Source of the DNA: Escherichia coli
GTDB taxonomy: Bacteria > Pseudomonadota > Gammaproteobacteria > Enterobacterales > Enterobacteriaceae
DNA length: 64,000 nucleotides
Assembly (NCBI RefSeq): GCF_044324785.1
Contig: NZ_CP172127.1
Direction: 5' to 3' (one strand)
A program made the position numbers and the translations under genes. Numbering within the stretch: the stretch's first letter is position 1; each line of letters starts with the position of its first letter. The notes under the pieces were generated by a model. That model was not told where the DNA came from and ran no database searches. It was given only the letters and a program-made list of their open reading frames with translations. Below are positions 1 through 64,000 of the stretch, in pieces.

Positions 1-1
1 C

Positions 2-1129
2 ATTCAGACGGAACGTATTACAGCCGGAGCTTATGATTACATACTGAAACGTGGTCAGGGGATTAACAGCACTAACTGGTATCTGATTAGCAGAAAAGAC
101 ATTCCTGTACCACAACCTGAAGCTGTACCGGAAAGCCATGATAATAATTTGCGTCCTGAGGCAGGTAGCTATGTTGCCAGTATTGCTGCTGCAAATAATC
201 TGTTTGTAACGAATCTGTATGAACGACAGGGACAGGAGTTGTATATCAGCCACATGACAGGAGAAGAAAATGAAGCAGGTATCTGGATGTATAATAAAGG
301 AAAACATAATCGCTGGCGTGACAACAGTAGTCAGCTGAGAACCCGGGGGAATAGCTACGTTGTGTTAATAGGGGGAGATATAGCTCAGTGGAGCCTGAAT
401 GGTACCGATCGCTGGCATACAGGTATGATGGCTGGCTATGGTCATAATAATAACAGTACGAATGCCCTGAGCACCGGATACCATTCGGAAGGAAGAATGA
501 ATGGATACACAGCGGGTCTTTATGCAACATGGTATGCCAATGATGAAACACACAATGGTTCTTATCTTGATAGCTGGCTGCAATACAGCTGGTTTGATAA
601 TCATATAAATGGAGAACGGCTGCCTGCTGAGTCATGGAAGTCAAAAGGGTTTACGGTATCTCTGGAAGCAGGATATTCATGGAAGGCTGGAGAGTTTACC
701 GACAATTACAAGGGAAGTCATGAATGGTATGTTCAGCCGCAGCTTCAGGTTGTCCGGATGAATGTAAAATCAGACAAATATCATGAAAGTAACGGAACCA
801 GTATTGAAAATACCGGTAACGGAAATATTCTCACCCGCCTGGGAGCAAGAACATGGCTTACCAGCAAAAACGGTAAAAATACGCGGTATGCGGTTCCGTT
901 CAGACCATTTGTGGAGGCACACTGGTTGCACAATAGTCGTGTTTTCGGCACCAGTATGAATGGTGTAAGTATATACCAGGATGGTGCGCGTGATATCGGA
1001 GAAATAAATGGTGGTGTTGTGGGAATGATAACACCAGAAGTAGCATTCCGGGCTGATGCAGGCATTCAACTTGGAGAACATGGATACCATAATACATCTG
1101 CCATGTTGAGTGTGGAATATCGTTTCTGA
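2..1129 (+). CDS. Autotransporter outer-membrane beta-barrel (translocator) domain protein, C-terminal portion; 5' end outside window
   Basis: Reading frame open from nt 2 to stop at 1129 with no stop codon; Gly/Tyr/Trp/Asn-rich alternating composition and terminal aromatic motif ...SVEYRF typical of autotransporter beta-domains; family by recall. Confidence 0.6.
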   Translation: MQTERITAGAYDYILKRGQGINSTNWYLISRKDIPVPQPEAVPESHDNNLRPEAGSYVASIAAANNLFVTNLYERQGQELYISHMTGEENEAGIWMYNKGKHNRWRDNSSQLRTRGNSYVVLIGGDIAQWSLNGTDRWHTGMMAGYGHNNNSTNALSTGYHSEGRMNGYTAGLYATWYANDETHNGSYLDSWLQYSWFDNHINGERLPAESWKSKGFTVSLEAGYSWKAGEFTDNYKGSHEWYVQPQLQVVRMNVKSDKYHESNGTSIENTGNGNILTRLGARTWLTSKNGKNTRYAVPFRPFVEAHWLHNSRVFGTSMNGVSIYQDGARDIGEINGGVVGMITPEVAFRADAGIQLGEHGYHNTSAMLSVEYRF

Positions 1130-1150
1130 TGTGTCGGTAATGACTCCAAC

Positions 1151-1654
1151 TTATTGATAGTGTTTTATGTTCAGATAATGCCCGATGACTTTGTCATGCA
1201 GCTCCACCGATTTTGAGAACGACAGCGACTTCCGTCCCAGCCGTGCCAGGTGCTGCCTCAGATTCAGGTTATGCCGCTCAATTCGCTGCGTATATCGCTT
1301 GCTGATTACGTGCAGCTTTCCCTTCAGGCGGGATTCATACAGCGGCCAGCCATCCGTCATCCATATCACCACGTCAAAGGGTGACAGCAGGCTCATAAGA
1401 CGCCCCAGCGTCGCCATAGTGCGTTCACCGAATACGTGCGCAACAACCGTCTTCCGGAGCCTGTCATACGCGTAAAACAGCCAGCGCTGGCGCGATTTAG
1501 CCCCGACATAGCCCCACTGTTCGTCCATTTCCGCGCAGACGATGACGTCACTGCCCGGCTGTATGCGCGAGGTTACCGACTGCGGCCTGAGTTTTTTAAG
1601 TGACGTAAAATCGTGTTGAGGCCAACGCCCATAATGCGGGCTGTTGCCCGGCAT
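1151..1654 (-). CDS. insB: IS1 transposase InsB frame
   Basis: ORF-track protein ...[46 protein letters not shown] matches IS1 InsB by recall; normally expressed as InsAB' by frameshift. Confidence 0.85.
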
Positions 1655-1848
1655 CCAACGCCATTCATGGCCATATCAATGATTTTCTGGTGCGTACCGG
1701 GTTGAGAAGCGGTGTAAGTGAACTGCAGTTGCCATGTTTTACGGCAGTGAGAGCAGAGATAGCGCTGATGTCCGGCGGTGCTTTTGCCGTTACGCACCAC
1801 CCCGTCAGTAGCTGAACAGGAGGGACAGCTGATAGAAACAGAAGCCAC
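1573..1848 (-). CDS. insA: IS1 InsA
   Basis: 91-aa protein [43 protein letters not shown]... (zinc-finger, HTH) matches IS1 InsA by recall. Confidence 0.85.
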
Positions 1849-2320
1849 TGGAGCACCTCAAAAACACCATCATACACTAAATCAGTAAGTTGGCAGCATC
1901 ACCCGTTCATTTTCTGAGCCTGTAAAACATGTGGTGATATAGTCTGAGAGCATAAAAGTTGAGATTCTGTGTATCAAGTCCTGTCTTGGCACCGAATGAA
2001 TATTGCTTACGAAGCCCCTTCATGCTTTCCTTGAGAACAATAATTTTATCTTTATGTGAATCTCATTTTTTATAATGATGTCAGATGATTGAAATGCTAA
2101 ATTATATCTGAATCAACTTTTCCTTTGCTAAAGGTATAGAAATAACTGCAAGGCTGTATTTTGTAATTGCCAATTTAAAAATGTCAATTTGTTTTTAATT
2201 ATGTTTTTGTAATAAGTTTGAAGACACAAAAAATAATATAATAACAAAAATCCTCCAGCCTTGTAGGCCAGAGGATAAAATACTTAATTGAGGAAAACAT
2301 CAGGGAAAAGTATTTCTGAC

Positions 2321-3505
2321 TTAACTTTCCCGGCTGGAGAGTGAATCAATGTAATCAGCGTACCATTGCATCATTTCACGGCGGCCATCGAGATACAGGG
2401 CATGATTATAGGTACCCCTGATGGAATTTTTATCCACATGAGCTAACTGCATTTCAATCCAGGCAGAATTAAAGCCCTGTTCGTGCAGAATGGTACTCAT
2501 GGTGTGACGAAAACCATGACCGGTTGCCCTGCCATCGTAACCGATACGTTTGAGCACCATATTGATGCTGGCTTCGCTCATTGGCTTGTTGATATCACAA
2601 CGTCCCGGAAAAACCAGCCGGTATTGCCCGGAGAAAGTTTTGAGCTGCAGCAGAATGTCAGTGGCCTGTCGTGACAGTGGTACGACATGTTTACGTCGCA
2701 TTTTCATGCGGCTTTCAGGGATTGTCCACAGTGCATTATCAAAATCAATTTCTGACCATTCAGCGGACCGTAGCTCAATGGTTCTGAGACCTGTCAGAAG
2801 CAGCAGATTTGTCGCCATGCGGGTAACAGGACTGCCATGATACTCAGCGAGCTTCCGGAGAAAAACAGGGAGCTCATCTGCTCTCAGGTGGGGGAAATGT
2901 GCAGCTTTTGGCGCCGCCAGCGTACTGGTCAGTTCAGATGCCGGATTGACAGTGGCTCGTCCGGTGGCGATGGCATAACGAAAAATCTGATTACAGTATT
3001 GACGCACCTTACGAAGTTTTTCCAGCGAGCCACGTTTTTCTATGCGGCGCAGAATTTCCAGCATTTCCAGCGGGAGGATATCCGTAACGCTTCGTTTGCC
3101 CAGATACGGGAAAATATCTTTATCCAGCGCTTCCAGTACGCTTCTGGCGTAACTTTCAGACCATGACAAAGATTTATGCTGGTGCCATTCCGTAGCGAGG
3201 GCATGGAACGTATTGGTGGCAGAGATTTTCTGAGTGAGTTTTTCCTTTCGCTTCTTTTCGCCCGGGTCACCACCTTCGGAGATGATTTTTCGGGCATCGT
3301 CGCGTTTGATTCTGGCCTCAGCAAGGGAGACGTCGGGATAGACGCCGAGGGCCAGTTTTTTCTCTTTTCCTGCTATCCGGTATTTAAGCCGCCAGTAGCG
3401 GGCACCCGTGGTTTTTACCAGCAGATATAAACCACGTTCGTCAGAGAGTTTATAGTCTTTTTCTTTAGGTCTGGCTGTTTCGACCTGTCTGGCTGTAAGT
3501 GCCAT
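2321..3505 (-). CDS. Tyrosine recombinase, P4-type phage/island integrase
   Basis: N-terminus MALTARQVETARPKEKDYKLSDERGLYLLV typical of P4-like integrases; C-terminal catalytic region with HGFRHT...R...Y; start set at ATG 3505 (MALTAR), not the longer track ORF; lies 177 bp from a tRNA-Phe 3' fragment. Confidence 0.85.
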   Translation of the reverse strand: MALTARQVETARPKEKDYKLSDERGLYLLVKTTGARYWRLKYRIAGKEKKLALGVYPDVSLAEARIKRDDARKIISEGGDPGEKKRKEKLTQKISATNTFHALATEWHQHKSLSWSESYARSVLEALDKDIFPYLGKRSVTDILPLEMLEILRRIEKRGSLEKLRKVRQYCNQIFRYAIATGRATVNPASELTSTLAAPKAAHFPHLRADELPVFLRKLAEYHGSPVTRMATNLLLLTGLRTIELRSAEWSEIDFDNALWTIPESRMKMRRKHVVPLSRQATDILLQLKTFSGQYRLVFPGRCDINKPMSEASINMVLKRIGYDGRATGHGFRHTMSTILHEQGFNSAWIEMQLAHVDKNSIRGTYNHALYLDGRREMMQWYADYIDSLSSRES

Positions 3506-3569
3506 ATGGGGGCTCCTGAAACTGACTGAACACAATGAGCCCCCACCGGGGCCCCCAATGAACGCTTGA

Positions 3570-3665
3570 TTGAGAGAGAGTTCAGTAGAGTCTGGTGGAG
3601 TTCAGAATGTTCAGATTGCTTGTAACGATGTGATTATACTTGAGTTTCGTGGAGTTCGGGAGATG
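3570..3665. promoter_or_regulatory. Cluster of short GGAGTTC(A/G)G direct repeats between integrase and tRNA-derived core; candidate arm-type integrase binding sites
   Basis: gagagttcag, tggagttcag, tgttcaga, tggagttcggg within ~100 bp; interpretation is inference. Confidence 0.3.
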
Positions 3666-3681
3666 AATCTGGAAGTGAAAG

Positions 3682-3734
3682 TGGTGCCCGGACTCGGAAT
3701 CGAACCAAGGACACGGGGATTTTCAATCCCCGTG
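3682..3734 (-). repeat. 3' fragment of tRNA-Phe (anticodon stem to CCA) = attachment-site direct repeat / island junction
   Basis: Reverse complement reads GGGGATTGAAAATCCCCGTGTCCTTGGTTCGATTCCGAGTCCGGGCACCA, identical to the 3' ~49 nt of E. coli tRNA-Phe (recall); the 5' half of the tRNA is absent, so not a functional tRNA gene. Confidence 0.75.
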
Positions 3735-3782
3735 CCATAATTGGCTGTGTCAGTTGGTTACACACCATTGAGGTGTGTACTA

Positions 3783-4661
3783 ATGAAAATACTGCCCGTT
3801 GTCTCCACAAAAGGTGGCGAAGGTAAATCAACACAATCCGCAAACCTGGCTGGTTTTCTCGCCGATGCAGGTATCCGTACCCTGCTGATTGACGGAGATC
3901 ATGCTCAGCCCACGGCAAGCAACATCTTTCCGCTGACATATGAAGCGTCAGCCGGTCTTTTTGAGTTGCTGATGCGCACGGCTGACCTCAGTCATCCCGA
4001 TAACATCATTTCCCGCACGGCTATCGACGGACTCGATCTGATAGTCTCCAATGACCCTCATGAGCAGTTAAAAACTGCGATGCTTCACGCCCCGGATGGT
4101 CGTCTGCGCCTCCGGAATGTCCTGCAGCATCCGCTTTTTCTGAACAACTACGATGTCATTGTAGTTGATTCTCAGGGAGCACGTTCTGTCATGCTCGAAA
4201 TGATTATGCTGTCGGCCACTGATTCGGTTGTCGGGATGGTCAATCCGGTACTCCCTGATGTGCGCGAGTTTATTCGGGGCACTGTCAATGTTATGGAGAA
4301 CCTGCTGCCTTACCGGGAGCTGGGGATACCCCTGCCGAAAGTACGCACGCTGGTTAACTGCATGGATTATACGGCACTGGCCAGGAAGACGCTGGATGAG
4401 CTGGCCGGAATTATTCAGACCGGTCGTTACAGCAGACAGTTACCTGAAGGTGCGGTTTCCCTTCTTTCCACACAGATTTACGACCTGAATATTTACAAGC
4501 AGGGGCATGCGGCTGGTCAACCCGTACATCGTCTCGAAAAAGAATCCACACGTCGCAGTGATTCCGCGCTTGTCACGATGCACAGCCTGGCCTGTGAACT
4601 CTTTCCTGAGTGGAAACAGGCGTTTGACGGGCTGCTGGCGAACGGGGGAATACGTCAGTGA
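3783..4661 (+). CDS. ParA/Soj-family partition ATPase
   Basis: MKILPVVSTKGGEGKST deviant Walker A (KGGxGKS/T); first gene inside the ICE next to att repeat as in PAPI-1/SPI-7-type elements (recall); start chosen at ATG 3783. Confidence 0.85.
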   Translation: MKILPVVSTKGGEGKSTQSANLAGFLADAGIRTLLIDGDHAQPTASNIFPLTYEASAGLFELLMRTADLSHPDNIISRTAIDGLDLIVSNDPHEQLKTAMLHAPDGRLRLRNVLQHPLFLNNYDVIVVDSQGARSVMLEMIMLSATDSVVGMVNPVLPDVREFIRGTVNVMENLLPYRELGIPLPKVRTLVNCMDYTALARKTLDELAGIIQTGRYSRQLPEGAVSLLSTQIYDLNIYKQGHAAGQPVHRLEKESTRRSDSALVTMHSLACELFPEWKQAFDGLLANGGIRQ

Positions 4662-4749
4662 TTCAGGTTAAGCGAGAACCATGCAGCTCCGTTACCCTGG
4701 CTTATGGACGTTATCAATACCGGACAATATGACGAGAAGGATTAACCCT

Positions 4750-5244
4750 ATGAATAACAGCAGCAATACCACAACCCGTAATACGCTTTCACCCGTTGAG
4801 TCAGCCTGTCATGCCTTACTGGATTTTATTGCCCGGGAAGTTTTTGAGAATAAAGCACCGGAAGAGGACGTCAGGGAACGTTGCAAAGTATTTACAGCGC
4901 TGCTTAACGAAGGATTTAAAGCCCTGCTTGATGAGGCAGGGCTGAATCTGTCAAACCTTCGTAAACAGTGTGAGGAACTGGAATCTCAGATAACCAGACT
5001 TGATTCTCAGTCCGATGCTATTTGTCGCAGAGGTGCTCAAATTGAACGCTTCATTGGTCACCATTTACCTTTTTTCGATTTGAACAAAGTTTTTGATACT
5101 GCCAGTCAGTCATGTGAACCAGCGCCTTCTCCGGCTCAGTCGGCTGTGTCCAGTAGTCAGCCCAGTAATCTGTCAGAGCAAGGGACATCTCAGCGGGTGT
5201 CATCTGTTCAACCGTTGCAGGGAGCCAGTGATGTTGATGAATAA
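4750..5244 (+). CDS. Hypothetical protein (helical N-terminal part, S/Q/P-rich tail)
   Basis: ATG 4750 preceded by AGAAGGA; tail overlaps a convergent minus-strand ORF, so 3' portion uncertain. Confidence 0.4.
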   Translation: MNNSSNTTTRNTLSPVESACHALLDFIAREVFENKAPEEDVRERCKVFTALLNEGFKALLDEAGLNLSNLRKQCEELESQITRLDSQSDAICRRGAQIERFIGHHLPFFDLNKVFDTASQSCEPAPSPAQSAVSSSQPSNLSEQGTSQRVSSVQPLQGASDVDE

Positions 5245-5527
5245 GAGCAAACTTAACGGCTTGTTGAACGCTGATACTGTTATCGTCCAGAAAAAACCAG
5301 CGGCGGCTGTTAATCAGCCAGTGTCCGAGCCAGCAAAGTCGGTAAGCGAGCTTCCGGTCAGCTCCGGGAAAGATTTCTGTTCCCTGGTCAAAGAAGGTTT
5401 TGCACCGTTCCACATCGTCGGTGCTCATACCTCCGACTTTCCAGTTTTCATAATATTTTGCCATGTTGCCATCCTCATCATGGTTGTTATCAATGCCGGA
5501 CGGCAGTTGCTGATGATTTGTGTTCAT
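5051..5527 (-). CDS. Hypothetical Trp-rich protein, antisense to the parA-dnaB operon direction
   Basis: Protein-like composition (…DYWADYWTQPTEPEKALVHMTDWQYQKL…); start chosen at MNTNHQQ; the same-region plus frame is hydrophobic low-complexity. Confidence 0.45.
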   Translation of the reverse strand: MNTNHQQLPSGIDNNHDEDGNMAKYYENWKVGGMSTDDVERCKTFFDQGTEIFPGADRKLAYRLCWLGHWLINSRRWFFLDDNSISVQQAVKFALIHQHHWLPATVEQMTPAEMSLALTDYWADYWTQPTEPEKALVHMTDWQYQKLCSNRKKVNGDQ

Positions 5528-5735
5528 AAGGTATTTCTCTTCGTAAACATGTTGATTATGAGCGCAAATATGCTGTACGTACCTTCTGACCGGGGTCGGC
5601 AAACTTACCGGTCGGAAAATGTACAGACAGTTATGGGCCTTTTATGCCCTGCAACTGTTCGTCCGGCACCCGTTTTCGTTTTTTTGCATGGTGGGTTTGC
5701 TGTGAAACAGGCTCCGTTTGCCCGGGAGGTGGCGT

Positions 5736-7124
5736 ATGTCTGAACGCTATATTCCACGCTCCGTTGATGCAGAGCAGGCCGTGCTGGGCGGCCTGATGCT
5801 CGATAATGAACGCTGGGATGAGGTGGTACTGATGCTCCGGGGGGAGGATTTTTCTCTGGCCGCACACCGGGTGATATTCCGCACCATGTCAGAGCTGGCA
5901 ACCAGCGGTCAGCCGTTCGACCTCATCACGCTGAGTGAGCATATTGAGAAAACAAACAATATTGAGGCACTGGGTGGTTTCGCTTATCTGGCTGAACTCA
6001 GCAAAAATACGCCTTCTGCAGCCAATATTATCGCTTATGCCCGTATTGTTGCTGAAAAGAGCATGCTGCGTCAGTTGCAGGAGACGGGGAATGCGCTGAT
6101 TACGGATGTGGCCGCACCGGATGCGACACCACGCACTGTTCTTGAATCCGCTGAACGTCGGCTCTTTTCACTTTCACAGACTGGCATGTTGCATGAGCGA
6201 TGTGAAGTCAGTCTCACCTCGGCTATGGAGCTGGCGCTGCGTCAACTGGAAGAGGGACTGAACGCCGGCGGGATGACGGGCACGCCCACGGGATTTGATG
6301 AACTGGATAAGATGACCTGTGGTCTGCAGCCCGGCGACCTCATTCTTCTGGCTGCACGCCCGTCTATGGGGAAAACAGCGCTGGGCCTTACCTTCTGTCT
6401 TAATGCCCTGTGTAACCGGACCGATGAAACGGTATTTCTTTTCAGTATCGAAATGTCCCGGGAGCAGCTGATTCTGCGTGTCCTGTCAATGCTCTCCAGG
6501 GTGGAGCTGACACGTCTTCGCAGCAGCATGATGAATGATGAAGAGTGGGCGAGAGTCACGGCAACCATGGGACGCTTCATGAATGAAGCGTCATTCATCG
6601 GAGATGGAAACCGCCTGATAATTGATGACACCTCCTTCCAGACGCCGTCATCGCTGCGTGCCAGCGCCCGTCGTTATGTCCGTCTGTATGGCAGACCTTC
6701 CCTGATAATGGTTGATTACCTCCAGCTGATTCGTTCTCCGGACCAGGAGAACCGAACGCAGGAAATTGCGGAAATATCCCGCGCCCTTAAGGCGTTAGGT
6801 AAAGAGCTGGGATGCCCGGTACTGGCACTGTCTCAGCTTAACCGTCAGGTGGAGCAGCGGGCGGATAAGCGCCCCAATAACGGTGACCTGCGTGATTCCG
6901 GGGCGCTGGAGCAGGATGCTGACCTCATTATGTTTATTTACCGTGATGAGGTTTATAACTCTGGCACGCTGGATAAGGGCGTTGCTGAAATCATTGTGAG
7001 CAAACAGCGGCAGGGGCCAACCGGAACGATACGGGTGAACTTCGACGGCCGCTACACCCTGTTTTCACCGTTTGAACGTGGATGGAATTTTGACCGTGCC
7101 GGAGGAAATGCGTATGTCAATTAA
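5736..7124 (+). CDS. DnaB-like replicative DNA helicase
   Basis: N-terminal DnaB domain (AEQAVLGGLMLDN), Walker A ARPSMGKTALGLTF, Walker B IMVDYLQL; SD GGGAGGTGG before ATG 5736. Confidence 0.9.
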   Translation: MSERYIPRSVDAEQAVLGGLMLDNERWDEVVLMLRGEDFSLAAHRVIFRTMSELATSGQPFDLITLSEHIEKTNNIEALGGFAYLAELSKNTPSAANIIAYARIVAEKSMLRQLQETGNALITDVAAPDATPRTVLESAERRLFSLSQTGMLHERCEVSLTSAMELALRQLEEGLNAGGMTGTPTGFDELDKMTCGLQPGDLILLAARPSMGKTALGLTFCLNALCNRTDETVFLFSIEMSREQLILRVLSMLSRVELTRLRSSMMNDEEWARVTATMGRFMNEASFIGDGNRLIIDDTSFQTPSSLRASARRYVRLYGRPSLIMVDYLQLIRSPDQENRTQEIAEISRALKALGKELGCPVLALSQLNRQVEQRADKRPNNGDLRDSGALEQDADLIMFIYRDEVYNSGTLDKGVAEIIVSKQRQGPTGTIRVNFDGRYTLFSPFERGWNFDRAGGNAYVN

Positions 7125-8766
7125 ACGAAATCATTCCGTTGATCTGGGAGCTGCCATCATGCAACCGGGCCGTCAGGCCAGCACGACGGGTAACGTGGTG
7201 GCGCTGGGGGAAACACCGATGATTCTGACGCTGGATCAACTGCGCCCCAACCCGGATAACCCGAGGACCACGCGTAATCCCCGGTACGACGATATTAAAA
7301 GTTCAATTTTCTCCCGTGGACTGGATACGGTGCCCAAAGTCACCCGGATACCTGAGAGTGAGCCGGATATCTATATTTTCAGCGATGGTGGTAACACGCG
7401 ATATCAGATCCTGAAAGAGCTGTGGGAGGAGACCGGCGATCAGCGTTTCTATCGTATTCATGTGCTTTTCAAGCCATGGCCGGGACGGCTTCAGTGCGTC
7501 ATTGGTCACCTGGCTGAGAATGAAGTCAGGGGCGAACTGACGTTTATTGAAAAGGCCCGGGGTATCCATAACGCCCGGATGATTTATGAGGAGTCGATGC
7601 AGCGAACCGTGACGATCAGGGAACTGGCGTCACTGCTGACGGATGAAGGACTTCCGGTAAGCCACTCATCTGTCAGCAGGATGGAGCATACTCTGAAATA
7701 TCTGTATCCGTGGATCCCCGATCTTCTGGAATCAGGATTAGGAAGACCGCAGATCAATTCACTGTTGTCTCTCCGGCAGGATGCGGAACGCATCTGGGGA
7801 CAGTTTGCGGTGGCAACAGAGAACGGGGCGGATTTTGACCGCGTGTTTGGTGAATGCTGCAGCAAATTCAATTCACCGGAGCTCTGGTCACTGGAGATGT
7901 TCCGGGATGAGCTGATTGGTGATCTGCTGAAAGCGTTACCACATCCGGTGCTGGATTATGACCGCTGGTTGCTTGAACTGGATCCGCGGGAGCGTAACCG
8001 ACGTCACCATTTTGGCGAACCTGAGCCGGTGCTCATTCCCGCAGACAGTGATGCGATGCCAGAGCCTGCGACTGACGGTGTGTCGGCAGTGACGGCGGAG
8101 AAGAACAGCGGAAGGGAGCAGTCTGTGATTTCCGCACCGGCTGACCATGACACCGTCATGAATACGGAGCAATCCCCGGCTGGAAAGGCGGAGAGTTCAG
8201 TTATCGAACAACGCGAAGAACGCCGTAGAAAGGAAGTCCAGCCGGATATGTATGGTGGTGAAGAAACATACAGCGGCGATTACGAAGAGGATGGCGATAC
8301 CCGTGATGCTGCGGATCTGCCGGTAACGTCACCGGAAGAGGGGGCTCAGCAGAGCAGCGGTGAAATATTCAGTGAGCCGGTATTCAGTGTTGGTGAACTG
8401 GATGATATCGAATATCTGCAGAATGAGGCATTTCACCTGGCATGGGAGCTGGCGTCACACACAGGCTGTGTCGATGAGCTGGCTATGGACAGGGAAAGCG
8501 AACTGTCTGCGGGATTCGGCGCGGCAGAGGCGAATTGTTCTCCGGTCATGGCATTTCTTGTCAGACTGACCGGTGAGGAGGTTCTGCGGGTCAATCCGGT
8601 TTCCCTTGATGCACTGCTGATAGGCGGCAGTACTGAAGAAGACCTGCCGTTGCTTGATGATGAACATGCAGGAAAGTTGCTTCGCCTGCTGGGTGTGTTG
8701 CGTCGTCTGCGGGGGCTGCAGCGTATGGTGGAAGACGAGAGTGAGGAAGGGCGCGATGAATGCTGA
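7114..8766 (+). CDS. ParB-like nuclease-domain protein with acidic C-terminal region
   Basis: N-terminal ParB/Srx-like domain (LTLDQLRPNPDNPR...); SD GGAGGAA before ATG 7114; overlaps dnaB-like stop by 11 nt. Confidence 0.8.
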   Translation: MSIKRNHSVDLGAAIMQPGRQASTTGNVVALGETPMILTLDQLRPNPDNPRTTRNPRYDDIKSSIFSRGLDTVPKVTRIPESEPDIYIFSDGGNTRYQILKELWEETGDQRFYRIHVLFKPWPGRLQCVIGHLAENEVRGELTFIEKARGIHNARMIYEESMQRTVTIRELASLLTDEGLPVSHSSVSRMEHTLKYLYPWIPDLLESGLGRPQINSLLSLRQDAERIWGQFAVATENGADFDRVFGECCSKFNSPELWSLEMFRDELIGDLLKALPHPVLDYDRWLLELDPRERNRRHHFGEPEPVLIPADSDAMPEPATDGVSAVTAEKNSGREQSVISAPADHDTVMNTEQSPAGKAESSVIEQREERRRKEVQPDMYGGEETYSGDYEEDGDTRDAADLPVTSPEEGAQQSSGEIFSEPVFSVGELDDIEYLQNEAFHLAWELASHTGCVDELAMDRESELSAGFGAAEANCSPVMAFLVRLTGEEVLRVNPVSLDALLIGGSTEEDLPLLDDEHAGKLLRLLGVLRRLRGLQRMVEDESEEGRDEC

Positions 8767-9487
8767 TGCCGCACGTCAGGATCAACTGATTAAACGGATA
8801 AGAAAACTGCTGGCGCTGAGCCGGAATAACAGTAACCCCCATGAGGCAGGCCAGGCACTTTCCCGTGCTCAGGCGCTGATGCGCAAGCACGGTATCACTG
8901 AACTGGATACTGATATTTCGGTGATAAAGACCTCGTCATCAAAGGGGGCCCCGTCAGAAGCGGAAAAAGTTCCGGTATGGATGGGGCGCCTTATGCATGT
9001 TGTTGCAGAGGCATTCGGATGCCATACATACCTGGACTGGCGTATCACAACCGGAAGGTACTGGCGGCGGGTTGTCATATTTTATGGCTTTGGGGAGCGC
9101 CCGGTTGTGGCGGCGTATGCCTTTGATGTTCTCTGCCGGCAGATGCAAAAGGCAACAAAGGCGTATCTTTCAACCCAGAGCCGGACATTAAAATTGTCAA
9201 CCCGAAGGGCAAGAGCAGCCATGTTTCGTGACGGCTGGGTTTATGGGGTGCGTGATGTGGTGGATGCATTCCCGCTCACGGAAGATGAGACGCGTGTAAT
9301 GAAGACGTGGCTGAAGAGACAGCAATTTGAGGGAATGGCTGCCTTCCGGAATGTTAAGGACTGTAATGGTGGTGATCGTGCACGCTGGCAGGGATACAAC
9401 GAGGGGAAAAAGGCAACGCTGAATCACGGTGTTGGTTCCCGGGATCTGAGACCGGAAAGCCTGATATCGGGCGGAGGTGAGGTATGA
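8756..9487 (+). CDS. Conserved ICE protein, DUF2786-like N-terminus
   Basis: MNADAARQDQLIKRIRKLLALSRNNSNPHEAGQALSRAQALMRKHGI; SD GAGGAAGG before ATG 8756; family by recall. Confidence 0.65.
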   Translation: MNADAARQDQLIKRIRKLLALSRNNSNPHEAGQALSRAQALMRKHGITELDTDISVIKTSSSKGAPSEAEKVPVWMGRLMHVVAEAFGCHTYLDWRITTGRYWRRVVIFYGFGERPVVAAYAFDVLCRQMQKATKAYLSTQSRTLKLSTRRARAAMFRDGWVYGVRDVVDAFPLTEDETRVMKTWLKRQQFEGMAAFRNVKDCNGGDRARWQGYNEGKKATLNHGVGSRDLRPESLISGGGEV

Positions 9488-10062
9488 GTAACAACTTATC
9501 ACAGGCCACCAACGGGCTGTTGATGCAACTGGTGATGGATCTCAAGAGTGGCTATCTGCGGCGATGTGAAGCGCTGGGGCTTTCCCGGGAAGAAATGCAG
9601 ATGCTGCAGGGGCTGAGCATTGAAGAAATTCACTATCTGTCAAATTCAGAAGTGTCGGTGCTGCGGCTGGATATTAACCACAACAATCTTGTGCGCATGT
9701 TGCAGCAGGCGCGGACTGAACAGAAACGTCTGCAGCGAATCGATCGCGCTCTGGCGCTGGGTGGGTCTATCGAACTCATGGCGTTTTATTTTGGTCTTTC
9801 CAGCGTGGATGTGGCTGCGCGGCGTCGTATCTCCGGTATTGATGTTCGTCCCGGAAGGGGGATCACCCTGAGTGACGATGAGAATTCTGAACTCTGGCGG
9901 TTGTGGCAGAAAGCCGGGATCAATGATGTGGAGAGTGTGGATGGGCTGGATGTCATGATGCTTTGTGCTGAACAGATGAACATTCCACTGACGGCCATCT
10001 GGCATGCCGTCAGAGGGTGGCATACAACCGGAAATCCGGATCAGGTAAGGAGTGCGTCATGA
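9484..10062 (+). CDS. Conserved ICE hypothetical protein (SPI-7-type replication/regulatory region protein)
   Basis: 192-aa ORF translationally coupled to flanking genes; family by recall. Confidence 0.65.
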   Translation: MSNNLSQATNGLLMQLVMDLKSGYLRRCEALGLSREEMQMLQGLSIEEIHYLSNSEVSVLRLDINHNNLVRMLQQARTEQKRLQRIDRALALGGSIELMAFYFGLSSVDVAARRRISGIDVRPGRGITLSDDENSELWRLWQKAGINDVESVDGLDVMMLCAEQMNIPLTAIWHAVRGWHTTGNPDQVRSAS

Positions 10063-10307
10063 AGATGACAGAACTGGTTCCCGGAGTGCTGACAAGTCCG
10101 GGCGTCCCTCCCACCAGTCAGCGTAAGGCGGTTGAACTGGTCAATCGCTTCCGTCGTGGAGAGCGGAATTATCATGAACTGAAGGAAAGGGGATTTGGTT
10201 ATTTCAAGATTGATGTTGGTCCTGGCTGGCGGTTACTGAGCCGGAATAAAGGGCTGACCTGGGCCCTGTTGAGTCATGAACGATACAACAACATGAGACT
10301 GAAGTGA
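10059..10307 (+). CDS. Small protein, weak RelE/ParE-toxin-like C-terminal pattern
   Basis: SD AAGGAG before ATG 10059; ...GYFKIDVGPGWRLLSRNKGLTWALLSHERYNN resembles RelE/ParE fold signature only loosely. Confidence 0.5.
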   Translation: MKMTELVPGVLTSPGVPPTSQRKAVELVNRFRRGERNYHELKERGFGYFKIDVGPGWRLLSRNKGLTWALLSHERYNNMRLK

Positions 10308-10316
10308 GGTGGAAAG

Positions 10317-10574
10317 ATGAGTAATGCAGCAAGACTCCAGCTGGGTTTTTCTCCGTTTTCAAAAACTATCGTGCTGGCAAAAATGCGTAATCTTGACGAC
10401 GGAACCAGTCTTCGTGTCGGTAATGATCCCGGTCGCGATGTAACCAATGAGGCGGCTCAGCTTGTCTGGCATCTGGTCATGGCAGAAGGTGGTGAAATTA
10501 TGTGGGAAATGGACGATGGCTCCCGCATGGTGCTGAAGGCTGAAAGTCAGGAGGCAACCAGTGAGCAAGATTAA
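10317..10574 (+). CDS. Hypothetical protein
   Basis: 85-aa ORF in tightly packed same-strand cluster. Confidence 0.45.
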   Translation: MSNAARLQLGFSPFSKTIVLAKMRNLDDGTSLRVGNDPGRDVTNEAAQLVWHLVMAEGGEIMWEMDDGSRMVLKAESQEATSEQD

Positions 10575-10776
10575 CTACCAGGCACTGCGTGAGGCGGCAG
10601 AGAAAGCACCGTGGGGAGACTGGGACTCATATAAACCGCACCGTGGCGCACGAGGTTATGAGGTCCGACTAAGTAAGACGAGTGAGGTTGACGGGGTGTT
10701 GCGGGGTGATGGGGCACAGTTGTTGCAAAAAGCCCAGCGCGGCGCAAAACCGCTGGAAAAACCACTTGCGCACTAA
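10561..10776 (+). CDS. Hypothetical protein
   Basis: 71-aa ORF overlapping neighbours in operon-like arrangement. Confidence 0.45.
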   Translation: MSKINYQALREAAEKAPWGDWDSYKPHRGARGYEVRLSKTSEVDGVLRGDGAQLLQKAQRGAKPLEKPLAH

Positions 10777-10787
10777 AGGAGATTGAT

Positions 10788-11153
10788 ATGGCACTGACGA
10801 AAAAACAACGTGCAGAACTGCGCATGAAGTTCGGCGGTCGCTGCGCTTATTGCGGCTGCGAGCTTGGCGAAAAGTGGCATGCAGACCATGTAAAACCGGT
10901 CATTCGTTTTGCTGGAAATATGCTTCACCAGGACCGTGACGATATATCCAACATGGTTCCGGCATGCCACCCATGCAATCTGCACAAGCATTGCAGTAGC
11001 CTGGAAGATTATCGGCGAATTATCAGTGATGGTCGTCGTGAATTCCTTGCGTCCGGGAAAGGCAAGGCGCTGGTTCGTATGGGATTGGTTGAAATGAAAT
11101 CTGACCCGGTTGTGTTCTGGTTTGAAAAATATCAAGAAGGGGCTACGGCATGA
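10788..11153 (+). CDS. HNH endonuclease
   Basis: CAYCGCELGEKWHADHVKPV ... VPACHPCNLHKH: Cys-box plus His-Asn-His motif. Confidence 0.8.
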   Translation: MALTKKQRAELRMKFGGRCAYCGCELGEKWHADHVKPVIRFAGNMLHQDRDDISNMVPACHPCNLHKHCSSLEDYRRIISDGRREFLASGKGKALVRMGLVEMKSDPVVFWFEKYQEGATA

Positions 11154-11536
11154 CCACTATTACCAAAGAGCGACTGCTGACAATCAAACAGTGGCGCGAA
11201 ACATACGGACCGGGTAGCAACGTTGTCCTTCCAGCAGAAGAAGCGGAAGAACTGGCACGAATTGCTCTGGCATCGCTGGAAGCAAAACCAATAGGTGCAT
11301 TCCACATTGCAGAACAGCAAGTTGACGGCACAAGTGACTACCTCAAGGATGGAGAATGGCCTATTGATAATGGAATTATTGAGGTCTACGCCGCTCCCCC
11401 CGTTCCAGTAGTACCGGAAGAAAAACCAATGCCTAATCCTCTTAGCATGTACGCGGTCGATGCTGTTGCCGCTATTGCAGAGGTGAGAGGCTGGAACGCC
11501 TGTCGTGCCGCCATGCTTCATGGTAAAGGAGAGTGA
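11150..11536 (+). CDS. Hypothetical protein (paralogous N-terminus with 11744-12250)
   Basis: MTTITKERLL...RIALASLEAKP shared with downstream ORF. Confidence 0.55.
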   Translation: MTTITKERLLTIKQWRETYGPGSNVVLPAEEAEELARIALASLEAKPIGAFHIAEQQVDGTSDYLKDGEWPIDNGIIEVYAAPPVPVVPEEKPMPNPLSMYAVDAVAAIAEVRGWNACRAAMLHGKGE

Positions 11537-11537
11537 T

Positions 11538-11747
11538 ATGGCTATTGCCGCAAGTTACACAATGCATCTCTATTGTGACTGCCGCCAGTGTACGGAAGGT
11601 GTATATCCAGTGCCAGACTTCGGTGAGTATATAGGTACGTCATGGGCTGGCTGTGCAAAAGAGGCGCGCAAGGATGGCTGGCGAATAAGCAAAGACAAAA
11701 CACGTGCTTTTGCGCCAGGGCATAAAGTTTTAAGGATTAACAAATGA
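11538..11747 (+). CDS. Small Cys-rich protein (possible zinc-binding)
   Basis: SD AAGGAG before ATG 11538; HLYCDCRQC...C motif. Confidence 0.5.
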   Translation: MAIAASYTMHLYCDCRQCTEGVYPVPDFGEYIGTSWAGCAKEARKDGWRISKDKTRAFAPGHKVLRINK

Positions 11748-12250
11748 CCACTATTACCAGAGAAAACGCGGAAATTAAATCATTCATCACTGGTTTCCTG
11801 AGCGACGCGGCGCACGATAAACAATCGTCAAACAGCCTGCTTGCCAATGTGTTTCGTATCGCACTGGCATCACTGGAAGCAGAGCCAGTTGCGTGGCGAT
11901 ATCGCTACGTGAAAAAAGGCGTTACGGACTCTCAGGGGGAGTCGTGGGTTGGTGACTGGAAATATGTACCGACAAAAGAGGATTGCAACGACAGACCGAA
12001 CTATGAAATTCAGGCGTTATTCACGGCTCAGCCTGTGCCACTGACACAAGAAGTGTTGAATCTGGAGAAGGCCAGGATGCAGTTGCGTGTTTTGTTATCT
12101 GGACCTGTTCCTGCAATCACTCCGATGGCGCATGCCGTGGCAATAAAAGTTGTGCTTGATGCTCTGGATGCGAGTGAGCGGAGGGTGGCTGAACTGGAAC
12201 AGGTCTGCACTGCCGCGGGTATTCGTATCAAAGGGGAACAAGTGAAATGA
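11744..12250 (+). CDS. Hypothetical protein (paralogous N-terminus with 11150-11536)
   Basis: MTTITRENAE...RIALASLEAEP. Confidence 0.55.
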   Translation: MTTITRENAEIKSFITGFLSDAAHDKQSSNSLLANVFRIALASLEAEPVAWRYRYVKKGVTDSQGESWVGDWKYVPTKEDCNDRPNYEIQALFTAQPVPLTQEVLNLEKARMQLRVLLSGPVPAITPMAHAVAIKVVLDALDASERRVAELEQVCTAAGIRIKGEQVK

Positions 12251-12257
12251 ACTGAAA

Positions 12258-12467
12258 ATGCAGACAATTTCGGGTCCTGTGATTATCGACAGTAATGAGG
12301 TGACACAGTTTTACCCGGACCATGAAAGTGGAGGGGAACTCACCGCTGTTGAGTACCTTGCTGACGGGGGAAGAATCACCGCGAGGGTGAGGCACTCTTT
12401 TTATCAGGTTGCTGCGGCACTTGCCGGGGCATGGCGTGCGGATGATGCATCAAAAAGCGGTGGGTGA
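12258..12467 (+). CDS. Hypothetical protein
   Basis: 69-aa ORF ending the small-gene cluster. Confidence 0.4.
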   Translation: MQTISGPVIIDSNEVTQFYPDHESGGELTAVEYLADGGRITARVRHSFYQVAAALAGAWRADDASKSGG

Positions 12468-12728
12468 GGACTGTGCCGGAATGATTGTCTGTTCCGAAGC
12501 TGCTGAGCCGCGACATAAATTTTTTATGTTGCGGTGAAGCAGCCGACAAACGAAGTGCGTCAGCGTGCTGGTTATTAAGGCAATATTTTTTCAGAGGAAC
12601 CGCAATACCGTCGGTATTAACGGTTTACGGGTAATGAAGTGTTTAGCCTGCATCTTTGCCGGGTGCAGTTATAAGCATTTCGGAAACCGTTCCCCGGCGC
12701 AGTCTGCCGGGATTTAAGGAGTTTATTT

Positions 12729-13994
12729 ATGGCGCTACCTGCAGAAAGCCTTATTGCGCATACGCTCAGAAAAATGAAGGCCAGCATGGCAGAGAAAGCC
12801 AGTCGTGAGGACGGGAGGATACGCAGTGGGCTGTTGTTTACCGGCAATGTTCACGATTCGTATCCCCGCAGGCTGTTGCTGGATACGCGCCTTTCTCCCC
12901 TTGATAAAACTGCGTGGATGATGATTCGTCTGCATGCCCTGAATAATGAGGGCGCAGTATTTCCGACGTACGATGAACTGCAGTTACAACTGGCATCTCC
13001 CGGGCGCGGGAAGGCGTCCCGTGAAACAGTGAGCCGGGTGCTGACAATGCTGCGGCTTACGGGCTGGCTGAGTCTGTGTAAGCGGGTCAGGGATGAAAAA
13101 GGGCGGGTCCGGGGGAATATTTACGCCCTGCATGATGAGCCACTGACCTGCTGTGATGCAGAAAAGTTTGACCCACGATACCTGGATATGGTTCTGGATA
13201 CTGTGAGCAGGAGCCGGAACAAGACAATCCGGCACACAGCCAGTGAAGTGCTCAGTGATATCAAAAATGAGCCCGGTATGCGGCATTACCACAGCCATAT
13301 CACTCTGTTTGAATCGCGTATGGGGGCAGCACAGACACCTGGTCAGCTGGCGGCGCGTCAGCGGGTGAACCCGATGGTGAATGAAAACACAGGCAGAGAG
13401 AGTGGTTCGGATTCCGTACATACCCCTGCACCTGTCGTGCAGGTAACCGAACTCAGTGCTCCGTTAACCGAACTCAGTGAAAAACAGGAAATGAGCCCAC
13501 TCAGTTCGGATTCCGTACTTCCTGAAAAATCAGTAACTTATCACTCGGTTCGGAAACCGAACAATTACGTACGTAATATCACACACAGTGTGATTAAAAA
13601 TACGTACGTATTGCCTGAGTCGGTGAAATCGCAAATCAGCGCAGAAGACACGGACATGCTGACAAAACAACTGCAGGCGTTGCCGGAAGAACTGGCAGGT
13701 AGTGTGCTGAGCAGCCTGTTACAGATGCTCAGCAAAAACACGCTCCAGAATCCGGTTGGCTGGATGCTGGCTGTGATGAAACTTGCGCGTGAGGGACGTT
13801 TTAATACGCCGGATATGTCCGTGCATGAATCCCGGTCGCCAGCCCGTGCACCATATCAGCCTGTGTACAACCGTGATGAACGTGAACGTCGTCGCGGGAA
13901 AGTGGCGTCACCTGAAACGGTGAGCAACATTGTCGCAGAATTCCGGGCCAGCCTGAAACGTGCAAATGCTGCCCGTCTGGCGGCGCGTGTGTGA
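12729..13994 (+). CDS. Putative ICE replication initiator (winged-helix Rep-like; SPI-7 STY4528-type family by recall)
   Basis: SD AAGGAG before ATG 12729; N-terminal HTH/winged-helix-like segment; internal peptide repeats coincide with DNA repeats/palindromes; followed immediately by a 36-bp tandem array. Confidence 0.7.
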   Translation: MALPAESLIAHTLRKMKASMAEKASREDGRIRSGLLFTGNVHDSYPRRLLLDTRLSPLDKTAWMMIRLHALNNEGAVFPTYDELQLQLASPGRGKASRETVSRVLTMLRLTGWLSLCKRVRDEKGRVRGNIYALHDEPLTCCDAEKFDPRYLDMVLDTVSRSRNKTIRHTASEVLSDIKNEPGMRHYHSHITLFESRMGAAQTPGQLAARQRVNPMVNENTGRESGSDSVHTPAPVVQVTELSAPLTELSEKQEMSPLSSDSVLPEKSVTYHSVRKPNNYVRNITHSVIKNTYVLPESVKSQISAEDTDMLTKQLQALPEELAGSVLSSLLQMLSKNTLQNPVGWMLAVMKLAREGRFNTPDMSVHESRSPARAPYQPVYNRDERERRRGKVASPETVSNIVAEFRASLKRANAARLAARV

Positions 13995-14008
13995 TGGTTA
14001 AAAGTCAA

Positions 14009-14836
14009 TCTATGGCGCTACTGGCACCATAGTACAAAAAATGAGCGATGGTGCCACTGACACCACGGTATAAAAAATGAGCGATGGTGACGCTGGCACC
14101 ATAGTACAAAAAATAAGCGATGGTGCCACTGGCACCATAGTACAAAAAATGAGCGATGGTGCCACTGGCACCACGGTATAAAAAATGAGCGATGGTGCCA
14201 CTGGCACCACGGTACAAAAAATAAGCGATGGTGCCACTGGCACCACGGTATAAAAAATGAGCGATGGTGCCACTGGCACCACGGTACAAAAAATAAGCGA
14301 TGGTGCCACTGGCACCACGGTACAAAAAATAAGCGATGGTGCCACTGGCACCACGGTACAAAAAACGAACGATGGTGCCACTGGCACCATAGTACAAAAA
14401 ATAAGCGATGGTGCCACTGGCACCACGGTACAAAAAATAAGCGATGGTGCCACTGGCACCACGGTACAAAAAACGAACGATGGTGCCACTGGCACCATAG
14501 TACAAAAAATAAGCGATGGTGCCACTGGCACCATAGTACAAAAAATAAGCGATGGTGCCACTGGCACCACGGTACAAAAAATAAGCGATGGTGCCACTGG
14601 CACCATAGTACAAAAAATGAGCGATGGTGCCACTGGCACCACGGTATAAAAAATGAGCGATGGTGCCACTGGCACCACGGTACAAAAAATAAGCGATGGT
14701 GCCACTGGCACCATAGTACAAAAAATGAGCGATGGTGCCACTGGCACCACGGTATAAAAAATGAGCGATGGTGACGCTGGCACCATAGTACAAAAAATAA
14801 GCGATGGTGCCACTGGCACCATAGTATAAAAACGAA
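14009..14836. repeat. Tandem array of ~22-23 copies of a 36-bp unit, each containing a 17-19-bp palindrome (A)TGGTGCCACTGGCACCA(T) plus an A-rich spacer
   Basis: Directly visible periodicity of 36 bp across ~830 bp with minor unit variants (cggtac/tagtac, ataa/atga/acgaa, gtgacgctg). Confidence 0.95.
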
Positions 14837-14964
14837 CGCAATTCATACGCTCAATCCCGTTAATTTTAAAAGGTTCAAATCTGTTTTCCTGTTGTTGTTA
14901 ATCCGGTTCTTTCTGACGATCTCACACTCAACTGGTGTTATTTCTGGTACTGAGTGGAGGTCAT

Positions 14965-15645
14965 ATGACTGATGAGAAAAAGACTGAACCTGGCGTGTTA
15001 AAAAGCTCCCTGACAATTAATATTCACACTTATTACGCTATTCGGTTGTGGAACGGTCGCAAGCCTGAGACTGGTGCTGATAAGTCGGAACGTCGGCGCA
15101 GGATCATTGGCATGCCCGGGGTTATTTCCCGTGCGGGTATCGCAACAAAAGATTCTGAGAACAATAATCCGTGGGCGGATGAATTTTTGTTCAGCCTTGA
15201 GGAAAAGCTGAATCACTCAAAGCAAAAGATTAATGACCTGGTTGAGCAGTTAAATGATGTTTTACGGGATGTGCCAGGGGATATTTGTATTTCTGAAATA
15301 TCATCAACCAGTCCAGTAAATATTGGTGTGCACAGTCGTTCACCTCTTGGTTACAAATGTGTATGGCTGCTTGTCGGGTACGATGAACTGGTGCTTAAAG
15401 CCTTTCAGGCTTTCCACTATGGACTGATTGCCCGATCACGTCGTGATGAAATACTTAATGCCGGAGGGCATGCTGTACGTCAGATTTGTGCTCTTGCCCA
15501 GGGATATAAAACTGTACCTGCAACGAGGGGTGATATTTCTTCTGGCTCACAAAAAGGAAAAGATGCGATCAGCCGCTATGGCATGCCTGATCCTGACATC
15601 CTTACCGGGAAGAAACGGTCCTCCTTTTCTGCACCGCTGAAATAA
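14965..15645 (+). CDS. Conserved ICE protein (PFL_4669-type family by recall)
   Basis: SD GGAGG before ATG 14965; conserved position before topB in this ICE family. Confidence 0.65.
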   Translation: MTDEKKTEPGVLKSSLTINIHTYYAIRLWNGRKPETGADKSERRRRIIGMPGVISRAGIATKDSENNNPWADEFLFSLEEKLNHSKQKINDLVEQLNDVLRDVPGDICISEISSTSPVNIGVHSRSPLGYKCVWLLVGYDELVLKAFQAFHYGLIARSRRDEILNAGGHAVRQICALAQGYKTVPATRGDISSGSQKGKDAISRYGMPDPDILTGKKRSSFSAPLK

Positions 15646-15657
15646 TCTGGTAACTCT

Positions 15658-17676
15658 ATGCGTCTCTATTTATGTGAAAAACCTTCACAGGCCGCTGATA
15701 TAGCCAGAGTACTTGGGGCTGCCAGACGTGGTGATGGTGCGATTGAAGGTAAGGACTTTGTTGTGACCTGGGCCTTTGGTCACTTGCTGGAGCAGGCGCC
15801 ACCGGAGGCGTATGGTGAACAGTTTGGCAGCCCCTGGAAAATTGACGTTTTGCCGGTCTTTCCTAAACAGTGGAAGATGGTGGTGAAGGATAATGTCGGG
15901 AAGCAGTTTAATGTGATCAGCCGCCTTCTCCGTAAGACTGATGAAGTGGTGATTGCCACTGACGCCGATCGTGAAGGCGAAATTATCGCAAGGGAACTGC
16001 TGGATTATTGTGGTTATACCGGCGTTGTGCGCCGTCTCTGGCTGTCCGCACTGGATGAGAGCAGTATCAGGGAGGCGCTGGGCAGAATACTGCCCGGAGA
16101 GGAGACCGAGAAGTTATATGAAGCCGGTAAGGGACGCAGCCGGGCTGACTGGCTGACGGGGATCAACCTGACGCGTCTGTATACCCTGAAAGCCAGGGGG
16201 TGTGGTGTGTCCGGCGTCCTCTCTGTTGGCAGGGTGCAGACGCCCACGCTTGCGATGGTGGTCAGACGGGACGCGGAAATAAAAAATTTTATTCCGGTAC
16301 CTTACTGGCAACTGTATCTCTGGCTGGAGAAGGATAATGTGCGTTTTCGTACCACCTGGATTGCGGCAGCGCAGTACTGCGATACTGAAAAACGGTGTGT
16401 GAATGTGCAGGCGGCAACAGCCGTCCTGTCACAGTGTCGTCAGGCAGGTGTTGCTGTTGTCAGGGATGTCAGCAGCAGACGGGAGAAAAAGCAGCCTCCG
16501 CTGTGTTTTTCGCTCGGAACGTTGCAGGAGGTCTGTTCGCGCAAATTTGGCCTCGGAGCGCAGGCTGTTCTTGATATAGCCCAGTCGCTGTACGAAAAGC
16601 ATAAGGCGACAACATATCCGCGTACAGATTGCGGTTATCTGCCGGTATCAATGCACAAAGAAGTGCCTGACGTACTGGCGGCGCTGGAAAAAACCGATCC
16701 GGATATTGCCACGGAGCTGGCAAAACTCAGTCCTGATATTGTGTCGGGGATCTGGAACGACAGGAAGATCACCGCGCATCATGCGATAATCCCCACCCGT
16801 CAGCCGTTTAATATTGTGGCGCTGAGTGATAATGAGCTTAAGGTGTACCGGTTAATTCGTCAGCATTATCTGGCTCAGTTTTTACCCATGCAGGAGTCGG
16901 ATGTCACAGAGGCCACATTTCTTGTTGCGGGGCAGTTGTTCGGAACGCGGGGACGGGTGGAGGTTGTCAGGGGATGGCGTGCGCTTTTTGTGTCAGATTC
17001 GGCGGGAGAGGAAGAGGATGTTGCAGACGATGAGCAGGCGATGCCCCTTCCCGTACTGGCAAAAGGTGATGAATGTCGTCCTGCTGAAGCTGAACTCAAA
17101 GAGATGCAGACCACGCCACCACGTCATTATACGGAAGGCACGCTGATTGCGGCGATGAAAAATGCTGCGGGTATGGTGAGTGATCCGGCACTGAAAAAAG
17201 TGTTACGCGAAAATGCGGGGCTGGGTACTGAAGCGACCCGCGCAGAAATACTGGAAACGTTGTTCACCCGCAAATATATCGAGAAGCAGGGTAAGCATAT
17301 CCGTGCCACGCAACTGGGGGCGGAGCTGATAGCGGGATTGCCGGAGGCGCTGACCAGTCCGGGAACAACGGCGCTGTGGGAACAGGCTCTGGATGATATT
17401 GCACAGGGTAAACTGTCACTGTCGTCATTTATGGAGAAGCAGAAACAGTGGCTTAACCACCTGGTGGCCGGTGCAAGGCAGCAGCCACTGCAGATCACGG
17501 CACCGGTTACGCCTGCATGCCCTCTTTGCAGGGGAAGAATGCGGAAAGTGAAGATGAAAAGCGGGAAAGGGGAATTCTGGAGTTGTCAGCGTTATCCGGA
17601 GTGTAAGGGAGTGATTTCAGAGCAGAAACCGACATCCGGGAAACGGGGCGGCAGAAAAATTAAAAAGCGTGGATGA
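15658..17676 (+). CDS. topB: DNA topoisomerase III
   Basis: TOPRIM (IATDADREGE), topo IA core (SVGRVQTPTLAMVV), C-terminal zinc ribbon (CPLCRGRM...CQRYPECKG). Confidence 0.9.
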   Translation: MRLYLCEKPSQAADIARVLGAARRGDGAIEGKDFVVTWAFGHLLEQAPPEAYGEQFGSPWKIDVLPVFPKQWKMVVKDNVGKQFNVISRLLRKTDEVVIATDADREGEIIARELLDYCGYTGVVRRLWLSALDESSIREALGRILPGEETEKLYEAGKGRSRADWLTGINLTRLYTLKARGCGVSGVLSVGRVQTPTLAMVVRRDAEIKNFIPVPYWQLYLWLEKDNVRFRTTWIAAAQYCDTEKRCVNVQAATAVLSQCRQAGVAVVRDVSSRREKKQPPLCFSLGTLQEVCSRKFGLGAQAVLDIAQSLYEKHKATTYPRTDCGYLPVSMHKEVPDVLAALEKTDPDIATELAKLSPDIVSGIWNDRKITAHHAIIPTRQPFNIVALSDNELKVYRLIRQHYLAQFLPMQESDVTEATFLVAGQLFGTRGRVEVVRGWRALFVSDSAGEEEDVADDEQAMPLPVLAKGDECRPAEAELKEMQTTPPRHYTEGTLIAAMKNAAGMVSDPALKKVLRENAGLGTEATRAEILETLFTRKYIEKQGKHIRATQLGAELIAGLPEALTSPGTTALWEQALDDIAQGKLSLSSFMEKQKQWLNHLVAGARQQPLQITAPVTPACPLCRGRMRKVKMKSGKGEFWSCQRYPECKGVISEQKPTSGKRGGRKIKKRG

Positions 17677-17876
17677 TGATTACATGCTTTTTTTATTTGT
17701 TAAAGTGCATACGCTTTGATGCGTACCCTGCTGACCACAGTAAAGAGCGGGCAGCTCTTCGGTCCGGTGATCGGCTCTACACACCAGCTGGATCACAAGG
17801 CGCATAAACTCCGTGAAAACCGCGCCGGGAGAAATCCCCGGAGACTGATGAGATAAACCACAGGGCTGGTAACCCC

Positions 17877-17908
17877 GGGCACCGTTTTTACGGTGCCCTT
17901 TTTATTTT
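17877..17908 (+). terminator. Rho-independent terminator-like hairpin
   Basis: GGGCACCGT-ttttt-ACGGTGCCC followed by TTTTTATTTT. Confidence 0.6.
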
Positions 17909-17940
17909 GGTATTGACTTTCTTTATGTGAGCTTTAAATA

Positions 17941-18270
17941 TGGCAGGGCTAACTTGTCGCTCCGGCGACCACCAATGTTCCATAGTGGCCTGTGAGGAAC
18001 GCCTTCGGGTGGCCCATGTCGCTTCAGCGACCACCAATGTTCCATGTGGCCTGTGAGGAACGCCTTCGGGTGGCCCACGTCGCTCCGGCGACCACCAATG
18101 CTTCATCTGACCTGTGAGGAGCGCCTTCGGGTGGTCAGTTTTACACCTCCTGAGCCTGAAAGGAGCTGTGCGTACTGAAGGGATATATTCCCGGAAGTAC
18201 GGGCAAATCTGCACACCTTTGAGAGCAGATGTCACTGCGGTTTTCCGTGATGATGAAGGCTTTTTTTACT
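17941..18270 (+). repeat. Structured ~320-bp element, copy 1 of 3 (three ~61-bp tandem units plus hairpin-rich tail)
   Basis: Unit gtcgctccggcgaccaccaatgttccatgtggcctgtgaggaacgccttcgggtggcccac x3, then tail with CTCCT/AGGAG, GTACT/AGTAC, ATCTGC/GCAGAT stems; near-identical at 46163 and 48465. Confidence 0.85.
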
Positions 18271-18385
18271 GCACAGACAGCCGGAAATTCAGCTGATTCC
18301 GGCATCCCCGACGGGAACTATCACTCCCGTCAGGGCTGGTGATGTTCTCCGTCATATCTTTTTTTCACTCCATGGAGAAATCATC

Positions 18386-18850
18386 ATGTCTGCAACTAAC
18401 TCTACTTCTGCAAAAACTGAATACTTCAACCTGACCATGAAAGGTCTTGGGTATCTCAGCAATGTACGTCAGGTTAACCATCAGAACGGTTCGTTCCTCA
18501 GCTGTGTGATTAACGCACTGAGTGGACCAACGGACAATCCGTCCTATACGCGTTTTGATGTTACGGTTGCCGGTAAAGAGGCGACCACCCTGATCTCCCG
18601 CTGCCAGAAAGCAGTGGATGAGGACCGCAAGGTACTGCTTGGTTTTACGTTAAGCAACCTTGCCACCGACATTTTCACCCTGAACAAGGGGGAGCATGCC
18701 GGTGAGCAACGCGTCAGCCTGAAAGCCCGCCTGATCAAGGTGGACTGGATAAAAATAGGCCAGGAGCAGGTCTATAAGGCTGAAAAAGCGGAGTCCCAGC
18801 CACCGAGCCATGGCACCACAAAACGTGAATACGCAGAAGACTCCTTCTGA
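18386..18850 (+). CDS. Conserved ICE protein preceding ssb (STY4534-type family by recall)
   Basis: SD GGAGAAA before ATG 18386; conserved neighbour of ssb in this ICE family. Confidence 0.65.
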   Translation: MSATNSTSAKTEYFNLTMKGLGYLSNVRQVNHQNGSFLSCVINALSGPTDNPSYTRFDVTVAGKEATTLISRCQKAVDEDRKVLLGFTLSNLATDIFTLNKGEHAGEQRVSLKARLIKVDWIKIGQEQVYKAEKAESQPPSHGTTKREYAEDSF

Positions 18851-18949
18851 TCGCGTATTTTTCTCACTGCCTCCCTGATAAAGAAAACAGACCACCATCA
18901 GGGAGGTCTGTTTTCTTATTGTGTTTACTGAACTTTAAGGAAACAAATT

Positions 18950-19153
18950 ATGACTTCTACAAACGGTATTCTCGCAGCTGCGGCAGGTTATACATTACCT
19001 CTGGAAATACTCAAAAGTGGGCGCGGATATTATATTGGCACTCAGTGTTGTGAGGGGCCGGTATCCCGTGAATCAGAAGAGTATTTCAAAAAATATGAGC
19101 AGGCTGAGCGGGCGCTGAAAAATGGCACCTGGACACAACGTCATGCCTGGTAA
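18950..19153 (+). CDS. Small hypothetical protein
   Basis: 67 aa; SD AAGGAAA before ATG. Confidence 0.45.
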   Translation: MTSTNGILAAAAGYTLPLEILKSGRGYYIGTQCCEGPVSRESEEYFKKYEQAERALKNGTWTQRHAW

Positions 19154-19165
19154 TGAGGAGGTGCT

Positions 19166-19723
19166 ATGGCTTCACGTGGCGTAAACAAAGTTATCCTGAT
19201 AGGACATCTGGGGCAGGATCCGGATATCCGGTATTTCCCCAATGGCGGTGGCGTTGTGGCGAATCTGTCACTGGCGACCAGCGACACCTGGCGGGATAAA
19301 CAGAGCGGTGAAATGAAGGAAGTCACTGAATGGCACCGCGTTGTTCTCTATGGAAAACTGGCTGAAGTTGCCTGCGAGTACCTGCATAAGGGGTCGCAGG
19401 TGTATATAGAAGGCCAGCTTAAAACCCGTAAATGGTTTGACCAGCAGAATGGTGTGGACCGTTATTCAACTGAGGTTGTTGTGGGCGTGAATGGTGTCAT
19501 GCAGATGCTGGGTTCATCGCGTCAGCAGGGCGCTTCCGGTAATGGTGCTTCAGCACCGGCACAAGGGGGCCAGGGACAGCCGCCGAAGACGACCGGACAG
19601 ACTGGTCGTGCTACCCGGACAACTTCAACAGGTAATGGTGCTCCACCTGTGGACTTTGACGATGATATCCCCTTTATGGGGATCGGGTATGGCATGGAAC
19701 GGCGAATTATTCATGCCATGTAA
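19166..19723 (+). CDS. ssb: Single-stranded DNA-binding protein with C-terminal extension
   Basis: OB-fold N-terminus ([28 protein letters not shown]...), Gly/Gln-rich linker, acidic tip DFDDDIPF followed by 15 extra residues before stop. Confidence 0.9.
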
Positions 19724-19769
19724 TATTAACCATGGGGCGATACGCCCCACTTTTTTATCCGGAGGTTAC

Positions 19770-20714
19770 GTGAGTGAAAAAGTTAACAAAATCACTATGA
19801 TTCATGACGGGGCGTTAAAGAAGACGCTTGAAGATCCCGCAGCAGTAAGGGACTTTCTTGAACAGGTCTTGACACACGATCAGATATCCCGCTGTAATCT
19901 TGATACAATAGAAGTTGAAAAGAATTCGTTCGTGACGGAAAGTTTGCGTCAGCATGCCTGTGATGTTTTGATCAGCATGAAGACAAACGACGGCAGGGAC
20001 GGATACATTTATACCTTAATCGAGCACCAGAGTTCGCCGGATAAATTCATCCCGCTGCGTATGATGCGATATATCCTGGCTGTAATGGAGCAACATGTTG
20101 AAAAGCATAAGTGTGCACCTGTGGTGATCCCCGTGCTGTTTTATCATGGTGCAGTGCGGCCATATCCGTATCCGCTGAACTGGGTGGATTGTCTGGATGA
20201 CCCGGAGTACGGACGTGAGATTTATGGCGAGTCAAAGCCATTCAGTCTGGTGGATGTCAGTACGCTTGATGATGATGAAATTGAGCAGTATCGCCGGATG
20301 GCGGCGCTGATGTACACCATGAAGTCCGGAACTCAGGGTGATTTGATTGAGCTGATTGGTAAATCGATCACACTGACGGATAAGTATGGCAGCAGCGTTC
20401 ACCTGAATACGGTGCTTACTTATCTGATGGAACTTTACCAGATGGATGTTGCTGAACTTTTTGAAGCAATATCCACACACTATCCCAGCCACAAGGGGGT
20501 GATTATGACGATAGCGGAACAACTGGAAGAGAAAGGCCTTGAGAAAGGCCGTGCTGAAGGTCTTGCTGAAGGCCGTGCTGAAGAGCGTCAAAAAGCGCTT
20601 GCAGAAACCTATGCATCTGTCCGTCGCATGAGTGATATGGGGATGTCAACAGAAGTTATTAAGCAAGCTCTTCAGCTTTCTGATGAACAGATTCAGGAAG
20701 CGCTTAATAATTAA
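19770..20714 (+). CDS. Rpn-family (YhgA-like) recombination-promoting nuclease
   Basis: DGYIYTLIEHQSSPDKFIPLRMMRY, PVLFYHG, C-terminal GLEKGRAEGLAEGRAEE repeats; resembles E. coli RpnA by recall; GTG start 19770 after GGAGG. Confidence 0.75.
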   Translation: MSEKVNKITMIHDGALKKTLEDPAAVRDFLEQVLTHDQISRCNLDTIEVEKNSFVTESLRQHACDVLISMKTNDGRDGYIYTLIEHQSSPDKFIPLRMMRYILAVMEQHVEKHKCAPVVIPVLFYHGAVRPYPYPLNWVDCLDDPEYGREIYGESKPFSLVDVSTLDDDEIEQYRRMAALMYTMKSGTQGDLIELIGKSITLTDKYGSSVHLNTVLTYLMELYQMDVAELFEAISTHYPSHKGVIMTIAEQLEEKGLEKGRAEGLAEGRAEERQKALAETYASVRRMSDMGMSTEVIKQALQLSDEQIQEALNN

Positions 20715-20782
20715 CCTCACATCGTAATGATGTGGCAGAGCGCGACTGATGCGTCAGAATGCGTGATGCCCTGTGAACACAG

Positions 20783-20810
20783 CGCCTGCCATTGTGCAGG
20801 CGTTTTTTTT
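20783..20810 (+). terminator. Rho-independent terminator
   Basis: CGCCTGC-cattgt-GCAGGCG followed by T8. Confidence 0.6.
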
Positions 20811-20904
20811 GTCAACCGGAAATCAGTTGTTCATTGAGCCTCCCCTCACTTCTTCTGCAAATTGACCTCTGACTTTATCACTTCACTGCAGAGGTAATTC
20901 CCTG

Positions 20905-21483
20905 ATGAAAATATCCCTTCTTTTTTCCGCGCTGTCTGCCTGTGTGTTGCTGGCGGGGTGCCAGAGTCCGCAAAAACTGCAGCAGAGGGCGGCTGCCGTC
21001 CCGGTACCGTCGGTGACAGTCAGCAACAATGTCCGTCCGGCAAATCCGGATGTGTACGCCGGTGCGGCGACACCGGAGGTGGTGCGTTATGACCGCTATC
21101 TGCTGGTTAACACGGCACCGGATACGGTACAGCGTGACCCGCTTTCCCAGGTGATTGACATCCGCATTCCGGCATCACTGAAGCCGACGGTGGCGGATGC
21201 GATGCGTTATGCCCTGAAACAGTCCGGCTACACACTCTGCGCCACGGGGCCTGCCAACGGTGTGCTCTACCGTCAGCCGCTACCGGCCGTGCAGTACCAG
21301 ACCGGGCCGGTCAGACTGCGGAGCGCGCTGCAGATGATGGCGGGGCCGGCATGGCAGCTTGAGGTGGATGATGTGCAGCGCGTGGTCTGTCACAGTCTGC
21401 GTGAGGGTTATCAGTTACCGGCACGCCAGCTGGCGCCGGTACCGGCGGTGGTGAAGGTATCCGGTGCGGAGCAGAAAAAATGA
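20905..21483 (+). CDS. pilL: PilL-like lipoprotein of GI-type conjugative T4SS
   Basis: Signal peptide with lipobox LLAGC; first gene of T4SS block as in PAPI-1/SPI-7 (recall). Confidence 0.7.
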   Translation: MKISLLFSALSACVLLAGCQSPQKLQQRAAAVPVPSVTVSNNVRPANPDVYAGAATPEVVRYDRYLLVNTAPDTVQRDPLSQVIDIRIPASLKPTVADAMRYALKQSGYTLCATGPANGVLYRQPLPAVQYQTGPVRLRSALQMMAGPAWQLEVDDVQRVVCHSLREGYQLPARQLAPVPAVVKVSGAEQKK

Positions 21484-22259
21484 GTGAAAAGCAACAGGAG
21501 ATATCAGCCGCTGCAGGTGGTTCAGGTGGCACCACACCGTCAGGAAGGGCGAAACGGCGTCCCTCTCCCGGTCTGTTCGCAGGGCTGGTGACGGTGGTGA
21601 TGATGGCGATCGCGGTTGCCGGTCTGGTTCGTTATACGGGAGAGCAGGACAGGCGAATGACTGCGCTGGCGGTGCAGATGAAGGCGTATTCTGATGCGCT
21701 CGCCTTGTCCGGAACGGAACTGGTACCACTGAGGGAGAGGCTGGCTGAGACCGAAAAACAGCTGAAGAGTGTGGCGGAACGTATTTCTCAGCTGGAAAAG
21801 CGTCCTGCACTGACGGAGGAAGAGCATGCGCGTACGGGAGAGATGGCCGCCAGCCTGGCATCACTGCAGACCTCACTGGCGCAACAGGGAGAAACGCTTC
21901 GCACGTATGAGCAGCGACTGGAGAAGGTGGAGAAGACTTCAGTCACCCCGGTATCACCGTCATCTGCGAAAGGCGCGGGCGGGACGATGAAGGGCACAGC
22001 GGCGGTTGCGCCACAGAAGAAACGAATGTCTGCCGGCGTGCCGGTGGTCAGTCGTACCGCGCCGTTTGTTCTGACCGGGACAGAGCAGCGGGGAGGCCGT
22101 ACGTATGCGGCAGTGGCCCCCCGTGGATTCAGCAGTCTTGCTGATGTGACGTTACTGGGTGAAGGGGAGAGCACGACAGGCTGGGTGCTTGAGCGTGCAG
22201 GACGTGGCGAGGCCACGTTCCGGGTGAATGGTCGTCAGGTCCGGGTCATGGTGGAGTGA
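21480..22259 (+). CDS. T4SS-associated membrane-anchored coiled-coil protein
   Basis: One TM helix then long helical region; translationally coupled within conjugation block. Confidence 0.65.
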   Translation: MSEKQQEISAAAGGSGGTTPSGRAKRRPSPGLFAGLVTVVMMAIAVAGLVRYTGEQDRRMTALAVQMKAYSDALALSGTELVPLRERLAETEKQLKSVAERISQLEKRPALTEEEHARTGEMAASLASLQTSLAQQGETLRTYEQRLEKVEKTSVTPVSPSSAKGAGGTMKGTAAVAPQKKRMSAGVPVVSRTAPFVLTGTEQRGGRTYAAVAPRGFSSLADVTLLGEGESTTGWVLERAGRGEATFRVNGRQVRVMVE

Positions 22260-22263
22260 GAAA

Positions 22264-22983
22264 ATGAAGCTGAAAAGTCTGTCACTGGCGCTCATGCTGC
22301 TGTCCCTGCAGGCGATGGCCGCCGTACAGGAGAGTACGCAGCAGGGAACGCGCACCTCCTCATCCTCTCAGGTCAGTACCACCACACAGGAACTGCAGCA
22401 GCAGGCCGGGCAGTGGGGACTCAGTGAGGAAGATTACCGGCGTTACCGTACCCTGATGGAAGGTCCCCGCGGTATTCAGTCTCCGGGGCTGGACCCGCTG
22501 ACGGTACTGGGGATTGAAGCGCGGACGGATGCAGAGCGCAGGGTGCTGGCCGAAAAATGGGTTAAAGCTGAGTATGAACGCACTGAGAAGGAACTGGCTT
22601 TCCAGCGTGAAGTGAATGCCGCCTGGAAACGGTTGTATCCGGGGGTGATGCCGGTCAGCCTGGGGAATTCTGCCGGCATCGCCCGTGACACCGGGGGACG
22701 TCTTGCCCTGTTTGTCAGGTCGAAAGACTGCAGTACCTGTGATGCGCGGCTGGCCGCCGTGCTTTCATCCGGTCGTCAGGTGGATATTTACCTGGTCGAC
22801 AGTCAGGGAAATGATGAAAAGCTGAGGCAGTGGGCCCGGGAGCACAGTATCCCGGCAGACCGTGTGCGCAGTCGCCACATCACGCTGAACCATGACGGCG
22901 GTCGCTGGCTGCGGTTTGGGGAGGGGAGAATGCCGGTGGTACTTCAGCAGGGGGCTGACGGATGGCGCGTGGCAGCCTTCTGA
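22264..22983 (+). CDS. ICE conjugation protein with signal peptide (thioredoxin/DsbC-like, by recall)
   Basis: MKLKSLSLALMLLSLQAMA signal; SD GGAG before ATG 22264. Confidence 0.65.
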   Translation: MKLKSLSLALMLLSLQAMAAVQESTQQGTRTSSSSQVSTTTQELQQQAGQWGLSEEDYRRYRTLMEGPRGIQSPGLDPLTVLGIEARTDAERRVLAEKWVKAEYERTEKELAFQREVNAAWKRLYPGVMPVSLGNSAGIARDTGGRLALFVRSKDCSTCDARLAAVLSSGRQVDIYLVDSQGNDEKLRQWAREHSIPADRVRSRHITLNHDGGRWLRFGEGRMPVVLQQGADGWRVAAF

Positions 22984-23618
22984 TGTCGCTGCTGCTGATG
23001 GCAGTCAGCATTCCGGCGGGGGCGGCGCTGCATGATATCCCGGAGGGATACGTGCGTGTGGCGGAACAGCATGGTGTTCCGGCAGAAGTACTCTATGCCG
23101 TCTCGCTGACCGAGACGGCCATGGTCCCCTCCGCCATTGGTGCTGTAATGAAAAAACGGAATGAGGATTACAGGGTACCAGCAGTGGCACGTCCCTGGCC
23201 CTGGACCATCAATGTGGCGGGCCGGGGATACCGCTATGCCAGTCGACTGGAGGCCTGGCAGGCCCTCCAGGTTTTTCTGAAACGATATCCGGCCCGACGG
23301 ATTGATGTGGGGATAGCCCAGGTCAATCTGGGCTGGAACGGGCACCGTTTTGCGTCCACATGGGCGGCATTTGACCCGTACACCAGTCTGAACACGGCGG
23401 CGGTCATCCTGAGAGAATGTCGCCGTCGCCATCCTGACAGCTGGCTGCAGGCTGCCGGCTGTTATCACCATCCGGCAGGCGGCGCACCCGCAGTACGCTA
23501 CATCGCGCTGGTGAGGCGGCATATTGACCGCCTCCACCGTGATGCGGTCAGTACGTCAGGTGTGACTGCCATGAATCCCCGTTATATCCGGACAGAACCC
23601 CGGGAGTTAACCCCATGA
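22962..23618 (+). CDS. Lytic transglycosylase (SLT-domain) of T4SS
   Basis: Signal peptide; ...EVLYAVSLTETAM... SLT-like catalytic Glu region. Confidence 0.7.
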   Translation: MARGSLLMSLLLMAVSIPAGAALHDIPEGYVRVAEQHGVPAEVLYAVSLTETAMVPSAIGAVMKKRNEDYRVPAVARPWPWTINVAGRGYRYASRLEAWQALQVFLKRYPARRIDVGIAQVNLGWNGHRFASTWAAFDPYTSLNTAAVILRECRRRHPDSWLQAAGCYHHPAGGAPAVRYIALVRRHIDRLHRDAVSTSGVTAMNPRYIRTEPRELTP

Positions 23619-24142
23619 AACGATTTAAACGATATGTCATGACGACCGCAACGGGTCTGTTGCTGTGCGCGGCTCAGGCCGGCGCGGAGCTCAGGGTGAT
23701 TGCTGACCTTGGTGGCAGTGATGCCGGCAGGTTTTATGAAGCAATAAACCGCCAGGCGGACAGCGGAACGTCGTCGCCTGTCACGGCGCTGCTGCCGCAG
23801 GGGGAGAGTGCGATGCTGCCTGTTTCCACGCCGGAAATGTCTCCCGGAGAGGTGACGCCGAGGCCACTGCAGTTACCGGGGCTGGGGGCACTGTTCCTCG
23901 TGGGGGATGATGCACTCTCCCGTCAGTGGCTGCAGGCGAATGCGGCCGCGCTGCTTGAAAGGAAGGCTGCCGGTATGGTGGTGAGCGTGACGAATGAGAG
24001 CGGTCTGCAGGCGCTGCGGGCGCTGGCTCCCGGTGTGATGATGGTACCGGCTTCCGGTTCAGCACTGGCCCGCCGTCTGCAGCTTGACCACTGGCCGGTG
24101 CTGATAACGGACAGTGGTATCAGCAGTGTGGTGATGCCGTGA
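23615..24142 (+). CDS. ICE conjugation protein (secreted)
   Basis: Signal peptide LLCAAQAGA; SD GGGAG before ATG. Confidence 0.65.
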   Translation: MKRFKRYVMTTATGLLLCAAQAGAELRVIADLGGSDAGRFYEAINRQADSGTSSPVTALLPQGESAMLPVSTPEMSPGEVTPRPLQLPGLGALFLVGDDALSRQWLQANAAALLERKAAGMVVSVTNESGLQALRALAPGVMMVPASGSALARRLQLDHWPVLITDSGISSVVMP

Positions 24143-24732
24143 TGCAGAGACAACTGACGGACCTGTTACAGGAAGGCGCGTGGCACGGCATTCTGCTGTG
24201 CGTTCTGGTCGTGCTGTTTCTGTTTTTTCCGCGCCTGTGGGGGCGATGCAGGCATCGTGAACGCGCCAGTGAGCGTCGTCACCGCCGTTACCGCGCTGCG
24301 GCTGAACGTGTGCTGACAAAGCTGCCGGAAGGTGGGGCGGGTGTGAAATACCTGCGAAAAATTAACCCGTATGTGTTTGAAGAACTGCTGCTTCTGGCGT
24401 TTGAACGCAGGGGGATGGCGGTCATCCGTAACACACGTTACAGCGGAGATGGTGGCCTGGATGGTCAGGTGCTGATTGACGGCGAGCGGTGGCTGATTCA
24501 GGCCAAACGTTACGGACGGACCATCCGTCCGTCGCATATTGATGATTTTGGTGACCTGCTGCGCCGTGAAGGCTGCCGTGGATTTTTTATTCACACCGGT
24601 CGTACGGGACCTGCCAGCCGGGCACGGCTGGCGCTGTGGCCGGATATTGAGCTGGTCAGCGGGCAGCGTCTGCTGAAACTGCTGAACGGGGCATTGCTGC
24701 CGGATGAACTTACCAGAGGAGCGCGGAGATGA
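24139..24732 (+). CDS. Membrane-anchored restriction-endonuclease-like (Mrr-cat-like) protein
   Basis: N-terminal TM segment; C-terminal ...YSGDGGLDGQVLIDGERWLIQAKRY... resembles PD-(D/E)xK Mrr catalytic core (recall). Confidence 0.6.
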   Translation: MMQRQLTDLLQEGAWHGILLCVLVVLFLFFPRLWGRCRHRERASERRHRRYRAAAERVLTKLPEGGAGVKYLRKINPYVFEELLLLAFERRGMAVIRNTRYSGDGGLDGQVLIDGERWLIQAKRYGRTIRPSHIDDFGDLLRREGCRGFFIHTGRTGPASRARLALWPDIELVSGQRLLKLLNGALLPDELTRGARR

Positions 24733-25241
24733 TGACGGTAAAACGGATGTTTATGTTTTTATTCAGAATAACGATTGTCTGGCCATCCGTGCTGACAGGA
24801 TGCGTGATGATGCTGTATTTCGCGAAGGTCGCCGGCGGTGGTGTGGCGGGACTGGAGCAGCGTTACGGGGTGGAATCCGCCCGCTGGCGTGATGCGCCGG
24901 AAGGGATGGTGATGACAGTGCAGTGCCCGTCGCGTCCCTTTATGGCGTCTGTGAGCACCGGGGAGTGGCGTGCACTGGCTGCATCTGATGATGAATGCAG
25001 CCAGGTTTCGCGCTCTTTCAGAGAAGCTGCAGAGGGCGATGCGCAGTCGCTGCGCAGAGTGGCAGTGACACTGCTGCTGGCATCCGTGGTTCTGGAAGCG
25101 TTTTCAGCCTGCATTCTGCGCCGGGTAACGGCATCCGTCCGGGTATCACCACACTGTGGATATGGCTGCGGACGTGGTGCGGTGGCGCACTGGCCAGAGA
25201 GCAGCGTTCACACTGCACCGGAGAAAGGAGAGCGGGTGTGA
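24729..25241 (+). CDS. Putative lipoprotein
   Basis: Hydrophobic N-terminus with LTGC lipobox; low-complexity remainder lowers confidence. Confidence 0.4.
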   Translation: MMTVKRMFMFLFRITIVWPSVLTGCVMMLYFAKVAGGGVAGLEQRYGVESARWRDAPEGMVMTVQCPSRPFMASVSTGEWRALAASDDECSQVSRSFREAAEGDAQSLRRVAVTLLLASVVLEAFSACILRRVTASVRVSPHCGYGCGRGAVAHWPESSVHTAPEKGERV

Positions 25242-26023
25242 ACGTTTCATTTACTGAACAGGTGCAGAGGGATATGCCGCAATGGGCGAATGACCCGTTA
25301 CTGGCATGGGATGCCACCGCGTTTGCGGCAATGTCGGATTTTATTACAGAGCACTACTGGACGGGACAGGGCAGCATCAATGTGTTCCGCATTGTGGGAA
25401 CTGACCATCCACAGTATGCCGGAATGACCTGGCTGGAGCTGCTGGAGCGCGGTAACCGTATGGACATCAATATCCCGTTACTGGAAAAAAATCCGGGATA
25501 CTACACGCAGGCAGAGCAACAGCATGCCGGGATGAGTTTTGTCAGCACGGATGGCGTTGACTGGTATGTCAGTGCAGACGGCAATCACCGCAGTTGCCTG
25601 GCACGCTTTCTGTTTCACCTGCAGGGGGAGGAGCGCACACAGCTTCACAACGTGGCACAGAGTATTTATCACACAGACCGGGCGTTCTGGTCTGCCTGCC
25701 GGGAAATCCACAACCTGACTGACGCGCTGTCCCGGCATGGTGTGTATATCCGTCTGCAGACCCGACGGCAGTGTGTTGCCCGCGAAGACCTGGCCTGCTG
25801 GAAAGTGGACCGTTTCAGCACAGAGGCGCAGCTGACAGTGGATGACGTGCGTGCCGGCGGACATGATATGCCTGCGGTGTATAAGACGTTGCTGCTGAAT
25901 GCAGCAGACGCATGGCGTGAGGTGATGGTATTACAGCGCAGACTGGAGGCGCTGTCTGCATCACCGGGGAACGATTTGCCACGCACATGGTGGCGACGTC
26001 TTTTACGGAAGGGGGACATGTAA
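25238..26023 (+). CDS. ICE conjugation-block hypothetical protein
   Basis: GTG 25238 after AAAGGAGAG; stop overlaps traD start (TAATG). Confidence 0.55.
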   Translation: MNVSFTEQVQRDMPQWANDPLLAWDATAFAAMSDFITEHYWTGQGSINVFRIVGTDHPQYAGMTWLELLERGNRMDINIPLLEKNPGYYTQAEQQHAGMSFVSTDGVDWYVSADGNHRSCLARFLFHLQGEERTQLHNVAQSIYHTDRAFWSACREIHNLTDALSRHGVYIRLQTRRQCVAREDLACWKVDRFSTEAQLTVDDVRAGGHDMPAVYKTLLLNAADAWREVMVLQRRLEALSASPGNDLPRTWWRRLLRKGDM

Positions 26024-28140
26024 TGAGCAACCGCTATGTCATTGAGGCATTGCTGAGACCGGCTGTGGAGTTCAATACGGCAGTGGTGGCAGCAACAGCA
26101 GCATGTATCTGTGTGACAGCCCCCTGGGCGGTGGCGCTGGCACCCACCGTCAGTTACGCCACTGCCGGTGGATTTGCCCTGCTGGCCGTGGTGCGTTTCC
26201 GGCAGGGGATGAACATCATCCGGTATCGCCGTAATCTGCGCCGGCTGCCCCGCTATGTGATGAGTACACGGCAGATCCCGCTCAGCCGTCAGCGGCTGTT
26301 TCTGGGGCGGGGATTTCGCTGGACCCAGAAGCATACCCAGCGTCTCCAGGATACGCTGCGACCGGAGGTGGCACACTATCTGCAGCCGGGCGGACTTTAC
26401 CGGCTGGCGCGCTGGCTGGAAATGAAAACGGAACACCGTCTGCCCGCGCTGGGGAAACTGCTCCGGCATGAGTCGTCGCTGAATCCTGTGCGTCCTCTGC
26501 CGCCGGTGGGGGGAAATCCCGCCCTGCATGGTATTGAGCCGGATGAACAGGATGTGACGCTGGCTCTGGGGGAGCGTGTGGGGCATACCATTGTCTACGG
26601 CACCACCCGTGTCGGTAAAACCCGCCTGGCAGAACTGCTGGTCACTCAGGATATCCGCAGGGGAGAGGTGACCATTGTGTTTGATCCCAAAGGTGATGCT
26701 GATCTGCTGCTGCGTGTCTGGGCGGAAGCACACCGTGCCGGGCGGGGTGATGAACTGTATATTTTCCATCTGGGATGGCCGGAAATTTCGGCCCGATATA
26801 ATGCGGTGGGACGCTTCGGGCGTGTTTCGGAAGTGGCTTCCCGTGTGGCCGGTCAGTTGTCCGGTGAAGGGAACTCGGCGGCTTTCCGCGAGTTCGCCTG
26901 GCGGTTCGTCAACATCATTTCCCGCGCCCTGGTGGCACTCGGTGAGCGCCCGGACTACCTGCTGATTGTGCGGTATGTGAACAACATAGCCGATCTCTAT
27001 ATCCGCTATGCCGGAAAGGTGATCCGCGAGCGCATGCCGGAACTGGAGCAGGCGATTGCGAATAACCAGAATGTGATCAGCGAGGAGGATGTTCCCCGCA
27101 CCATGCAGAACCAGCCGGATGCGGTACGTATCTGGTCCATCGAGATGGCCCTGAGCAGTGAGGAGGGTAAAAAAATTTACGATCCGATCCTGGACGGGCT
27201 TCGCAGTGCGGTCCGCTATGACCGTACCTATTTTGACAAAATCGTGGCGTCCCTGCTGCCGCTGCTGGAAAAACTCACCACGGGCAGGATCGCAGAGCTG
27301 CTGGCACCGGACTATCTGGACATGAACGATGCGCGACCGATTTTTGACTGGGAACAGGTGATCCGTAAAAAGGCGGTGGTCTATATCGGCCTGGATGCAC
27401 TCAGCGACAGTGTGGTAGCCAGTGCTGTGGGGAATTCGATGTTTGCGGACCTGGTGAGCGTGGCGGGGCATATCTACAAGCACGGCATGCATGCCGGTCT
27501 GCCCGGTAAGGGGGAAGGCAAAAATGTGGTGAACCTGCACTGCGATGAGTTTAACGAACTGATGGGGGATGAGTTTATTCCGCTCATTAACAAGGGGGGC
27601 GGTGCCGGTATGCAGGTCACCGCGTACACCCAGACATCGTCAGATATTGAAGCGCGTATCGGTAATGCAGCCAAAACGGCGCAGGTTCAGGGAAACTTCA
27701 ACAACATGATCATGCTGCGTGTCAGGGAGAACAGGACGGCAGAGCTGCTGACCACACAACTGCCTCAGGTGGAGATCTACACCAAGACGCTGGTCTCCGG
27801 TCACCAGGATACGGCGGACGTGTCTGCCGGTCAGGATTTCACGTCCAGCACCCAGGATCGTGTCGGCACGGTGAAGGTACCTCTGCTGGAGCCGTCAGAT
27901 ATTGTCACCCTGCCCAAGGGACAGGCGTTTGCCCTGCTGGAAGGGGGGCAGTTGTGGAAAATCCGGATGCCGCTGCCGGCAGGGGATACGGATGACGTGC
28001 TGATGCCGGAGAACATTGCCCGGGTGGCAGAGGCGATGAGACAGAACTATCACACCGGTGAAGGATGGTGGAATGAGCCGCCGTCAGCGCAGGCCGCCGG
28101 AACAGATGAAGGAGGCGGATATGGCGGAAGCGCGTCGTGA
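26023..28140 (+). CDS. traD: Conjugative coupling protein TraD (T4CP, GI-type)
   Basis: Two N-terminal TM helices, Walker A GTTRVGKT, TraD/VirD4-like architecture. Confidence 0.85.
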   Translation: MSNRYVIEALLRPAVEFNTAVVAATAACICVTAPWAVALAPTVSYATAGGFALLAVVRFRQGMNIIRYRRNLRRLPRYVMSTRQIPLSRQRLFLGRGFRWTQKHTQRLQDTLRPEVAHYLQPGGLYRLARWLEMKTEHRLPALGKLLRHESSLNPVRPLPPVGGNPALHGIEPDEQDVTLALGERVGHTIVYGTTRVGKTRLAELLVTQDIRRGEVTIVFDPKGDADLLLRVWAEAHRAGRGDELYIFHLGWPEISARYNAVGRFGRVSEVASRVAGQLSGEGNSAAFREFAWRFVNIISRALVALGERPDYLLIVRYVNNIADLYIRYAGKVIRERMPELEQAIANNQNVISEEDVPRTMQNQPDAVRIWSIEMALSSEEGKKIYDPILDGLRSAVRYDRTYFDKIVASLLPLLEKLTTGRIAELLAPDYLDMNDARPIFDWEQVIRKKAVVYIGLDALSDSVVASAVGNSMFADLVSVAGHIYKHGMHAGLPGKGEGKNVVNLHCDEFNELMGDEFIPLINKGGGAGMQVTAYTQTSSDIEARIGNAAKTAQVQGNFNNMIMLRVRENRTAELLTTQLPQVEIYTKTLVSGHQDTADVSAGQDFTSSTQDRVGTVKVPLLEPSDIVTLPKGQAFALLEGGQLWKIRMPLPAGDTDDVLMPENIARVAEAMRQNYHTGEGWWNEPPSAQAAGTDEGGGYGGSAS

Positions 28141-28882
28141 TGCGGAACGCAGCCCGCAGTCCCGGGCGCCCCGTCAGCATGGTCTGCTGTACAATCTGGT
28201 GTGGGGCTGGCCGTGGGCACTGGTGGGGCTGATTTTATCCTCCCTGCTGCTGAGTCTGTTGATTGAGTATGCCGGTATGACGTTTTTCTGGAGTGAGGAG
28301 GGGGCGGCGCACAGCCGCGCTGTCATGAACACGGAGCTGGGCTGGCTGTCAACGGAGTTCACCCGCAGTCTGCTGCTTTCCGCGCCGGCAGAAACGGTGC
28401 CGGCGTGGATTTCCGCCGCGTATCAGTGGCTGTTTGTGGACAGTGGCATGCAGACATGGCTGCATGCACAGCAGGCGGGGACGGCGGCAGGCAGAAGCGT
28501 GTCTGAATTCAGCAGTGAGCTGAGTCAGTGGCTGGCTTATCATCTTCATGACTACCTGCTGGCGACGGTGTATGTGACGGTGGTGACGATGGTCAGGGTG
28601 GTTATTCTCGTCCTGTCCGTTCCGTTGTTTGTGATGGTGGTTCTGGTGGCCGTTGTGGAGGGGCTGGGGCGCCGTGATTTGCGGCGTTACGGCGCGGCTT
28701 ATGAGTCCAGCTTTGTCTATCATCATGCAAAAAAATCAGTCAGACCGGCGATTTATGTCCCCTGCATTATTTACCTTTCCTGGCCCGGCGCGGTATATCC
28801 GAACCTGCTGATATGGCCGGCGGCCATGCTGCTGGGACTGGCGGTTACCGTGACTGTGGCATCGTTCAAAAAATATCTCTGA
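28121..28882 (+). CDS. ICE integral membrane protein
   Basis: SD AAGGAGG before ATG 28121; multiple TM helices. Confidence 0.65.
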   Translation: MAEARRDAERSPQSRAPRQHGLLYNLVWGWPWALVGLILSSLLLSLLIEYAGMTFFWSEEGAAHSRAVMNTELGWLSTEFTRSLLLSAPAETVPAWISAAYQWLFVDSGMQTWLHAQQAGTAAGRSVSEFSSELSQWLAYHLHDYLLATVYVTVVTMVRVVILVLSVPLFVMVVLVAVVEGLGRRDLRRYGAAYESSFVYHHAKKSVRPAIYVPCIIYLSWPGAVYPNLLIWPAAMLLGLAVTVTVASFKKYL

Positions 28883-28965
28883 TTCATGCGCCGGACACCC
28901 CGGTGCAAAACGTGTTTTGTGGCGGGGTGTCGGCAGACAAGCCACGTACTGACTGTCACAGCGCG

Positions 28966-29157
28966 TCAGCGTAAGAGCACCGGCAGCAAGGGAATGACAA
29001 CAATGGTGATGACGATGATGAGCAGGTTGATGCCCCTGATGACGTCATATAACCAGACAGGGCACTGTGGCTCTTCCCTGACGATATATAACACAACAAA
29101 AAACCAGGTAAGACTGAACAGGGCCCGGTACGGAAGGGCGGTGAGGAGAAATTCCAT
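28966..29157 (-). CDS. Small hydrophobic protein (63 aa), antisense within T4SS block
   Basis: Strong SD AGAGGAAA 7 nt before ATG; two predicted TM helices; sits in a 0.5-kb gap with no plus-strand gene. Confidence 0.4.
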   Translation of the reverse strand: MEFLLTALPYRALFSLTWFFVVLYIVREEPQCPVWLYDVIRGINLLIIVITIVVIPLLPVLLR

Positions 29158-29400
29158 GCTGATGTTTCCTCTTTACGGGGGGTCATTAGCGGGAAACTGT
29201 AGTGATGACCTGTTTCAGTAAACAGAAAAAATCATTAAAGATGGAATAAAATTGCGCCCCGGCGCGGGGATATGTTCCGGCATTCAGCCATGTCCGTTTT
29301 CCCTTAAAAATTTTCAGTTTTACAAATAGAGTTTATCGCTGACCGGCACACCTGCCTTCTTCATGCTGTACGCACCCACAGATTCTTAACGGAGGTGCGT

Positions 29401-29742
29401 ATGTTTTCTCTTCCCGCATTTCCCCGGCGTGCCGCTGCCCTGGCAGGTACTACCGGGATGATGCTTCTTGCCATTGTGGCTGTGCCGGTTCAGGCCGCCG
29501 AAAAGGATGAGCTGGCAACGGCCATGCGCCAGCTTGACCAGGTACGGGCGGCGCTTGACCGTGCCAGAACGGCATCCCTTCAGGCCACGCCTCATGACGG
29601 GCGTTATTTCTTCGACTACCCGCGCGCACAGGCTGACATTCAGACCATGCAGGCGGGTATTGACCGTTATCTCACGCCGTCCCGTGCCCAGCCCCGAAAC
29701 GGCAGTGCCGTGACCGGTGAATACCGGCGGGAGCGTCCCTGA
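29401..29742 (+). CDS. RAQPRD-family ICE protein (secreted)
   Basis: Signal peptide; motif SRAQPRN near C-terminus; SD GGAGG before ATG 29401. Confidence 0.7.
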   Translation: MFSLPAFPRRAAALAGTTGMMLLAIVAVPVQAAEKDELATAMRQLDQVRAALDRARTASLQATPHDGRYFFDYPRAQADIQTMQAGIDRYLTPSRAQPRNGSAVTGEYRRERP

Positions 29743-29984
29743 TGGCGCTGACGTCGGCACAGATCACGGCCTTTAAGGTGGCATCCGGTGATGTGGATCT
29801 GAATGTGGTGCATCTGACATCGGTGGGAATGCTGGTTGCCGTTCTCTTTCTCTGGGCCGCCTGGGGACTGTCGGATGCATGGTCCGGGTGGCGTAACGGT
29901 GACGTCAGGGAATCTGCGTTTATCTGGTTTACCGTCCGTACCGCACTGCTGCTTGTCAGCAGTATCTGGATGTTTGCGGGCTGA
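29742..29984 (+). CDS. Small T4SS membrane protein
   Basis: 80 aa, two TM helices. Confidence 0.65.
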   Translation: MALTSAQITAFKVASGDVDLNVVHLTSVGMLVAVLFLWAAWGLSDAWSGWRNGDVRESAFIWFTVRTALLLVSSIWMFAG

Positions 29985-30011
29985 TTTTCCGTTTTCTTTA
30001 AGGAGACATAT

Positions 30012-30377
30012 ATGTTTAAAAACGCTTTTACTTTCCGTCACCTGCGTCTGGCGGGAATGGGGCTGATTGCTTTTCTGCTGGGCAGTCTGACCCCGGCACT
30101 GGCCGATTTGCCCAAAATTGAGCCGCCATCATCCGGTGGGGGTGGTGGTTTTTTTAATCAACTCAAAGGCTATATCCAGGATGGCATTGTGCTGTTTGGT
30201 CTGGTAGTTGCAGCGGCGGCCTTTGTGAAGGTGGCGGAGGCTGCCGTTACCACTTTTTCTGAGGTGCGTGACGGCAAGACGGGCTGGGGACAGTTCGGGG
30301 CCATTATCGTGGTCGGGGTGGTGCTGCTGGTTGCGGTTATCTGGCTGCTCGGCAAATCCGCGAACATCATCCTGTAA
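30012..30377 (+). CDS. Pilin-like T4SS membrane protein
   Basis: Signal sequence, Gly-rich segment, two hydrophobic helices; SD TAAGGAG. Confidence 0.65.
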   Translation: MFKNAFTFRHLRLAGMGLIAFLLGSLTPALADLPKIEPPSSGGGGGFFNQLKGYIQDGIVLFGLVVAAAAFVKVAEAAVTTFSEVRDGKTGWGQFGAIIVVGVVLLVAVIWLLGKSANIIL

Positions 30378-30396
30378 TCCACCAGGAGGGCTGTTT

Positions 30397-30762
30397 ATGG
30401 AAACCATTCGTTTTCTGCCCGATCGTCTGAATGCCGAACCGACGGTGTTCCGGGGATTCACCACGCCAGAGCTGGGTCTGGCCGCACTGAGCGGTGTCTT
30501 TCTCGGTCTTCTCTGGACACTGCCACTGATACCGCTGTTCGGCTGGGTGATTATTCCCACCGGTGCCCTGCTCACTCCACTGCTTCTGGTCTGGACCGGC
30601 GGCGTGTGGATCACCCGGCTGAAACGGGGCAAACCGGATAACTGGCTCTGGCAGCGTATTGAAGAGAAAAAAGCGGCGCTGGGTGTGGGGCGCCCTGCAT
30701 TTATCAGGGAAGCACAGGGCTGGTCCCTGCGTCGTTCCCGCGTCAGGGGAGGAAAAGGATGA
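30397..30762 (+). CDS. T4SS membrane protein
   Basis: SD AGGAGGG before ATG 30397; two TM helices. Confidence 0.65.
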   Translation: METIRFLPDRLNAEPTVFRGFTTPELGLAALSGVFLGLLWTLPLIPLFGWVIIPTGALLTPLLLVWTGGVWITRLKRGKPDNWLWQRIEEKKAALGVGRPAFIREAQGWSLRRSRVRGGKG

Positions 30763-31406
30763 GTCGTTTTCGTCATGCCCTGCAGGATCGTGACCAGCAT
30801 ATTCTGACGCTTCGTGTGTTCAGTGGTGTGCTGGCGGGGCTGCTTCTGATGGTCACCCTCGGCTGGATGTCTGCACCTGACCGGCTGACCATCCATAATC
30901 CACCTGATTTACGTTCCGGCAGTACCCGTCCGTGGTGGGAGGTTCCGCCTTCCACTGTCTATTCCTTTGCGTATTACATTTTCCAGCAACTGAATGCCTG
31001 GCCGAAAAACGGTGAGGTGGATTATCCGGCAAAAATTCATGCCCTGTCGGCCTATCTGACACCGTCGTGCCGGGAAATCCTTGAAACGGATGCACGACGC
31101 CGTAAGGACGCGGGGGAACTGCTGGATCGTGTTCGTGTGGTGTATGAGATCCCTGAGCACGGTTACGGCGGACGTTACAACCGTAATCCGGTCACGGTGG
31201 AAGGCCGGGACAACTGGCAGGTTCGTCTCGACCTGGTGGTGGATGAGTATTTTCATGCTGAGCCGGTCAAACGGGCGCTGGTCCGCTATCCGATGAAGGT
31301 GGTGCGTATGGAGGGCGATCCGGAACTTAATCCGTTTGCTCTGGCGCTGGACTGTTACAGCTCCACGCCGCAGCGTCTGGAAGCCGTGAAGGGAGGTGGT
31401 GAATGA
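30759..31406 (+). CDS. T4SS protein (membrane-anchored)
   Basis: N-terminal TM helix; coupled overlaps with neighbours. Confidence 0.65.
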   Translation: MSRFRHALQDRDQHILTLRVFSGVLAGLLLMVTLGWMSAPDRLTIHNPPDLRSGSTRPWWEVPPSTVYSFAYYIFQQLNAWPKNGEVDYPAKIHALSAYLTPSCREILETDARRRKDAGELLDRVRVVYEIPEHGYGGRYNRNPVTVEGRDNWQVRLDLVVDEYFHAEPVKRALVRYPMKVVRMEGDPELNPFALALDCYSSTPQRLEAVKGGGE

Positions 31407-32323
31407 GAACCTGTGTACTGCGCAACCTGCTGCGTCCTGCCGCTGTGATGTTGTCGCTGTCAGTGATGTCCCTGACGGCGCAGGCAGATGAACTGATGAA
31501 GTGGGAGCGTATTCCGCTGGATGTCCCGCTGATGGTGGGGCAGGAGCGGGTCATTTTTGCCGATAAAAACGTGAGGGTGGGCTTTCCGCCGGCACTGAAC
31601 GGCAGGCTGCGGGTGCAGAGCACCGGCGGTGCCGTTTACCTGAAAGCGGACAGCGCGTTTCCGAAAACGCGGATCCAGCTGCAGGATGTGGAAAGCGGGG
31701 AGATGATCCTGCTGGATGTGACGGCCGCAGAAAAGGGGCCCACTGAGCCTGTCCGGATTGTGTATGACGGGGAGGTGAACACGGTGAGCCGTGCCGGCGG
31801 CAGCGCTCCGGAGAGCGCGAAGGCGGGCAGCAGTGACGGACGTCCCGGGAAAGTCGGTGCGGATGACGGCACGCAGGCCCGCCGGACCGCCCCCCGTTAT
31901 GACGAGCCCTTGCCGGTTCTGCTGACCCGGTATGCGGCACAGTCCCTGTATGCTCCGCTGCGCACCCTTGAACCGGTTGCGGGGATCAGACCGGTGGTGC
32001 CACCTCTTCCCCGGCAAATCACCACGCTTTACCCGTCTGAACCCCTGACGGTATCCCCGGTGGCGGCATGGTCCGCCGGCGGACGAACCGTGGTGGCCCT
32101 GAAACTCACCAGTACGGTGAGCCGGCGTATTGTGCTTGATCCGCGAGCCCTGCAGGGCCGTTTTGTGGCGGCCACCTTCCAGCACCGCTGGCTGGGTGCT
32201 GCCGGGACACCGGAAGACACCACAATGCTGTATGTGGTGACGGCAGGCCGCCCGGAGAAGGCCTTTGTGGCAGAGCCTGTGGCACCGAGCAGGACGGGCG
32301 GGGAGGTGAAACATGCAGATTAA
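31403..32323 (+). CDS. T4SS protein with signal peptide (VirB9/TraK-like role by position)
   Basis: Signal peptide ...SLTAQA; conserved block position. Confidence 0.65.
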   Translation: MRTCVLRNLLRPAAVMLSLSVMSLTAQADELMKWERIPLDVPLMVGQERVIFADKNVRVGFPPALNGRLRVQSTGGAVYLKADSAFPKTRIQLQDVESGEMILLDVTAAEKGPTEPVRIVYDGEVNTVSRAGGSAPESAKAGSSDGRPGKVGADDGTQARRTAPRYDEPLPVLLTRYAAQSLYAPLRTLEPVAGIRPVVPPLPRQITTLYPSEPLTVSPVAAWSAGGRTVVALKLTSTVSRRIVLDPRALQGRFVAATFQHRWLGAAGTPEDTTMLYVVTAGRPEKAFVAEPVAPSRTGGEVKHAD

Positions 32324-33791
32324 GTCCAATACCCTGGTGAAATTTGTGGTACCTGCTGTGGTACTGGCGGGGCTGGTGATCACGATGAAAAGCTGCAGCA
32401 CACCGGAGAGCGGGAGTGAGAGTACAGCACAGAGCGGTGCGCTGGCCGGATTATCGTCAGAAGAGCTGCGTGCGCTGGGCGTGGAAGGGGACACGCCGGA
32501 GGATACCCTGCGGACCCTGGTTGCCCGCCTGAACCAGGTCAGGGATAACCAGAAAACGCTGGAGAGCCAGAATGCGCAGTTGCTGAAGGACAACGAACAG
32601 CTGCGTCGCCGGGGGACGGATGTGTCCGGCCAGGTCAGTGAAGCCGTGGCGGGAATGCAGAAAACCTACGATCAGAAGCAGCGTGAACTGCAGGAGCAGC
32701 AGCGCTCCCTGATGTCGCAGATTGATGTGCTGCGGGGGCAACTGAGTGACCAGCTGACGGGAAGTCACACGAAGCTCAGCGATATTCCTGACGGGCTGGG
32801 ACTGGATTCAGGCAGTGGTGCCGGGTCGTTGATCTCGCAGGGGGCGGACGGGCTGATGTGGGTGAGTCCGGCCGATCAGTCACAGGATGATCCGCTGAGC
32901 AGCGGCGGAAAGAGCGGTCCGCGTTTTCCGACCTCCTTCCTTGAAGATAACCCCCTGACCCGGCAGAAAGCAGCCTATGAGCAGCAGGTGAAGGGGTACA
33001 GCAATGAGCAGCAGGCGGCCACCACGCAGGCCGTGTACACCCTGCCGGAGAACTCAACCCTGACGGGCAGCCGTGCCATGACGGCCCTGCTGGGCAGGGT
33101 GCCGGTAAACGGCACGGTGACCGATCCGTATCCGTTCAAGATCCTCGTGGGGCGCGATAACCTCACGGCAAACGGCATTGAACTGCCGGATGTGGAGGGG
33201 GCTGTGGTGTCAGGGACGGCCAGCGGTGACTGGACGCTTTCCTGTGTGCGCGGACAGGTGAACAGCATCACCTTTGTGTTTGCTGACGGCACGGTACGCA
33301 CGCTGCCACAGGCGGATGTGAACGGTACCACCAACAGCAATCAGCAGGCGAAAAACGGGAATAACGCAGGCGGGATTGGCTGGATTTCGGATGAGGATGG
33401 GATCCCGTGTATCAGCGGCACCCGTAAATCCAATGCGTCAACCTACCTGCCGACGATATTCGGGCTGGCCGCAGCCGGCGCGGCCGGGGATGCCCTGAGT
33501 GAGGGGCAGTACACCTCGCAGAACAATGTCAACGGTATCACCTCGACGCTGACCGGCAGTGCCGGTGAAGCGGCGCTGGGTAAGGCCCTTTCCGGCGGGA
33601 TGAATGAGACCGCGGACTGGGTAAGACAGCGTTACGGGCAGACCTTTGATGCCATTTATGTGCCGCCGGGAAAAACGCTGGCCGTTCACATTACCCGTCA
33701 GCTGGCGATTGATTATGAAGAGCGTGGACGTCGTGTGCGTTATGACTTCACCCTGCCGGGAGAAGCGGGCGACCGGGGCGGCCTTGACTGA
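32313..33791 (+). CDS. T4SS protein (VirB10/TraB-like role by position)
   Basis: N-terminal TM helix, coiled-coil, Gly-rich C-terminal domain. Confidence 0.65.
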   Translation: MQIKSNTLVKFVVPAVVLAGLVITMKSCSTPESGSESTAQSGALAGLSSEELRALGVEGDTPEDTLRTLVARLNQVRDNQKTLESQNAQLLKDNEQLRRRGTDVSGQVSEAVAGMQKTYDQKQRELQEQQRSLMSQIDVLRGQLSDQLTGSHTKLSDIPDGLGLDSGSGAGSLISQGADGLMWVSPADQSQDDPLSSGGKSGPRFPTSFLEDNPLTRQKAAYEQQVKGYSNEQQAATTQAVYTLPENSTLTGSRAMTALLGRVPVNGTVTDPYPFKILVGRDNLTANGIELPDVEGAVVSGTASGDWTLSCVRGQVNSITFVFADGTVRTLPQADVNGTTNSNQQAKNGNNAGGIGWISDEDGIPCISGTRKSNASTYLPTIFGLAAAGAAGDALSEGQYTSQNNVNGITSTLTGSAGEAALGKALSGGMNETADWVRQRYGQTFDAIYVPPGKTLAVHITRQLAIDYEERGRRVRYDFTLPGEAGDRGGLD

Positions 33792-33808
33792 ACAGGGAGA
33801 ATGAGTCC

Positions 33809-34213
33809 GTGAAACGATTACTGTTCGTGATGAGTGTGGCACTGGTGCTGTCGGGCTGTGCCACCTCTAAAGAAGAGCTGCTGCCTGCCGGAGAGCAGAC
33901 GATGCTGGAGCTCTGGCAGGGTAAAACCGCAGGTGGCGGTCAGCGGCATGCGCTGGCCGCCCGGGAAACGTTGCGCCGTCCCCTTACGGTAACGGAGCAG
34001 CAGGGGATGAACGCGGAGGCGTACAGCTACAGCCGGACGCAGGAAAGCGAAATCAGCCAGCAGTTTCCGCGTCTGCCGAATCCCGACATGGTGATGTATG
34101 TGTTTCCGCATCTGGCCGGCGGTACGTCGCCGGTTCCGGGCTACAGCACGGTATTTCCTTTTTACAGCAGGACGCAGTATGCGCTGCCAGGTGAGCGTAC
34201 GGAGGCTCTGTAA
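33809..34213 (+). CDS. Conjugal transfer lipoprotein
   Basis: GTG start; lipobox VLSGC. Confidence 0.65.
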   Translation: MKRLLFVMSVALVLSGCATSKEELLPAGEQTMLELWQGKTAGGGQRHALAARETLRRPLTVTEQQGMNAEAYSYSRTQESEISQQFPRLPNPDMVMYVFPHLAGGTSPVPGYSTVFPFYSRTQYALPGERTEAL

Positions 34214-37062
34214 TGACATTCTCGCTTTTCAGACGCCGTGAGGAAAAAGGTACAGCAGAGACCAGGGAACGACCGGAAGCAGAAGCGGGGGCATCTTCAT
34301 CGGCCTTTGTTCCGCCCTGTCCTCCGGGGGCACAGCCCCTGCGACGTCCGGGACAGATGACCCGTGATGCTGAGGCGGCGGTTTATCATGCCGGTCCGTC
34401 GGTTATTGATTTTCTGCCATGGGTGGAATATCTGGATGAGGAGCAGTGTCTGCTGCTTGACGACGGGGTGTCGGTGGGAGCGGTCTATTCGGTGACGCCG
34501 GCCGCAACGGAAGGGCGTACGGAAGAGCGCCTGGCGCAAATCAGGGACATGGTGGAGGATGCCCTCCAGGACAGTTTTGATGAGTACGACACGCATCCCT
34601 GGGTGGTGCAGTTCTACTGTCAGGATGAAAATGATGTGGATGCGTACCTGGACTATCTGAAGGGGTATGTGAAACCCCACGCGCAGGGAACGGCATTCAC
34701 GGAGGCCTGGCTGGGTGAAATGGCCCGCCATCTCAGGGGGATTGCCCGTCCTGAGGGACTGTTTACGGACACCCTGGTCACCGGTCAGCCCTGGCGGGGA
34801 CAGCAGCGACGAACCCGGATGGTGGTTTACCGTCGTATCGGGAAGAACAATAACGATCCGATGTCGCCGGTGGCGATGCTGAACCAGGTCTGCGACCGCG
34901 TGGTGTCCGCACTGGGTGGAGCCGGTATCCGCTGTACCCGGATGAACGGTCAGCAGGTGCACAGCTGGCTGCTGCGGTTATTTAATCCGGCACCGGACTG
35001 GATTGCCCGTGAAGAGCTGTACCGGATGGCCTCACGGGTTGATCCGCGTGAGCGTGGTGATGATGTGATGCCGGTGATGACGGATTTTGCCGAGAGCCTG
35101 TGGTTTAACCCGCCGTATTCCGATCCGGAGAACGGGGTGTGGTGGCTGGACGCCATGCCGCACTGTGCCGTGGTGGTGGAAAAGCTGCGTACGCCGCCGG
35201 AGCCGGGGACCATCACCGGAGAGATGCCCCGTGGGGAAAAAACGGTGAATGCGCTGATGGACACCTTTCCGGAGGGAACGGTGATGTGCATGACCATCGT
35301 GGTGCAGCCCCAGGACACCCTGGAGGACCGTTTCACCCGGCTGTCGAAAAATGCGGTGGGTGAGAACACGGAATCCATCCGGGCGCGTCAGGACGTGAAG
35401 GTGGTGAAGGAGCTGCTGGGGAACCGGCACAAGCTGTACCGGGCAGGGCTCACCTTTCTTCTGCGGGCAGAGGATATGGACAGCCTGAAACGCCGGCGTG
35501 TGGAGCTGACCACGGTGCTTCTGGGGGCTGGTCTGCAGCCGGTGCGGCCTGAGTTTGACGTGGGGCCGCTGAACAGCTGGCTGCGGGCGCTGCCGATGTG
35601 TTTTGATCCGGATACGGACAAAAAGCAGTGGTACACGCGTCTGATGTGGGTACAGCACATGGCAGGATTGTTGCCGGTGACCGGCCGGGATACGGGGACC
35701 GGACATCCGGGGTTCAGTTTTTTTAACCGGGGTGGTGATGTGCTGACTTTCGATCCGCTGAACAAGCTGGACCGTACCCAGAACGCGCATCTGCTGCTGT
35801 TCGGACCAACGGGGGCCGGTAAATCGGCCACGCTGTGTGCTTCACTGTCGCAGGTGATGGCAGTACACCGTCCCCGCCTGTTCATTGCCGAAGCGGGGAA
35901 CTCGTTTGGTCTGCTGGCCGATTATTTTGAGAGTCTCGGGCTGTCGGTGAACAAAATCAGCGTCAGACCGGGAACCGGTGTGACCCTGCCGCCGTTTGCA
36001 GATGCGCATAAACTGGTTGAGGAAGGGCAGGATCTGCAGTGCGTGGATGAGCACTCACTGCCTGATATTGAGGATGAAGCCGGGGATGAAGGGGAGGATA
36101 AACGAGACATTCTGGGCGAGATGGAAATCTCAGCCAGGATGATGATCACCGGGGGGGACCCGAAAGAAGAGGCCGCGCTGAAGCGTGCGGACAGGGCGAT
36201 GATCCGCGAGGCGCTGCTGATGGCCACACACCGGACATACCGTGAGGGGCGGCAGATGCTGCCGGAGGATTTGCAGTCCGCCCTGTGGGAGATCTCCCGT
36301 GACAGCAGCCGTAACGATGTGCGCAATGCAAAGGCGGCGGAGATGGCGGAGTCTCTGGGGATGTTCACCCAGAAGGGGAGTTTTGAGGCGGAGTTGTTCA
36401 ACCGCGAGGGCGAACTGTGGCCGGAAGCGGATGTGACGCTGATTGACCTGGGGCATCTGGCCCGTGAGGGGTATGAGGCACAGATGGCGCTGACCATGGT
36501 GTCGATGACCAACATGATCAATAACATTGCCGAACGTGATCAGTATCTGGGGCGTGACATCGTGTTTGCGGTGGATGAGGCGCATATCGTGACGGTCAAT
36601 CCGCTGCTTTCGCCGTACATGACGAAGGTTGTGAAGATGTGGCGTAAGCTGGGAGCGTGGCTGTGGCTGGCGACACAGAACCTGAAGGATTATCCGGATG
36701 TGTCGGAGAAGATGCTGAATATGGCGGAATGGTGGGTGTGTCTGACGATGCCACCGGAGGAAGTGAACAACATTGCACGCTTTAAATCACTGACGGAGGA
36801 GCAGAAAGCGGTGCTGATGTCGGCGAGTAAGCTGTCCGGCTGTTATACCGAAGGCGTGGTGCTGGCGAAGCAGATTGAGGCGCTGTTCCGTGCGGTGCCG
36901 CCAAGTCTCTATCTGGCGCTGGGCATGACGGAGAAGGAGGAGAAGGCTGAGCGGCGTATGCTGATGAAGGAACACCAGTGCAGCGAACTGGAGGCTGCGT
37001 TCCATGTGGCGCGTAAGCTGGACAGGCTGCGTGGTCTGTCGTCCATGGAGGCGGAGGTATGA
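34213..37062 (+). CDS. Conjugative transfer ATPase (VirB4/TraC-like, GI-type)
   Basis: 949 aa; Walker A GPTGAGKS; Walker B region VFAVDEAH. Confidence 0.85.
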   Translation: MTFSLFRRREEKGTAETRERPEAEAGASSSAFVPPCPPGAQPLRRPGQMTRDAEAAVYHAGPSVIDFLPWVEYLDEEQCLLLDDGVSVGAVYSVTPAATEGRTEERLAQIRDMVEDALQDSFDEYDTHPWVVQFYCQDENDVDAYLDYLKGYVKPHAQGTAFTEAWLGEMARHLRGIARPEGLFTDTLVTGQPWRGQQRRTRMVVYRRIGKNNNDPMSPVAMLNQVCDRVVSALGGAGIRCTRMNGQQVHSWLLRLFNPAPDWIAREELYRMASRVDPRERGDDVMPVMTDFAESLWFNPPYSDPENGVWWLDAMPHCAVVVEKLRTPPEPGTITGEMPRGEKTVNALMDTFPEGTVMCMTIVVQPQDTLEDRFTRLSKNAVGENTESIRARQDVKVVKELLGNRHKLYRAGLTFLLRAEDMDSLKRRRVELTTVLLGAGLQPVRPEFDVGPLNSWLRALPMCFDPDTDKKQWYTRLMWVQHMAGLLPVTGRDTGTGHPGFSFFNRGGDVLTFDPLNKLDRTQNAHLLLFGPTGAGKSATLCASLSQVMAVHRPRLFIAEAGNSFGLLADYFESLGLSVNKISVRPGTGVTLPPFADAHKLVEEGQDLQCVDEHSLPDIEDEAGDEGEDKRDILGEMEISARMMITGGDPKEEAALKRADRAMIREALLMATHRTYREGRQMLPEDLQSALWEISRDSSRNDVRNAKAAEMAESLGMFTQKGSFEAELFNREGELWPEADVTLIDLGHLAREGYEAQMALTMVSMTNMINNIAERDQYLGRDIVFAVDEAHIVTVNPLLSPYMTKVVKMWRKLGAWLWLATQNLKDYPDVSEKMLNMAEWWVCLTMPPEEVNNIARFKSLTEEQKAVLMSASKLSGCYTEGVVLAKQIEALFRAVPPSLYLALGMTEKEEKAERRMLMKEHQCSELEAAFHVARKLDRLRGLSSMEAEV

Positions 37063-37445
37063 TGTGTCTGAAATACCCGAAACCGGAGGTGATGACAGAG
37101 GTCATGCCCGGGGGCAGCGTGTTTTTTCTGCCGCCGCAGGGAAAACCGGGTGTTGCGGATCTGGCGCAACCGCATCTGCAGCGCCTGCGGTCACAGCTTG
37201 AACGCAGGCTGGGTACGCTGCATCGTGTGGTGTGTCAGCCCCAGCGGGTGGGGCAGAGCAGCAGTGTGGCCGTGACAGCAGAAGGGGCGTGTGGCGAGGT
37301 GCATCTTCTGCTGACAGTAGGGGGGCATGAGAGCTGGCCCTCTGAAGAGGAATACCGGCATCCGCGCTGGTATATCCAGGTGGTGGATGCGGCCGATCTG
37401 TTCTACCTGCTGCTCTGGCTGTGTGATGGCGGGCAGGAAGCCTGA
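37059..37445 (+). CDS. Hypothetical protein in T4SS block
   Basis: 128-aa ORF coupled to ATPase gene. Confidence 0.5.
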   Translation: MMCLKYPKPEVMTEVMPGGSVFFLPPQGKPGVADLAQPHLQRLRSQLERRLGTLHRVVCQPQRVGQSSSVAVTAEGACGEVHLLLTVGGHESWPSEEEYRHPRWYIQVVDAADLFYLLLWLCDGGQEA

Positions 37446-37818
37446 AAAAACTGCCGCTACTGGCAACTGTGTCGTGGTGGCATGTTACTGGCAGGTGGTT
37501 TACGGAGTATGGGCCCAATTCTGGCCTGCCGGAACATGCCCTTATAACCTTTAACACAGCGGTTACATAAAAAACAATGTCTTTTATGCACAGCAGTATT
37601 ATGGCTGAAAGTGAAATAAAAGCGCGATATTATACTGCTTCGCGTCCGGTTGTCATTATCATGGATAGTGCGTTATGTTTATAAAGGCGTGACGGACGCT
37701 TAATTCTCACGCAACGCACCCCTCTTAAATTTTCAGTTTCCGGTTTTGAATTTATTGCTGCTATTGGTGCTGCTTATGCGCACGCTGTAAGTCGGATATT
37801 GTCTGACGGAGGCGTACA

Positions 37819-38214
37819 ATGTACCGGATTTTCTGTTCCCTGTTTTTCCTGCCGCTGGCAGCGTCTGCTGGCACAACAATTTATACCGATTCTCAGCACC
37901 TCCCCGTTAATACTCCCGATGGTGTCAGGGTGGTTCTGCTGGATGCACCGGAGCAGCTTCAGAACCGCTTTTTTGGCTCGTTGCCTGCTGATGCGGATAA
38001 GGCTGAAGCGCTGGTCAGGGCACGTATGCAGTCTCCCGAATGGCAGATGATGCAGGCGGAACTGGCTGCTCATTACCGCGATGTGGCACATGCCTGGTCG
38101 CTGGGCGTGAAGAAATATCCTGCCGTGGTGTTTGATGACAGTGAGGTGGTTTACGGCACCACTGATGTGGTGGTGGCCGGGAAACTCCGTACTGAGGGAG
38201 GAGTGCAGCCATGA
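37819..38214 (+). CDS. Secreted T4SS protein
   Basis: Signal peptide FFLPLAASAG; SD GGAGG. Confidence 0.65.
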   Translation: MYRIFCSLFFLPLAASAGTTIYTDSQHLPVNTPDGVRVVLLDAPEQLQNRFFGSLPADADKAEALVRARMQSPEWQMMQAELAAHYRDVAHAWSLGVKKYPAVVFDDSEVVYGTTDVVVAGKLRTEGGVQP

Positions 38215-39185
38215 TATCCCTGAAAGGTCGTCTGCGTGCCGGCGCGCTGTTACTGAGTGTGGCATCACTGCCTCTGGCGTCTGCGTCACTGAATACTGCC
38301 AGCATTATCGCCAGCGCGGCGGCACCGGACTGTATCAGCTGGCGTGTCAGCGGGATTTGTTACTGGCTTTACTGCAGCACGTTTGGCTGCAAGGTCCGAA
38401 CCTCCGTGAAGGTGACGCATTTCATCCCGGAAGTGGTTGTTTCCACCTATACGGCACCGGGTGGTAATCCCTGGAAAGAGATGTCGCTGGTCAGCCGGAC
38501 GGCAGGTGGCCCGGAGAATGCCATCACTGACGGTCTGTCGGGGCTGAGTGCAGGCGGGGGAAATCCGGCGGATATGAAAGCACAGGGGGAGCGGCGTTCA
38601 GCCATTCGCTTCAAATACGCAGATGCGCTGGGGCATCCGGCAACGAAGCTTATCGGCGGGATGGTGCCCGGATTCAGCTGTGATTCACCGGTGACGCCGG
38701 CCATGCCCTATTTCCTGAGTACCCTGGACAGCATCGTCTGGCGAACGGGATTACCTGAATCCCTGTATCCCGAAGCACTGGTTCCCGGCAAACGCGAGAT
38801 TGGCAGCCAGGCCGATAAAAACATGTGGGGGAGTGTTTATCCAAGAAGCGGTTTTGTGATGCAGACCGATGATGACCGGGCCGCGGCGGTGGTGGCCCAG
38901 CGGGTGGCCGACATTATCACGCGGACGGGGGAGCCGCATGTCTACAGGGAGGTGAAGGGCGTGAAACGTGACGGCTACTGGCCCCCGGAGGCGGTGGAGG
39001 AAAACACCGGCACCCGCAATCACAAATGGCAGCGACTGACGCCGTCAGTGTCGCGTTCCTGTGCCGTTTTCCCGGATGGTGAACACCAGGCAGCGGAGAA
39101 CGGTAATGCCGCCTTTGCACTGTGGCAGCCCTACAGTTGCTGCAAAAAGCGCGGGCAGCGATTCCTTGGCAGTACGAATTTTTAA
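38211..39185 (+). CDS. TraU-like T4SS protein
   Basis: Signal peptide; Cys-rich mature region; family by recall. Confidence 0.65.
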   Translation: MISLKGRLRAGALLLSVASLPLASASLNTASIIASAAAPDCISWRVSGICYWLYCSTFGCKVRTSVKVTHFIPEVVVSTYTAPGGNPWKEMSLVSRTAGGPENAITDGLSGLSAGGGNPADMKAQGERRSAIRFKYADALGHPATKLIGGMVPGFSCDSPVTPAMPYFLSTLDSIVWRTGLPESLYPEALVPGKREIGSQADKNMWGSVYPRSGFVMQTDDDRAAAVVAQRVADIITRTGEPHVYREVKGVKRDGYWPPEAVEENTGTRNHKWQRLTPSVSRSCAVFPDGEHQAAENGNAAFALWQPYSCCKKRGQRFLGSTNF

Positions 39186-39191
39186 GGAACC

Positions 39192-40613
39192 ATGATGATG
39201 AAGATGAAAACAGGTGTGGTGGCACTGAGTGTGATGCTGTGCTGCAGTACTCCGGTGATGGCTGATCTTCTTTCCCTGCCGAAACTGAATGACAGCACGT
39301 TCGGTTACGGGAAATCCGTGGATGGCGCCGTATCTGACAAACTGTTCTATACGCTGGGTGGCGGCTCGGTGATCTCCCAGCCAGCCACGCGCAGCAACAT
39401 GCAGAAGCTGGGTATGGACCTGGGCTGGAGCAGCGATCTGATGTGCGGCAACTTTGACCTGAAGACCACGGTGGGTAATCAGCTTAACGGCGTGACCGAA
39501 GGTTTTAAAAATCTGATGGGGGATGTGATTCAGGGGGCGACCGGCGCCGTTGCCAGTCTGCCGGCGATGGTGATACAGCGTGCCAATCCCGGCCTGTACG
39601 ACATGATCACCAACGGTGTGCTGCAGGCGAATGTGGCTTTCGACAAGGCGCAACTGAACTGCCAGAACATGGCAAAACGGATGATGGACTTTTCTGATCG
39701 CAGCAAATGGACGCAGGCTGCGATGCTGGAAGAGTACAAGAAGGTGGTGAACAGCGGTGACGGCGATGCGGTGAAAGGGGATGAGGCCGGGCGTCAGGCC
39801 ACCGGGAAGGAGGGTAAGAAATGGATTGGCGGACAGCAGCGTGGCGGGGCAGGTCAGCCCGCCATCCGGCCGGTGCATGATCTGACAGCGGCCGGGTTTA
39901 ACATGATGAACGGTCTGCCCGTGACCAGTACGGCCAGCGTCAGTGCCGGCAACTGTAACGGCAGCGCCTGTGAGATGTTCCGGAATGCAGAAGAGGCCGC
40001 GAAGGCGGTGGTGAAGGTGCTGGGTGATCGTACCATGCGCACCTGTACGGATGCGAAGGCCTGTACCAGCGGGGATAATGAACAGCAGCAGGGAACCGTT
40101 GCAGGAACGGGGTTTGCGCCGGTGCTGGAAGAGGCGACCCGGGTGAACACGGAACAACTGGTCCGTCTGGTGAATGGTCAGGAGAAACCCACAGCGGAGA
40201 ATCTGGCAAAACTGAAAACCGGCAGTCTGGCTGTCTCTGCAGGGGTGATCAATGCCCTGCGTCGTGACCCGGACAATATGTCCCTGACATCGCGGCTGGC
40301 GGGAGAACTGGCGATGGCGCATACCGTGGAAACGGCTCTGGTGATGCGCAGAATGCTGCTCACCGGGATGTCTGAGCCGTATGCGGCCGCAGAAGATGCC
40401 GCGATTCAGGAAGGCGACCGGCGTATCGCTTCACTGGACAGGGAAATCATGGCGCTGAAGAACGAGATGGAGCTGAAACGCGATCTGGCACGTAACAGCG
40501 TGCTGACCATCATTGAACGCGACAATGAGCGCGTGGGCAGCAACCCGATGATCCAGCCTGCAGACAATACTGACAGTCGTGTCCGGGCACTGGAAACTCC
40601 GGACGGGGAGTAA
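39192..40613 (+). CDS. T4SS protein (secreted, coiled-coil C-terminus)
   Basis: Signal peptide; conserved block position. Confidence 0.65.
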   Translation: MMMKMKTGVVALSVMLCCSTPVMADLLSLPKLNDSTFGYGKSVDGAVSDKLFYTLGGGSVISQPATRSNMQKLGMDLGWSSDLMCGNFDLKTTVGNQLNGVTEGFKNLMGDVIQGATGAVASLPAMVIQRANPGLYDMITNGVLQANVAFDKAQLNCQNMAKRMMDFSDRSKWTQAAMLEEYKKVVNSGDGDAVKGDEAGRQATGKEGKKWIGGQQRGGAGQPAIRPVHDLTAAGFNMMNGLPVTSTASVSAGNCNGSACEMFRNAEEAAKAVVKVLGDRTMRTCTDAKACTSGDNEQQQGTVAGTGFAPVLEEATRVNTEQLVRLVNGQEKPTAENLAKLKTGSLAVSAGVINALRRDPDNMSLTSRLAGELAMAHTVETALVMRRMLLTGMSEPYAAAEDAAIQEGDRRIASLDREIMALKNEMELKRDLARNSVLTIIERDNERVGSNPMIQPADNTDSRVRALETPDGE

Positions 40614-40617
40614 GCGT

Positions 40618-40977
40618 ATGGCGATGACTCAGGGGACAAAAGCGGGGCTGGTCCTGAAGGGCGTTAAGGTGGCCGGCATGTGGCTGTCGGGCCTTATTGC
40701 CATGATGATTCTGGCCCTCCTGGTGGCTGATACGGGCATGCGGCATACGCAGGAAGTGGAAGCATTACGGCTCTGGCTCCACGAGACACGTTTCGGATGG
40801 CTGGGGTGGCGGGTGTGCCTCTACGGTGCGCTGGCATGGGGATGCCGGAAAATCTGGCGTGCGCCGGGGTTCAGACCGGAATACCGCCGTCCCTTTGCGC
40901 GGATTTGTCTGGTCAGTGCTCTGTTTGCGTTACTTTGCGAGTACAGCATTTTTTTCGGACCGGGGGCTGAACTGTGA
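40618..40977 (+). CDS. Membrane protein
   Basis: SD GGGGAG before ATG 40618; TM helices. Confidence 0.55.
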   Translation: MAMTQGTKAGLVLKGVKVAGMWLSGLIAMMILALLVADTGMRHTQEVEALRLWLHETRFGWLGWRVCLYGALAWGCRKIWRAPGFRPEYRRPFARICLVSALFALLCEYSIFFGPGAEL

Positions 40978-42476
40978 CCACGAATAACTATCTGGAACAC
41001 TTTCTGACCCTGCTGGGCTGGCTGGTGAATAACGGCCTGTGGGATCTGCTGACGGGGACGGGGCTGTTTGCCCTGCCACTGGCCTTCAGGGTTATCGGGA
41101 TCTGGCTGAAAGTGCGGGAAGAGGGGGCGGATGAGGGAAATAAAGGGATGCTCTCACTGCCCCGCATTGAGCATGCCCTGTATGGTGCATTTTTTGTGAT
41201 GGTGGCCTGCTGTGTGCCGCTGGTACAGGTGACGCTGGACACGCTGAAATTTGATCGCAGCCGTGCCCAGACCTGCGGTGTGTGGACACCGAAAGCACCC
41301 GGTGATACCGGGTACAGCGGGGTGATCAGCAGCCTGGGTGACAGGACAGCGGCCGCCCCGGTGTGGTGGGTGGTGGTGCATAAACTCTCCAAAGGTGTGA
41401 CGCAGGCTGCTGTGGCGTCCATTCCCTGCCGGCCGGATATACGGCAACTGCGTTTTGAGGTGCAGCGGACATTCATTGCGAACCGGGCGCTGGCCGACGA
41501 GCTGCAGGACTTCACCAACGACTGTTACTCGCTGGCGCTGTATCAGTGGAAGCAGCGTGACCAGGGGATGACGAAGGACAGGAAGCTGCTTTCGGATATC
41601 AGCTGGATTGGCAGCAGTACGTTCATGCAGGGTGACTACGGGACACTGCAGTCGAAAATGCCACGTGCGGCATTCCCGTGGAATAGCGCCCGTGACAGCG
41701 GCCGTCCGGATACGGGACGGGGGGGTTATCCCACATGCCGTGAATGGTGGAGTGACAGTAGTGTCGGGCTGAAGAAGCGGGTGACAGAGGAAGTTGATGA
41801 AGGACTGTGGTTACGTATTTCGGCGGCAATGAAAATGCTGGGGAACGCGCAGGCGAACTACCAGGAGGAAATCATCAAACGTCTGGTGAGTCCGGCGAAC
41901 CTGACCCTGTCACAGGGGGGGGAGGTGTACCGTGGCTATGGCGGTAATGCAGATATGACGGCGGCGAATGCGGTCACGCGTGCAGCAGGCACGGCGGGTT
42001 CTGCCGTTGCTAGTCTGGCAGCGTTTCCGGCGTTTGATGCGATGCGGCAGGCGCTGCCGATGGTGCAGAGTATTCTGCTGATGGCGGTGTATATCATGCT
42101 CCCGTTGATTCTGGCGTTTGCGGCGTATGAATTCAGCACGCTGATCACACTGACGTTTGTGGTGTTTGCACTGAATTTCCTGACGTTCTGGTGGGAGCTG
42201 GCGCGGTGGCTTGACAGCTGGATGCTGACGGCCTTGTACAGTTCGGACACGCATTCCCGAGTGAACATGATGGGGCTGCAGAACACGTCGGATGATATCA
42301 TCATGAATTTTGTGATGGGCACGATGTTTCTCGTATTACCGGCGGTGTGGCTGGGAGCATTATCCTGGGCTGGAGTTAATATCGGACAGGCTATTTCTGA
42401 GGGATTCAATCGAGCAGGGCATGTTACACAACAAGCAGGCCAGCATGCTGGAAGTTTTGTTAAAAGAATAAAATAA
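40974..42476 (+). CDS. traG: TraG-like (N-terminal domain type) conjugal transfer membrane protein
   Basis: GTG start; multiple TM helices at both ends; last gene of T4SS block. Confidence 0.75.
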   Translation: MTTNNYLEHFLTLLGWLVNNGLWDLLTGTGLFALPLAFRVIGIWLKVREEGADEGNKGMLSLPRIEHALYGAFFVMVACCVPLVQVTLDTLKFDRSRAQTCGVWTPKAPGDTGYSGVISSLGDRTAAAPVWWVVVHKLSKGVTQAAVASIPCRPDIRQLRFEVQRTFIANRALADELQDFTNDCYSLALYQWKQRDQGMTKDRKLLSDISWIGSSTFMQGDYGTLQSKMPRAAFPWNSARDSGRPDTGRGGYPTCREWWSDSSVGLKKRVTEEVDEGLWLRISAAMKMLGNAQANYQEEIIKRLVSPANLTLSQGGEVYRGYGGNADMTAANAVTRAAGTAGSAVASLAAFPAFDAMRQALPMVQSILLMAVYIMLPLILAFAAYEFSTLITLTFVVFALNFLTFWWELARWLDSWMLTALYSSDTHSRVNMMGLQNTSDDIIMNFVMGTMFLVLPAVWLGALSWAGVNIGQAISEGFNRAGHVTQQAGQHAGSFVKRIK

Positions 42477-42489
42477 CTACCTGTTTTTT

Positions 42490-42527
42490 ATGGCGATATT
42501 TGTCATGAATATCGCCATATTTTTATT
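42490..42527 (+). terminator. Hairpin terminator after traG
   Basis: ATGGCGATATT-tgtcatga-AATATCGCCAT followed by ATTTTTATT. Confidence 0.55.
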
Positions 42528-42822
42528 CTGGCGTTTTGTAAGGGCTACCACTCCATTCTCTACTATCAATAGGATGATGATCTCGATAAAGAGGATGAAA
42601 GGGATTGAACATCGCTTCATTCGAATCTTTTTCATTTGAATCGCATATATCAGATAAAACAGATGTTAAATAATTGTTTTCTTTCTTATTGACACGATGA
42701 ACCGTGTGTGGACCAGAATCCGGTAAAACCGCACAGATAGCCTTTTTCAGCAGGCGGCTGAAAGTCCATGGTGTGTCAGAGGTTTTGCAACTCCACATTG
42801 CTTTTTCTGTTTCATTGGTCAT
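42523..42822 (-). CDS. Hypothetical protein
   Basis: SD GGAGG 6 nt before ATG 42822 (MTNETEKAMW...); AT-rich. Confidence 0.45.
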   Translation of the reverse strand: MTNETEKAMWSCKTSDTPWTFSRLLKKAICAVLPDSGPHTVHRVNKKENNYLTSVLSDICDSNEKDSNEAMFNPFHPLYRDHHPIDSREWSGSPYKTPE

Positions 42823-43118
42823 CGCGGCCTCCTGTAAGTGGATAATCATCCTGGTACTATCATACGTGTTGTATGATAAATGTTCAATGCTTGCGAATCC
42901 AGGTATAATTGTCCGATTTTGCACCTCCTGCTGTACAGCTTGTGATGTGGGCCAGGATGTGACTCTGCATGTCACAATAGCTCCAGGAACTTCAGTCTCA
43001 GCCCTGCTGAACATTGTGTGATTAATTTTTAAAAATGAGAAAAGAATAATCTCTCTTTTTAGTCGTCCGGCTATGCCTTAATTCTCCCTGAGTCAAAACC
43101 TGTATCAGGAGAAGCTGA

Positions 43119-43691
43119 ATGAAAATATCAAAACTGGTTGTTGTGGCTACAGTATGTTCCACGCTTAGTGCATGTTCCGTGGAAGAGATGGCTGCTGTGA
43201 ACAAGAAAATCAGTGACGGTGCATTTGCTGTGACGAAAGCGCTCAATGGGGGAACGGGCTACGCGGATAATGGTATGCCGATCCTTAACAAGCAATTGCC
43301 GCCGGCGCAGGATAAACGCGAAAATGTTATTGATGTCCCTGTTGATGTGGATACCGCAGCAGGCCGACTGAAACGCTATTACAAGTTTTACTCGAATGAT
43401 GAGGTAAATGCGATCCGCAATAACGGCACAACTGACGGAAAATGGCAGGCAAGTGCGATTATTGACAATGGGCATATCTGGGATGCGATGCCGGGCAGTT
43501 ACTACAAAATGGGAGGAAACTGGCGTAAAGGCAGCTTTGATGATCACCTGACGATTGAGGTGGAAAAGAACGGTAAGGGAAGCCGGGTCTATATCACCTA
43601 TGCTTCAGCTTCTCAGGCGCATTTGCAGGCAAGTTCTCTTGAGCCTCTGTTTAAGCGAGTGAAGGATGTGGCTGAAGGAAAGGTTCGTTGA
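43119..43691 (+). CDS. Putative lipoprotein
   Basis: Signal peptide with lipobox LSAC; SD AGGAGAA. Confidence 0.6.
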   Translation: MKISKLVVVATVCSTLSACSVEEMAAVNKKISDGAFAVTKALNGGTGYADNGMPILNKQLPPAQDKRENVIDVPVDVDTAAGRLKRYYKFYSNDEVNAIRNNGTTDGKWQASAIIDNGHIWDAMPGSYYKMGGNWRKGSFDDHLTIEVEKNGKGSRVYITYASASQAHLQASSLEPLFKRVKDVAEGKVR

Positions 43692-43915
43692 TGAGCACGC
43701 CACGGGCAAGCCCTTATGGCTAAAGGAGAGGGAGATTGCCCGTGGCGGCCCACTTTTTTTAATCATTTTTTTACCATGTTGTCCAGTATTTTTACATAAG
43801 TGAAACATCTGGTGTTGTTTTCTGTTCATCGTGCTGGAAGTTACAGGGCTTGTAATTGAACGGGGAGAGATGTAATTTACGTGCGCAAAAATTTTACTCA
43901 AGGGGGAGAAAACCG

Positions 43916-44179
43916 ATGAAACCGAATATCCATCCTGAATACCGTACTGTGGTGTTCCACGATACCAGTATCGATGAGTACTATAAAATTGGTTCGACCA
44001 TCAAGACTGAACGTGTGATTGAGCTTGATGGTGTCACCTATCCGTACGTAACAATTGATGTTTCCTCTAAGTCGCATCCTTTCTACACTGGCAAACTGAG
44101 AACTGTTGCTTCAGAAGGTAACGTGGCGCGCTTTAACCAGCGTTTCGGTCGTTTTGTTGACACCAAAAAAGGCGCATGA
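43916..44179 (+). CDS. ykgM: 50S ribosomal protein L31 type B (zinc-independent paralog)
   Basis: [31 protein letters not shown]... matches RpmE2/YkgM by recall, lacks the CxxC zinc ribbon; SD GGGGAGAAAA. Confidence 0.8.
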
Positions 44180-44301
44180 GCAGAAATCGATCACAGGCGC
44201 TATTGATATGCAAAAGTATTGCTTGAGTGTCTGAGGTCGGTTATTTTACGTTTCACAAGAAAGAAGCACTTAAACAGAAACTCACAGTCCATATTCCTTC
44301 A

Positions 44302-44325
44302 TCCCCGGTTACGGGGATTTTTTTT
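44302..44325 (+). terminator. Rho-independent terminator after ykgM-like gene
   Basis: TCCCCG-gtta-CGGGGA followed by T8. Confidence 0.6.
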
Positions 44326-44898
44326 AGCTGTTGTCTGGGGAGGGAAGGGGGCTGTGTCGGGCTGGGAGCTGTAAGGCTGCGATTGTCCGGGTGATGTCTG
44401 AACATGCGGTATGTTTGCGTTAAACAAGGGGGGAGTATGTGGATACTGATTTTCTGGCTTTCAACACCATATTCAGTGTCATCCAGTGTTGCCAGACAAC
44501 CAACGCTTGCTGTTCATTCTCAGGAGTTCGCTGGCTGAGATGAAGAAGGTGAATGTCGGAGAACTGACCCTGAGGGGGATCTGTGTCTCAAAAGAATAGT
44601 GGGGTAGAGGGAGCGAACCAGGCTGTTTTATCAGGATGTGATTCTGGAGAGTCCGCTCGCCGCAGTCCGGCGACCGAACGGTAGTGAGCGAGCGGACGAG
44701 GAAGCGGAACGTCACAGTTCTTTCATAATGCACCTACGCTGTGTGGTTACATGGGTAAAGGATGAATATCACCATTCTATATCTGTTTCTGAAAAACAGT
44801 TTCGCTTGTTGCCTGTCATTGCCGGCTGGCGTTAGCATACAGAGGCGGTATTATCCCCTGTGATATTACGGGTTATTTTGTTTTGCTCTGTAAGACCT

Positions 44899-44924
44899 GG
44901 CCAGCTATTATGCTGGCCTTTTTT
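44899..44924 (+). terminator. Hairpin plus T-run
   Basis: GGCCAGC-tattat-GCTGGCC followed by TTTTTT. Confidence 0.45.
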
Positions 44925-44929
44925 GTGGT

Positions 44930-45247
44930 TTATTGTTCGCAGTCCAGCATTGCAAATAATTTTCGTTTCTGTTCCTTCACATACTCAACATCAACAGTAC
45001 AATCCAGATAACTTAACTCATCTTCTGTCCAGGCATTGATGGATTCTTTTATTCGGTGTGTCACATCCGGTGTGAGTATGTCGCGCATTTTCTCAATGGT
45101 ATCCCGGCTTATTTCTCCTCGTGGAGATTCAAGCAGAGGAATTACTGCCTGATGTCCCGGAGGGAGTATAAGACGTAATTCATATTTAAGTGTTTCGTTG
45201 AGTAAACGACAGAAAGCACTGTATTTCTCTTTCCGGGTACTGTTCAT
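44930..45247 (-). CDS. Hypothetical protein (low GC)
   Basis: SD GAGAAGGAA before ATG 45247. Confidence 0.5.
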   Translation of the reverse strand: MNSTRKEKYSAFCRLLNETLKYELRLILPPGHQAVIPLLESPRGEISRDTIEKMRDILTPDVTHRIKESINAWTEDELSYLDCTVDVEYVKEQKRKLFAMLDCEQ

Positions 45248-45342
45248 CGTTTTATTCCTTCTCATTACTGTGCATGGTGTAAGATTAAAGCGTTTTGCAA
45301 AAGATGTACAAGTTGTTTTTATCCGGATTTAATATCATGGAC

Positions 45343-45996
45343 TCACTTTTCTTTTGTGTCAGTGGGTACTGCATTGTTTATTAGCCACGGCAATTGTTGA
45401 TTACCCTGTATTTTTCGGATGTAGTTATCAATAATATCTTTTGTTTCATCACTATTATTATAAAAAGATTCAAGTGTGCATATAAAATCATCATTTAATG
45501 CAGGTAGCAGGATTATGTTTTTTACTGTGAACCGGATATGACGATTACTCAGTGTTTTTAAATAAAGTTTCTTTCCAATAACAGGATTTACATTGAAAAT
45601 ATTGTAACAGATTTCCACTGTGTTTTCTGAAGGTGCGTATAATACGTATACCGGATATTTTTTATGAAGTTTTATCAGGCAATTTATAAAGTCTAAGGAA
45701 TTTGTTTGTTTTGCTTTTTCTCGCATCTTATTTACGTGTTGCGAAAAGAAATATGCTTTTGTAAATATAAAAAGAAAAATAAGCGCAGTGTTTAACAGAA
45801 ATGTGATGGCAATTGTTATAAATAACCATTTACCTGAACCTGTATTAAAGATATGGGATGAAAGATACCCACCTGTCAGCAACAAAAATATAAATAATAA
45901 TGACTGCATTTTTTCCTGGTTGTTTATTGATGATTTCAGACACAGAAATATAACAACACATGCAAAGCTCCAGAAAAATATAACAGCAAAATCCAT
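45343..45996 (-). CDS. Hypothetical membrane protein (3 N-terminal TM helices plus soluble C-domain; low GC)
   Basis: SD AAAGGTGA before ATG 45996; strongly AT-rich relative to ICE backbone. Confidence 0.55.
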   Translation of the reverse strand: MDFAVIFFWSFACVVIFLCLKSSINNQEKMQSLLFIFLLLTGGYLSSHIFNTGSGKWLFITIAITFLLNTALIFLFIFTKAYFFSQHVNKMREKAKQTNSLDFINCLIKLHKKYPVYVLYAPSENTVEICYNIFNVNPVIGKKLYLKTLSNRHIRFTVKNIILLPALNDDFICTLESFYNNSDETKDIIDNYIRKIQGNQQLPWLINNAVPTDTKEK

Positions 45997-46162
45997 ATTA
46001 TCACCTTTTGTCTGACAGTTCATTTGTTGATGCTATCACGATATTCGCGATGCGGTAAATATATCAATATGTTGGTTTATTTGTGTAATACATTATTTCC
46101 CATATGCCATAAATCAGTCTGTTGACGATAGCTTTTTTCTTTTGTTATTCTGTTCCCGCATT

Positions 46163-46478
46163 AACTGTCGCTTCGGCGACCACCAATGTTCCATGAGGCC
46201 TGTGAGGAACGCCTTCGGGTGGCCCATGTCGCTCCGGCGACCACCAATGTTCCATGTGGCCTGTGAGGAACGCCTTCGGGTGGCCCACGTCGCTCCGGCG
46301 ACCACCAATGCTCCATCTGACCAGTGAGGAGCGCCTTCGGGTGGTCAGTTTTACACCTCCGTAGCCTGAAAGGAGCTGTGCGTGCTGATGGGATATGTTT
46401 CCGGAAGTACGGGTAAATCTGCACACCTTTGCGAGCAGATGTCACCACGGTTTACGTGATGATGAAGGCATTCCGGAT
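46163..46478 (+). repeat. Structured ~320-bp element, copy 2 of 3
   Basis: Same three-unit plus hairpin-tail organisation as 17941-18270, with a few substitutions. Confidence 0.85.
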
Positions 46479-47175
46479 TTCGTCCGGTACTTTTACTTTT
46501 TCTCAGCAGACTTTCATAAAAAATGCTTTATGGATCTGCGTCTTAACATATTTTCTGACTTTCCGCATAAGCTTCTTATGACTGTGCGCACGGCATAAGG
46601 CCATTTGAAATTTGGCCGCTTGCGTGTGTACGTGGAGTTTGAAGCAGTGCATGCGTCACTTTTGTCGGCGTTCACGCTGACAAAGTGACGCATGAACGTC
46701 GACTCAACGAACCCGCATAAACAGGCTCTTCACGGGATGTTTTTTAACATTTGAAGAAGTGACCTGACGTGATCGTTTTTTTTCAACTTCATTCTGTTTC
46801 GTAGTGACGTCTCTCCGGTAAAACTTCCGGAAAAACGTCAGTCAACAGAATATCATTGTTTTTTAAGGAGTTTAATGTAGTGAGATGCCGAATCGGCGAT
46901 ATATCTGACAGGCAGATATGTCGGGGGCGACCTTCAGAGGTACAGTTAATTCTGCGGCCGGTTAAACTAACCGGCTTGACACCCCGCAAAACCTGAACAC
47001 TTTGCGTTACCCTGACGCACAGGCACTCACTCACCGAAGGAACGTAACGAAGAACCGTGTCGTCAGGTGAAATGCAGATGAATTCTTCTGTTGTGTTCAC
47101 GGCACAACAGAAGAATTCATCTGTGTTGTGTGCTGCTGTTTTGTTTAGGTCATAGGTCATAAGGAGAATGTACAG

Positions 47176-48081
47176 ATGTCCAGACGTGAGAAATTGCTTA
47201 AAAAGGATCTGGTTGCTCATGTCCGAAAAGAAAAGGGGAGTTTTAAAAAGTTAAGTGACTATACAAGGATTATGCATCGATTCGCTGAAACGCTTGCTCG
47301 TCTGAATGTACAGATTAGTTCTGCTGCACAGTTAAAAGTTCGTCACATTGAATTATATATGAACAGCAGGACGGATGTATCAAAACGAACGAGAGAAAAT
47401 GAAATGTCAGCAATACGCGCGGTTTTACGTCAGGTTGGTAAGAATAAACTTGCCGATCCCAGCCATCCACGGCTGAGTAATAAAGCATTAGGTATTTCAG
47501 GTGAGAGTCGTAAAGGTACGAAAAGTCTGATTACAGACGATCGTTTTCGTGAAATTCTTCAGCGCATTGAACAAAAAGATAAAGGACTCGCTGCAACGGT
47601 TAAATTGTCGCGTTATCTTGGTCTGAGAAATGAGGAGGCCATTCAGTCCGCCAAATCGCTCAAAACATGGAAACAGGCATTAGAACGGGGAGATGAAAAA
47701 TTACGTGTTATTTTTGGTACGAAAGGCGGTCGTGAGAGAATGACCACGATTGTTGACAGAAATAATGTTATTGAGGCTGTTAATTATGCTATTAAATATG
47801 CCGGTGAGCATGACGGGCGATTAATCGACAGAGGTAATCTTAAGTCTGCAATGAATTATTATCTTAACTCATTGCGTCGTTATGGTGAAATGAAAGGCGG
47901 TGATGAGACACCACATAGTTTTCGTTACAGTTATGCCGCAAGTGCAATGAAATACCATATTATGAATGGTTACAGTTATCATGAAGCGCTTGCATTAACA
48001 TCTATGGATCTTGGTCACGGTGACGGCAGAGGACGTTATATCGAGCAGGTATATTGCCAGTTGTTAGGACATGAAGAATAG
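47176..48081 (+). CDS. Tyrosine-recombinase/integrase-like protein
   Basis: SD TAAGGAGAA before ATG; candidate catalytic residues R (LGLRNEEA), HxxR (HSFRYSYA), Y (GRGRYIEQVY); family by pattern only. Confidence 0.55.
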   Translation: MSRREKLLKKDLVAHVRKEKGSFKKLSDYTRIMHRFAETLARLNVQISSAAQLKVRHIELYMNSRTDVSKRTRENEMSAIRAVLRQVGKNKLADPSHPRLSNKALGISGESRKGTKSLITDDRFREILQRIEQKDKGLAATVKLSRYLGLRNEEAIQSAKSLKTWKQALERGDEKLRVIFGTKGGRERMTTIVDRNNVIEAVNYAIKYAGEHDGRLIDRGNLKSAMNYYLNSLRRYGEMKGGDETPHSFRYSYAASAMKYHIMNGYSYHEALALTSMDLGHGDGRGRYIEQVYCQLLGHEE

Positions 48082-48121
48082 CTGTTATTATATTGTAGCC
48101 ATTTTCTTAAAAGGGACCGTT

Positions 48122-48415
48122 ATGAGTGATTATATTTATATGACTATTACTTCTGTTAAAAGTATCACTGACAACTCTCCTTTCTGGTCTTATGATTTAG
48201 GTTATTATCTTTATTCAGGAAAACTTGTGTCTTTTTATTGTGAGGGCATGTCCAACGAATGGGATATGTGTTCTGCTATCGCGGATCATTTTGACGTTGT
48301 CGGAGATTTTTCTTTTGATGTTATTCGTAAGAAAAAAAGAACGCTGATACGTGGGAACTGCGTTTTTCTTTTTGAACAACCCTTTCCGGGAGCGTATAAA
48401 ATACCGCTTTACTGA
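48122..48415 (+). CDS. Hypothetical protein (AT-rich)
   Basis: SD AAAGGGA before ATG 48122. Confidence 0.4.
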   Translation: MSDYIYMTITSVKSITDNSPFWSYDLGYYLYSGKLVSFYCEGMSNEWDMCSAIADHFDVVGDFSFDVIRKKKRTLIRGNCVFLFEQPFPGAYKIPLY

Positions 48416-48464
48416 ATTTTTTTGTTGTTCTTCCACGTAGTTTGTGCTTACAATTTAAACGCTA

Positions 48465-48775
48465 ACTTGTCGCTTCGGCGACCACCAATGTTCCATGTGG
48501 CCTGTGAGGAACGCCTTCGGGTGGCCCATGTCGCTCCGGCGACCACCAATGTTCCATGTGGCCTGTGAGGAACGCCTTCGGGTGGCCCACGTCGCTCCGG
48601 CGACCACCAATGCTTCATCTGACCTGTGAGGAGCGCCTTCGGGTGGTCAGTTTTACACCTCCTGAGCCTGAAAGGAGCTGTGCGTACTGAAGGGATATGT
48701 TTCCGGAAGTACGGGCAAATCTGCACACCTTTGAGAGCAGATGTCACTGCGGTTTTCCGTGATGATGAAGGCTTT
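48465..48775 (+). repeat. Structured ~320-bp element, copy 3 of 3
   Basis: Near-identical to copy 1. Confidence 0.85.
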
Positions 48776-48901
48776 TTTATCACTGTATGACCTGAGTTAT
48801 CTCTGGTCCTTAAGCACATCGTGTTATCGCATTGATGTGTTCACCTGACGGATTTTCCAGTCCGTCAGGGCGGAACGTCCGTCTTTTATCCGGAGGTTCC
48901 A

Positions 48902-49303
48902 ATGTTTATTCCACTTCTGTTTCGCGCAGAGATGCGCCTGACACCTTTCTTTCAGCGACTCAGACAACGTCTGTGTTATCCGGTGAGTCGTGTTCATACA
49001 CAACATCCCTGGTCTTCTCCACAGTTGCGGCACCTTTACTGCACGCCGTGGTTTGTTAACGCCACCGGCAATCTTGCACTCCGTGCCTGCATTGTTTCCA
49101 TTGACGGTTCTTTGCGACACTGCTTTGAGTTCCGTGAAGGCTCTCACAGCCGTGAATACCGTTTCTGGTTTGAGGCGCTTCCTTTGTCGGTACTGCGTTT
49201 TAACACTTTTACCGGTCGAATATCCGATCGCCGTACACTCTCTGCTGCCTCCCGTATGGCCGCGCAGCTTACTTCCTTTCGCTATCGCTTCGGTTTGCGC
49301 TGA
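48902..49303 (+). CDS. Hypothetical basic protein
   Basis: SD GGAGG 5 nt before ATG 48902; preceded by 9-bp-stem hairpin. Confidence 0.45.
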   Translation: MFIPLLFRAEMRLTPFFQRLRQRLCYPVSRVHTQHPWSSPQLRHLYCTPWFVNATGNLALRACIVSIDGSLRHCFEFREGSHSREYRFWFEALPLSVLRFNTFTGRISDRRTLSAASRMAAQLTSFRYRFGLR

Positions 49304-49455
49304 AGCTGTTTGAGGTCGTTATGACAGTCATTTTCTCTACGAGCAGCGTTGTCTGATCGCGCCATTCAGAACGCGATGACAAAGCTGATTTTTCCTTAAC
49401 CCGTCCGGGACCGCTTCCGTTCGGGGAACGGTCTCTCTGTTTCTGGAGATTGTTT

Positions 49456-49842
49456 ATGGGACTCGATATTTTTTTCCTTGGGCGTGATCGTGTTTGTGTT
49501 ACCGACGCAGTGGTATCGGTACCGGAAACGCGGGAAGTGGGGTACTTTCGCAAGGTTAACCCACTGATTGCCTGGTTTGAGAAGCATTGTGGACCGCTTG
49601 AAAATGCCGTGGAGCGTCCGGTTTCCAGAACGGAACTGGAGGCACTACTGAGCGATCTTGAATGCCTTACGCCGGAGAACTGCCGGGAATTCTTCCCCAC
49701 AACAGAAGGATTCTTTTTTGGCTCTCAGGAGTATGACCAGTATTACTGGAAGGATGTTGAGGACGTGAAGTCGTGGGTCAGAAGCACGCTTGATTCGTTT
49801 GATTTTGAACGAAAAATACTGTTGCTCTGGGCATGGTGGTAA
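49456..49842 (+). CDS. Hypothetical protein
   Basis: SD GGAGA before ATG 49456 (track ORF begins at upstream TTG). Confidence 0.5.
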   Translation: MGLDIFFLGRDRVCVTDAVVSVPETREVGYFRKVNPLIAWFEKHCGPLENAVERPVSRTELEALLSDLECLTPENCREFFPTTEGFFFGSQEYDQYYWKDVEDVKSWVRSTLDSFDFERKILLLWAWW

Positions 49843-49928
49843 CTATTTCTCAGTCCTTGTTTTTAACCATGTGATTATTCGCAGAAGCCCGACTTCTCTG
49901 GCCTGCTTTTATTCCGGAGAATGAGATT

Positions 49929-50177
49929 ATGCAAATAAGTGCAGAAACTCGCGCTGTTTTACGTCACTACAGACAGATCATTAACGCCAGACGGCGTGAA
50001 GATGGCATGAAAGCTCTCAGCACGCCGCAAATCGTTGATGAGATCTGTGAGTTTATGCTCAGCCAGCCAGCAGTGTATCTGGGGGGGGCAGTTCATCATG
50101 CAGAAGGCCAGAACAAGATAGCTGTCTTTGTTCATGGCTTTTCAACAGACCGTTATGCTTTCGCCACCACATGGTAA
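49929..50177 (+). CDS. Hypothetical small protein
   Basis: 82-aa ORF in same-strand block. Confidence 0.45.
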   Translation: MQISAETRAVLRHYRQIINARRREDGMKALSTPQIVDEICEFMLSQPAVYLGGAVHHAEGQNKIAVFVHGFSTDRYAFATTW

Positions 50178-50261
50178 GGCGGGTCTGATTTTACTGTTAA
50201 CCGTACGGTTCACTCTCATACCGTACGGTGGGAGTGAACCCTTTTCATTAAGGACACTCTC

Positions 50262-50771
50262 ATGAAAACGAAAACTTCTGCACCTGCTGTATATGTTGGT
50301 ACCTGGGCTAAATACAACAATGGCAGCATAGAAGGATGCTGGTTTAATGATTTAACCGTTTTTGAAACTGAAAGCGATTTTTTATCTGCGGCCCGTAAGT
50401 TTCATCAGGATGAAAAAGATCCTGAATTTATGTACCAGGATTATGAAAACTTTCCTTCGGGAATGGCTTCAGAATATGGTTTCAACTGGGCTTATGTTGA
50501 AGGTTATCGTCTTGCCCGTGAAGAAGGCTGTGAAGATGCATGGTATGCATGGGTTTCTAATACCGGTGATACCTGTTTCGAACAGTTCAGGGAGGCGTGG
50601 CTTGGTGGTCCTTATGACAGTGAACTCGAGTTCGCCGCGCAGTACGTGGATGAATGCGGTTTTCTGTCAGAGGTACCTGATACTGTTGCACGCTATTTTG
50701 ATTATGAGGCTTTTGCGCGCGATTTGTTCATGGAACTGGATTTTGTCGACGGACACGTTTTCCATCGGTAA
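50262..50771 (+). CDS. ardA: Antirestriction protein ArdA
   Basis: PAVYVGTWAKYNNGSIEGCWF...HQDEKDPEFMYQDYENFP and acidic composition match ArdA by recall. Confidence 0.8.
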   Translation: MKTKTSAPAVYVGTWAKYNNGSIEGCWFNDLTVFETESDFLSAARKFHQDEKDPEFMYQDYENFPSGMASEYGFNWAYVEGYRLAREEGCEDAWYAWVSNTGDTCFEQFREAWLGGPYDSELEFAAQYVDECGFLSEVPDTVARYFDYEAFARDLFMELDFVDGHVFHR

Positions 50772-50967
50772 CTCACAGCCATGAGGGCGCATATAAGCCG
50801 TGTACTGGCGGATGTGATTTCAGCATACATTCTGCTGGTTTTTTTACCGTTGTTGACAATTTTAATCATCGCGGATGAACAACCTGAACTCTGTTGTTCA
50901 CCGCCCGGAGGCATCGTTCCTTCGGACGGTGTGCTCTTTCATCAGAAAGAATCAGACAGGGGGTTTT

Positions 50968-51327
50968 ATGTATTCGCGTTTTATTACTGGTTACTGGCAT
51001 CTTCAGACGCAGTCCGCTTTGCTGGCACATCTCTGTCAGCTTGAAGGTGAACTGACGATACTTCGCGCCTGGCAACGTCTCGGAATTACCCCGGTGCCGG
51101 AGGATGAAGATGAGCCTTCACCACTTTACTCAATTTTGTGGGATGTTGGTGAGGCTCTGGGCTGGTTGCTGTATGACCTGGAGATGGAAAATGTTCCTGC
51201 ACCGGGAACGATTTTCCACGAGGTATTCGACAGGGTTATATCTCTGGGGTATGAGACTGAGCCCGGTATCTGGGCTGAAAGTATCAGTACCGGAAAGCGC
51301 TACGCTGCAATGCCTGACGAATTTTAA
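50968..51327 (+). CDS. Hypothetical protein
   Basis: SD GGGGG before ATG 50968. Confidence 0.45.
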   Translation: MYSRFITGYWHLQTQSALLAHLCQLEGELTILRAWQRLGITPVPEDEDEPSPLYSILWDVGEALGWLLYDLEMENVPAPGTIFHEVFDRVISLGYETEPGIWAESISTGKRYAAMPDEF

Positions 51328-51394
51328 TGTTTTCCACATTCCCACAGGGACTCATCCCTGTGGGACGGGTCCCGGCTTTTTCAGGAGAAATTTC

Positions 51395-51733
51395 ATGAGA
51401 CCCGATTTGAATACTTTACCCGGAGATTCCGGCTGCAGCGTCTGGTTCTATGACGGAATGTCTCAACCGCGTCTGCTGGCGGGCAGTATTGCCGGGTTAC
51501 TGACGGATGTTACGATCACATCGAATTACCGTGGTGACGTCACATCTGAAATTCATGACGTGGTGCAGGAGTGGCTTGCGACCGGCAGGGGTAACCTGGC
51601 GGATTTAAAGGAAGAACTCTGGTACTACAACCTCTACATAAATCCGTCGGCAGACGAACTTATGAATGCCAACAGGCGGTATGGCCTCGGACATACCACC
51701 AGGCTGAAAGGCTTTATCAATAACGCGGCGTGA
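51395..51733 (+). CDS. Hypothetical protein
   Basis: SD AGGAGAAA before ATG 51395; preceded by hairpin. Confidence 0.5.
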   Translation: MRPDLNTLPGDSGCSVWFYDGMSQPRLLAGSIAGLLTDVTITSNYRGDVTSEIHDVVQEWLATGRGNLADLKEELWYYNLYINPSADELMNANRRYGLGHTTRLKGFINNAA

Positions 51734-51808
51734 CACACCGCCATCCCGTGAGGGCTCAGCTCCTCACGGGGCTGTTCCCTCGGTGATTTTCATACAGAGA
51801 GGAGCAGA

Positions 51809-52246
51809 ATGATGAACGTTAAGTCTGTGACTGAGGTTGACGACGCTGTGGTTGCCCGTGTCAGTGAAGTTCTGGAATTCGCATTTCCGGGGCAGAAATT
51901 TGAAGTGCTGAAGGTATGCGATTCCGGCGTTTACAACATGATTAATGTGTACTGGCTGGACGGCCCGACACAGGCTGAAGTGCGGTTTATCACCCGTGCG
52001 TTTGAAGGCAAAAACGGGCTGAGGTTTGTGCACGAATCCCGCGAATTCAGTAATGAATTTGTGCAGGAGTGCATTGACCGGCTTCGCCAGAAGTACGGGC
52101 ATCGCAACGTTCCGCCAGAGGTGACCGTGGAGCGTTACTGGAAAAACGATCTGTGGAAGATTAAAACAGATCGTTTCCCGGGCACTATTGAGGTTGCCAT
52201 CAACGAAATGGGGATGGAAACCAGTAAATACCGGAAGGTTGTATAA
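51809..52246 (+). CDS. Hypothetical protein
   Basis: 145-aa ORF, SD GAGAGGAG upstream. Confidence 0.5.
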   Translation: MMNVKSVTEVDDAVVARVSEVLEFAFPGQKFEVLKVCDSGVYNMINVYWLDGPTQAEVRFITRAFEGKNGLRFVHESREFSNEFVQECIDRLRQKYGHRNVPPEVTVERYWKNDLWKIKTDRFPGTIEVAINEMGMETSKYRKVV

Positions 52247-52353
52247 CCGGCTGGACTTTTGACGATGGCGGAATGTGACAATTCCGCTTTTCCCGTGAGG
52301 GCATTGTTCCTCACGGGACAATGCCCTCTTCATTTACCAGAGGAGCATTGATT

Positions 52354-53331
52354 ATGGCTGAATGGTGCAGAAATCGTTTTGAAATCACCGGTAAGTCAGT
52401 CTGTCTTGACGTACTGATTCAGTGGATTGAAGGGAATGATGCCCCCCGGTACCGTCATGCGATCCAGCAGAGCATACTGCTGTTTCTTGCAGGCTGTGCG
52501 GGGATACTGAAACCGGTAAGAACGGTGTCATATCCGCCTTATCCCGGGCTGGTCAGTCACGGTGCCGGCTCAACAACTGTAGCCAGTCAGGCGTTTGAAC
52601 AATGGCTGGGATTACTGACCAGGGATGCCTTCCTTGATCACGAGACGGTGAAGACAATAGATCGTCTTTATCATCAGACAGGGACAGGCGCTATCCGGTG
52701 GAGTAATCTGCCTGATACGGCGAAGGAGATAATCGGTGGTGTGCTTGCACAACAATATGCTGACTGGTTTGGCGTGGCGGATGTGTATGAACGCCCTGAT
52801 AACGCCTTTCTCTGGGAGTCGTTGTTAACATTTGCGGAGTATTCGCAACCCTGTGATATGCTGCAGGTGATGCCAACACGACTGGCCACGGAGCTGAACG
52901 GAAGTGGTGGTTTGCTGAAAGGCACCGGAACGACCCGCAGTTTTTACTGCCGCCAGTTTGGTATGGAGTACCCACTGGGGCAGAATGTCCGGTGGAAACG
53001 AACCGGGCTGAGTACGTTGATACTGGAGTTTGATACCATCTGGTGTCCGCCTTCAGGTGTACTGGTGGGGGAGATTTCGGCAGTGTTTGACTGTGAGGTC
53101 CGTCACTGGTACAGCGAGCCGAAGAACGGAATCAGAGGCTATGACTGTTATGATGGTGGTGAACATACGGACAGCAATATGGAAGCCGAATGGCCACACT
53201 CTGACGATGAGGGGGAGGTCGCGGAGCATGAGCAGCCACAACTCTGTCTGATCAGGGACACGCAGCCAGGTGAACGCGTCATGGCATTAGCATCAGTCGA
53301 GTCCCCGGGGCCAGTAGTAAAAATAGTGTAA
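52354..53331 (+). CDS. Hypothetical protein
   Basis: SD GGAG before ATG 52354 (MAEWCRNRFEITG...). Confidence 0.55.
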   Translation: MAEWCRNRFEITGKSVCLDVLIQWIEGNDAPRYRHAIQQSILLFLAGCAGILKPVRTVSYPPYPGLVSHGAGSTTVASQAFEQWLGLLTRDAFLDHETVKTIDRLYHQTGTGAIRWSNLPDTAKEIIGGVLAQQYADWFGVADVYERPDNAFLWESLLTFAEYSQPCDMLQVMPTRLATELNGSGGLLKGTGTTRSFYCRQFGMEYPLGQNVRWKRTGLSTLILEFDTIWCPPSGVLVGEISAVFDCEVRHWYSEPKNGIRGYDCYDGGEHTDSNMEAEWPHSDDEGEVAEHEQPQLCLIRDTQPGERVMALASVESPGPVVKIV

Positions 53332-53340
53332 TGAAACAAT

Positions 53341-53365
53341 GCGCCACATTTTGTGGCGCTTTTTT
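53341..53365. terminator. Terminator hairpin between convergent genes
   Basis: GCGCCACA-tttt-GTGGCGC followed by TTTTTT. Confidence 0.6.
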
Positions 53366-53412
53366 AATAAATCAGTGATGGCAGAGTTGTTATTGTAAAT
53401 AACTCTCCGTGT

Positions 53413-56328
53413 TTACTGAGTCAGTTTTTTTATCAGGTCGTGAATTTTATCACCTGAAAACTGGGTCATGAAAGTTATCTTTATGGATTTACTGATTTGT
53501 TCGAAGAGTTTCTGTGCATGTTTTATTTTATCGCGTTCTTCATGTCTGAGTTCACGTTTGCCATCAACATTTTTGGTTTCAATAATAAGGTTCAGATAAT
53601 CACCCTTTGACGTGTTTACAACATAAGCGAAGTCAGGGGAGTAAGTGTATCCTCCCGCTACAGGAATTTTTATTGAATTTTTGGGGATCTTTGTGAAGAC
53701 AATGACTGACCTGACCTCACCCTCTGTCATATTGAGTTTTTCAAGTTCTGAATCATAAAATACTTCTTCAAAAAGATAAGAGTCCAGTGGAGGGCTTGTA
53801 TTATCCTGTAAAACGCCAAGATCACTTGACAATACATCAGCAAGATAACCGCCGTCTGCATTGGTGAATTTCGTGGGATGGACAGTTCCTGATATTACAT
53901 TATACCCAAGGCTGAATTTACTGAACGAGTTATTAAGCAAATACTTGCTGAAACCAGATTTAATTTTTCTGATTGTCTGAATGTTAAGGTATTCAGTTAT
54001 ATTTATGATGTCTTTTATATCACAAAAAACCTTATGCATGGTGTCATGTTTGACAAAAATAGTCTGTGATAATTTATCAAGGAATTCACGATAGCTCATT
54101 GTGTTTATTTTGTGAAAATTATCCTCATCAACACTGAGAATGCTTTTCGACATTGCCGTATCATTATGGATATAAATTCTTTCAATACGAGTATGAGCAC
54201 CGGATTTGGTAAATCTGTCTGCTTCTTCCAGCATAAACGCTCTGAAAAGGGATAAAAACTCACGTTCACTTTTTATTTTATACTCAATCACGACCTTTTG
54301 ATTGATCAAGTCCCATAGTTCTTTCAGCTCACTGAACTTACCAACACGCATTTTAGTGCGTCTTTTTCCATCAGAGGCTTTTTTTATTTTGCCTGGTTTC
54401 ACTCCTGCAGGAAATGCTGCCGGATATCTGGCTTTTAAGCGGCTATAGGCATCTGAATCTTTGAAGTTATCATTATCATCAATGATCTCATCACCAAAAA
54501 TTTCATTCAAGAGTGTTCTGGAGGAAAGCTCCGGATATTGAGACAGGATTTTATCCTTAAGCTCCTGAGTAAACTTACCTGGAACAGTCTCTTTGAAAGA
54601 ACTATCGTTGATCTCTTTGACAAGAGAATCGACAAAATCTTTTTCTGTAAAATCAACATAATAGTTGAGGGTAAAATTGCGGTCTTTCACACGACACATG
54701 TATTCATTCACCGGAAGACGTAAACCACGCCCTACTTCCTGAAGTTTAGATGTGGTGCTACCGCTCGAACGGAGCTTACAAATCTGAAAGACATTTGGGT
54801 TATCCCATCCCTCACGCAACGTCCATTTAGAGAAAATGAAACGGCGAGGATTTTCTAAAGACAATAGAAGCTCTTTATCATGAAGGATTTCGTTGATTTC
54901 CTGCTCAATTTTATCATCTTTATCACTATTATCTTTTGAAAAATAACCACCATGAACAGAAGATATATCCTTAACAGTTTTTTCAAGGTAGTTTCTGTAA
55001 AACTCATCTTTTTCTGTTTTTAACAGTTCATTTGCTTCTGCCAAAACGTATTCTTCGAACTTAGTTTTCAGGCTTCCTGCAATATCATTACCATCACGAT
55101 AGCCTTCAATGTCATCAATGAAGAAAAGAGTAAGAGGTTTTATGCGTGGCCTTTGTGTCAGATACTCTTTTTCTAACTTAAAGTGTTCTTTGACAGCTTT
55201 ACGTATCATGTTATCAGCAAGTGTCTGATCGTAAGAATAGGGGTTTATCGAACTACCAATTTTTAGCTCAATACCATTACTCAACACTGCTGTATTCTTA
55301 TTTAAAGCATCAAGAGTTAAATCATGGATCGCACTATGCGTCTTAGATAGTGATTCACCTTTGGCTAACTTAAAAATTTTTTTATTATTATTTTCGTTCA
55401 GTTCAAATGTAGCTTCTTTTCCGTCAGATTTGACCAACTTGAGGTTGGCATTACCATCACCAACTATATCCTCAATGTATGCATCAATACCTTTAACAAG
55501 ATCTTCATTGAAGGCATCTACGGCTGTAAGACGATAAACTAAGTTCTTATAGCCTTCACTAAAGGTTGCACCATAGCGGATGATATATTGGGCATTAAAT
55601 TTTTGAATATGTTCCCATGTCTTTTTACCAGTAGGAAATTTATGAGGCTCATCAATGATAATGAATGGTTTTATCGCACTAAGTGCAGAAAATGGGGTAT
55701 CAAACTGATTATTAAGCAAGCCAACATCATAAGTGTCAGTTAAAGACTTAGAGTTAATCATCCCTGAATTGATCACAAGAATGTGTATATATTTCTTATT
55801 GAAATTACTTGCTTCAACAAAATCATGGATAGCTTGAGGTATATACGATTTTGTATTTTTACCCGAACGTTTCTGACTTTCAACAACGTAAGTCTTTAGT
55901 TCACGCTCGTAATCATCTCGAAAGTGTTCTTTTATAGCATCGCTTTTTAAAAAGTTAACGGTTCCGGCTTTGATCGATAGGGTAGGAACAATGATGATAA
56001 ACTTGTTAATACCAAATGATTTGTTCAGGTCAAAAATTGTTTTGGTGTAAGTATAAGTTTTACCTGTACCTGTCTCCATAGAAACATCAATTACGTTGCT
56101 TTTAGCATCGTAATTATCTTTTGAGTGCTCAATACCATTGAACTCCTGAACATTTTTTATGTTGTTGTAGTATTGTTGTTCAGATAGATTCAGTTCTGGA
56201 TTAGCTAACAGGCGAATTGCAACATGATCCGTCTGATGAGGTATGGCGGATACAAAGACATTCATTACCGAATCAACGCCAGCCTTTTGATGAGGTAAAT
56301 TTTTTTCGAATGTGAACCCTTTAGACAT
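53413..56328 (-). CDS. res: Type III restriction enzyme Res subunit
   Basis: 971 aa; helicase Walker A METGTGKTYT, DEAH-like IIIDEPH, motif VI QEVGRGLRL, C-terminal PD-(D/E)xK; low GC; immediately downstream of mod. Confidence 0.85.
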   Translation of the reverse strand: MSKGFTFEKNLPHQKAGVDSVMNVFVSAIPHQTDHVAIRLLANPELNLSEQQYYNNIKNVQEFNGIEHSKDNYDAKSNVIDVSMETGTGKTYTYTKTIFDLNKSFGINKFIIIVPTLSIKAGTVNFLKSDAIKEHFRDDYERELKTYVVESQKRSGKNTKSYIPQAIHDFVEASNFNKKYIHILVINSGMINSKSLTDTYDVGLLNNQFDTPFSALSAIKPFIIIDEPHKFPTGKKTWEHIQKFNAQYIIRYGATFSEGYKNLVYRLTAVDAFNEDLVKGIDAYIEDIVGDGNANLKLVKSDGKEATFELNENNNKKIFKLAKGESLSKTHSAIHDLTLDALNKNTAVLSNGIELKIGSSINPYSYDQTLADNMIRKAVKEHFKLEKEYLTQRPRIKPLTLFFIDDIEGYRDGNDIAGSLKTKFEEYVLAEANELLKTEKDEFYRNYLEKTVKDISSVHGGYFSKDNSDKDDKIEQEINEILHDKELLLSLENPRRFIFSKWTLREGWDNPNVFQICKLRSSGSTTSKLQEVGRGLRLPVNEYMCRVKDRNFTLNYYVDFTEKDFVDSLVKEINDSSFKETVPGKFTQELKDKILSQYPELSSRTLLNEIFGDEIIDDNDNFKDSDAYSRLKARYPAAFPAGVKPGKIKKASDGKRRTKMRVGKFSELKELWDLINQKVVIEYKIKSEREFLSLFRAFMLEEADRFTKSGAHTRIERIYIHNDTAMSKSILSVDEDNFHKINTMSYREFLDKLSQTIFVKHDTMHKVFCDIKDIINITEYLNIQTIRKIKSGFSKYLLNNSFSKFSLGYNVISGTVHPTKFTNADGGYLADVLSSDLGVLQDNTSPPLDSYLFEEVFYDSELEKLNMTEGEVRSVIVFTKIPKNSIKIPVAGGYTYSPDFAYVVNTSKGDYLNLIIETKNVDGKRELRHEERDKIKHAQKLFEQISKSIKITFMTQFSGDKIHDLIKKLTQ

Positions 56329-56330
56329 GA

Positions 56331-58367
56331 TTAGTTCCTTACCACCAAATCTAAATCAATAGATTTTTTATTAGCATAACTTTTTAGTGCTTCATTGAGT
56401 TCCATCTGTTTCGCACTTTCGAAGTTGCTGCCATAAAATACAACTTTGTTAGGGGCAAAGTCTTTGTCTGCATCCAGCTTTTGAAGTAAAGCTTTCAAAG
56501 CCTCACTTGTGAAATTAGGCGCAATTAGATATAGCCGACCATCGCACAAGTGTGCTTTGTAGCCATTAAGGTCAATATCTTCAATTGGTGTTGTTAGCAA
56601 GCTGCCATCATACACGCACCATGTCGTCAATAGAGTGTCATACTGCTCTGGTGTCAATACAGCATCGTCAAAGAAACTAAGATTAGAAAGCGTAAGTTCA
56701 GACTCATCTTTCACTCGAAAATCATGAACTGTTTCAAATATTTTAAATCCCAAATCTCCATTATAATTAGGATTATCTTTTTTCAGCTTTTTTCCTGCCT
56801 TAATAATTCTGTCTTTTGTTATATTGAAGATGGATTTATACCCTTCTTTATAGGCTTGTTTCTTTTTATCTGTTTCTTCATCTAATTGAACACAGATGAA
56901 GTTTCTTTTCCTGCCGTCTTCAATATTTAACTCCAGAATACCATGAGCTGTAGTTCCAGAGCCAGCAAAAAAGTCAAGATAAATGTCTTTATCTTCGGTT
57001 TTTACTGAACCAAATAGTGTTTTTATTAAACTTGTTGGCTTCGGGTAGGAGAAATATCCTTTCCCACCAAAAAGATTTTCAACCTCAACACCACCATCAC
57101 TTTTAGTTGAAATAATTGATCTTAGTAAAAACTCTTCAACTTCATCTAAAAATTTAACCGAACTGGGTTGGGTGTTTTCTGTACTGGCAAACCAAATTCC
57201 ACCACAAATAACGCTACCATCATGTAGTTTTTTGATATCTGCATACTTTCCATCTATTCTTTTTGCAATATGATTAAAAGTGCCTTCTTTCCAACGCCAG
57301 CCTCTGTCTGGGATTTTGACAGGGTTATTAGTCAAAGGGTGCAATACTTCATACGTGGGTCCAAATGAATCTGCATTAGGCCAGCTCATATTAATTTTAC
57401 CCCATGGCCTATAATCTTCGTTCAAACAGTTGTAAAGAGTAATTCCACGATCATATCCGTTGGAGCTGTAGAATTTTTTGAGTTGCTGCTCTGCTTTATC
57501 TAATGGCACCTTCTCCTTTTTTAACTTTTCAATAAACTGATATACATCATCAATACCATCTTTCCGCATTAAAAATTCTTTACTTATTTCGTTATTCTTC
57601 GCATAAGCAAGGATGTACTCATGGATATTACCAATACCCTTATCATTTTTAGGGATACGTTTATTCCATACAATATTTTCTATGAAATTTGCTTCGCCAA
57701 AAATTTCATCACAAATAGTTTTAAGTTGATTTAATTCATTTTCGTCAATCGAAATAAATATCACACCATCTTCACGTAGAAGCTCACGAGCAATATATAA
57801 ACGAGGATAAATGAACGTTAACCATGCGCTATGGCTGCTTGAACCATTCGTGGTAAATTCAAGTATACGTTTAGCCTCATCAAGATCGATACCTGCCAGA
57901 TCAGAAAGCTGTTCAGGTGTAAACTTGCGATCATCGTTATAGGCGAATCCATCCTTACCTGTATTGTATGGTGGATCAATGTAAATCATCTTCACCTTTT
58001 CAGAGTAAGCATTAACCATATGCTTCAATACTTCGAGGTTATCCCCTTTGATTAACAGATTCTGACTGTTTTTGTTCTCTTCACGTTGGTTATGGTCTTT
58101 ATCTTCGGAGAGTAATGTCTTCGGCGGCAAGTTAGCTAACAGACGGGCATAGGATTTACCAAGCCAGTTCAGGCTGTATGATTCTTTGGAGAGTTCAACA
58201 TCCGATGATTTGACGATTTCAAGCAATTTTTCCTGAATGAACGCTCCATTTTTATCAAAACACTGTGGAAAGTTAGCCTTTAAAATCGCAAGCTGTTTAC
58301 TGTTTGTGGTTTCAGTTTCAGAGAAAAGAGTTTCTTTTTTCAGTTGAAATTGGGGTTGTGTATTCAT
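56331..58367 (-). CDS. mod: Type III N6-adenine DNA methyltransferase Mod subunit
   Basis: Motif IV DPPY (MIYIDPPYNTG) preceding motif I FFAGSGTT (beta-class order); SD GGAGGTG 5 nt before ATG 58367; mod-res order. Confidence 0.85.
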   Translation of the reverse strand: MNTQPQFQLKKETLFSETETTNSKQLAILKANFPQCFDKNGAFIQEKLLEIVKSSDVELSKESYSLNWLGKSYARLLANLPPKTLLSEDKDHNQREENKNSQNLLIKGDNLEVLKHMVNAYSEKVKMIYIDPPYNTGKDGFAYNDDRKFTPEQLSDLAGIDLDEAKRILEFTTNGSSSHSAWLTFIYPRLYIARELLREDGVIFISIDENELNQLKTICDEIFGEANFIENIVWNKRIPKNDKGIGNIHEYILAYAKNNEISKEFLMRKDGIDDVYQFIEKLKKEKVPLDKAEQQLKKFYSSNGYDRGITLYNCLNEDYRPWGKINMSWPNADSFGPTYEVLHPLTNNPVKIPDRGWRWKEGTFNHIAKRIDGKYADIKKLHDGSVICGGIWFASTENTQPSSVKFLDEVEEFLLRSIISTKSDGGVEVENLFGGKGYFSYPKPTSLIKTLFGSVKTEDKDIYLDFFAGSGTTAHGILELNIEDGRKRNFICVQLDEETDKKKQAYKEGYKSIFNITKDRIIKAGKKLKKDNPNYNGDLGFKIFETVHDFRVKDESELTLSNLSFFDDAVLTPEQYDTLLTTWCVYDGSLLTTPIEDIDLNGYKAHLCDGRLYLIAPNFTSEALKALLQKLDADKDFAPNKVVFYGSNFESAKQMELNEALKSYANKKSIDLDLVVRN

Positions 58368-58425
58368 AACGCACCTCCAGAATGCACGGAGGTACTTGAC
58401 GCGGAATTTTTATACAGGCATATTG

Positions 58426-58575
58426 TTGCGTTGCGTTGCGTTGCGTTGCGTTGCGTTGCGTTGCGTTGCGTTGCGTTGCGTTGCGTTGCGTTGCGTTGCG
58501 TTGCGTTGCGTTGCGTTGCGTTGCGTTGCGTTGCGTTGCGTTGCGTTGCGTTGCGTTGCGTTGCGTTGCGTTGCG
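58426..58575. repeat. Perfect pentanucleotide repeat (TTGCG)x30; (CGCAA)x30 on the mod-sense strand
   Basis: 150 bp of uninterrupted 5-nt periodicity, 58 bp upstream of mod ATG, preceded on the sense strand by ATG-AAA with SD GAGG. Confidence 0.95.

Positions 58576-64000: not shown

Follow-up and report, generated by a model that had tools for sequence, protein, structure and literature searches.

An ardA-containing gene block headed by a STAXI RNA motif in an SPI-7/PAPI-1-type ICE of Escherichia coli: a likely accessory anti-restriction and establishment operon

The window (the whole stretch of 64,000 nucleotides analyzed here) is 100% identical to the sequence of E. coli APEC E19035 (NZ_CP126926.1) and forms part of an SPI-7/PAPI-1-type ICE of ~78 kb located at tRNA-Phe. 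According to the annotation, the assignment to this ICE type is based on the MPF_G ICE core genes, the SPI-7-type dnaB, traI, and int genes, and the tRNA-Phe site. The window contains three copies of the STAXI motif, the third of which heads a block of eight genes including ardA:

17955–18261, + strand: STAXI copy 1 (Rfam), between topB and the STY4534-family gene/ssb/rpn
46122–46151, + strand: promoter of STAXI copy 2, TTGACG-18-TATTCT (promoter scan)
46166–46461, + strand: STAXI copy 2 (Rfam)
46878–47031, + strand: EFASI-like RNA motif (RF02957), located after STAXI copy 2 and before the recombinase gene
47176–48081, + strand: integrase-domain (tyrosine-recombinase-like) gene (PGAP name), conserved partner of STAXI–EFASI
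48425–48454, + strand: sigma-70-type promoter of STAXI copy 3, -35 TTGTTC (48425–48430), 18-nt spacer, -10 TACAAT (48449–48454)
48468–48773, + strand: STAXI copy 3 (Rfam RF01728), three 61-nt pseudoknot units in tandem, followed by a 3' extension that ends in GAAGGC-TTTTTT
48826–48880, + strand: candidate hairpins in the leader, downstream of STAXI and upstream of the first gene (sequence, fold, terminator scan)
48902–49303, + strand: g1, basic 133-aa protein, pI 11.4, conserved first gene after STAXI
49456–49842, + strand: g2, acidic 128-aa protein of a large uncharacterized family
49929–50177, + strand: g3, small ORF, 82 aa here, with a G8 tract at 50081–50088
50262–50771, + strand: ardA, ArdA-family anti-restriction protein (Pfam, PDB, PHROGs, PGAP product name)
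50968–51327, + strand: g5, acidic 119-aa protein, pI 4.3, narrow family, phrog_22073 at 1.5e-4
51395–51733, + strand: g6, 112-aa protein, phrog_10958 at 7e-11, phrog_32750 at 2e-8
51809–52246, + strand: LPD29-domain protein (PGAP name), 145 aa, Pfam PF18847 at 2.2e-7 (residues 14–69)
52354–53331, + strand: DUF1281/Api92-like protein, 325 aa, conserved last gene of the block
53341–53359, both strands: bidirectional intrinsic terminator

The eight same-strand genes described in the first-pass annotation agree exactly in their starts with the + strand CDS of the NCBI annotation (48902, 49456, 49929, 50262, 50968, 51395, 51809, and 52354), and the block is closed by the terminator at 53341–53359 (GCGCCACATTTTGTGGCGC), which has a T-run on each strand and also ends the convergent res gene. 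All eight genes are preceded by a Shine-Dalgarno-like sequence and are spaced by 67–196 nt. Each intergenic gap contains a hairpin, and the terminator scan detected 28 terminator-like sites vs. 8.2 expected, which counts against co-transcription of the block.

The first gene, g1, encodes an odd-looking protein rich in R, F, and C. Nevertheless, g1 is a real gene: protein-level conservation of its core extends to Erwinia, Serratia, Citrobacter, and Edwardsiella, in each case immediately behind a STAXI copy. The family of g2 is characterized by invariant motifs, namely N-terminal MGLD, GYFRK, and GFFFGS. The ORF at 49929 (g3), listed among the genes of the first-pass annotation, is present, but PGAP marks it as a frameshifted pseudogene, and strain 5CRE51 has a G7 instead of the G8 tract and a product of 63 aa; g3 may be inactive.

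ArdA proteins are DNA mimics that inhibit Type I R-M enzymes. The recognition of such a protein at 50262–50771 was borne out by Pfam PF07275 (2.7e-26, positions 1–147 of 155), phrog_2059 (3e-26), and PDB 2W82 (phmmer, 1.8e-8), as well as by a net charge of -21 and a pI of 4.2. Like ArdA of Tn916 (Orf18, PDB 2W82) and of IncI/IncN plasmids, it is a strongly acidic protein with the full Pfam ArdA domain encoded on a conjugative element, but with a phmmer E-value of just 1.8e-8 it is divergent from the Tn916 protein. The other seven genes had been described as lacking any assignable motif. This applies to g5 and g6, for which the Pfam search gave no match. According to family clustering, g5 also occurs in the Serratia and Citrobacter blocks. 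Of the loci compared, only the two E. coli blocks contain g6, which has just 10 close homologs. The description does not hold for the last two genes. The product of 51809 carries LPD29, a proposed anti-defense domain whose definition comes from polyvalent proteins encoded by phages and conjugative elements; it also occurs in aca4 operons. The product of 52354 contains DUF1281 (9.7e-66) and DUF1281_C (9.6e-14) and is a close homolog, with the same two domains, of the solved protein Api92 from the YAPI island of Yersinia pseudotuberculosis (PDB 2IJR, 2.1e-106), which belongs to the family of YubB of the F plasmid. Although a structure has been solved, our searches found no assigned function for the Api92/YubB (DUF1281) family; it ranks as family 27 of the top 100 plasmid leading-region families (Samuel et al., 2024). 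For g1 and g2, fold searches yielded only weak, generic matches. Homologs in PHROGs, and thus in phages, exist for six of the eight block products.

Eight blocks from seven genera (Escherichia and six further genera) were compared. Related ICEs share the common frame STAXI–EFASI–recombinase–STAXI–g1…DUF1281, within which the middle genes are swapped: g1 is present in six blocks and DUF1281 in seven, ArdA was found in two, and ArdC plus a methyltransferase in five. The relatives carry ArdC (verified against PDB 6I89 at 7e-55) and an orphan N6-methyltransferase in the place of ArdA. By these associations, the block is a mosaic accessory module between the conserved end genes g1 and DUF1281. Homologs of g2 lie immediately upstream of ArdC in Providencia, Photorhabdus, and E. 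coli, and in phages they are found near Tad3. In Serratia the g2 family is two genes away from ArdC, the same distance that separates g2 from ArdA in this ICE. In a Salmonella island of the CP4-57/CP4-44 type, a g2 homolog (46% identity) is located directly upstream of a PF03230 ArdB/KlcA-type anti-restriction gene. Such islands of E. coli and Salmonella (YfjX/ArdB-like anti-restriction, RadC, CbtA/CbeA) share g2 with the block described here, but are a different mobile element with another anti-restriction family, an attached toxin–antitoxin module, and no STAXI match.

The structured element whose third copy had been noted in front of the block is real and corresponds to STAXI (RF01728): copy 3 scores 68.6 bits at 48468–48589 and 66.3 bits at 48590–48773 (E about 1e-12), compared to a gathering score of 40.5. 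The three copies are about 300 nt long with pairwise identities of 88–99%, copies 3 and 1 being 99% identical. Tandem pseudoknot units, UUCG loops, and occurrence in Enterobacterales are as described for STAXI (Weinberg et al., 2010) and EFASI (RF02957), and the published linkage of STAXI to ssb, topoisomerase, anti-restriction, and integrase genes is reproduced here with no difference in kind. The EFASI-like motif behind copy 2 scores 46.3 bits, which is under the gathering score of 51.2; at the equivalent position, at least 20 related loci have an above-threshold EFASI. Homologs of the recombinase (43–57% identical) follow STAXI–EFASI in 17 loci, and PF12834/PF12835 are present in homologs of this protein. 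Our analysis adds to the known motif the recurrent gene order given above, a conserved upstream promoter, and wobble evidence for the folding strand. The promoter pattern TTGNNN-N16–18-TANNNT was found upstream of 21 of the 28 unique STAXI instances, its -10 box ending 12–14 nt 5' of the motif, and at random positions in the STAXI loci in 0.8% of cases; the -35 box of copy 3 is degenerate and weaker than the usual TTGACN. The pseudoknot helix comprises 204 Watson–Crick, 14 G.T, and no A.C pairs; 41 of 44 units show a G.T pair in their inner stem; and the total is 71 G.T vs. at most 6 A.C, these 6 deriving from mis-indexed bulged units. Covariation and G.T wobbles thus assign the fold to the + (sense) strand. 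RNA of STAXI has, moreover, been detected in E. coli vesicles by RT-qPCR (PMC12370729).

Taken together, the conserved sigma-70 promoter and the sense-strand wobbles indicate that STAXI is a transcribed RNA leader and not a Frpo-like single-strand-DNA promoter, a reading that had been implicit in the first-pass annotation. In that case STAXI would correspond, in MPF_G ICEs, to Frpo/ssi and act as a hairpin promoter or priming site in the transferred single strand, and the ardA block would be expressed from single-stranded DNA as soon as it enters. The layout resembles that of F and ColIb, with three copies of one element before ssb, the recombinase, and ardA, both STAXI strands fold better than shuffled sequence (z -3.7 and -4.2), and a single-strand-DNA role has been raised before (Weinberg et al., 2010). 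Moreover, in simpler relatives the block runs directly up to traI and is oriented toward it, as leading-region genes are toward oriT. Nevertheless, we consider this explanation very improbable. A Frpo-type promoter needs the template strand, whereas it is the sense strand of STAXI that folds; the stems measure just 3–6 bp, an inverted-repeat partner that would render the -35/-10 region double-stranded was looked for without success, and an ordinary duplex promoter is conserved just upstream. STAXI–EFASI also occurs on small ColE1-type plasmids, where the contig examined has no ORF on the same strand downstream of it. This likewise argues against a single-strand promoter, but would suit STAXI as a stand-alone small RNA gene that has both a promoter and a terminator of its own, the block being transcribed from other, unrecognized promoters. 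Rfam indeed classifies STAXI as sRNA. Downstream of the last stem, copies 1 and 3 have TTTTTT and many loci have a T-rich stretch, so that STAXI could be a separate sRNA, which counts against the leader reading. These T-runs, however, are short and often interrupted, a same-strand gene begins about 60–130 nt 3' of STAXI in every ICE locus, and no promoter-like site was found by the promoter scan of 48774–48901. An independent sRNA gene thus seems unlikely to us.

On the preferred reading of STAXI as a leader, transcription would start from the promoter at 48425–48454 and proceed through a structured leader of roughly 430 nt, consisting of STAXI copy 3 and further hairpins, into the eight co-oriented genes, to end at 53341–53359. 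The distal part of this leader (48826–48880) includes the terminator-like GGGCGGAACGTCC followed by GTCTTTTATC, immediately 5' of the ribosome-binding site. A cassette of this kind, promoter plus STAXI, also stands before the ssb operon and the recombinase gene, and since one such cassette precedes all three units, these are probably co-regulated at the RNA level; a regulatory role of STAXI and the timing of block expression are inferred, as is co-transcription. ArdA would block the Type I restriction enzymes of the new host, and the other products might serve as further entry and establishment factors of the ICE. In this model g1 and DUF1281/Api92 would form the fixed frame and g2, g3, ardA, g5, g6, and LPD29 the exchangeable cargo, which relatives would replace with ArdC, the orphan methyltransferase, and other small genes.

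We therefore regard the block, with some reservation, as probably an accessory operon for anti-restriction and establishment that belongs to an SPI-7/PAPI-1-type (MPF_G) ICE, a known kind of locus. The island proposed in the first-pass annotation is supported by association, namely by the ArdA/ArdC swap in a mosaic slot, by g2 beside anti-restriction genes, and by the LPD29 and leading-region DUF1281 families; none of the unassigned genes gained a function, PADLOC found nothing, and homology and fold searches gave no match of their products to characterized anti-defense proteins. Their anti-defense activity is putative, and the block could instead consist mainly of ICE housekeeping genes for regulation, replication, recombination, or partition, with ardA as a lone anti-restriction passenger. 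The positions of g1 and DUF1281 are conserved across genera, the strongly basic g1 product would suit nucleic-acid binding, and the other STAXI copies head ssb, the STY4534 "ICE replication protein" gene, and the recombinase. As parts of the fixed frame, g1 and DUF1281 may indeed serve the ICE core rather than an arms race. For the block as a whole we find this explanation rather doubtful, because the middle genes vary among ICEs with the same core and the slot of ardA holds ArdC and an orphan methyltransferase in relatives, because most products have phage homologs, and because g2 accompanies three unrelated families of anti-restriction genes in elements that are themselves unrelated. Homologs with housekeeping roles, named beforehand as counter-evidence, did not turn up for any block gene in the homology searches.

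The closest known systems are the leading-region anti-defense islands of conjugative plasmids such as F and ColIb-P9 (Samuel et al., 2024), which likewise combine a co-oriented ardA with many small uncharacterized genes and share the families ArdA and DUF1281/YubB and, with the relatives of this ICE, ArdC-like genes and orphan adenine methyltransferases. Further parallels are ssb and rpn behind another copy of the element and the use of one repeated structured element before several units. In contrast to these islands, the host here is an MPF_G ICE and not a plasmid, and the element is a STAXI RNA with a duplex sigma-70 promoter instead of the Frpo single-strand-DNA hairpin promoter. The block also lies ~24 kb from the relaxase gene traI, and the suggested location in a first-transferred region, next to oriT, is hypothetical in this ICE. 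The end of the block is adjoined by defense cargo, a Type III R-M system in this ICE and a type II CBASS in Erwinia.

The eight-gene block around ardA lies on an integrative conjugative element (ICE): window positions 48400–53400 are 100% identical to the chromosome of E. coli O2:K1:H5 APEC E19035 (NZ_CP126926.1), which according to its NCBI/PGAP annotation carries an ICE of the SPI-7/PAPI-1/ICEclc type (MPF_G) of ~78 kb. All markers of this class are annotated by PGAP, namely the TIGR037xx ICE membrane and transfer proteins, the SPI-7-type DnaB, ParA/ParB, TopB, a TraI_2-type relaxase, a tyrosine integrase, and a tRNA target site. In window orientation, PGAP places ParA, the SPI-7-type DnaB and ParB first, followed by the STY4528-family replication protein and topoisomerase III, the STY4534-family protein with Ssb and Rpn, PilL, TraD and a run of TIGR037xx "integrating conjugative element" proteins (58–62% GC), and TraG-N. 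Then come the region of interest, the Type III R-M system, TraF, a shufflon recombinase and a type IVb pilus operon, and finally a UvrD-like helicase, the TraI-domain relaxase, the integrase, and tRNA-Phe. Among 5,426 complete E. coli genomes, 35 contained the block at ≥80% coverage; no PLSDB plasmid did. Its features, and those related to it, are the following:

17955–18261, STAXI (RF01728) copy 1, between topB and the STY4534–ssb genes
46166–46461, STAXI copy 2, before a motif resembling the companion RNA EFASI (RF02957; 46.3 bits, just sub-threshold) and an integrase-domain (recombinase) gene
48425–48454, promoter of copy 3, TTGTTC-18-TACAAT, from the alignment of STAXI instances
48468–48773, STAXI copy 3, before the ardA block
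48902–49303, + strand, g1
49456–49842, + strand, g2
49929–50177, + strand, g3
50262–50771, + strand, ardA
50968–51327, + strand, g5
51395–51733, + strand, g6
51809–52246, + strand, LPD29 gene
52354–53331, + strand, DUF1281/Api92-like gene, last of the block
53341–53359, bidirectional terminator closing the block and facing the convergent res gene

That a structured element heads eight closely spaced same-strand genes, one of them encoding ArdA, had been proposed in the first-pass annotation and was borne out. Copy 3 corresponds to Rfam STAXI (68.6 + 66.3 bits vs. a gathering score of 40.5), the starts of all eight genes coincide with PGAP CDS on the + strand, each gene is preceded by a Shine-Dalgarno-like sequence, and the intergenic gaps measure 67–196 nt. 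ArdA matches PF07275 (i-E 2.7e-26, model positions 1–147 of 155) and the phrog_2059 "anti-restriction protein" (3e-26), and aligns over residues 9–163 with the solved ArdA structure PDB 2W82 (1.8e-8). Its composition (33 acidic vs. 12 basic residues, net charge −21, pI 4.2) would give an acidic surface consistent with DNA mimicry.

The same annotation had seen no motif in the other seven genes. With respect to Pfam this holds for g2, g5, and g6, but not for the last two genes of the block. The LPD29 gene matches PF18847 (i-E 2.2e-7) over model positions 6–57 of 93 only and bears the identical name in PGAP; LPD29 genes are found in aca4 (anti-CRISPR-associated) operons. The final gene combines PF06924 at its N-terminus (9.7e-66) with the C-terminal ferredoxin-like domain PF18406 (9.6e-14). 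Its product and Api92, a protein of the Yersinia YAPI island with a solved structure (PDB 2IJR, E 2.1e-106), both contain the full DUF1281 + DUF1281_C and are near-identical in family terms. NCBIfam and PADLOC scans of all eight block products gave no match; PHROGs matches were obtained for six of the eight.

As for the remaining small genes, g1 is a real protein despite its unprotein-like first look: its counterparts directly behind STAXI in Erwinia, Serratia, Citrobacter, and Edwardsiella have a core of ~85 residues in common (24–41% identity); a deep HMMER search with g1 yielded seven matches only. The protein is strongly basic, and g2, g5, and ArdA are acidic. No profile was obtained for g5 and g6, because word-index searches with them gave close E. 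coli relatives only, and structure-based attempts on g1 and g2 led to no function. In g3, flagged by PGAP as frameshifted in the window, a G8 tract at 50081–50088 results in 82 aa, and the related block of E. coli strain 5CRE51, with G7, codes for 63 aa; the cause could be slipped-strand variation or a difference in sequencing. The region 45900–53500 is also rich in G+C-rich hairpins (28 terminator-like sites vs. 8.2 expected), which are unrelated to one another in sequence; almost all gaps between the genes of the block contain one, such as 50207–50240 before ardA and 52297–52328 before the DUF1281 gene.

In related ICEs the recurrent frame reads STAXI–EFASI–integrase-domain gene–STAXI–g1–variable genes–DUF1281(–N6-methyltransferase)–cargo. 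The ORFs of eight such blocks from seven genera were clustered into families.

Occurrence of gene families in the eight blocks
g1: 6/8
DUF1281: 7/8 (eighth locus truncated)
ArdA: 2/8 (both E. coli)
ArdC (PDB 6I89 7e-55, phrog_7245 7e-78): 5/8
Orphan N6-adenine methylase: 5/8 (same five as ArdC)
g5: 4/8
g2: 3/8
g3, g6, LPD29: 2/8 (E. coli only)
~335-aa family: 3/8 (ArdC-type only)
~205-aa family: 4/8 (ArdC-type only)

The Serratia block is a hybrid of the ArdA- and ArdC-type layouts. Moreover, the 649-residue phage proteins of phrog_23459 unite ArdC-like, 88-aa, and methylase-like parts that are encoded by separate genes in the ICE blocks, a fusion that follows the polyvalent-protein pattern (Iyer et al., 2017).

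The family of g2 comprises 907 homologues without a Pfam domain. It is a candidate for an anti-defence function; in unrelated elements its members adjoin or lie within two genes of ArdA, ArdB-type, or ArdC genes, and they are also found in phages. The g2 gene directly precedes ArdC in one ICE each of Providencia and Photorhabdus and in a further ICE of E. coli, and in a CP4-type island of Salmonella it is located directly upstream of a PF03230 anti-restriction gene, which is followed by RadC and CbtA/CbeA. In phages, g2 occurs a few genes from Tad3. The gene is also found on ~110-kb plasmids of the PLSDB type non-mobilisable, which we take to be phage-plasmids.

The first-pass annotation had regarded the neighbours of ardA as candidates for further anti-defence functions. 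This candidacy is strengthened by association, through the exchange of ArdA and ArdC, g2, DUF1281, LPD29, and the PHROGs matches, but does not extend to a function for any single gene. Judged from sequence, the block carries the signature of an anti-restriction/establishment accessory module. It resembles the islands in the leading regions of plasmids, in which a known anti-defence gene is accompanied by enriched families in the same orientation (Samuel et al., 2024), since it contains ArdA and DUF1281 and all eight genes are on the + strand. In the list of the 100 largest leading-region families, DUF1281 (YubB/YccB/YfdA) is number 27, at a median distance of 22 ORFs from oriT and in T-strand orientation (Samuel et al., 2024).

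STAXI owes its name to the accompanying genes (Ssb, Topoisomerase, Antirestriction, XerDC Integrase; Weinberg et al., 2010), and all three window copies have ssb, topoisomerase, anti-restriction, or integrase genes as neighbours. Each copy scores 61–69 bits against the RF01728 gathering score of 40.5, and the three are 88–99% identical over ~300 nt. They are far more alike than copies from different ICEs, a hint of gene conversion or of selection for a single shared trans-acting partner. The pseudoknot unit, of 61 nt, is present three times in tandem and is supported by covariation. For comparison, 25 further STAXI loci from Enterobacterales genomes were scanned with Rfam. A sigma-70 promoter of the form TTGNNN (mostly TTGACN)-16–18 nt-TANNNT precedes 21 of the 28 unique STAXI instances, its −10 element ending 12–14 nt before the motif, a pattern shown by 0.8% of random positions in these loci; the other seven are for the most part near misses as judged by eye (e.g., TTGACA-17-GAAAAT). 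Copy 2 has TTGACG-18-TATTCT. The promoter of copy 3 escaped a generic promoter scan because its −35 element matches the consensus at 3/6 positions only.

Which strand folds can be read from the wobble pairs of 44 unique pseudoknot units. The pseudoknot helix contains 204 Watson-Crick, 14 G·T and no A·C pairs (plus two other pairs) and shows at least seven compensatory variants (e.g., TTCC/GGAA, CTCA/TGAG, CCAC/GTGG). In the inner stem there are 91 Watson-Crick pairs, 41 G·T pairs that represent one conserved pair in 41/44 units, and no A·C pair, and in the outer stem 225 Watson-Crick, 16 G·T, and six A·C pairs, all six from the window's bulged units, which are misplaced by the fixed indexing. 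Since the wobbles are G·T on the sense strand of the downstream genes, and A·C pairs are absent apart from these mis-indexed units, the sense strand is the one that folds. Single-strand folding energies did not discriminate between the strands (z −3.7, −4.2, and −3.7).

These features differ from those of Frpo/ssi elements, which form a long imperfect hairpin whose stem provides the −35 and −10 elements and which fold in the strand that is transferred and serves as template for the downstream genes, whereas the stems of STAXI have only 3–6 bp and its G·T wobbles lie on the sense strand only. None of the three STAXI copies contains an inverted-repeat partner for the promoter region that could form a double-stranded promoter of the Frpo type. 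The promoter, the sense-strand fold, and the lack of Frpo architecture together mark STAXI as a transcribed RNA rather than a Frpo-like single-strand-DNA promoter. This fits with its UUCG loops (Weinberg et al., 2010) and with the detection of STAXI RNA by RT-qPCR in E. coli vesicles (PMC12370729).

Such an RNA may be a cis-acting leader or a separate sRNA. In ICEs a same-strand gene always starts ~60–130 nt past STAXI, and no promoter was found between copy 3 and g1. However, STAXI ends in a stem followed by a T-run, and on the ColE1-type plasmid L024 no ORF of the same strand follows the STAXI–EFASI pair in the contig examined. Three other roles were considered and dismissed. A leader peptide from the conserved GATGAAGG was rejected as the reading frames differ between STAXI copies, and both a G4-type primase site, suggested by a conserved CTG and three hairpins, and a ColE1 primosome-assembly role on small plasmids are at odds with the conserved promoter and with position and strand on L024. 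STAXI followed by EFASI occurs on 5–7 kb ColE1-type plasmids with RNAI (loci L006, L013, and L024–L027) from Pantoea, Mixta, Chimaeribacter, and a "Pseudomonas sp." record, and further STAXI matches, at 79% identity, lie on two E. coli plasmids of 3.1 kb.

In F, traI enters the recipient last. The ICEclc literature searched did not give the oriT position for this ICE family. In the E19035 ICE, traI is located ~24 kb downstream of the DUF1281 gene on the same strand, separated from it by the R-M system, traF, the shufflon recombinase, and the pilus operon. In two simpler relatives, the STAXI loci of E. coli (L039, GCA_025405215.1) and Providencia rettgeri (L036, CP090005.1), the end of the STAXI-headed block is only one to three genes away from traI and the integrase gene, again on the same strand. 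Here, g2-ArdC-CbtA-like-DUF1281 lies directly upstream of the TraI_2 relaxase, relaxase and integrase genes are situated at the element end, and a GDSL-lipase-like gene follows the integrase-domain gene. If oriT is located just upstream of traI and traI is transferred last, the block would constitute the leading region and be read from the transferred strand. Given the duplex promoter of STAXI, the block may also simply be expressed after second-strand synthesis.

The locus belongs to a known kind, the anti-restriction/establishment island of conjugative elements, of which it is a new and well-framed case, and the association of STAXI with anti-restriction genes has been known since 2010 as part of the motif's name. 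New are the conserved promoter and sense-strand evidence for STAXI, the fixed frame from g1 to DUF1281 with its exchange of ArdA and ArdC, and the finding that the g2 family repeatedly pairs with anti-restriction genes of three unrelated families. Anti-defence islands have mostly been mapped on plasmids; the same logic applies here to a large family of chromosomal ICEs in Enterobacterales that includes SGI-4 of epidemic Salmonella. The easily recognised frame from STAXI via g1 to DUF1281 could serve to harvest candidate anti-defence genes, of which g2, g5, g6, LPD29, and DUF1281/Api92 are concrete examples. The long-standing question of the role of STAXI is sharpened as well, its own promoter and sense-strand fold pointing to the RNA level. 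It is conceivable, although we consider it rather unlikely, that STAXI is the shared leader or riboregulator, possibly with g1, of an "establishment regulon" of ssb/replication, recombinase, and anti-restriction genes, and that g2 is a new anti-defence protein. If true, the STAXI regulon of SPI-7-family ICEs would be the RNA-level counterpart of the plasmid Frpo system.

Directly past the block lies a cargo hotspot, occupied by a Type III R-M system in the window; R-M is absent from the same site in 5CRE51. SGI-4 of Salmonella has sil/pco metal-resistance genes there, and in Erwinia psidii (locus L005, 1008–5321) a complete type II CBASS with cyclase, E1-E2, JAB, and 2TM/SAVED effector directly follows the block's methyltransferase gene. 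Upstream of the Type III mod gene (56331–58574, − strand), an ATG followed by 30 copies of GCAAC (58425–58574) is present on the same strand, in a reading frame other than that of the annotated mod start (58367). From its sequence, mod looks like a phase-variable gene (phasevarion) that is in the OFF state or uses an internal start.

Elsewhere on the ICE, a tandem array at 14012–14832 (22.8 copies of the 36-nt unit ATGGTGCCACTGGCACCACGGTACAAAAAATAAGCG, 91% matches) is positioned between the STY4528-family "island replication protein" gene and the PFL_4669 gene. Every unit contains an inverted repeat, and a 266-aa PGAP ORF spans the array on the opposite strand; it could be an iteron or centromere-like array. 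The ICE further carries a gene for a type B (zinc-independent) ribosomal protein L31 (~43916–44179). At the left end, a second tyrosine recombinase gene (~2257–3519), divergent from parA, probably belongs to a neighbouring tandem-inserted island (AAA protein, eptA-like, tia, IS66).

Follow-up and report, generated by a model that had tools for sequence, protein, structure and literature searches.

A strong hairpin lies at every spaced junction of the ardA block, which raises the question of what these hairpins do and whether they do it in RNA or in DNA. The stretch of DNA analyzed here (64,000 nucleotides in full; hereafter, the window) represents an Escherichia coli chromosomal ICE of the TIGR037xx type, according to the annotation of the identical region of E. 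coli APEC E19035. A 3.5-kb segment surrounding the hairpins is 100% identical to the chromosome of that strain, and 113 of the 5426 complete E. coli genomes carry it. The block (50200-52350) comes after the conjugation genes of the ICE and is co-oriented on the + strand, in the order ArdA, two hypothetical genes, LPD29 and DUF1281. Its end is an ordinary bidirectional terminator, beyond which lies a convergent type III restriction-modification pair (Table 1). A plasmid database held no close match to the block, as only the 5' end of DUF1281 found matches there, at 76-80% identity. In pEB102 from Erwinia, genes for UvrD and a MOB_H relaxase come after the block. The anti-restriction and anti-defence genes of conjugative elements must work briefly after entry into a new cell.

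An earlier note on this DNA had claimed three intergenic hairpins, suggesting RNA processing signals, attenuation signals or REP-like elements. All three were recovered (H1, H2 and H3 in Table 1), with some corrections. The first hairpin, which had been placed at 51340-51363, was found to extend to 51365. The second is also present, at 51745-51770, and had been set 5-7 nt too far to the right (about 51750-51777). The second pairing proposed at H3 is genuine and extends to a 14-bp hairpin, 52297-52310 / 52315-52328. We also found alternative pairings at the H1 and H2 junctions and two further modules of the same design, one in the ardA leader and one at the junction before the gene at 50968, none of which had been described in that note. 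The homologous junction of the latter module in locus L004 was also folded. The RNA folds of the three intergenic regions beat chance (z = -3.1, -4.1 and -5.0), and the isolated hairpins reach z-scores of -4.6 to -9.0. The arms of H3 are identical to those of H2, and the exact 9-mer CCCGTGAGG occurs six times in the 64-kb window, four of these being arms of H2 and H3. When all hairpins of the window at -16 kcal/mol were listed, GC-rich coding sequence yielded hundreds of them, and the list gave no information.

Table 1. Positions in the window of the ardA block genes, their junction structures and neighboring features
Feature	Position	Strand	Description
Tyrosine-recombinase-like gene (Integrase_1)	47176-48081		At block head; matches PF12835 and PF12834; LGLR, HSFR and LGH...Y motifs
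STAXI array (RF01728)	48468-48773	+	68.6 and 66.3 bits (gathering score 40.5); directly upstream of block
Frameshifted ORF	49929-50121	+	Annotation
ardA leader module	50200-50261	+	Upstream of ardA AUG at 50262; dual hairpin detected
ardA leader hairpin A	50200-50229	+	ACCGUACGGU twice; -15.4 kcal/mol
ardA leader hairpin T	50207-50240	+	Overlaps A; 13 bp; then CUUUUCAUU; -19.8 kcal/mol; terminator-like
ardA leader mask	50230-50236	+	T 3' arm, GGGAGUG, with CACUCUC just before AUG; -13.6 kcal/mol
ArdA	50262-50771	+	Annotation
Module upstream of 50968 gene	50896-50937	+	Staggered hairpins 50896-50934 and 50907-50937 (-19.7 and -14.2 kcal/mol); then CUCUUUCAUC
Hypothetical gene	50968-51327	+	Annotation
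H1, hairpin A of junction 51328-51394	51340-51365	+	Perfect 11-bp arms 51340-51350 / 51355-51365; 4-nt loop CUCA; -20.5 kcal/mol, z = -5.0
H1-junction hairpin T	51347-51373	+	GGGACUC.../...GGGUCCC; then GCUUUUUC; -18.6 kcal/mol; weaker than in relatives (e.g. L004, L006)
H1-junction mask (possible)	51366-51404	+	CGGGUC with GACCCG (first codons of 51395 gene); weak, non-significant alone (-13.1 kcal/mol, z = -1.5; equaled by 18 of 200 shuffles)
Hypothetical gene	51395-51733	+	Annotation
H2, hairpin A of junction 51734-51808	51745-51770	+	CCCGUGAGG / CCUCACGGG; arms CCCGTGAGG 51745-51753 / CCTCACGGG 51762-51770; 8-nt loop; -20.1 kcal/mol, z = -4.6
H2-junction hairpin T	51750-51781	+	GAGGG..CAGCUCC / GGGGCUG..CCCUC; then GGUGAUUUUCAU; -22.6 kcal/mol, z = -4.7
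H2-junction mask	51772-51807	+	T 3' arm CUGUUCCCUC with LPD29 SD region GAGAGGAGCAG; -15.1 kcal/mol, z = -3.6
LPD29-domain gene	51809-52246	+	Annotation; AUG at 51809
H0, extra 5' hairpin	52267-52288	+	GCGGAAU...AUUCCGC, then UUUU
H3, hairpin A of junction 52247-52353	52291-52318	+	Arms CCCGTGAGG 52292-52300 / CCTCACGGG 52309-52317; -19.5 kcal/mol, z = -6.4
H3-junction hairpin T	52297-52328	+	14-bp stem (8 GC), including GAGGGCATTGT (52297-52307) / ACAATGCCCTC (52318-52328); loop UCAC; then UUCAUUUACC; -24.8 kcal/mol, z = -9.0
H3-junction mask	52319-52350	+	T 3' arm CAAUGCCCUCU with DUF1281 SD region AGAGGAGCAUUG; -13.8 kcal/mol, z = -4.4
DUF1281 gene	52354-53331	+	Annotation; AUG at 52354
Ordinary bidirectional terminator	53341-53359		Block end; common to the convergent type III restriction-modification genes

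The junction modules follow one plan, in which a hairpin (A) is accompanied by an overlapping and usually more stable hairpin (T), staggered 5-15 nt downstream. In forming T, the 5' arm of A is used again and the 3' arm of A comes to lie in the apical part of T. The 3' arm of T has a second possible pairing, with the SD/start region of the next gene (the mask). From the PGAP annotations of the window and of six related E. coli, Salmonella and Erwinia islands, we collected junctions between genes on the same strand with a gap of 40-250 nt, which gave 42 junctions, 36 of them non-redundant. A structure-blind search for two staggered hairpins without a common base pair, each at -14 kcal/mol or lower, detected such a pair in 31 of the 36 junctions and in 2 of 144 dinucleotide shuffles. 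Among the other spacers of the window one in eight passed, and this one is itself a module of the junction type (18306-18353), just behind a STAXI array; in the F-plasmid leading region, two of seven spacers passed. In a majority of the 36 junctions, about 28 when the folds were read by eye, the full spacer took the form of A plus mask, and a transcript cut just past the 3' arm of T folded as T instead. Of the four junctions that we folded in parts, only the H1 junction had an A more stable than T. By these energies, T prevails at the other three while the RNA extends no further than T, and A plus mask becomes lower in energy than T after transcription of the start region. The existence of the structures and their competition are well supported.

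We also analyzed the conservation of the two helices. A protein-guided scan added 19 loci from Leclercia, Pantoea, Erwinia, Edwardsiella, Mixta, Rosenbergiella and others, and 27 junctions upstream of DUF1281 or LPD29 genes, from 24 loci (Escherichia, Salmonella, Erwinia, Pantoea, Mixta, Edwardsiella and others), were aligned. In these 27 sequences, 98% of the cells of helix A were paired and two of its pairs had changed on both sides, with a covariation score of 0.132 against 0.081 for the best slid control. Helix T had 94.7% of cells paired, three pairs changed on both sides and 14 extra pair types, and its covariation score was 0.247 against 0.132 for the best slid control. However, the sequences are related, and by the counts of pairs and pair types the helices do no better than column shuffles, of which 104 and 126 out of 500 match or surpass the observed values. 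Therefore, the covariation support for helices A and T is moderate. In three loci (L025, L026 and L029), A is shortened by a matched 1 nt per arm (CCCUGAGG / CCUCAGGG), and the paralogous H2 and H3 modules preserve T by different sequences (CAGC/GCUG in H2, UUGU/ACAA in H3). The 37-nt core of A and T is identical in the window and in Erwinia, where the adjacent DUF1281 proteins are about 50% identical; such identity is as expected if a single arm must fit two or three partners. These results confirm that the hairpins are real, non-random and conserved. Both helices contain many G·U pairs, and the + strand folded better than the - strand in 27 of the 36 spacers (-39.8 versus -36.7 kcal/mol, P = 0.001), so that the structures belong to the mRNA strand.

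This strand assignment bears on the possibility that the elements act as DNA, either as single-stranded hairpins (for priming, as promoters or for protection) or as attC-like sites for Integrase_1 in an integron-like array. Like the hairpin-forming inverted repeats of integron attC sites, the modules bound short, co-oriented, promoterless genes near a tyrosine recombinase gene, behind which the block lies. Their arm-spacer-arm patterns of 9-8-9 and 11-4-11 resemble recombinase core sites, and related modules of the H1 type sit between non-homologous genes in different islands. Moreover, loci L002 and L003 differ by a two-gene cassette that has a module copy at each end, and in L003 the sole ArdC-DUF1281 junction combines parts of the two copies found on either side of the LPD29 cassette of L002. 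In three other cassette differences, however, the breakpoints fall outside the hairpins: in one, the inserted unit is a module with its downstream gene and the breakpoints lie 4-8 nt past stop codons, and in the other two they lie inside genes. With one case for it and three against, cassette recombination at the hairpins is not supported as a general account. The portability of the modules and this pattern of breakpoints suggest that a module acts as the 5' leader of its gene unit and now and then as a recombination substrate, and not as a dedicated recombination site. In addition, the G·U pairs and fold energies favor the coding strand, whereas under the F-plasmid rule, if it applies, the template strand is the one that would be transferred, and a U-run and complementarity to the SD/AUG would serve nothing in DNA. 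It is known that attC hairpins can affect translation of the next cassette; the modules differ from attC in that no attC-type conserved boxes were seen in them, and their U-run and SD complementarity point to RNA. The single-strand promoters Frpo/ssi are long hairpins that rebuild -35/-10 elements upstream of operons in plasmid leading regions (PMC11541004), and, like the modules, they are structured and lie in parts of conjugative elements that are given over to anti-defence. Unlike Frpo, the junction hairpins are only 26-34 nt long, GC-rich and present at every gene junction, and a scan of the + strand of 49900-53400 for promoter-like sites with -35/-10 hexamers found none. We consider a role as DNA highly improbable.

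The suggestion of REP-like elements in the earlier note fared no better. REP/BIME sequences have their own consensus and are present in hundreds of chromosomal copies in E. coli; like the modules, they are GC-rich imperfect palindromes close behind stop codons, and they can stabilize mRNA or attenuate. If selfish REP- or MITE-like palindromes had spread into the intergenic spaces, this would account for recurrent families of GC-rich palindromes just past stops and for near-identical copies in distant genera. However, module matches were found in only 126 of 5426 E. coli genomes, at one to four places per genome (median 1), and among the 40 matches listed, all lay under LPD29 or DUF1281 genes of ardA-type blocks. 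Each element is strand-specific and fits its own downstream start region; neither target duplications nor terminal repeats were seen, and the other spacers of the same ICE are without such elements, save the additional module noted above. A selfish origin of this kind is thus extremely improbable.

We then considered the properties of T as a terminator. In the 36 junctions, the 8 nt past T contain 4.3 U on average as against 2.3 expected, and at least five U were found in 22 of them. A consensus scan of 49900-53400 gave 16 terminator-like sites, compared with 3.5 ± 2.0 in shuffles; the T hairpins of the H3 junction and the ardA leader ranked at the top, the former being the highest-ranked site of the region. 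The T hairpins are the highest terminator-like sites in Erwinia pEB102 too. Their energies in the window range from -18.6 to -24.8 kcal/mol. The U-runs of the window are imperfect or interrupted (UUCAUUU, GGUGAUUUU and GCUUUUU), and most H3 homologues, including those from other genera, carry U5-U8 past T. Alternatively, pairing with the A-run in front of the SD, and not termination, could be the reason why the U-run is kept. Given the staggered arrangement, the reuse of the A arm, the stability of T and the U-rich run behind it, T looks like an intrinsic terminator and A like an antiterminator.

Among the options offered earlier, attenuation signals provide the best fit, because the hairpins belong to the mRNA strand, are mutually exclusive and include a later, terminator-like hairpin with a U-run. 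On balance, we lean towards reading the modules as attenuator-like mRNA leaders, which would act as conditional or leaky terminators combined with a modest mask on translation. The trp and pyrBI leaders are the classical attenuators of the terminator/antiterminator type. As in these leaders, mutually exclusive hairpins share a strand, the earlier hairpin is predicted to form first, and the later one is GC-rich and followed by a U-run. In contrast to them, the modules lie between full-length cistrons at nearly every junction of one operon, and the 3' arm of T can mask the SD; neither a leader peptide that is conserved, nor a ligand domain, nor a known binding protein was found for them.

Since AU-rich single-stranded stretches come after the hairpins, RNA processing, the third option of that note, may also take place at the junctions. 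It forms part of another explanation, namely that the hairpins are fixed mRNA punctuation without any switch, serving to stabilize 3' ends or to terminate part of the transcripts. RNase E might in addition process the AU-rich stretch, and the cistrons would thereby differ in stability. Hairpin A would then be incidental or merely stabilizing. Such punctuation is consistent with stable GC-rich hairpins placed just past stop codons and followed by AU-rich single-stranded stretches, with the simple intergenic hairpins that occur in the F-plasmid leading region too, and with the outcome of the sensor search described below. However, a stabilizer needs one hairpin, and the dual-hairpin search found two mutually exclusive ones in nearly all junctions and hardly any shuffles. 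Both A and T have also been kept across genera, with a few double-sided changes and the matched 1-nt loss in the arms of A. We judge fixed punctuation to be rather unlikely.

With regard to translation, the SD/start regions of the junctions show a modest occlusion: their unpaired probability was 0.376, as against 0.433 in composition-preserving shuffles (P = 0.002), and masking of the SD was individually notable in only 9 of 36 junctions. In the family of modules upstream of methylase genes, the 3' arm of T and the start region change together (CCAUGUG with CACAUG, GCGUGU with ACACGU, and AUACGU with GCGUAU), as judged by eye and not formally counted. Similarity between the hairpin loop and the start region gave a weak signal (5.78 versus 5.27, P = 0.007); a loop that copies the start region was found at only some junctions (CACUCUCAU twice at ardA) and was rejected as a general feature.

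If the mask controls translation, the ribosome itself might be what relieves it. On reaching the end of the upstream gene, a ribosome would open the lower part of A, whose 5' arm would then pair with the 3' arm of T and so release the SD. The first hairpin indeed begins 6-13 nt past the stop codon in 17 of 35 junctions (12 nt for H1 and 11 nt for H2 in the window), and a few junctions respond in silico, such as H2 of the window (from 0.34 to 0.56) and L002-763 (from 0.20 to 0.39). However, when the stop codon and 13 or 16 nt were forced to be unpaired, the start region in general stayed as closed as before, the change being +0.012 as against +0.008 in shuffles (P = 0.62). Many junctions, moreover, have an extra H0 hairpin or 20-40 nt between the stop codon and A; in homologous junctions the position of H0 is kept and its sequence differs. 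A relay of this kind seems very unlikely.

Under the attenuator-like reading, the modules would be cis-acting structures in a polycistronic mRNA, with three competing helices per spaced junction. Hairpin A would form first during transcription; hairpin T would then take over the 5' arm of A and terminate, an effect that A would counteract. Once the polymerase has passed T, the 3' arm of T and the U-run would pair with the next SD/start region, A plus mask being the fold of lowest predicted energy, and this mask would matter for downstream translation. Each junction could thus be a conditional or leaky stop that limits both read-through and independent translation of the next cistron, so that the entry-phase genes would be low by default and graded along the operon.

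A switch requires something that chooses between the folds, and we looked for a leader peptide, a ligand pocket and a binding protein at the junctions, where no such sensor was found. A 28-codon ORF (52265-52351) runs across the H3 junction, and it was rejected as a leader peptide with its AUG absent in homologous junctions. An Rfam covariance search gave no match to riboswitch families at the junctions, and no family of Rfam 15 matched them even at E ≤ 10. The A/T pair could therefore be a fixed leaky terminator and not a regulated switch.

A structured RNA of a different kind lies directly upstream of the block. The STAXI RNA motif RF01728 was described by Weinberg et al. 2010 (PMC2864571), and its matches in the window are confined to 17955-18261, 46166-46461 and 48468-48773; the covariance model found none in 50100-52400 even at E ≤ 10. 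STAXI and the modules have several features in common: a neighborhood of antirestriction, integrase and ssb genes, a similar 9-mer (CCUGUGAGG), and an SD-like GAGGAA that in STAXI pairs with GUUCC, where loop-to-flank pairing gives a pseudoknot or alternative folds. STAXI differs in consisting of tandem 61-nt units outside gene junctions. The modules are neither REP elements nor members of STAXI. A STAXI array is also upstream of and co-oriented with the block in nine other loci, those that cover the block head, in the order STAXI, usually EFASI and an Integrase_1-family gene, STAXI again, and the block. We also considered pairing in trans, as the STAXI loop CCUGUGAGGAAC is complementary to 52306-52317, yet the loop showed no covariation with the junction arm. 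The STAXI loops covary instead with their own upstream GUUCC partner, and in Erwinia the loop differs (UUGAGAGGACC) while the junction arm is unchanged. Pairing in trans was therefore rejected.

The Gram-positive conjugative elements offer an analogy. In Tn916, the terminators T1-T3 lie inside operons, and the cis-acting RNA canT is an antiterminator (PMC11658703); an antitermination system of the conjugative element pLS20 is cited in PMC8708921. Terminators inside the operons of such elements insulate genes that are costly if expressed at the wrong time, as the terminators predicted in the modules might do, and the STAXI array, like canT, is a structured RNA placed upstream and in the same orientation. 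The Tn916 and pLS20 systems differ in that they are Gram-positive and shown experimentally, and no local competing hairpin is described in the accounts cited here. Because the internal terminators of Tn916 are overcome by a cis RNA antiterminator, STAXI-dependent read-through is an interesting extension: the T hairpins might be insulating terminators and STAXI their processive antiterminator in cis. We regard this reading as doubtful and offer it as speculation. If it is true, only transcripts from the proper entry-phase promoter that carry STAXI would read through all junctions. STAXI, and perhaps EFASI, would then have a function, and there would be a Gram-negative counterpart of the antitermination control of Gram-positive conjugative elements.

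A search of the literature found no description of the junction hairpins. The modules constitute a conserved, non-coding and putative control layer at nearly every spaced junction of such blocks, which is in places better conserved than the neighboring proteins and is absent from Rfam. Where islands exchange gene units, the modules lie at the 5' edge of each unit, and they give the STAXI and EFASI motifs a functional context that can be tested. They also provide mutable targets for testing what limits the expression of ArdA, ArdC, DUF1281 and their neighbors.

We also found the dual-hairpin module, in which a hairpin A and a terminator-like hairpin T overlap and are mutually exclusive, outside the block of co-oriented anti-restriction genes that includes ardA. 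One such module lies immediately 3' of the first of three arrays of the STAXI RNA motif in the window and 5' of the DUF3577 gene (18386-18850). The arrays are built of 61-nt units and score 61.6-68.6 bits against RF01728, and arrays 1 and 3 have almost the same sequence. A sub-threshold match to another RNA motif, EFASI, has a STAXI array on one side and the integrase-domain gene on the other; at six other loci EFASI occupies the equivalent position, with full-score matches.

RNA motifs, hairpin module and restriction-modification genes in the window
Feature	Position	Strand	Remarks
STAXI RNA array 1 (RF01728)	17955-18261	+	upstream of co-oriented DUF3577 gene
STAXI RNA array 2 (RF01728)	46166-46461	+	upstream of co-oriented integrase-domain gene
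STAXI RNA array 3 (RF01728)	48468-48773	+	upstream of co-oriented ardA block
EFASI RNA motif, sub-threshold match	46878-47031	+	46.3 bits; gathering score 51.2
Dual-hairpin module, ardA-junction design	18306-18353	+	CCCCGACGGGAAC...CCCGUCAGGG...
Type III restriction-modification pair	53413-58367	-	res 971 aa, mod 678 aa

Other repeats and palindromes were also observed in the window. About 50 nt 5' of the integrase-domain gene, which is of the Integrase_1 family (47176-48081), there is a 20-bp inverted repeat whose arms match perfectly around a 7-nt loop (47076-47122; AGATGAATTCTTCTGTTGTG...CACAACAGAAGAATTCATCT). A 36-nt unit is repeated in tandem 22.8 times at 14012-14832 (91% matches), and the array makes recurring GGTGCCACTGGCACC palindromes; it may be a site of the centromere or iteron type, close to a gene for partition or replication. 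At 13566-13610, within or close to the ORF at 12729-13994, there is also a palindrome of 45 nt that ends in TACGTACGTA on both sides.

At the edges of the ardA block, the type III restriction-modification pair is a convergent insertion directly behind the anti-restriction genes, and a bidirectional terminator at 53341-53359 is common to both. Relatives carry an N6 methylase, UvrD and the TraI relaxase at this position instead. The first ORF of the block (49929-50121) is frameshifted according to the annotation of an identical RefSeq record.

Staggered dual hairpins also occur within the leading region of F-type plasmid pMS10711A (L010; 7235-7312 and 5158-6025), in the spacers 5' of its DNA methylase and DUF1281 genes; the remaining gene junctions there have one GC hairpin only, with the SD unmasked. 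Finally, two related islands, L002 and L003, differ by a two-gene cassette (LPD29 and a hypothetical gene), which is present in L002 (2959-3915) and missing from L003 (2961-3085). Two copies of the CCCGTGAGG module flank the cassette in L002, one on each side, and L003 has a hybrid copy of this module, with the crossover within CCTCACGGG.
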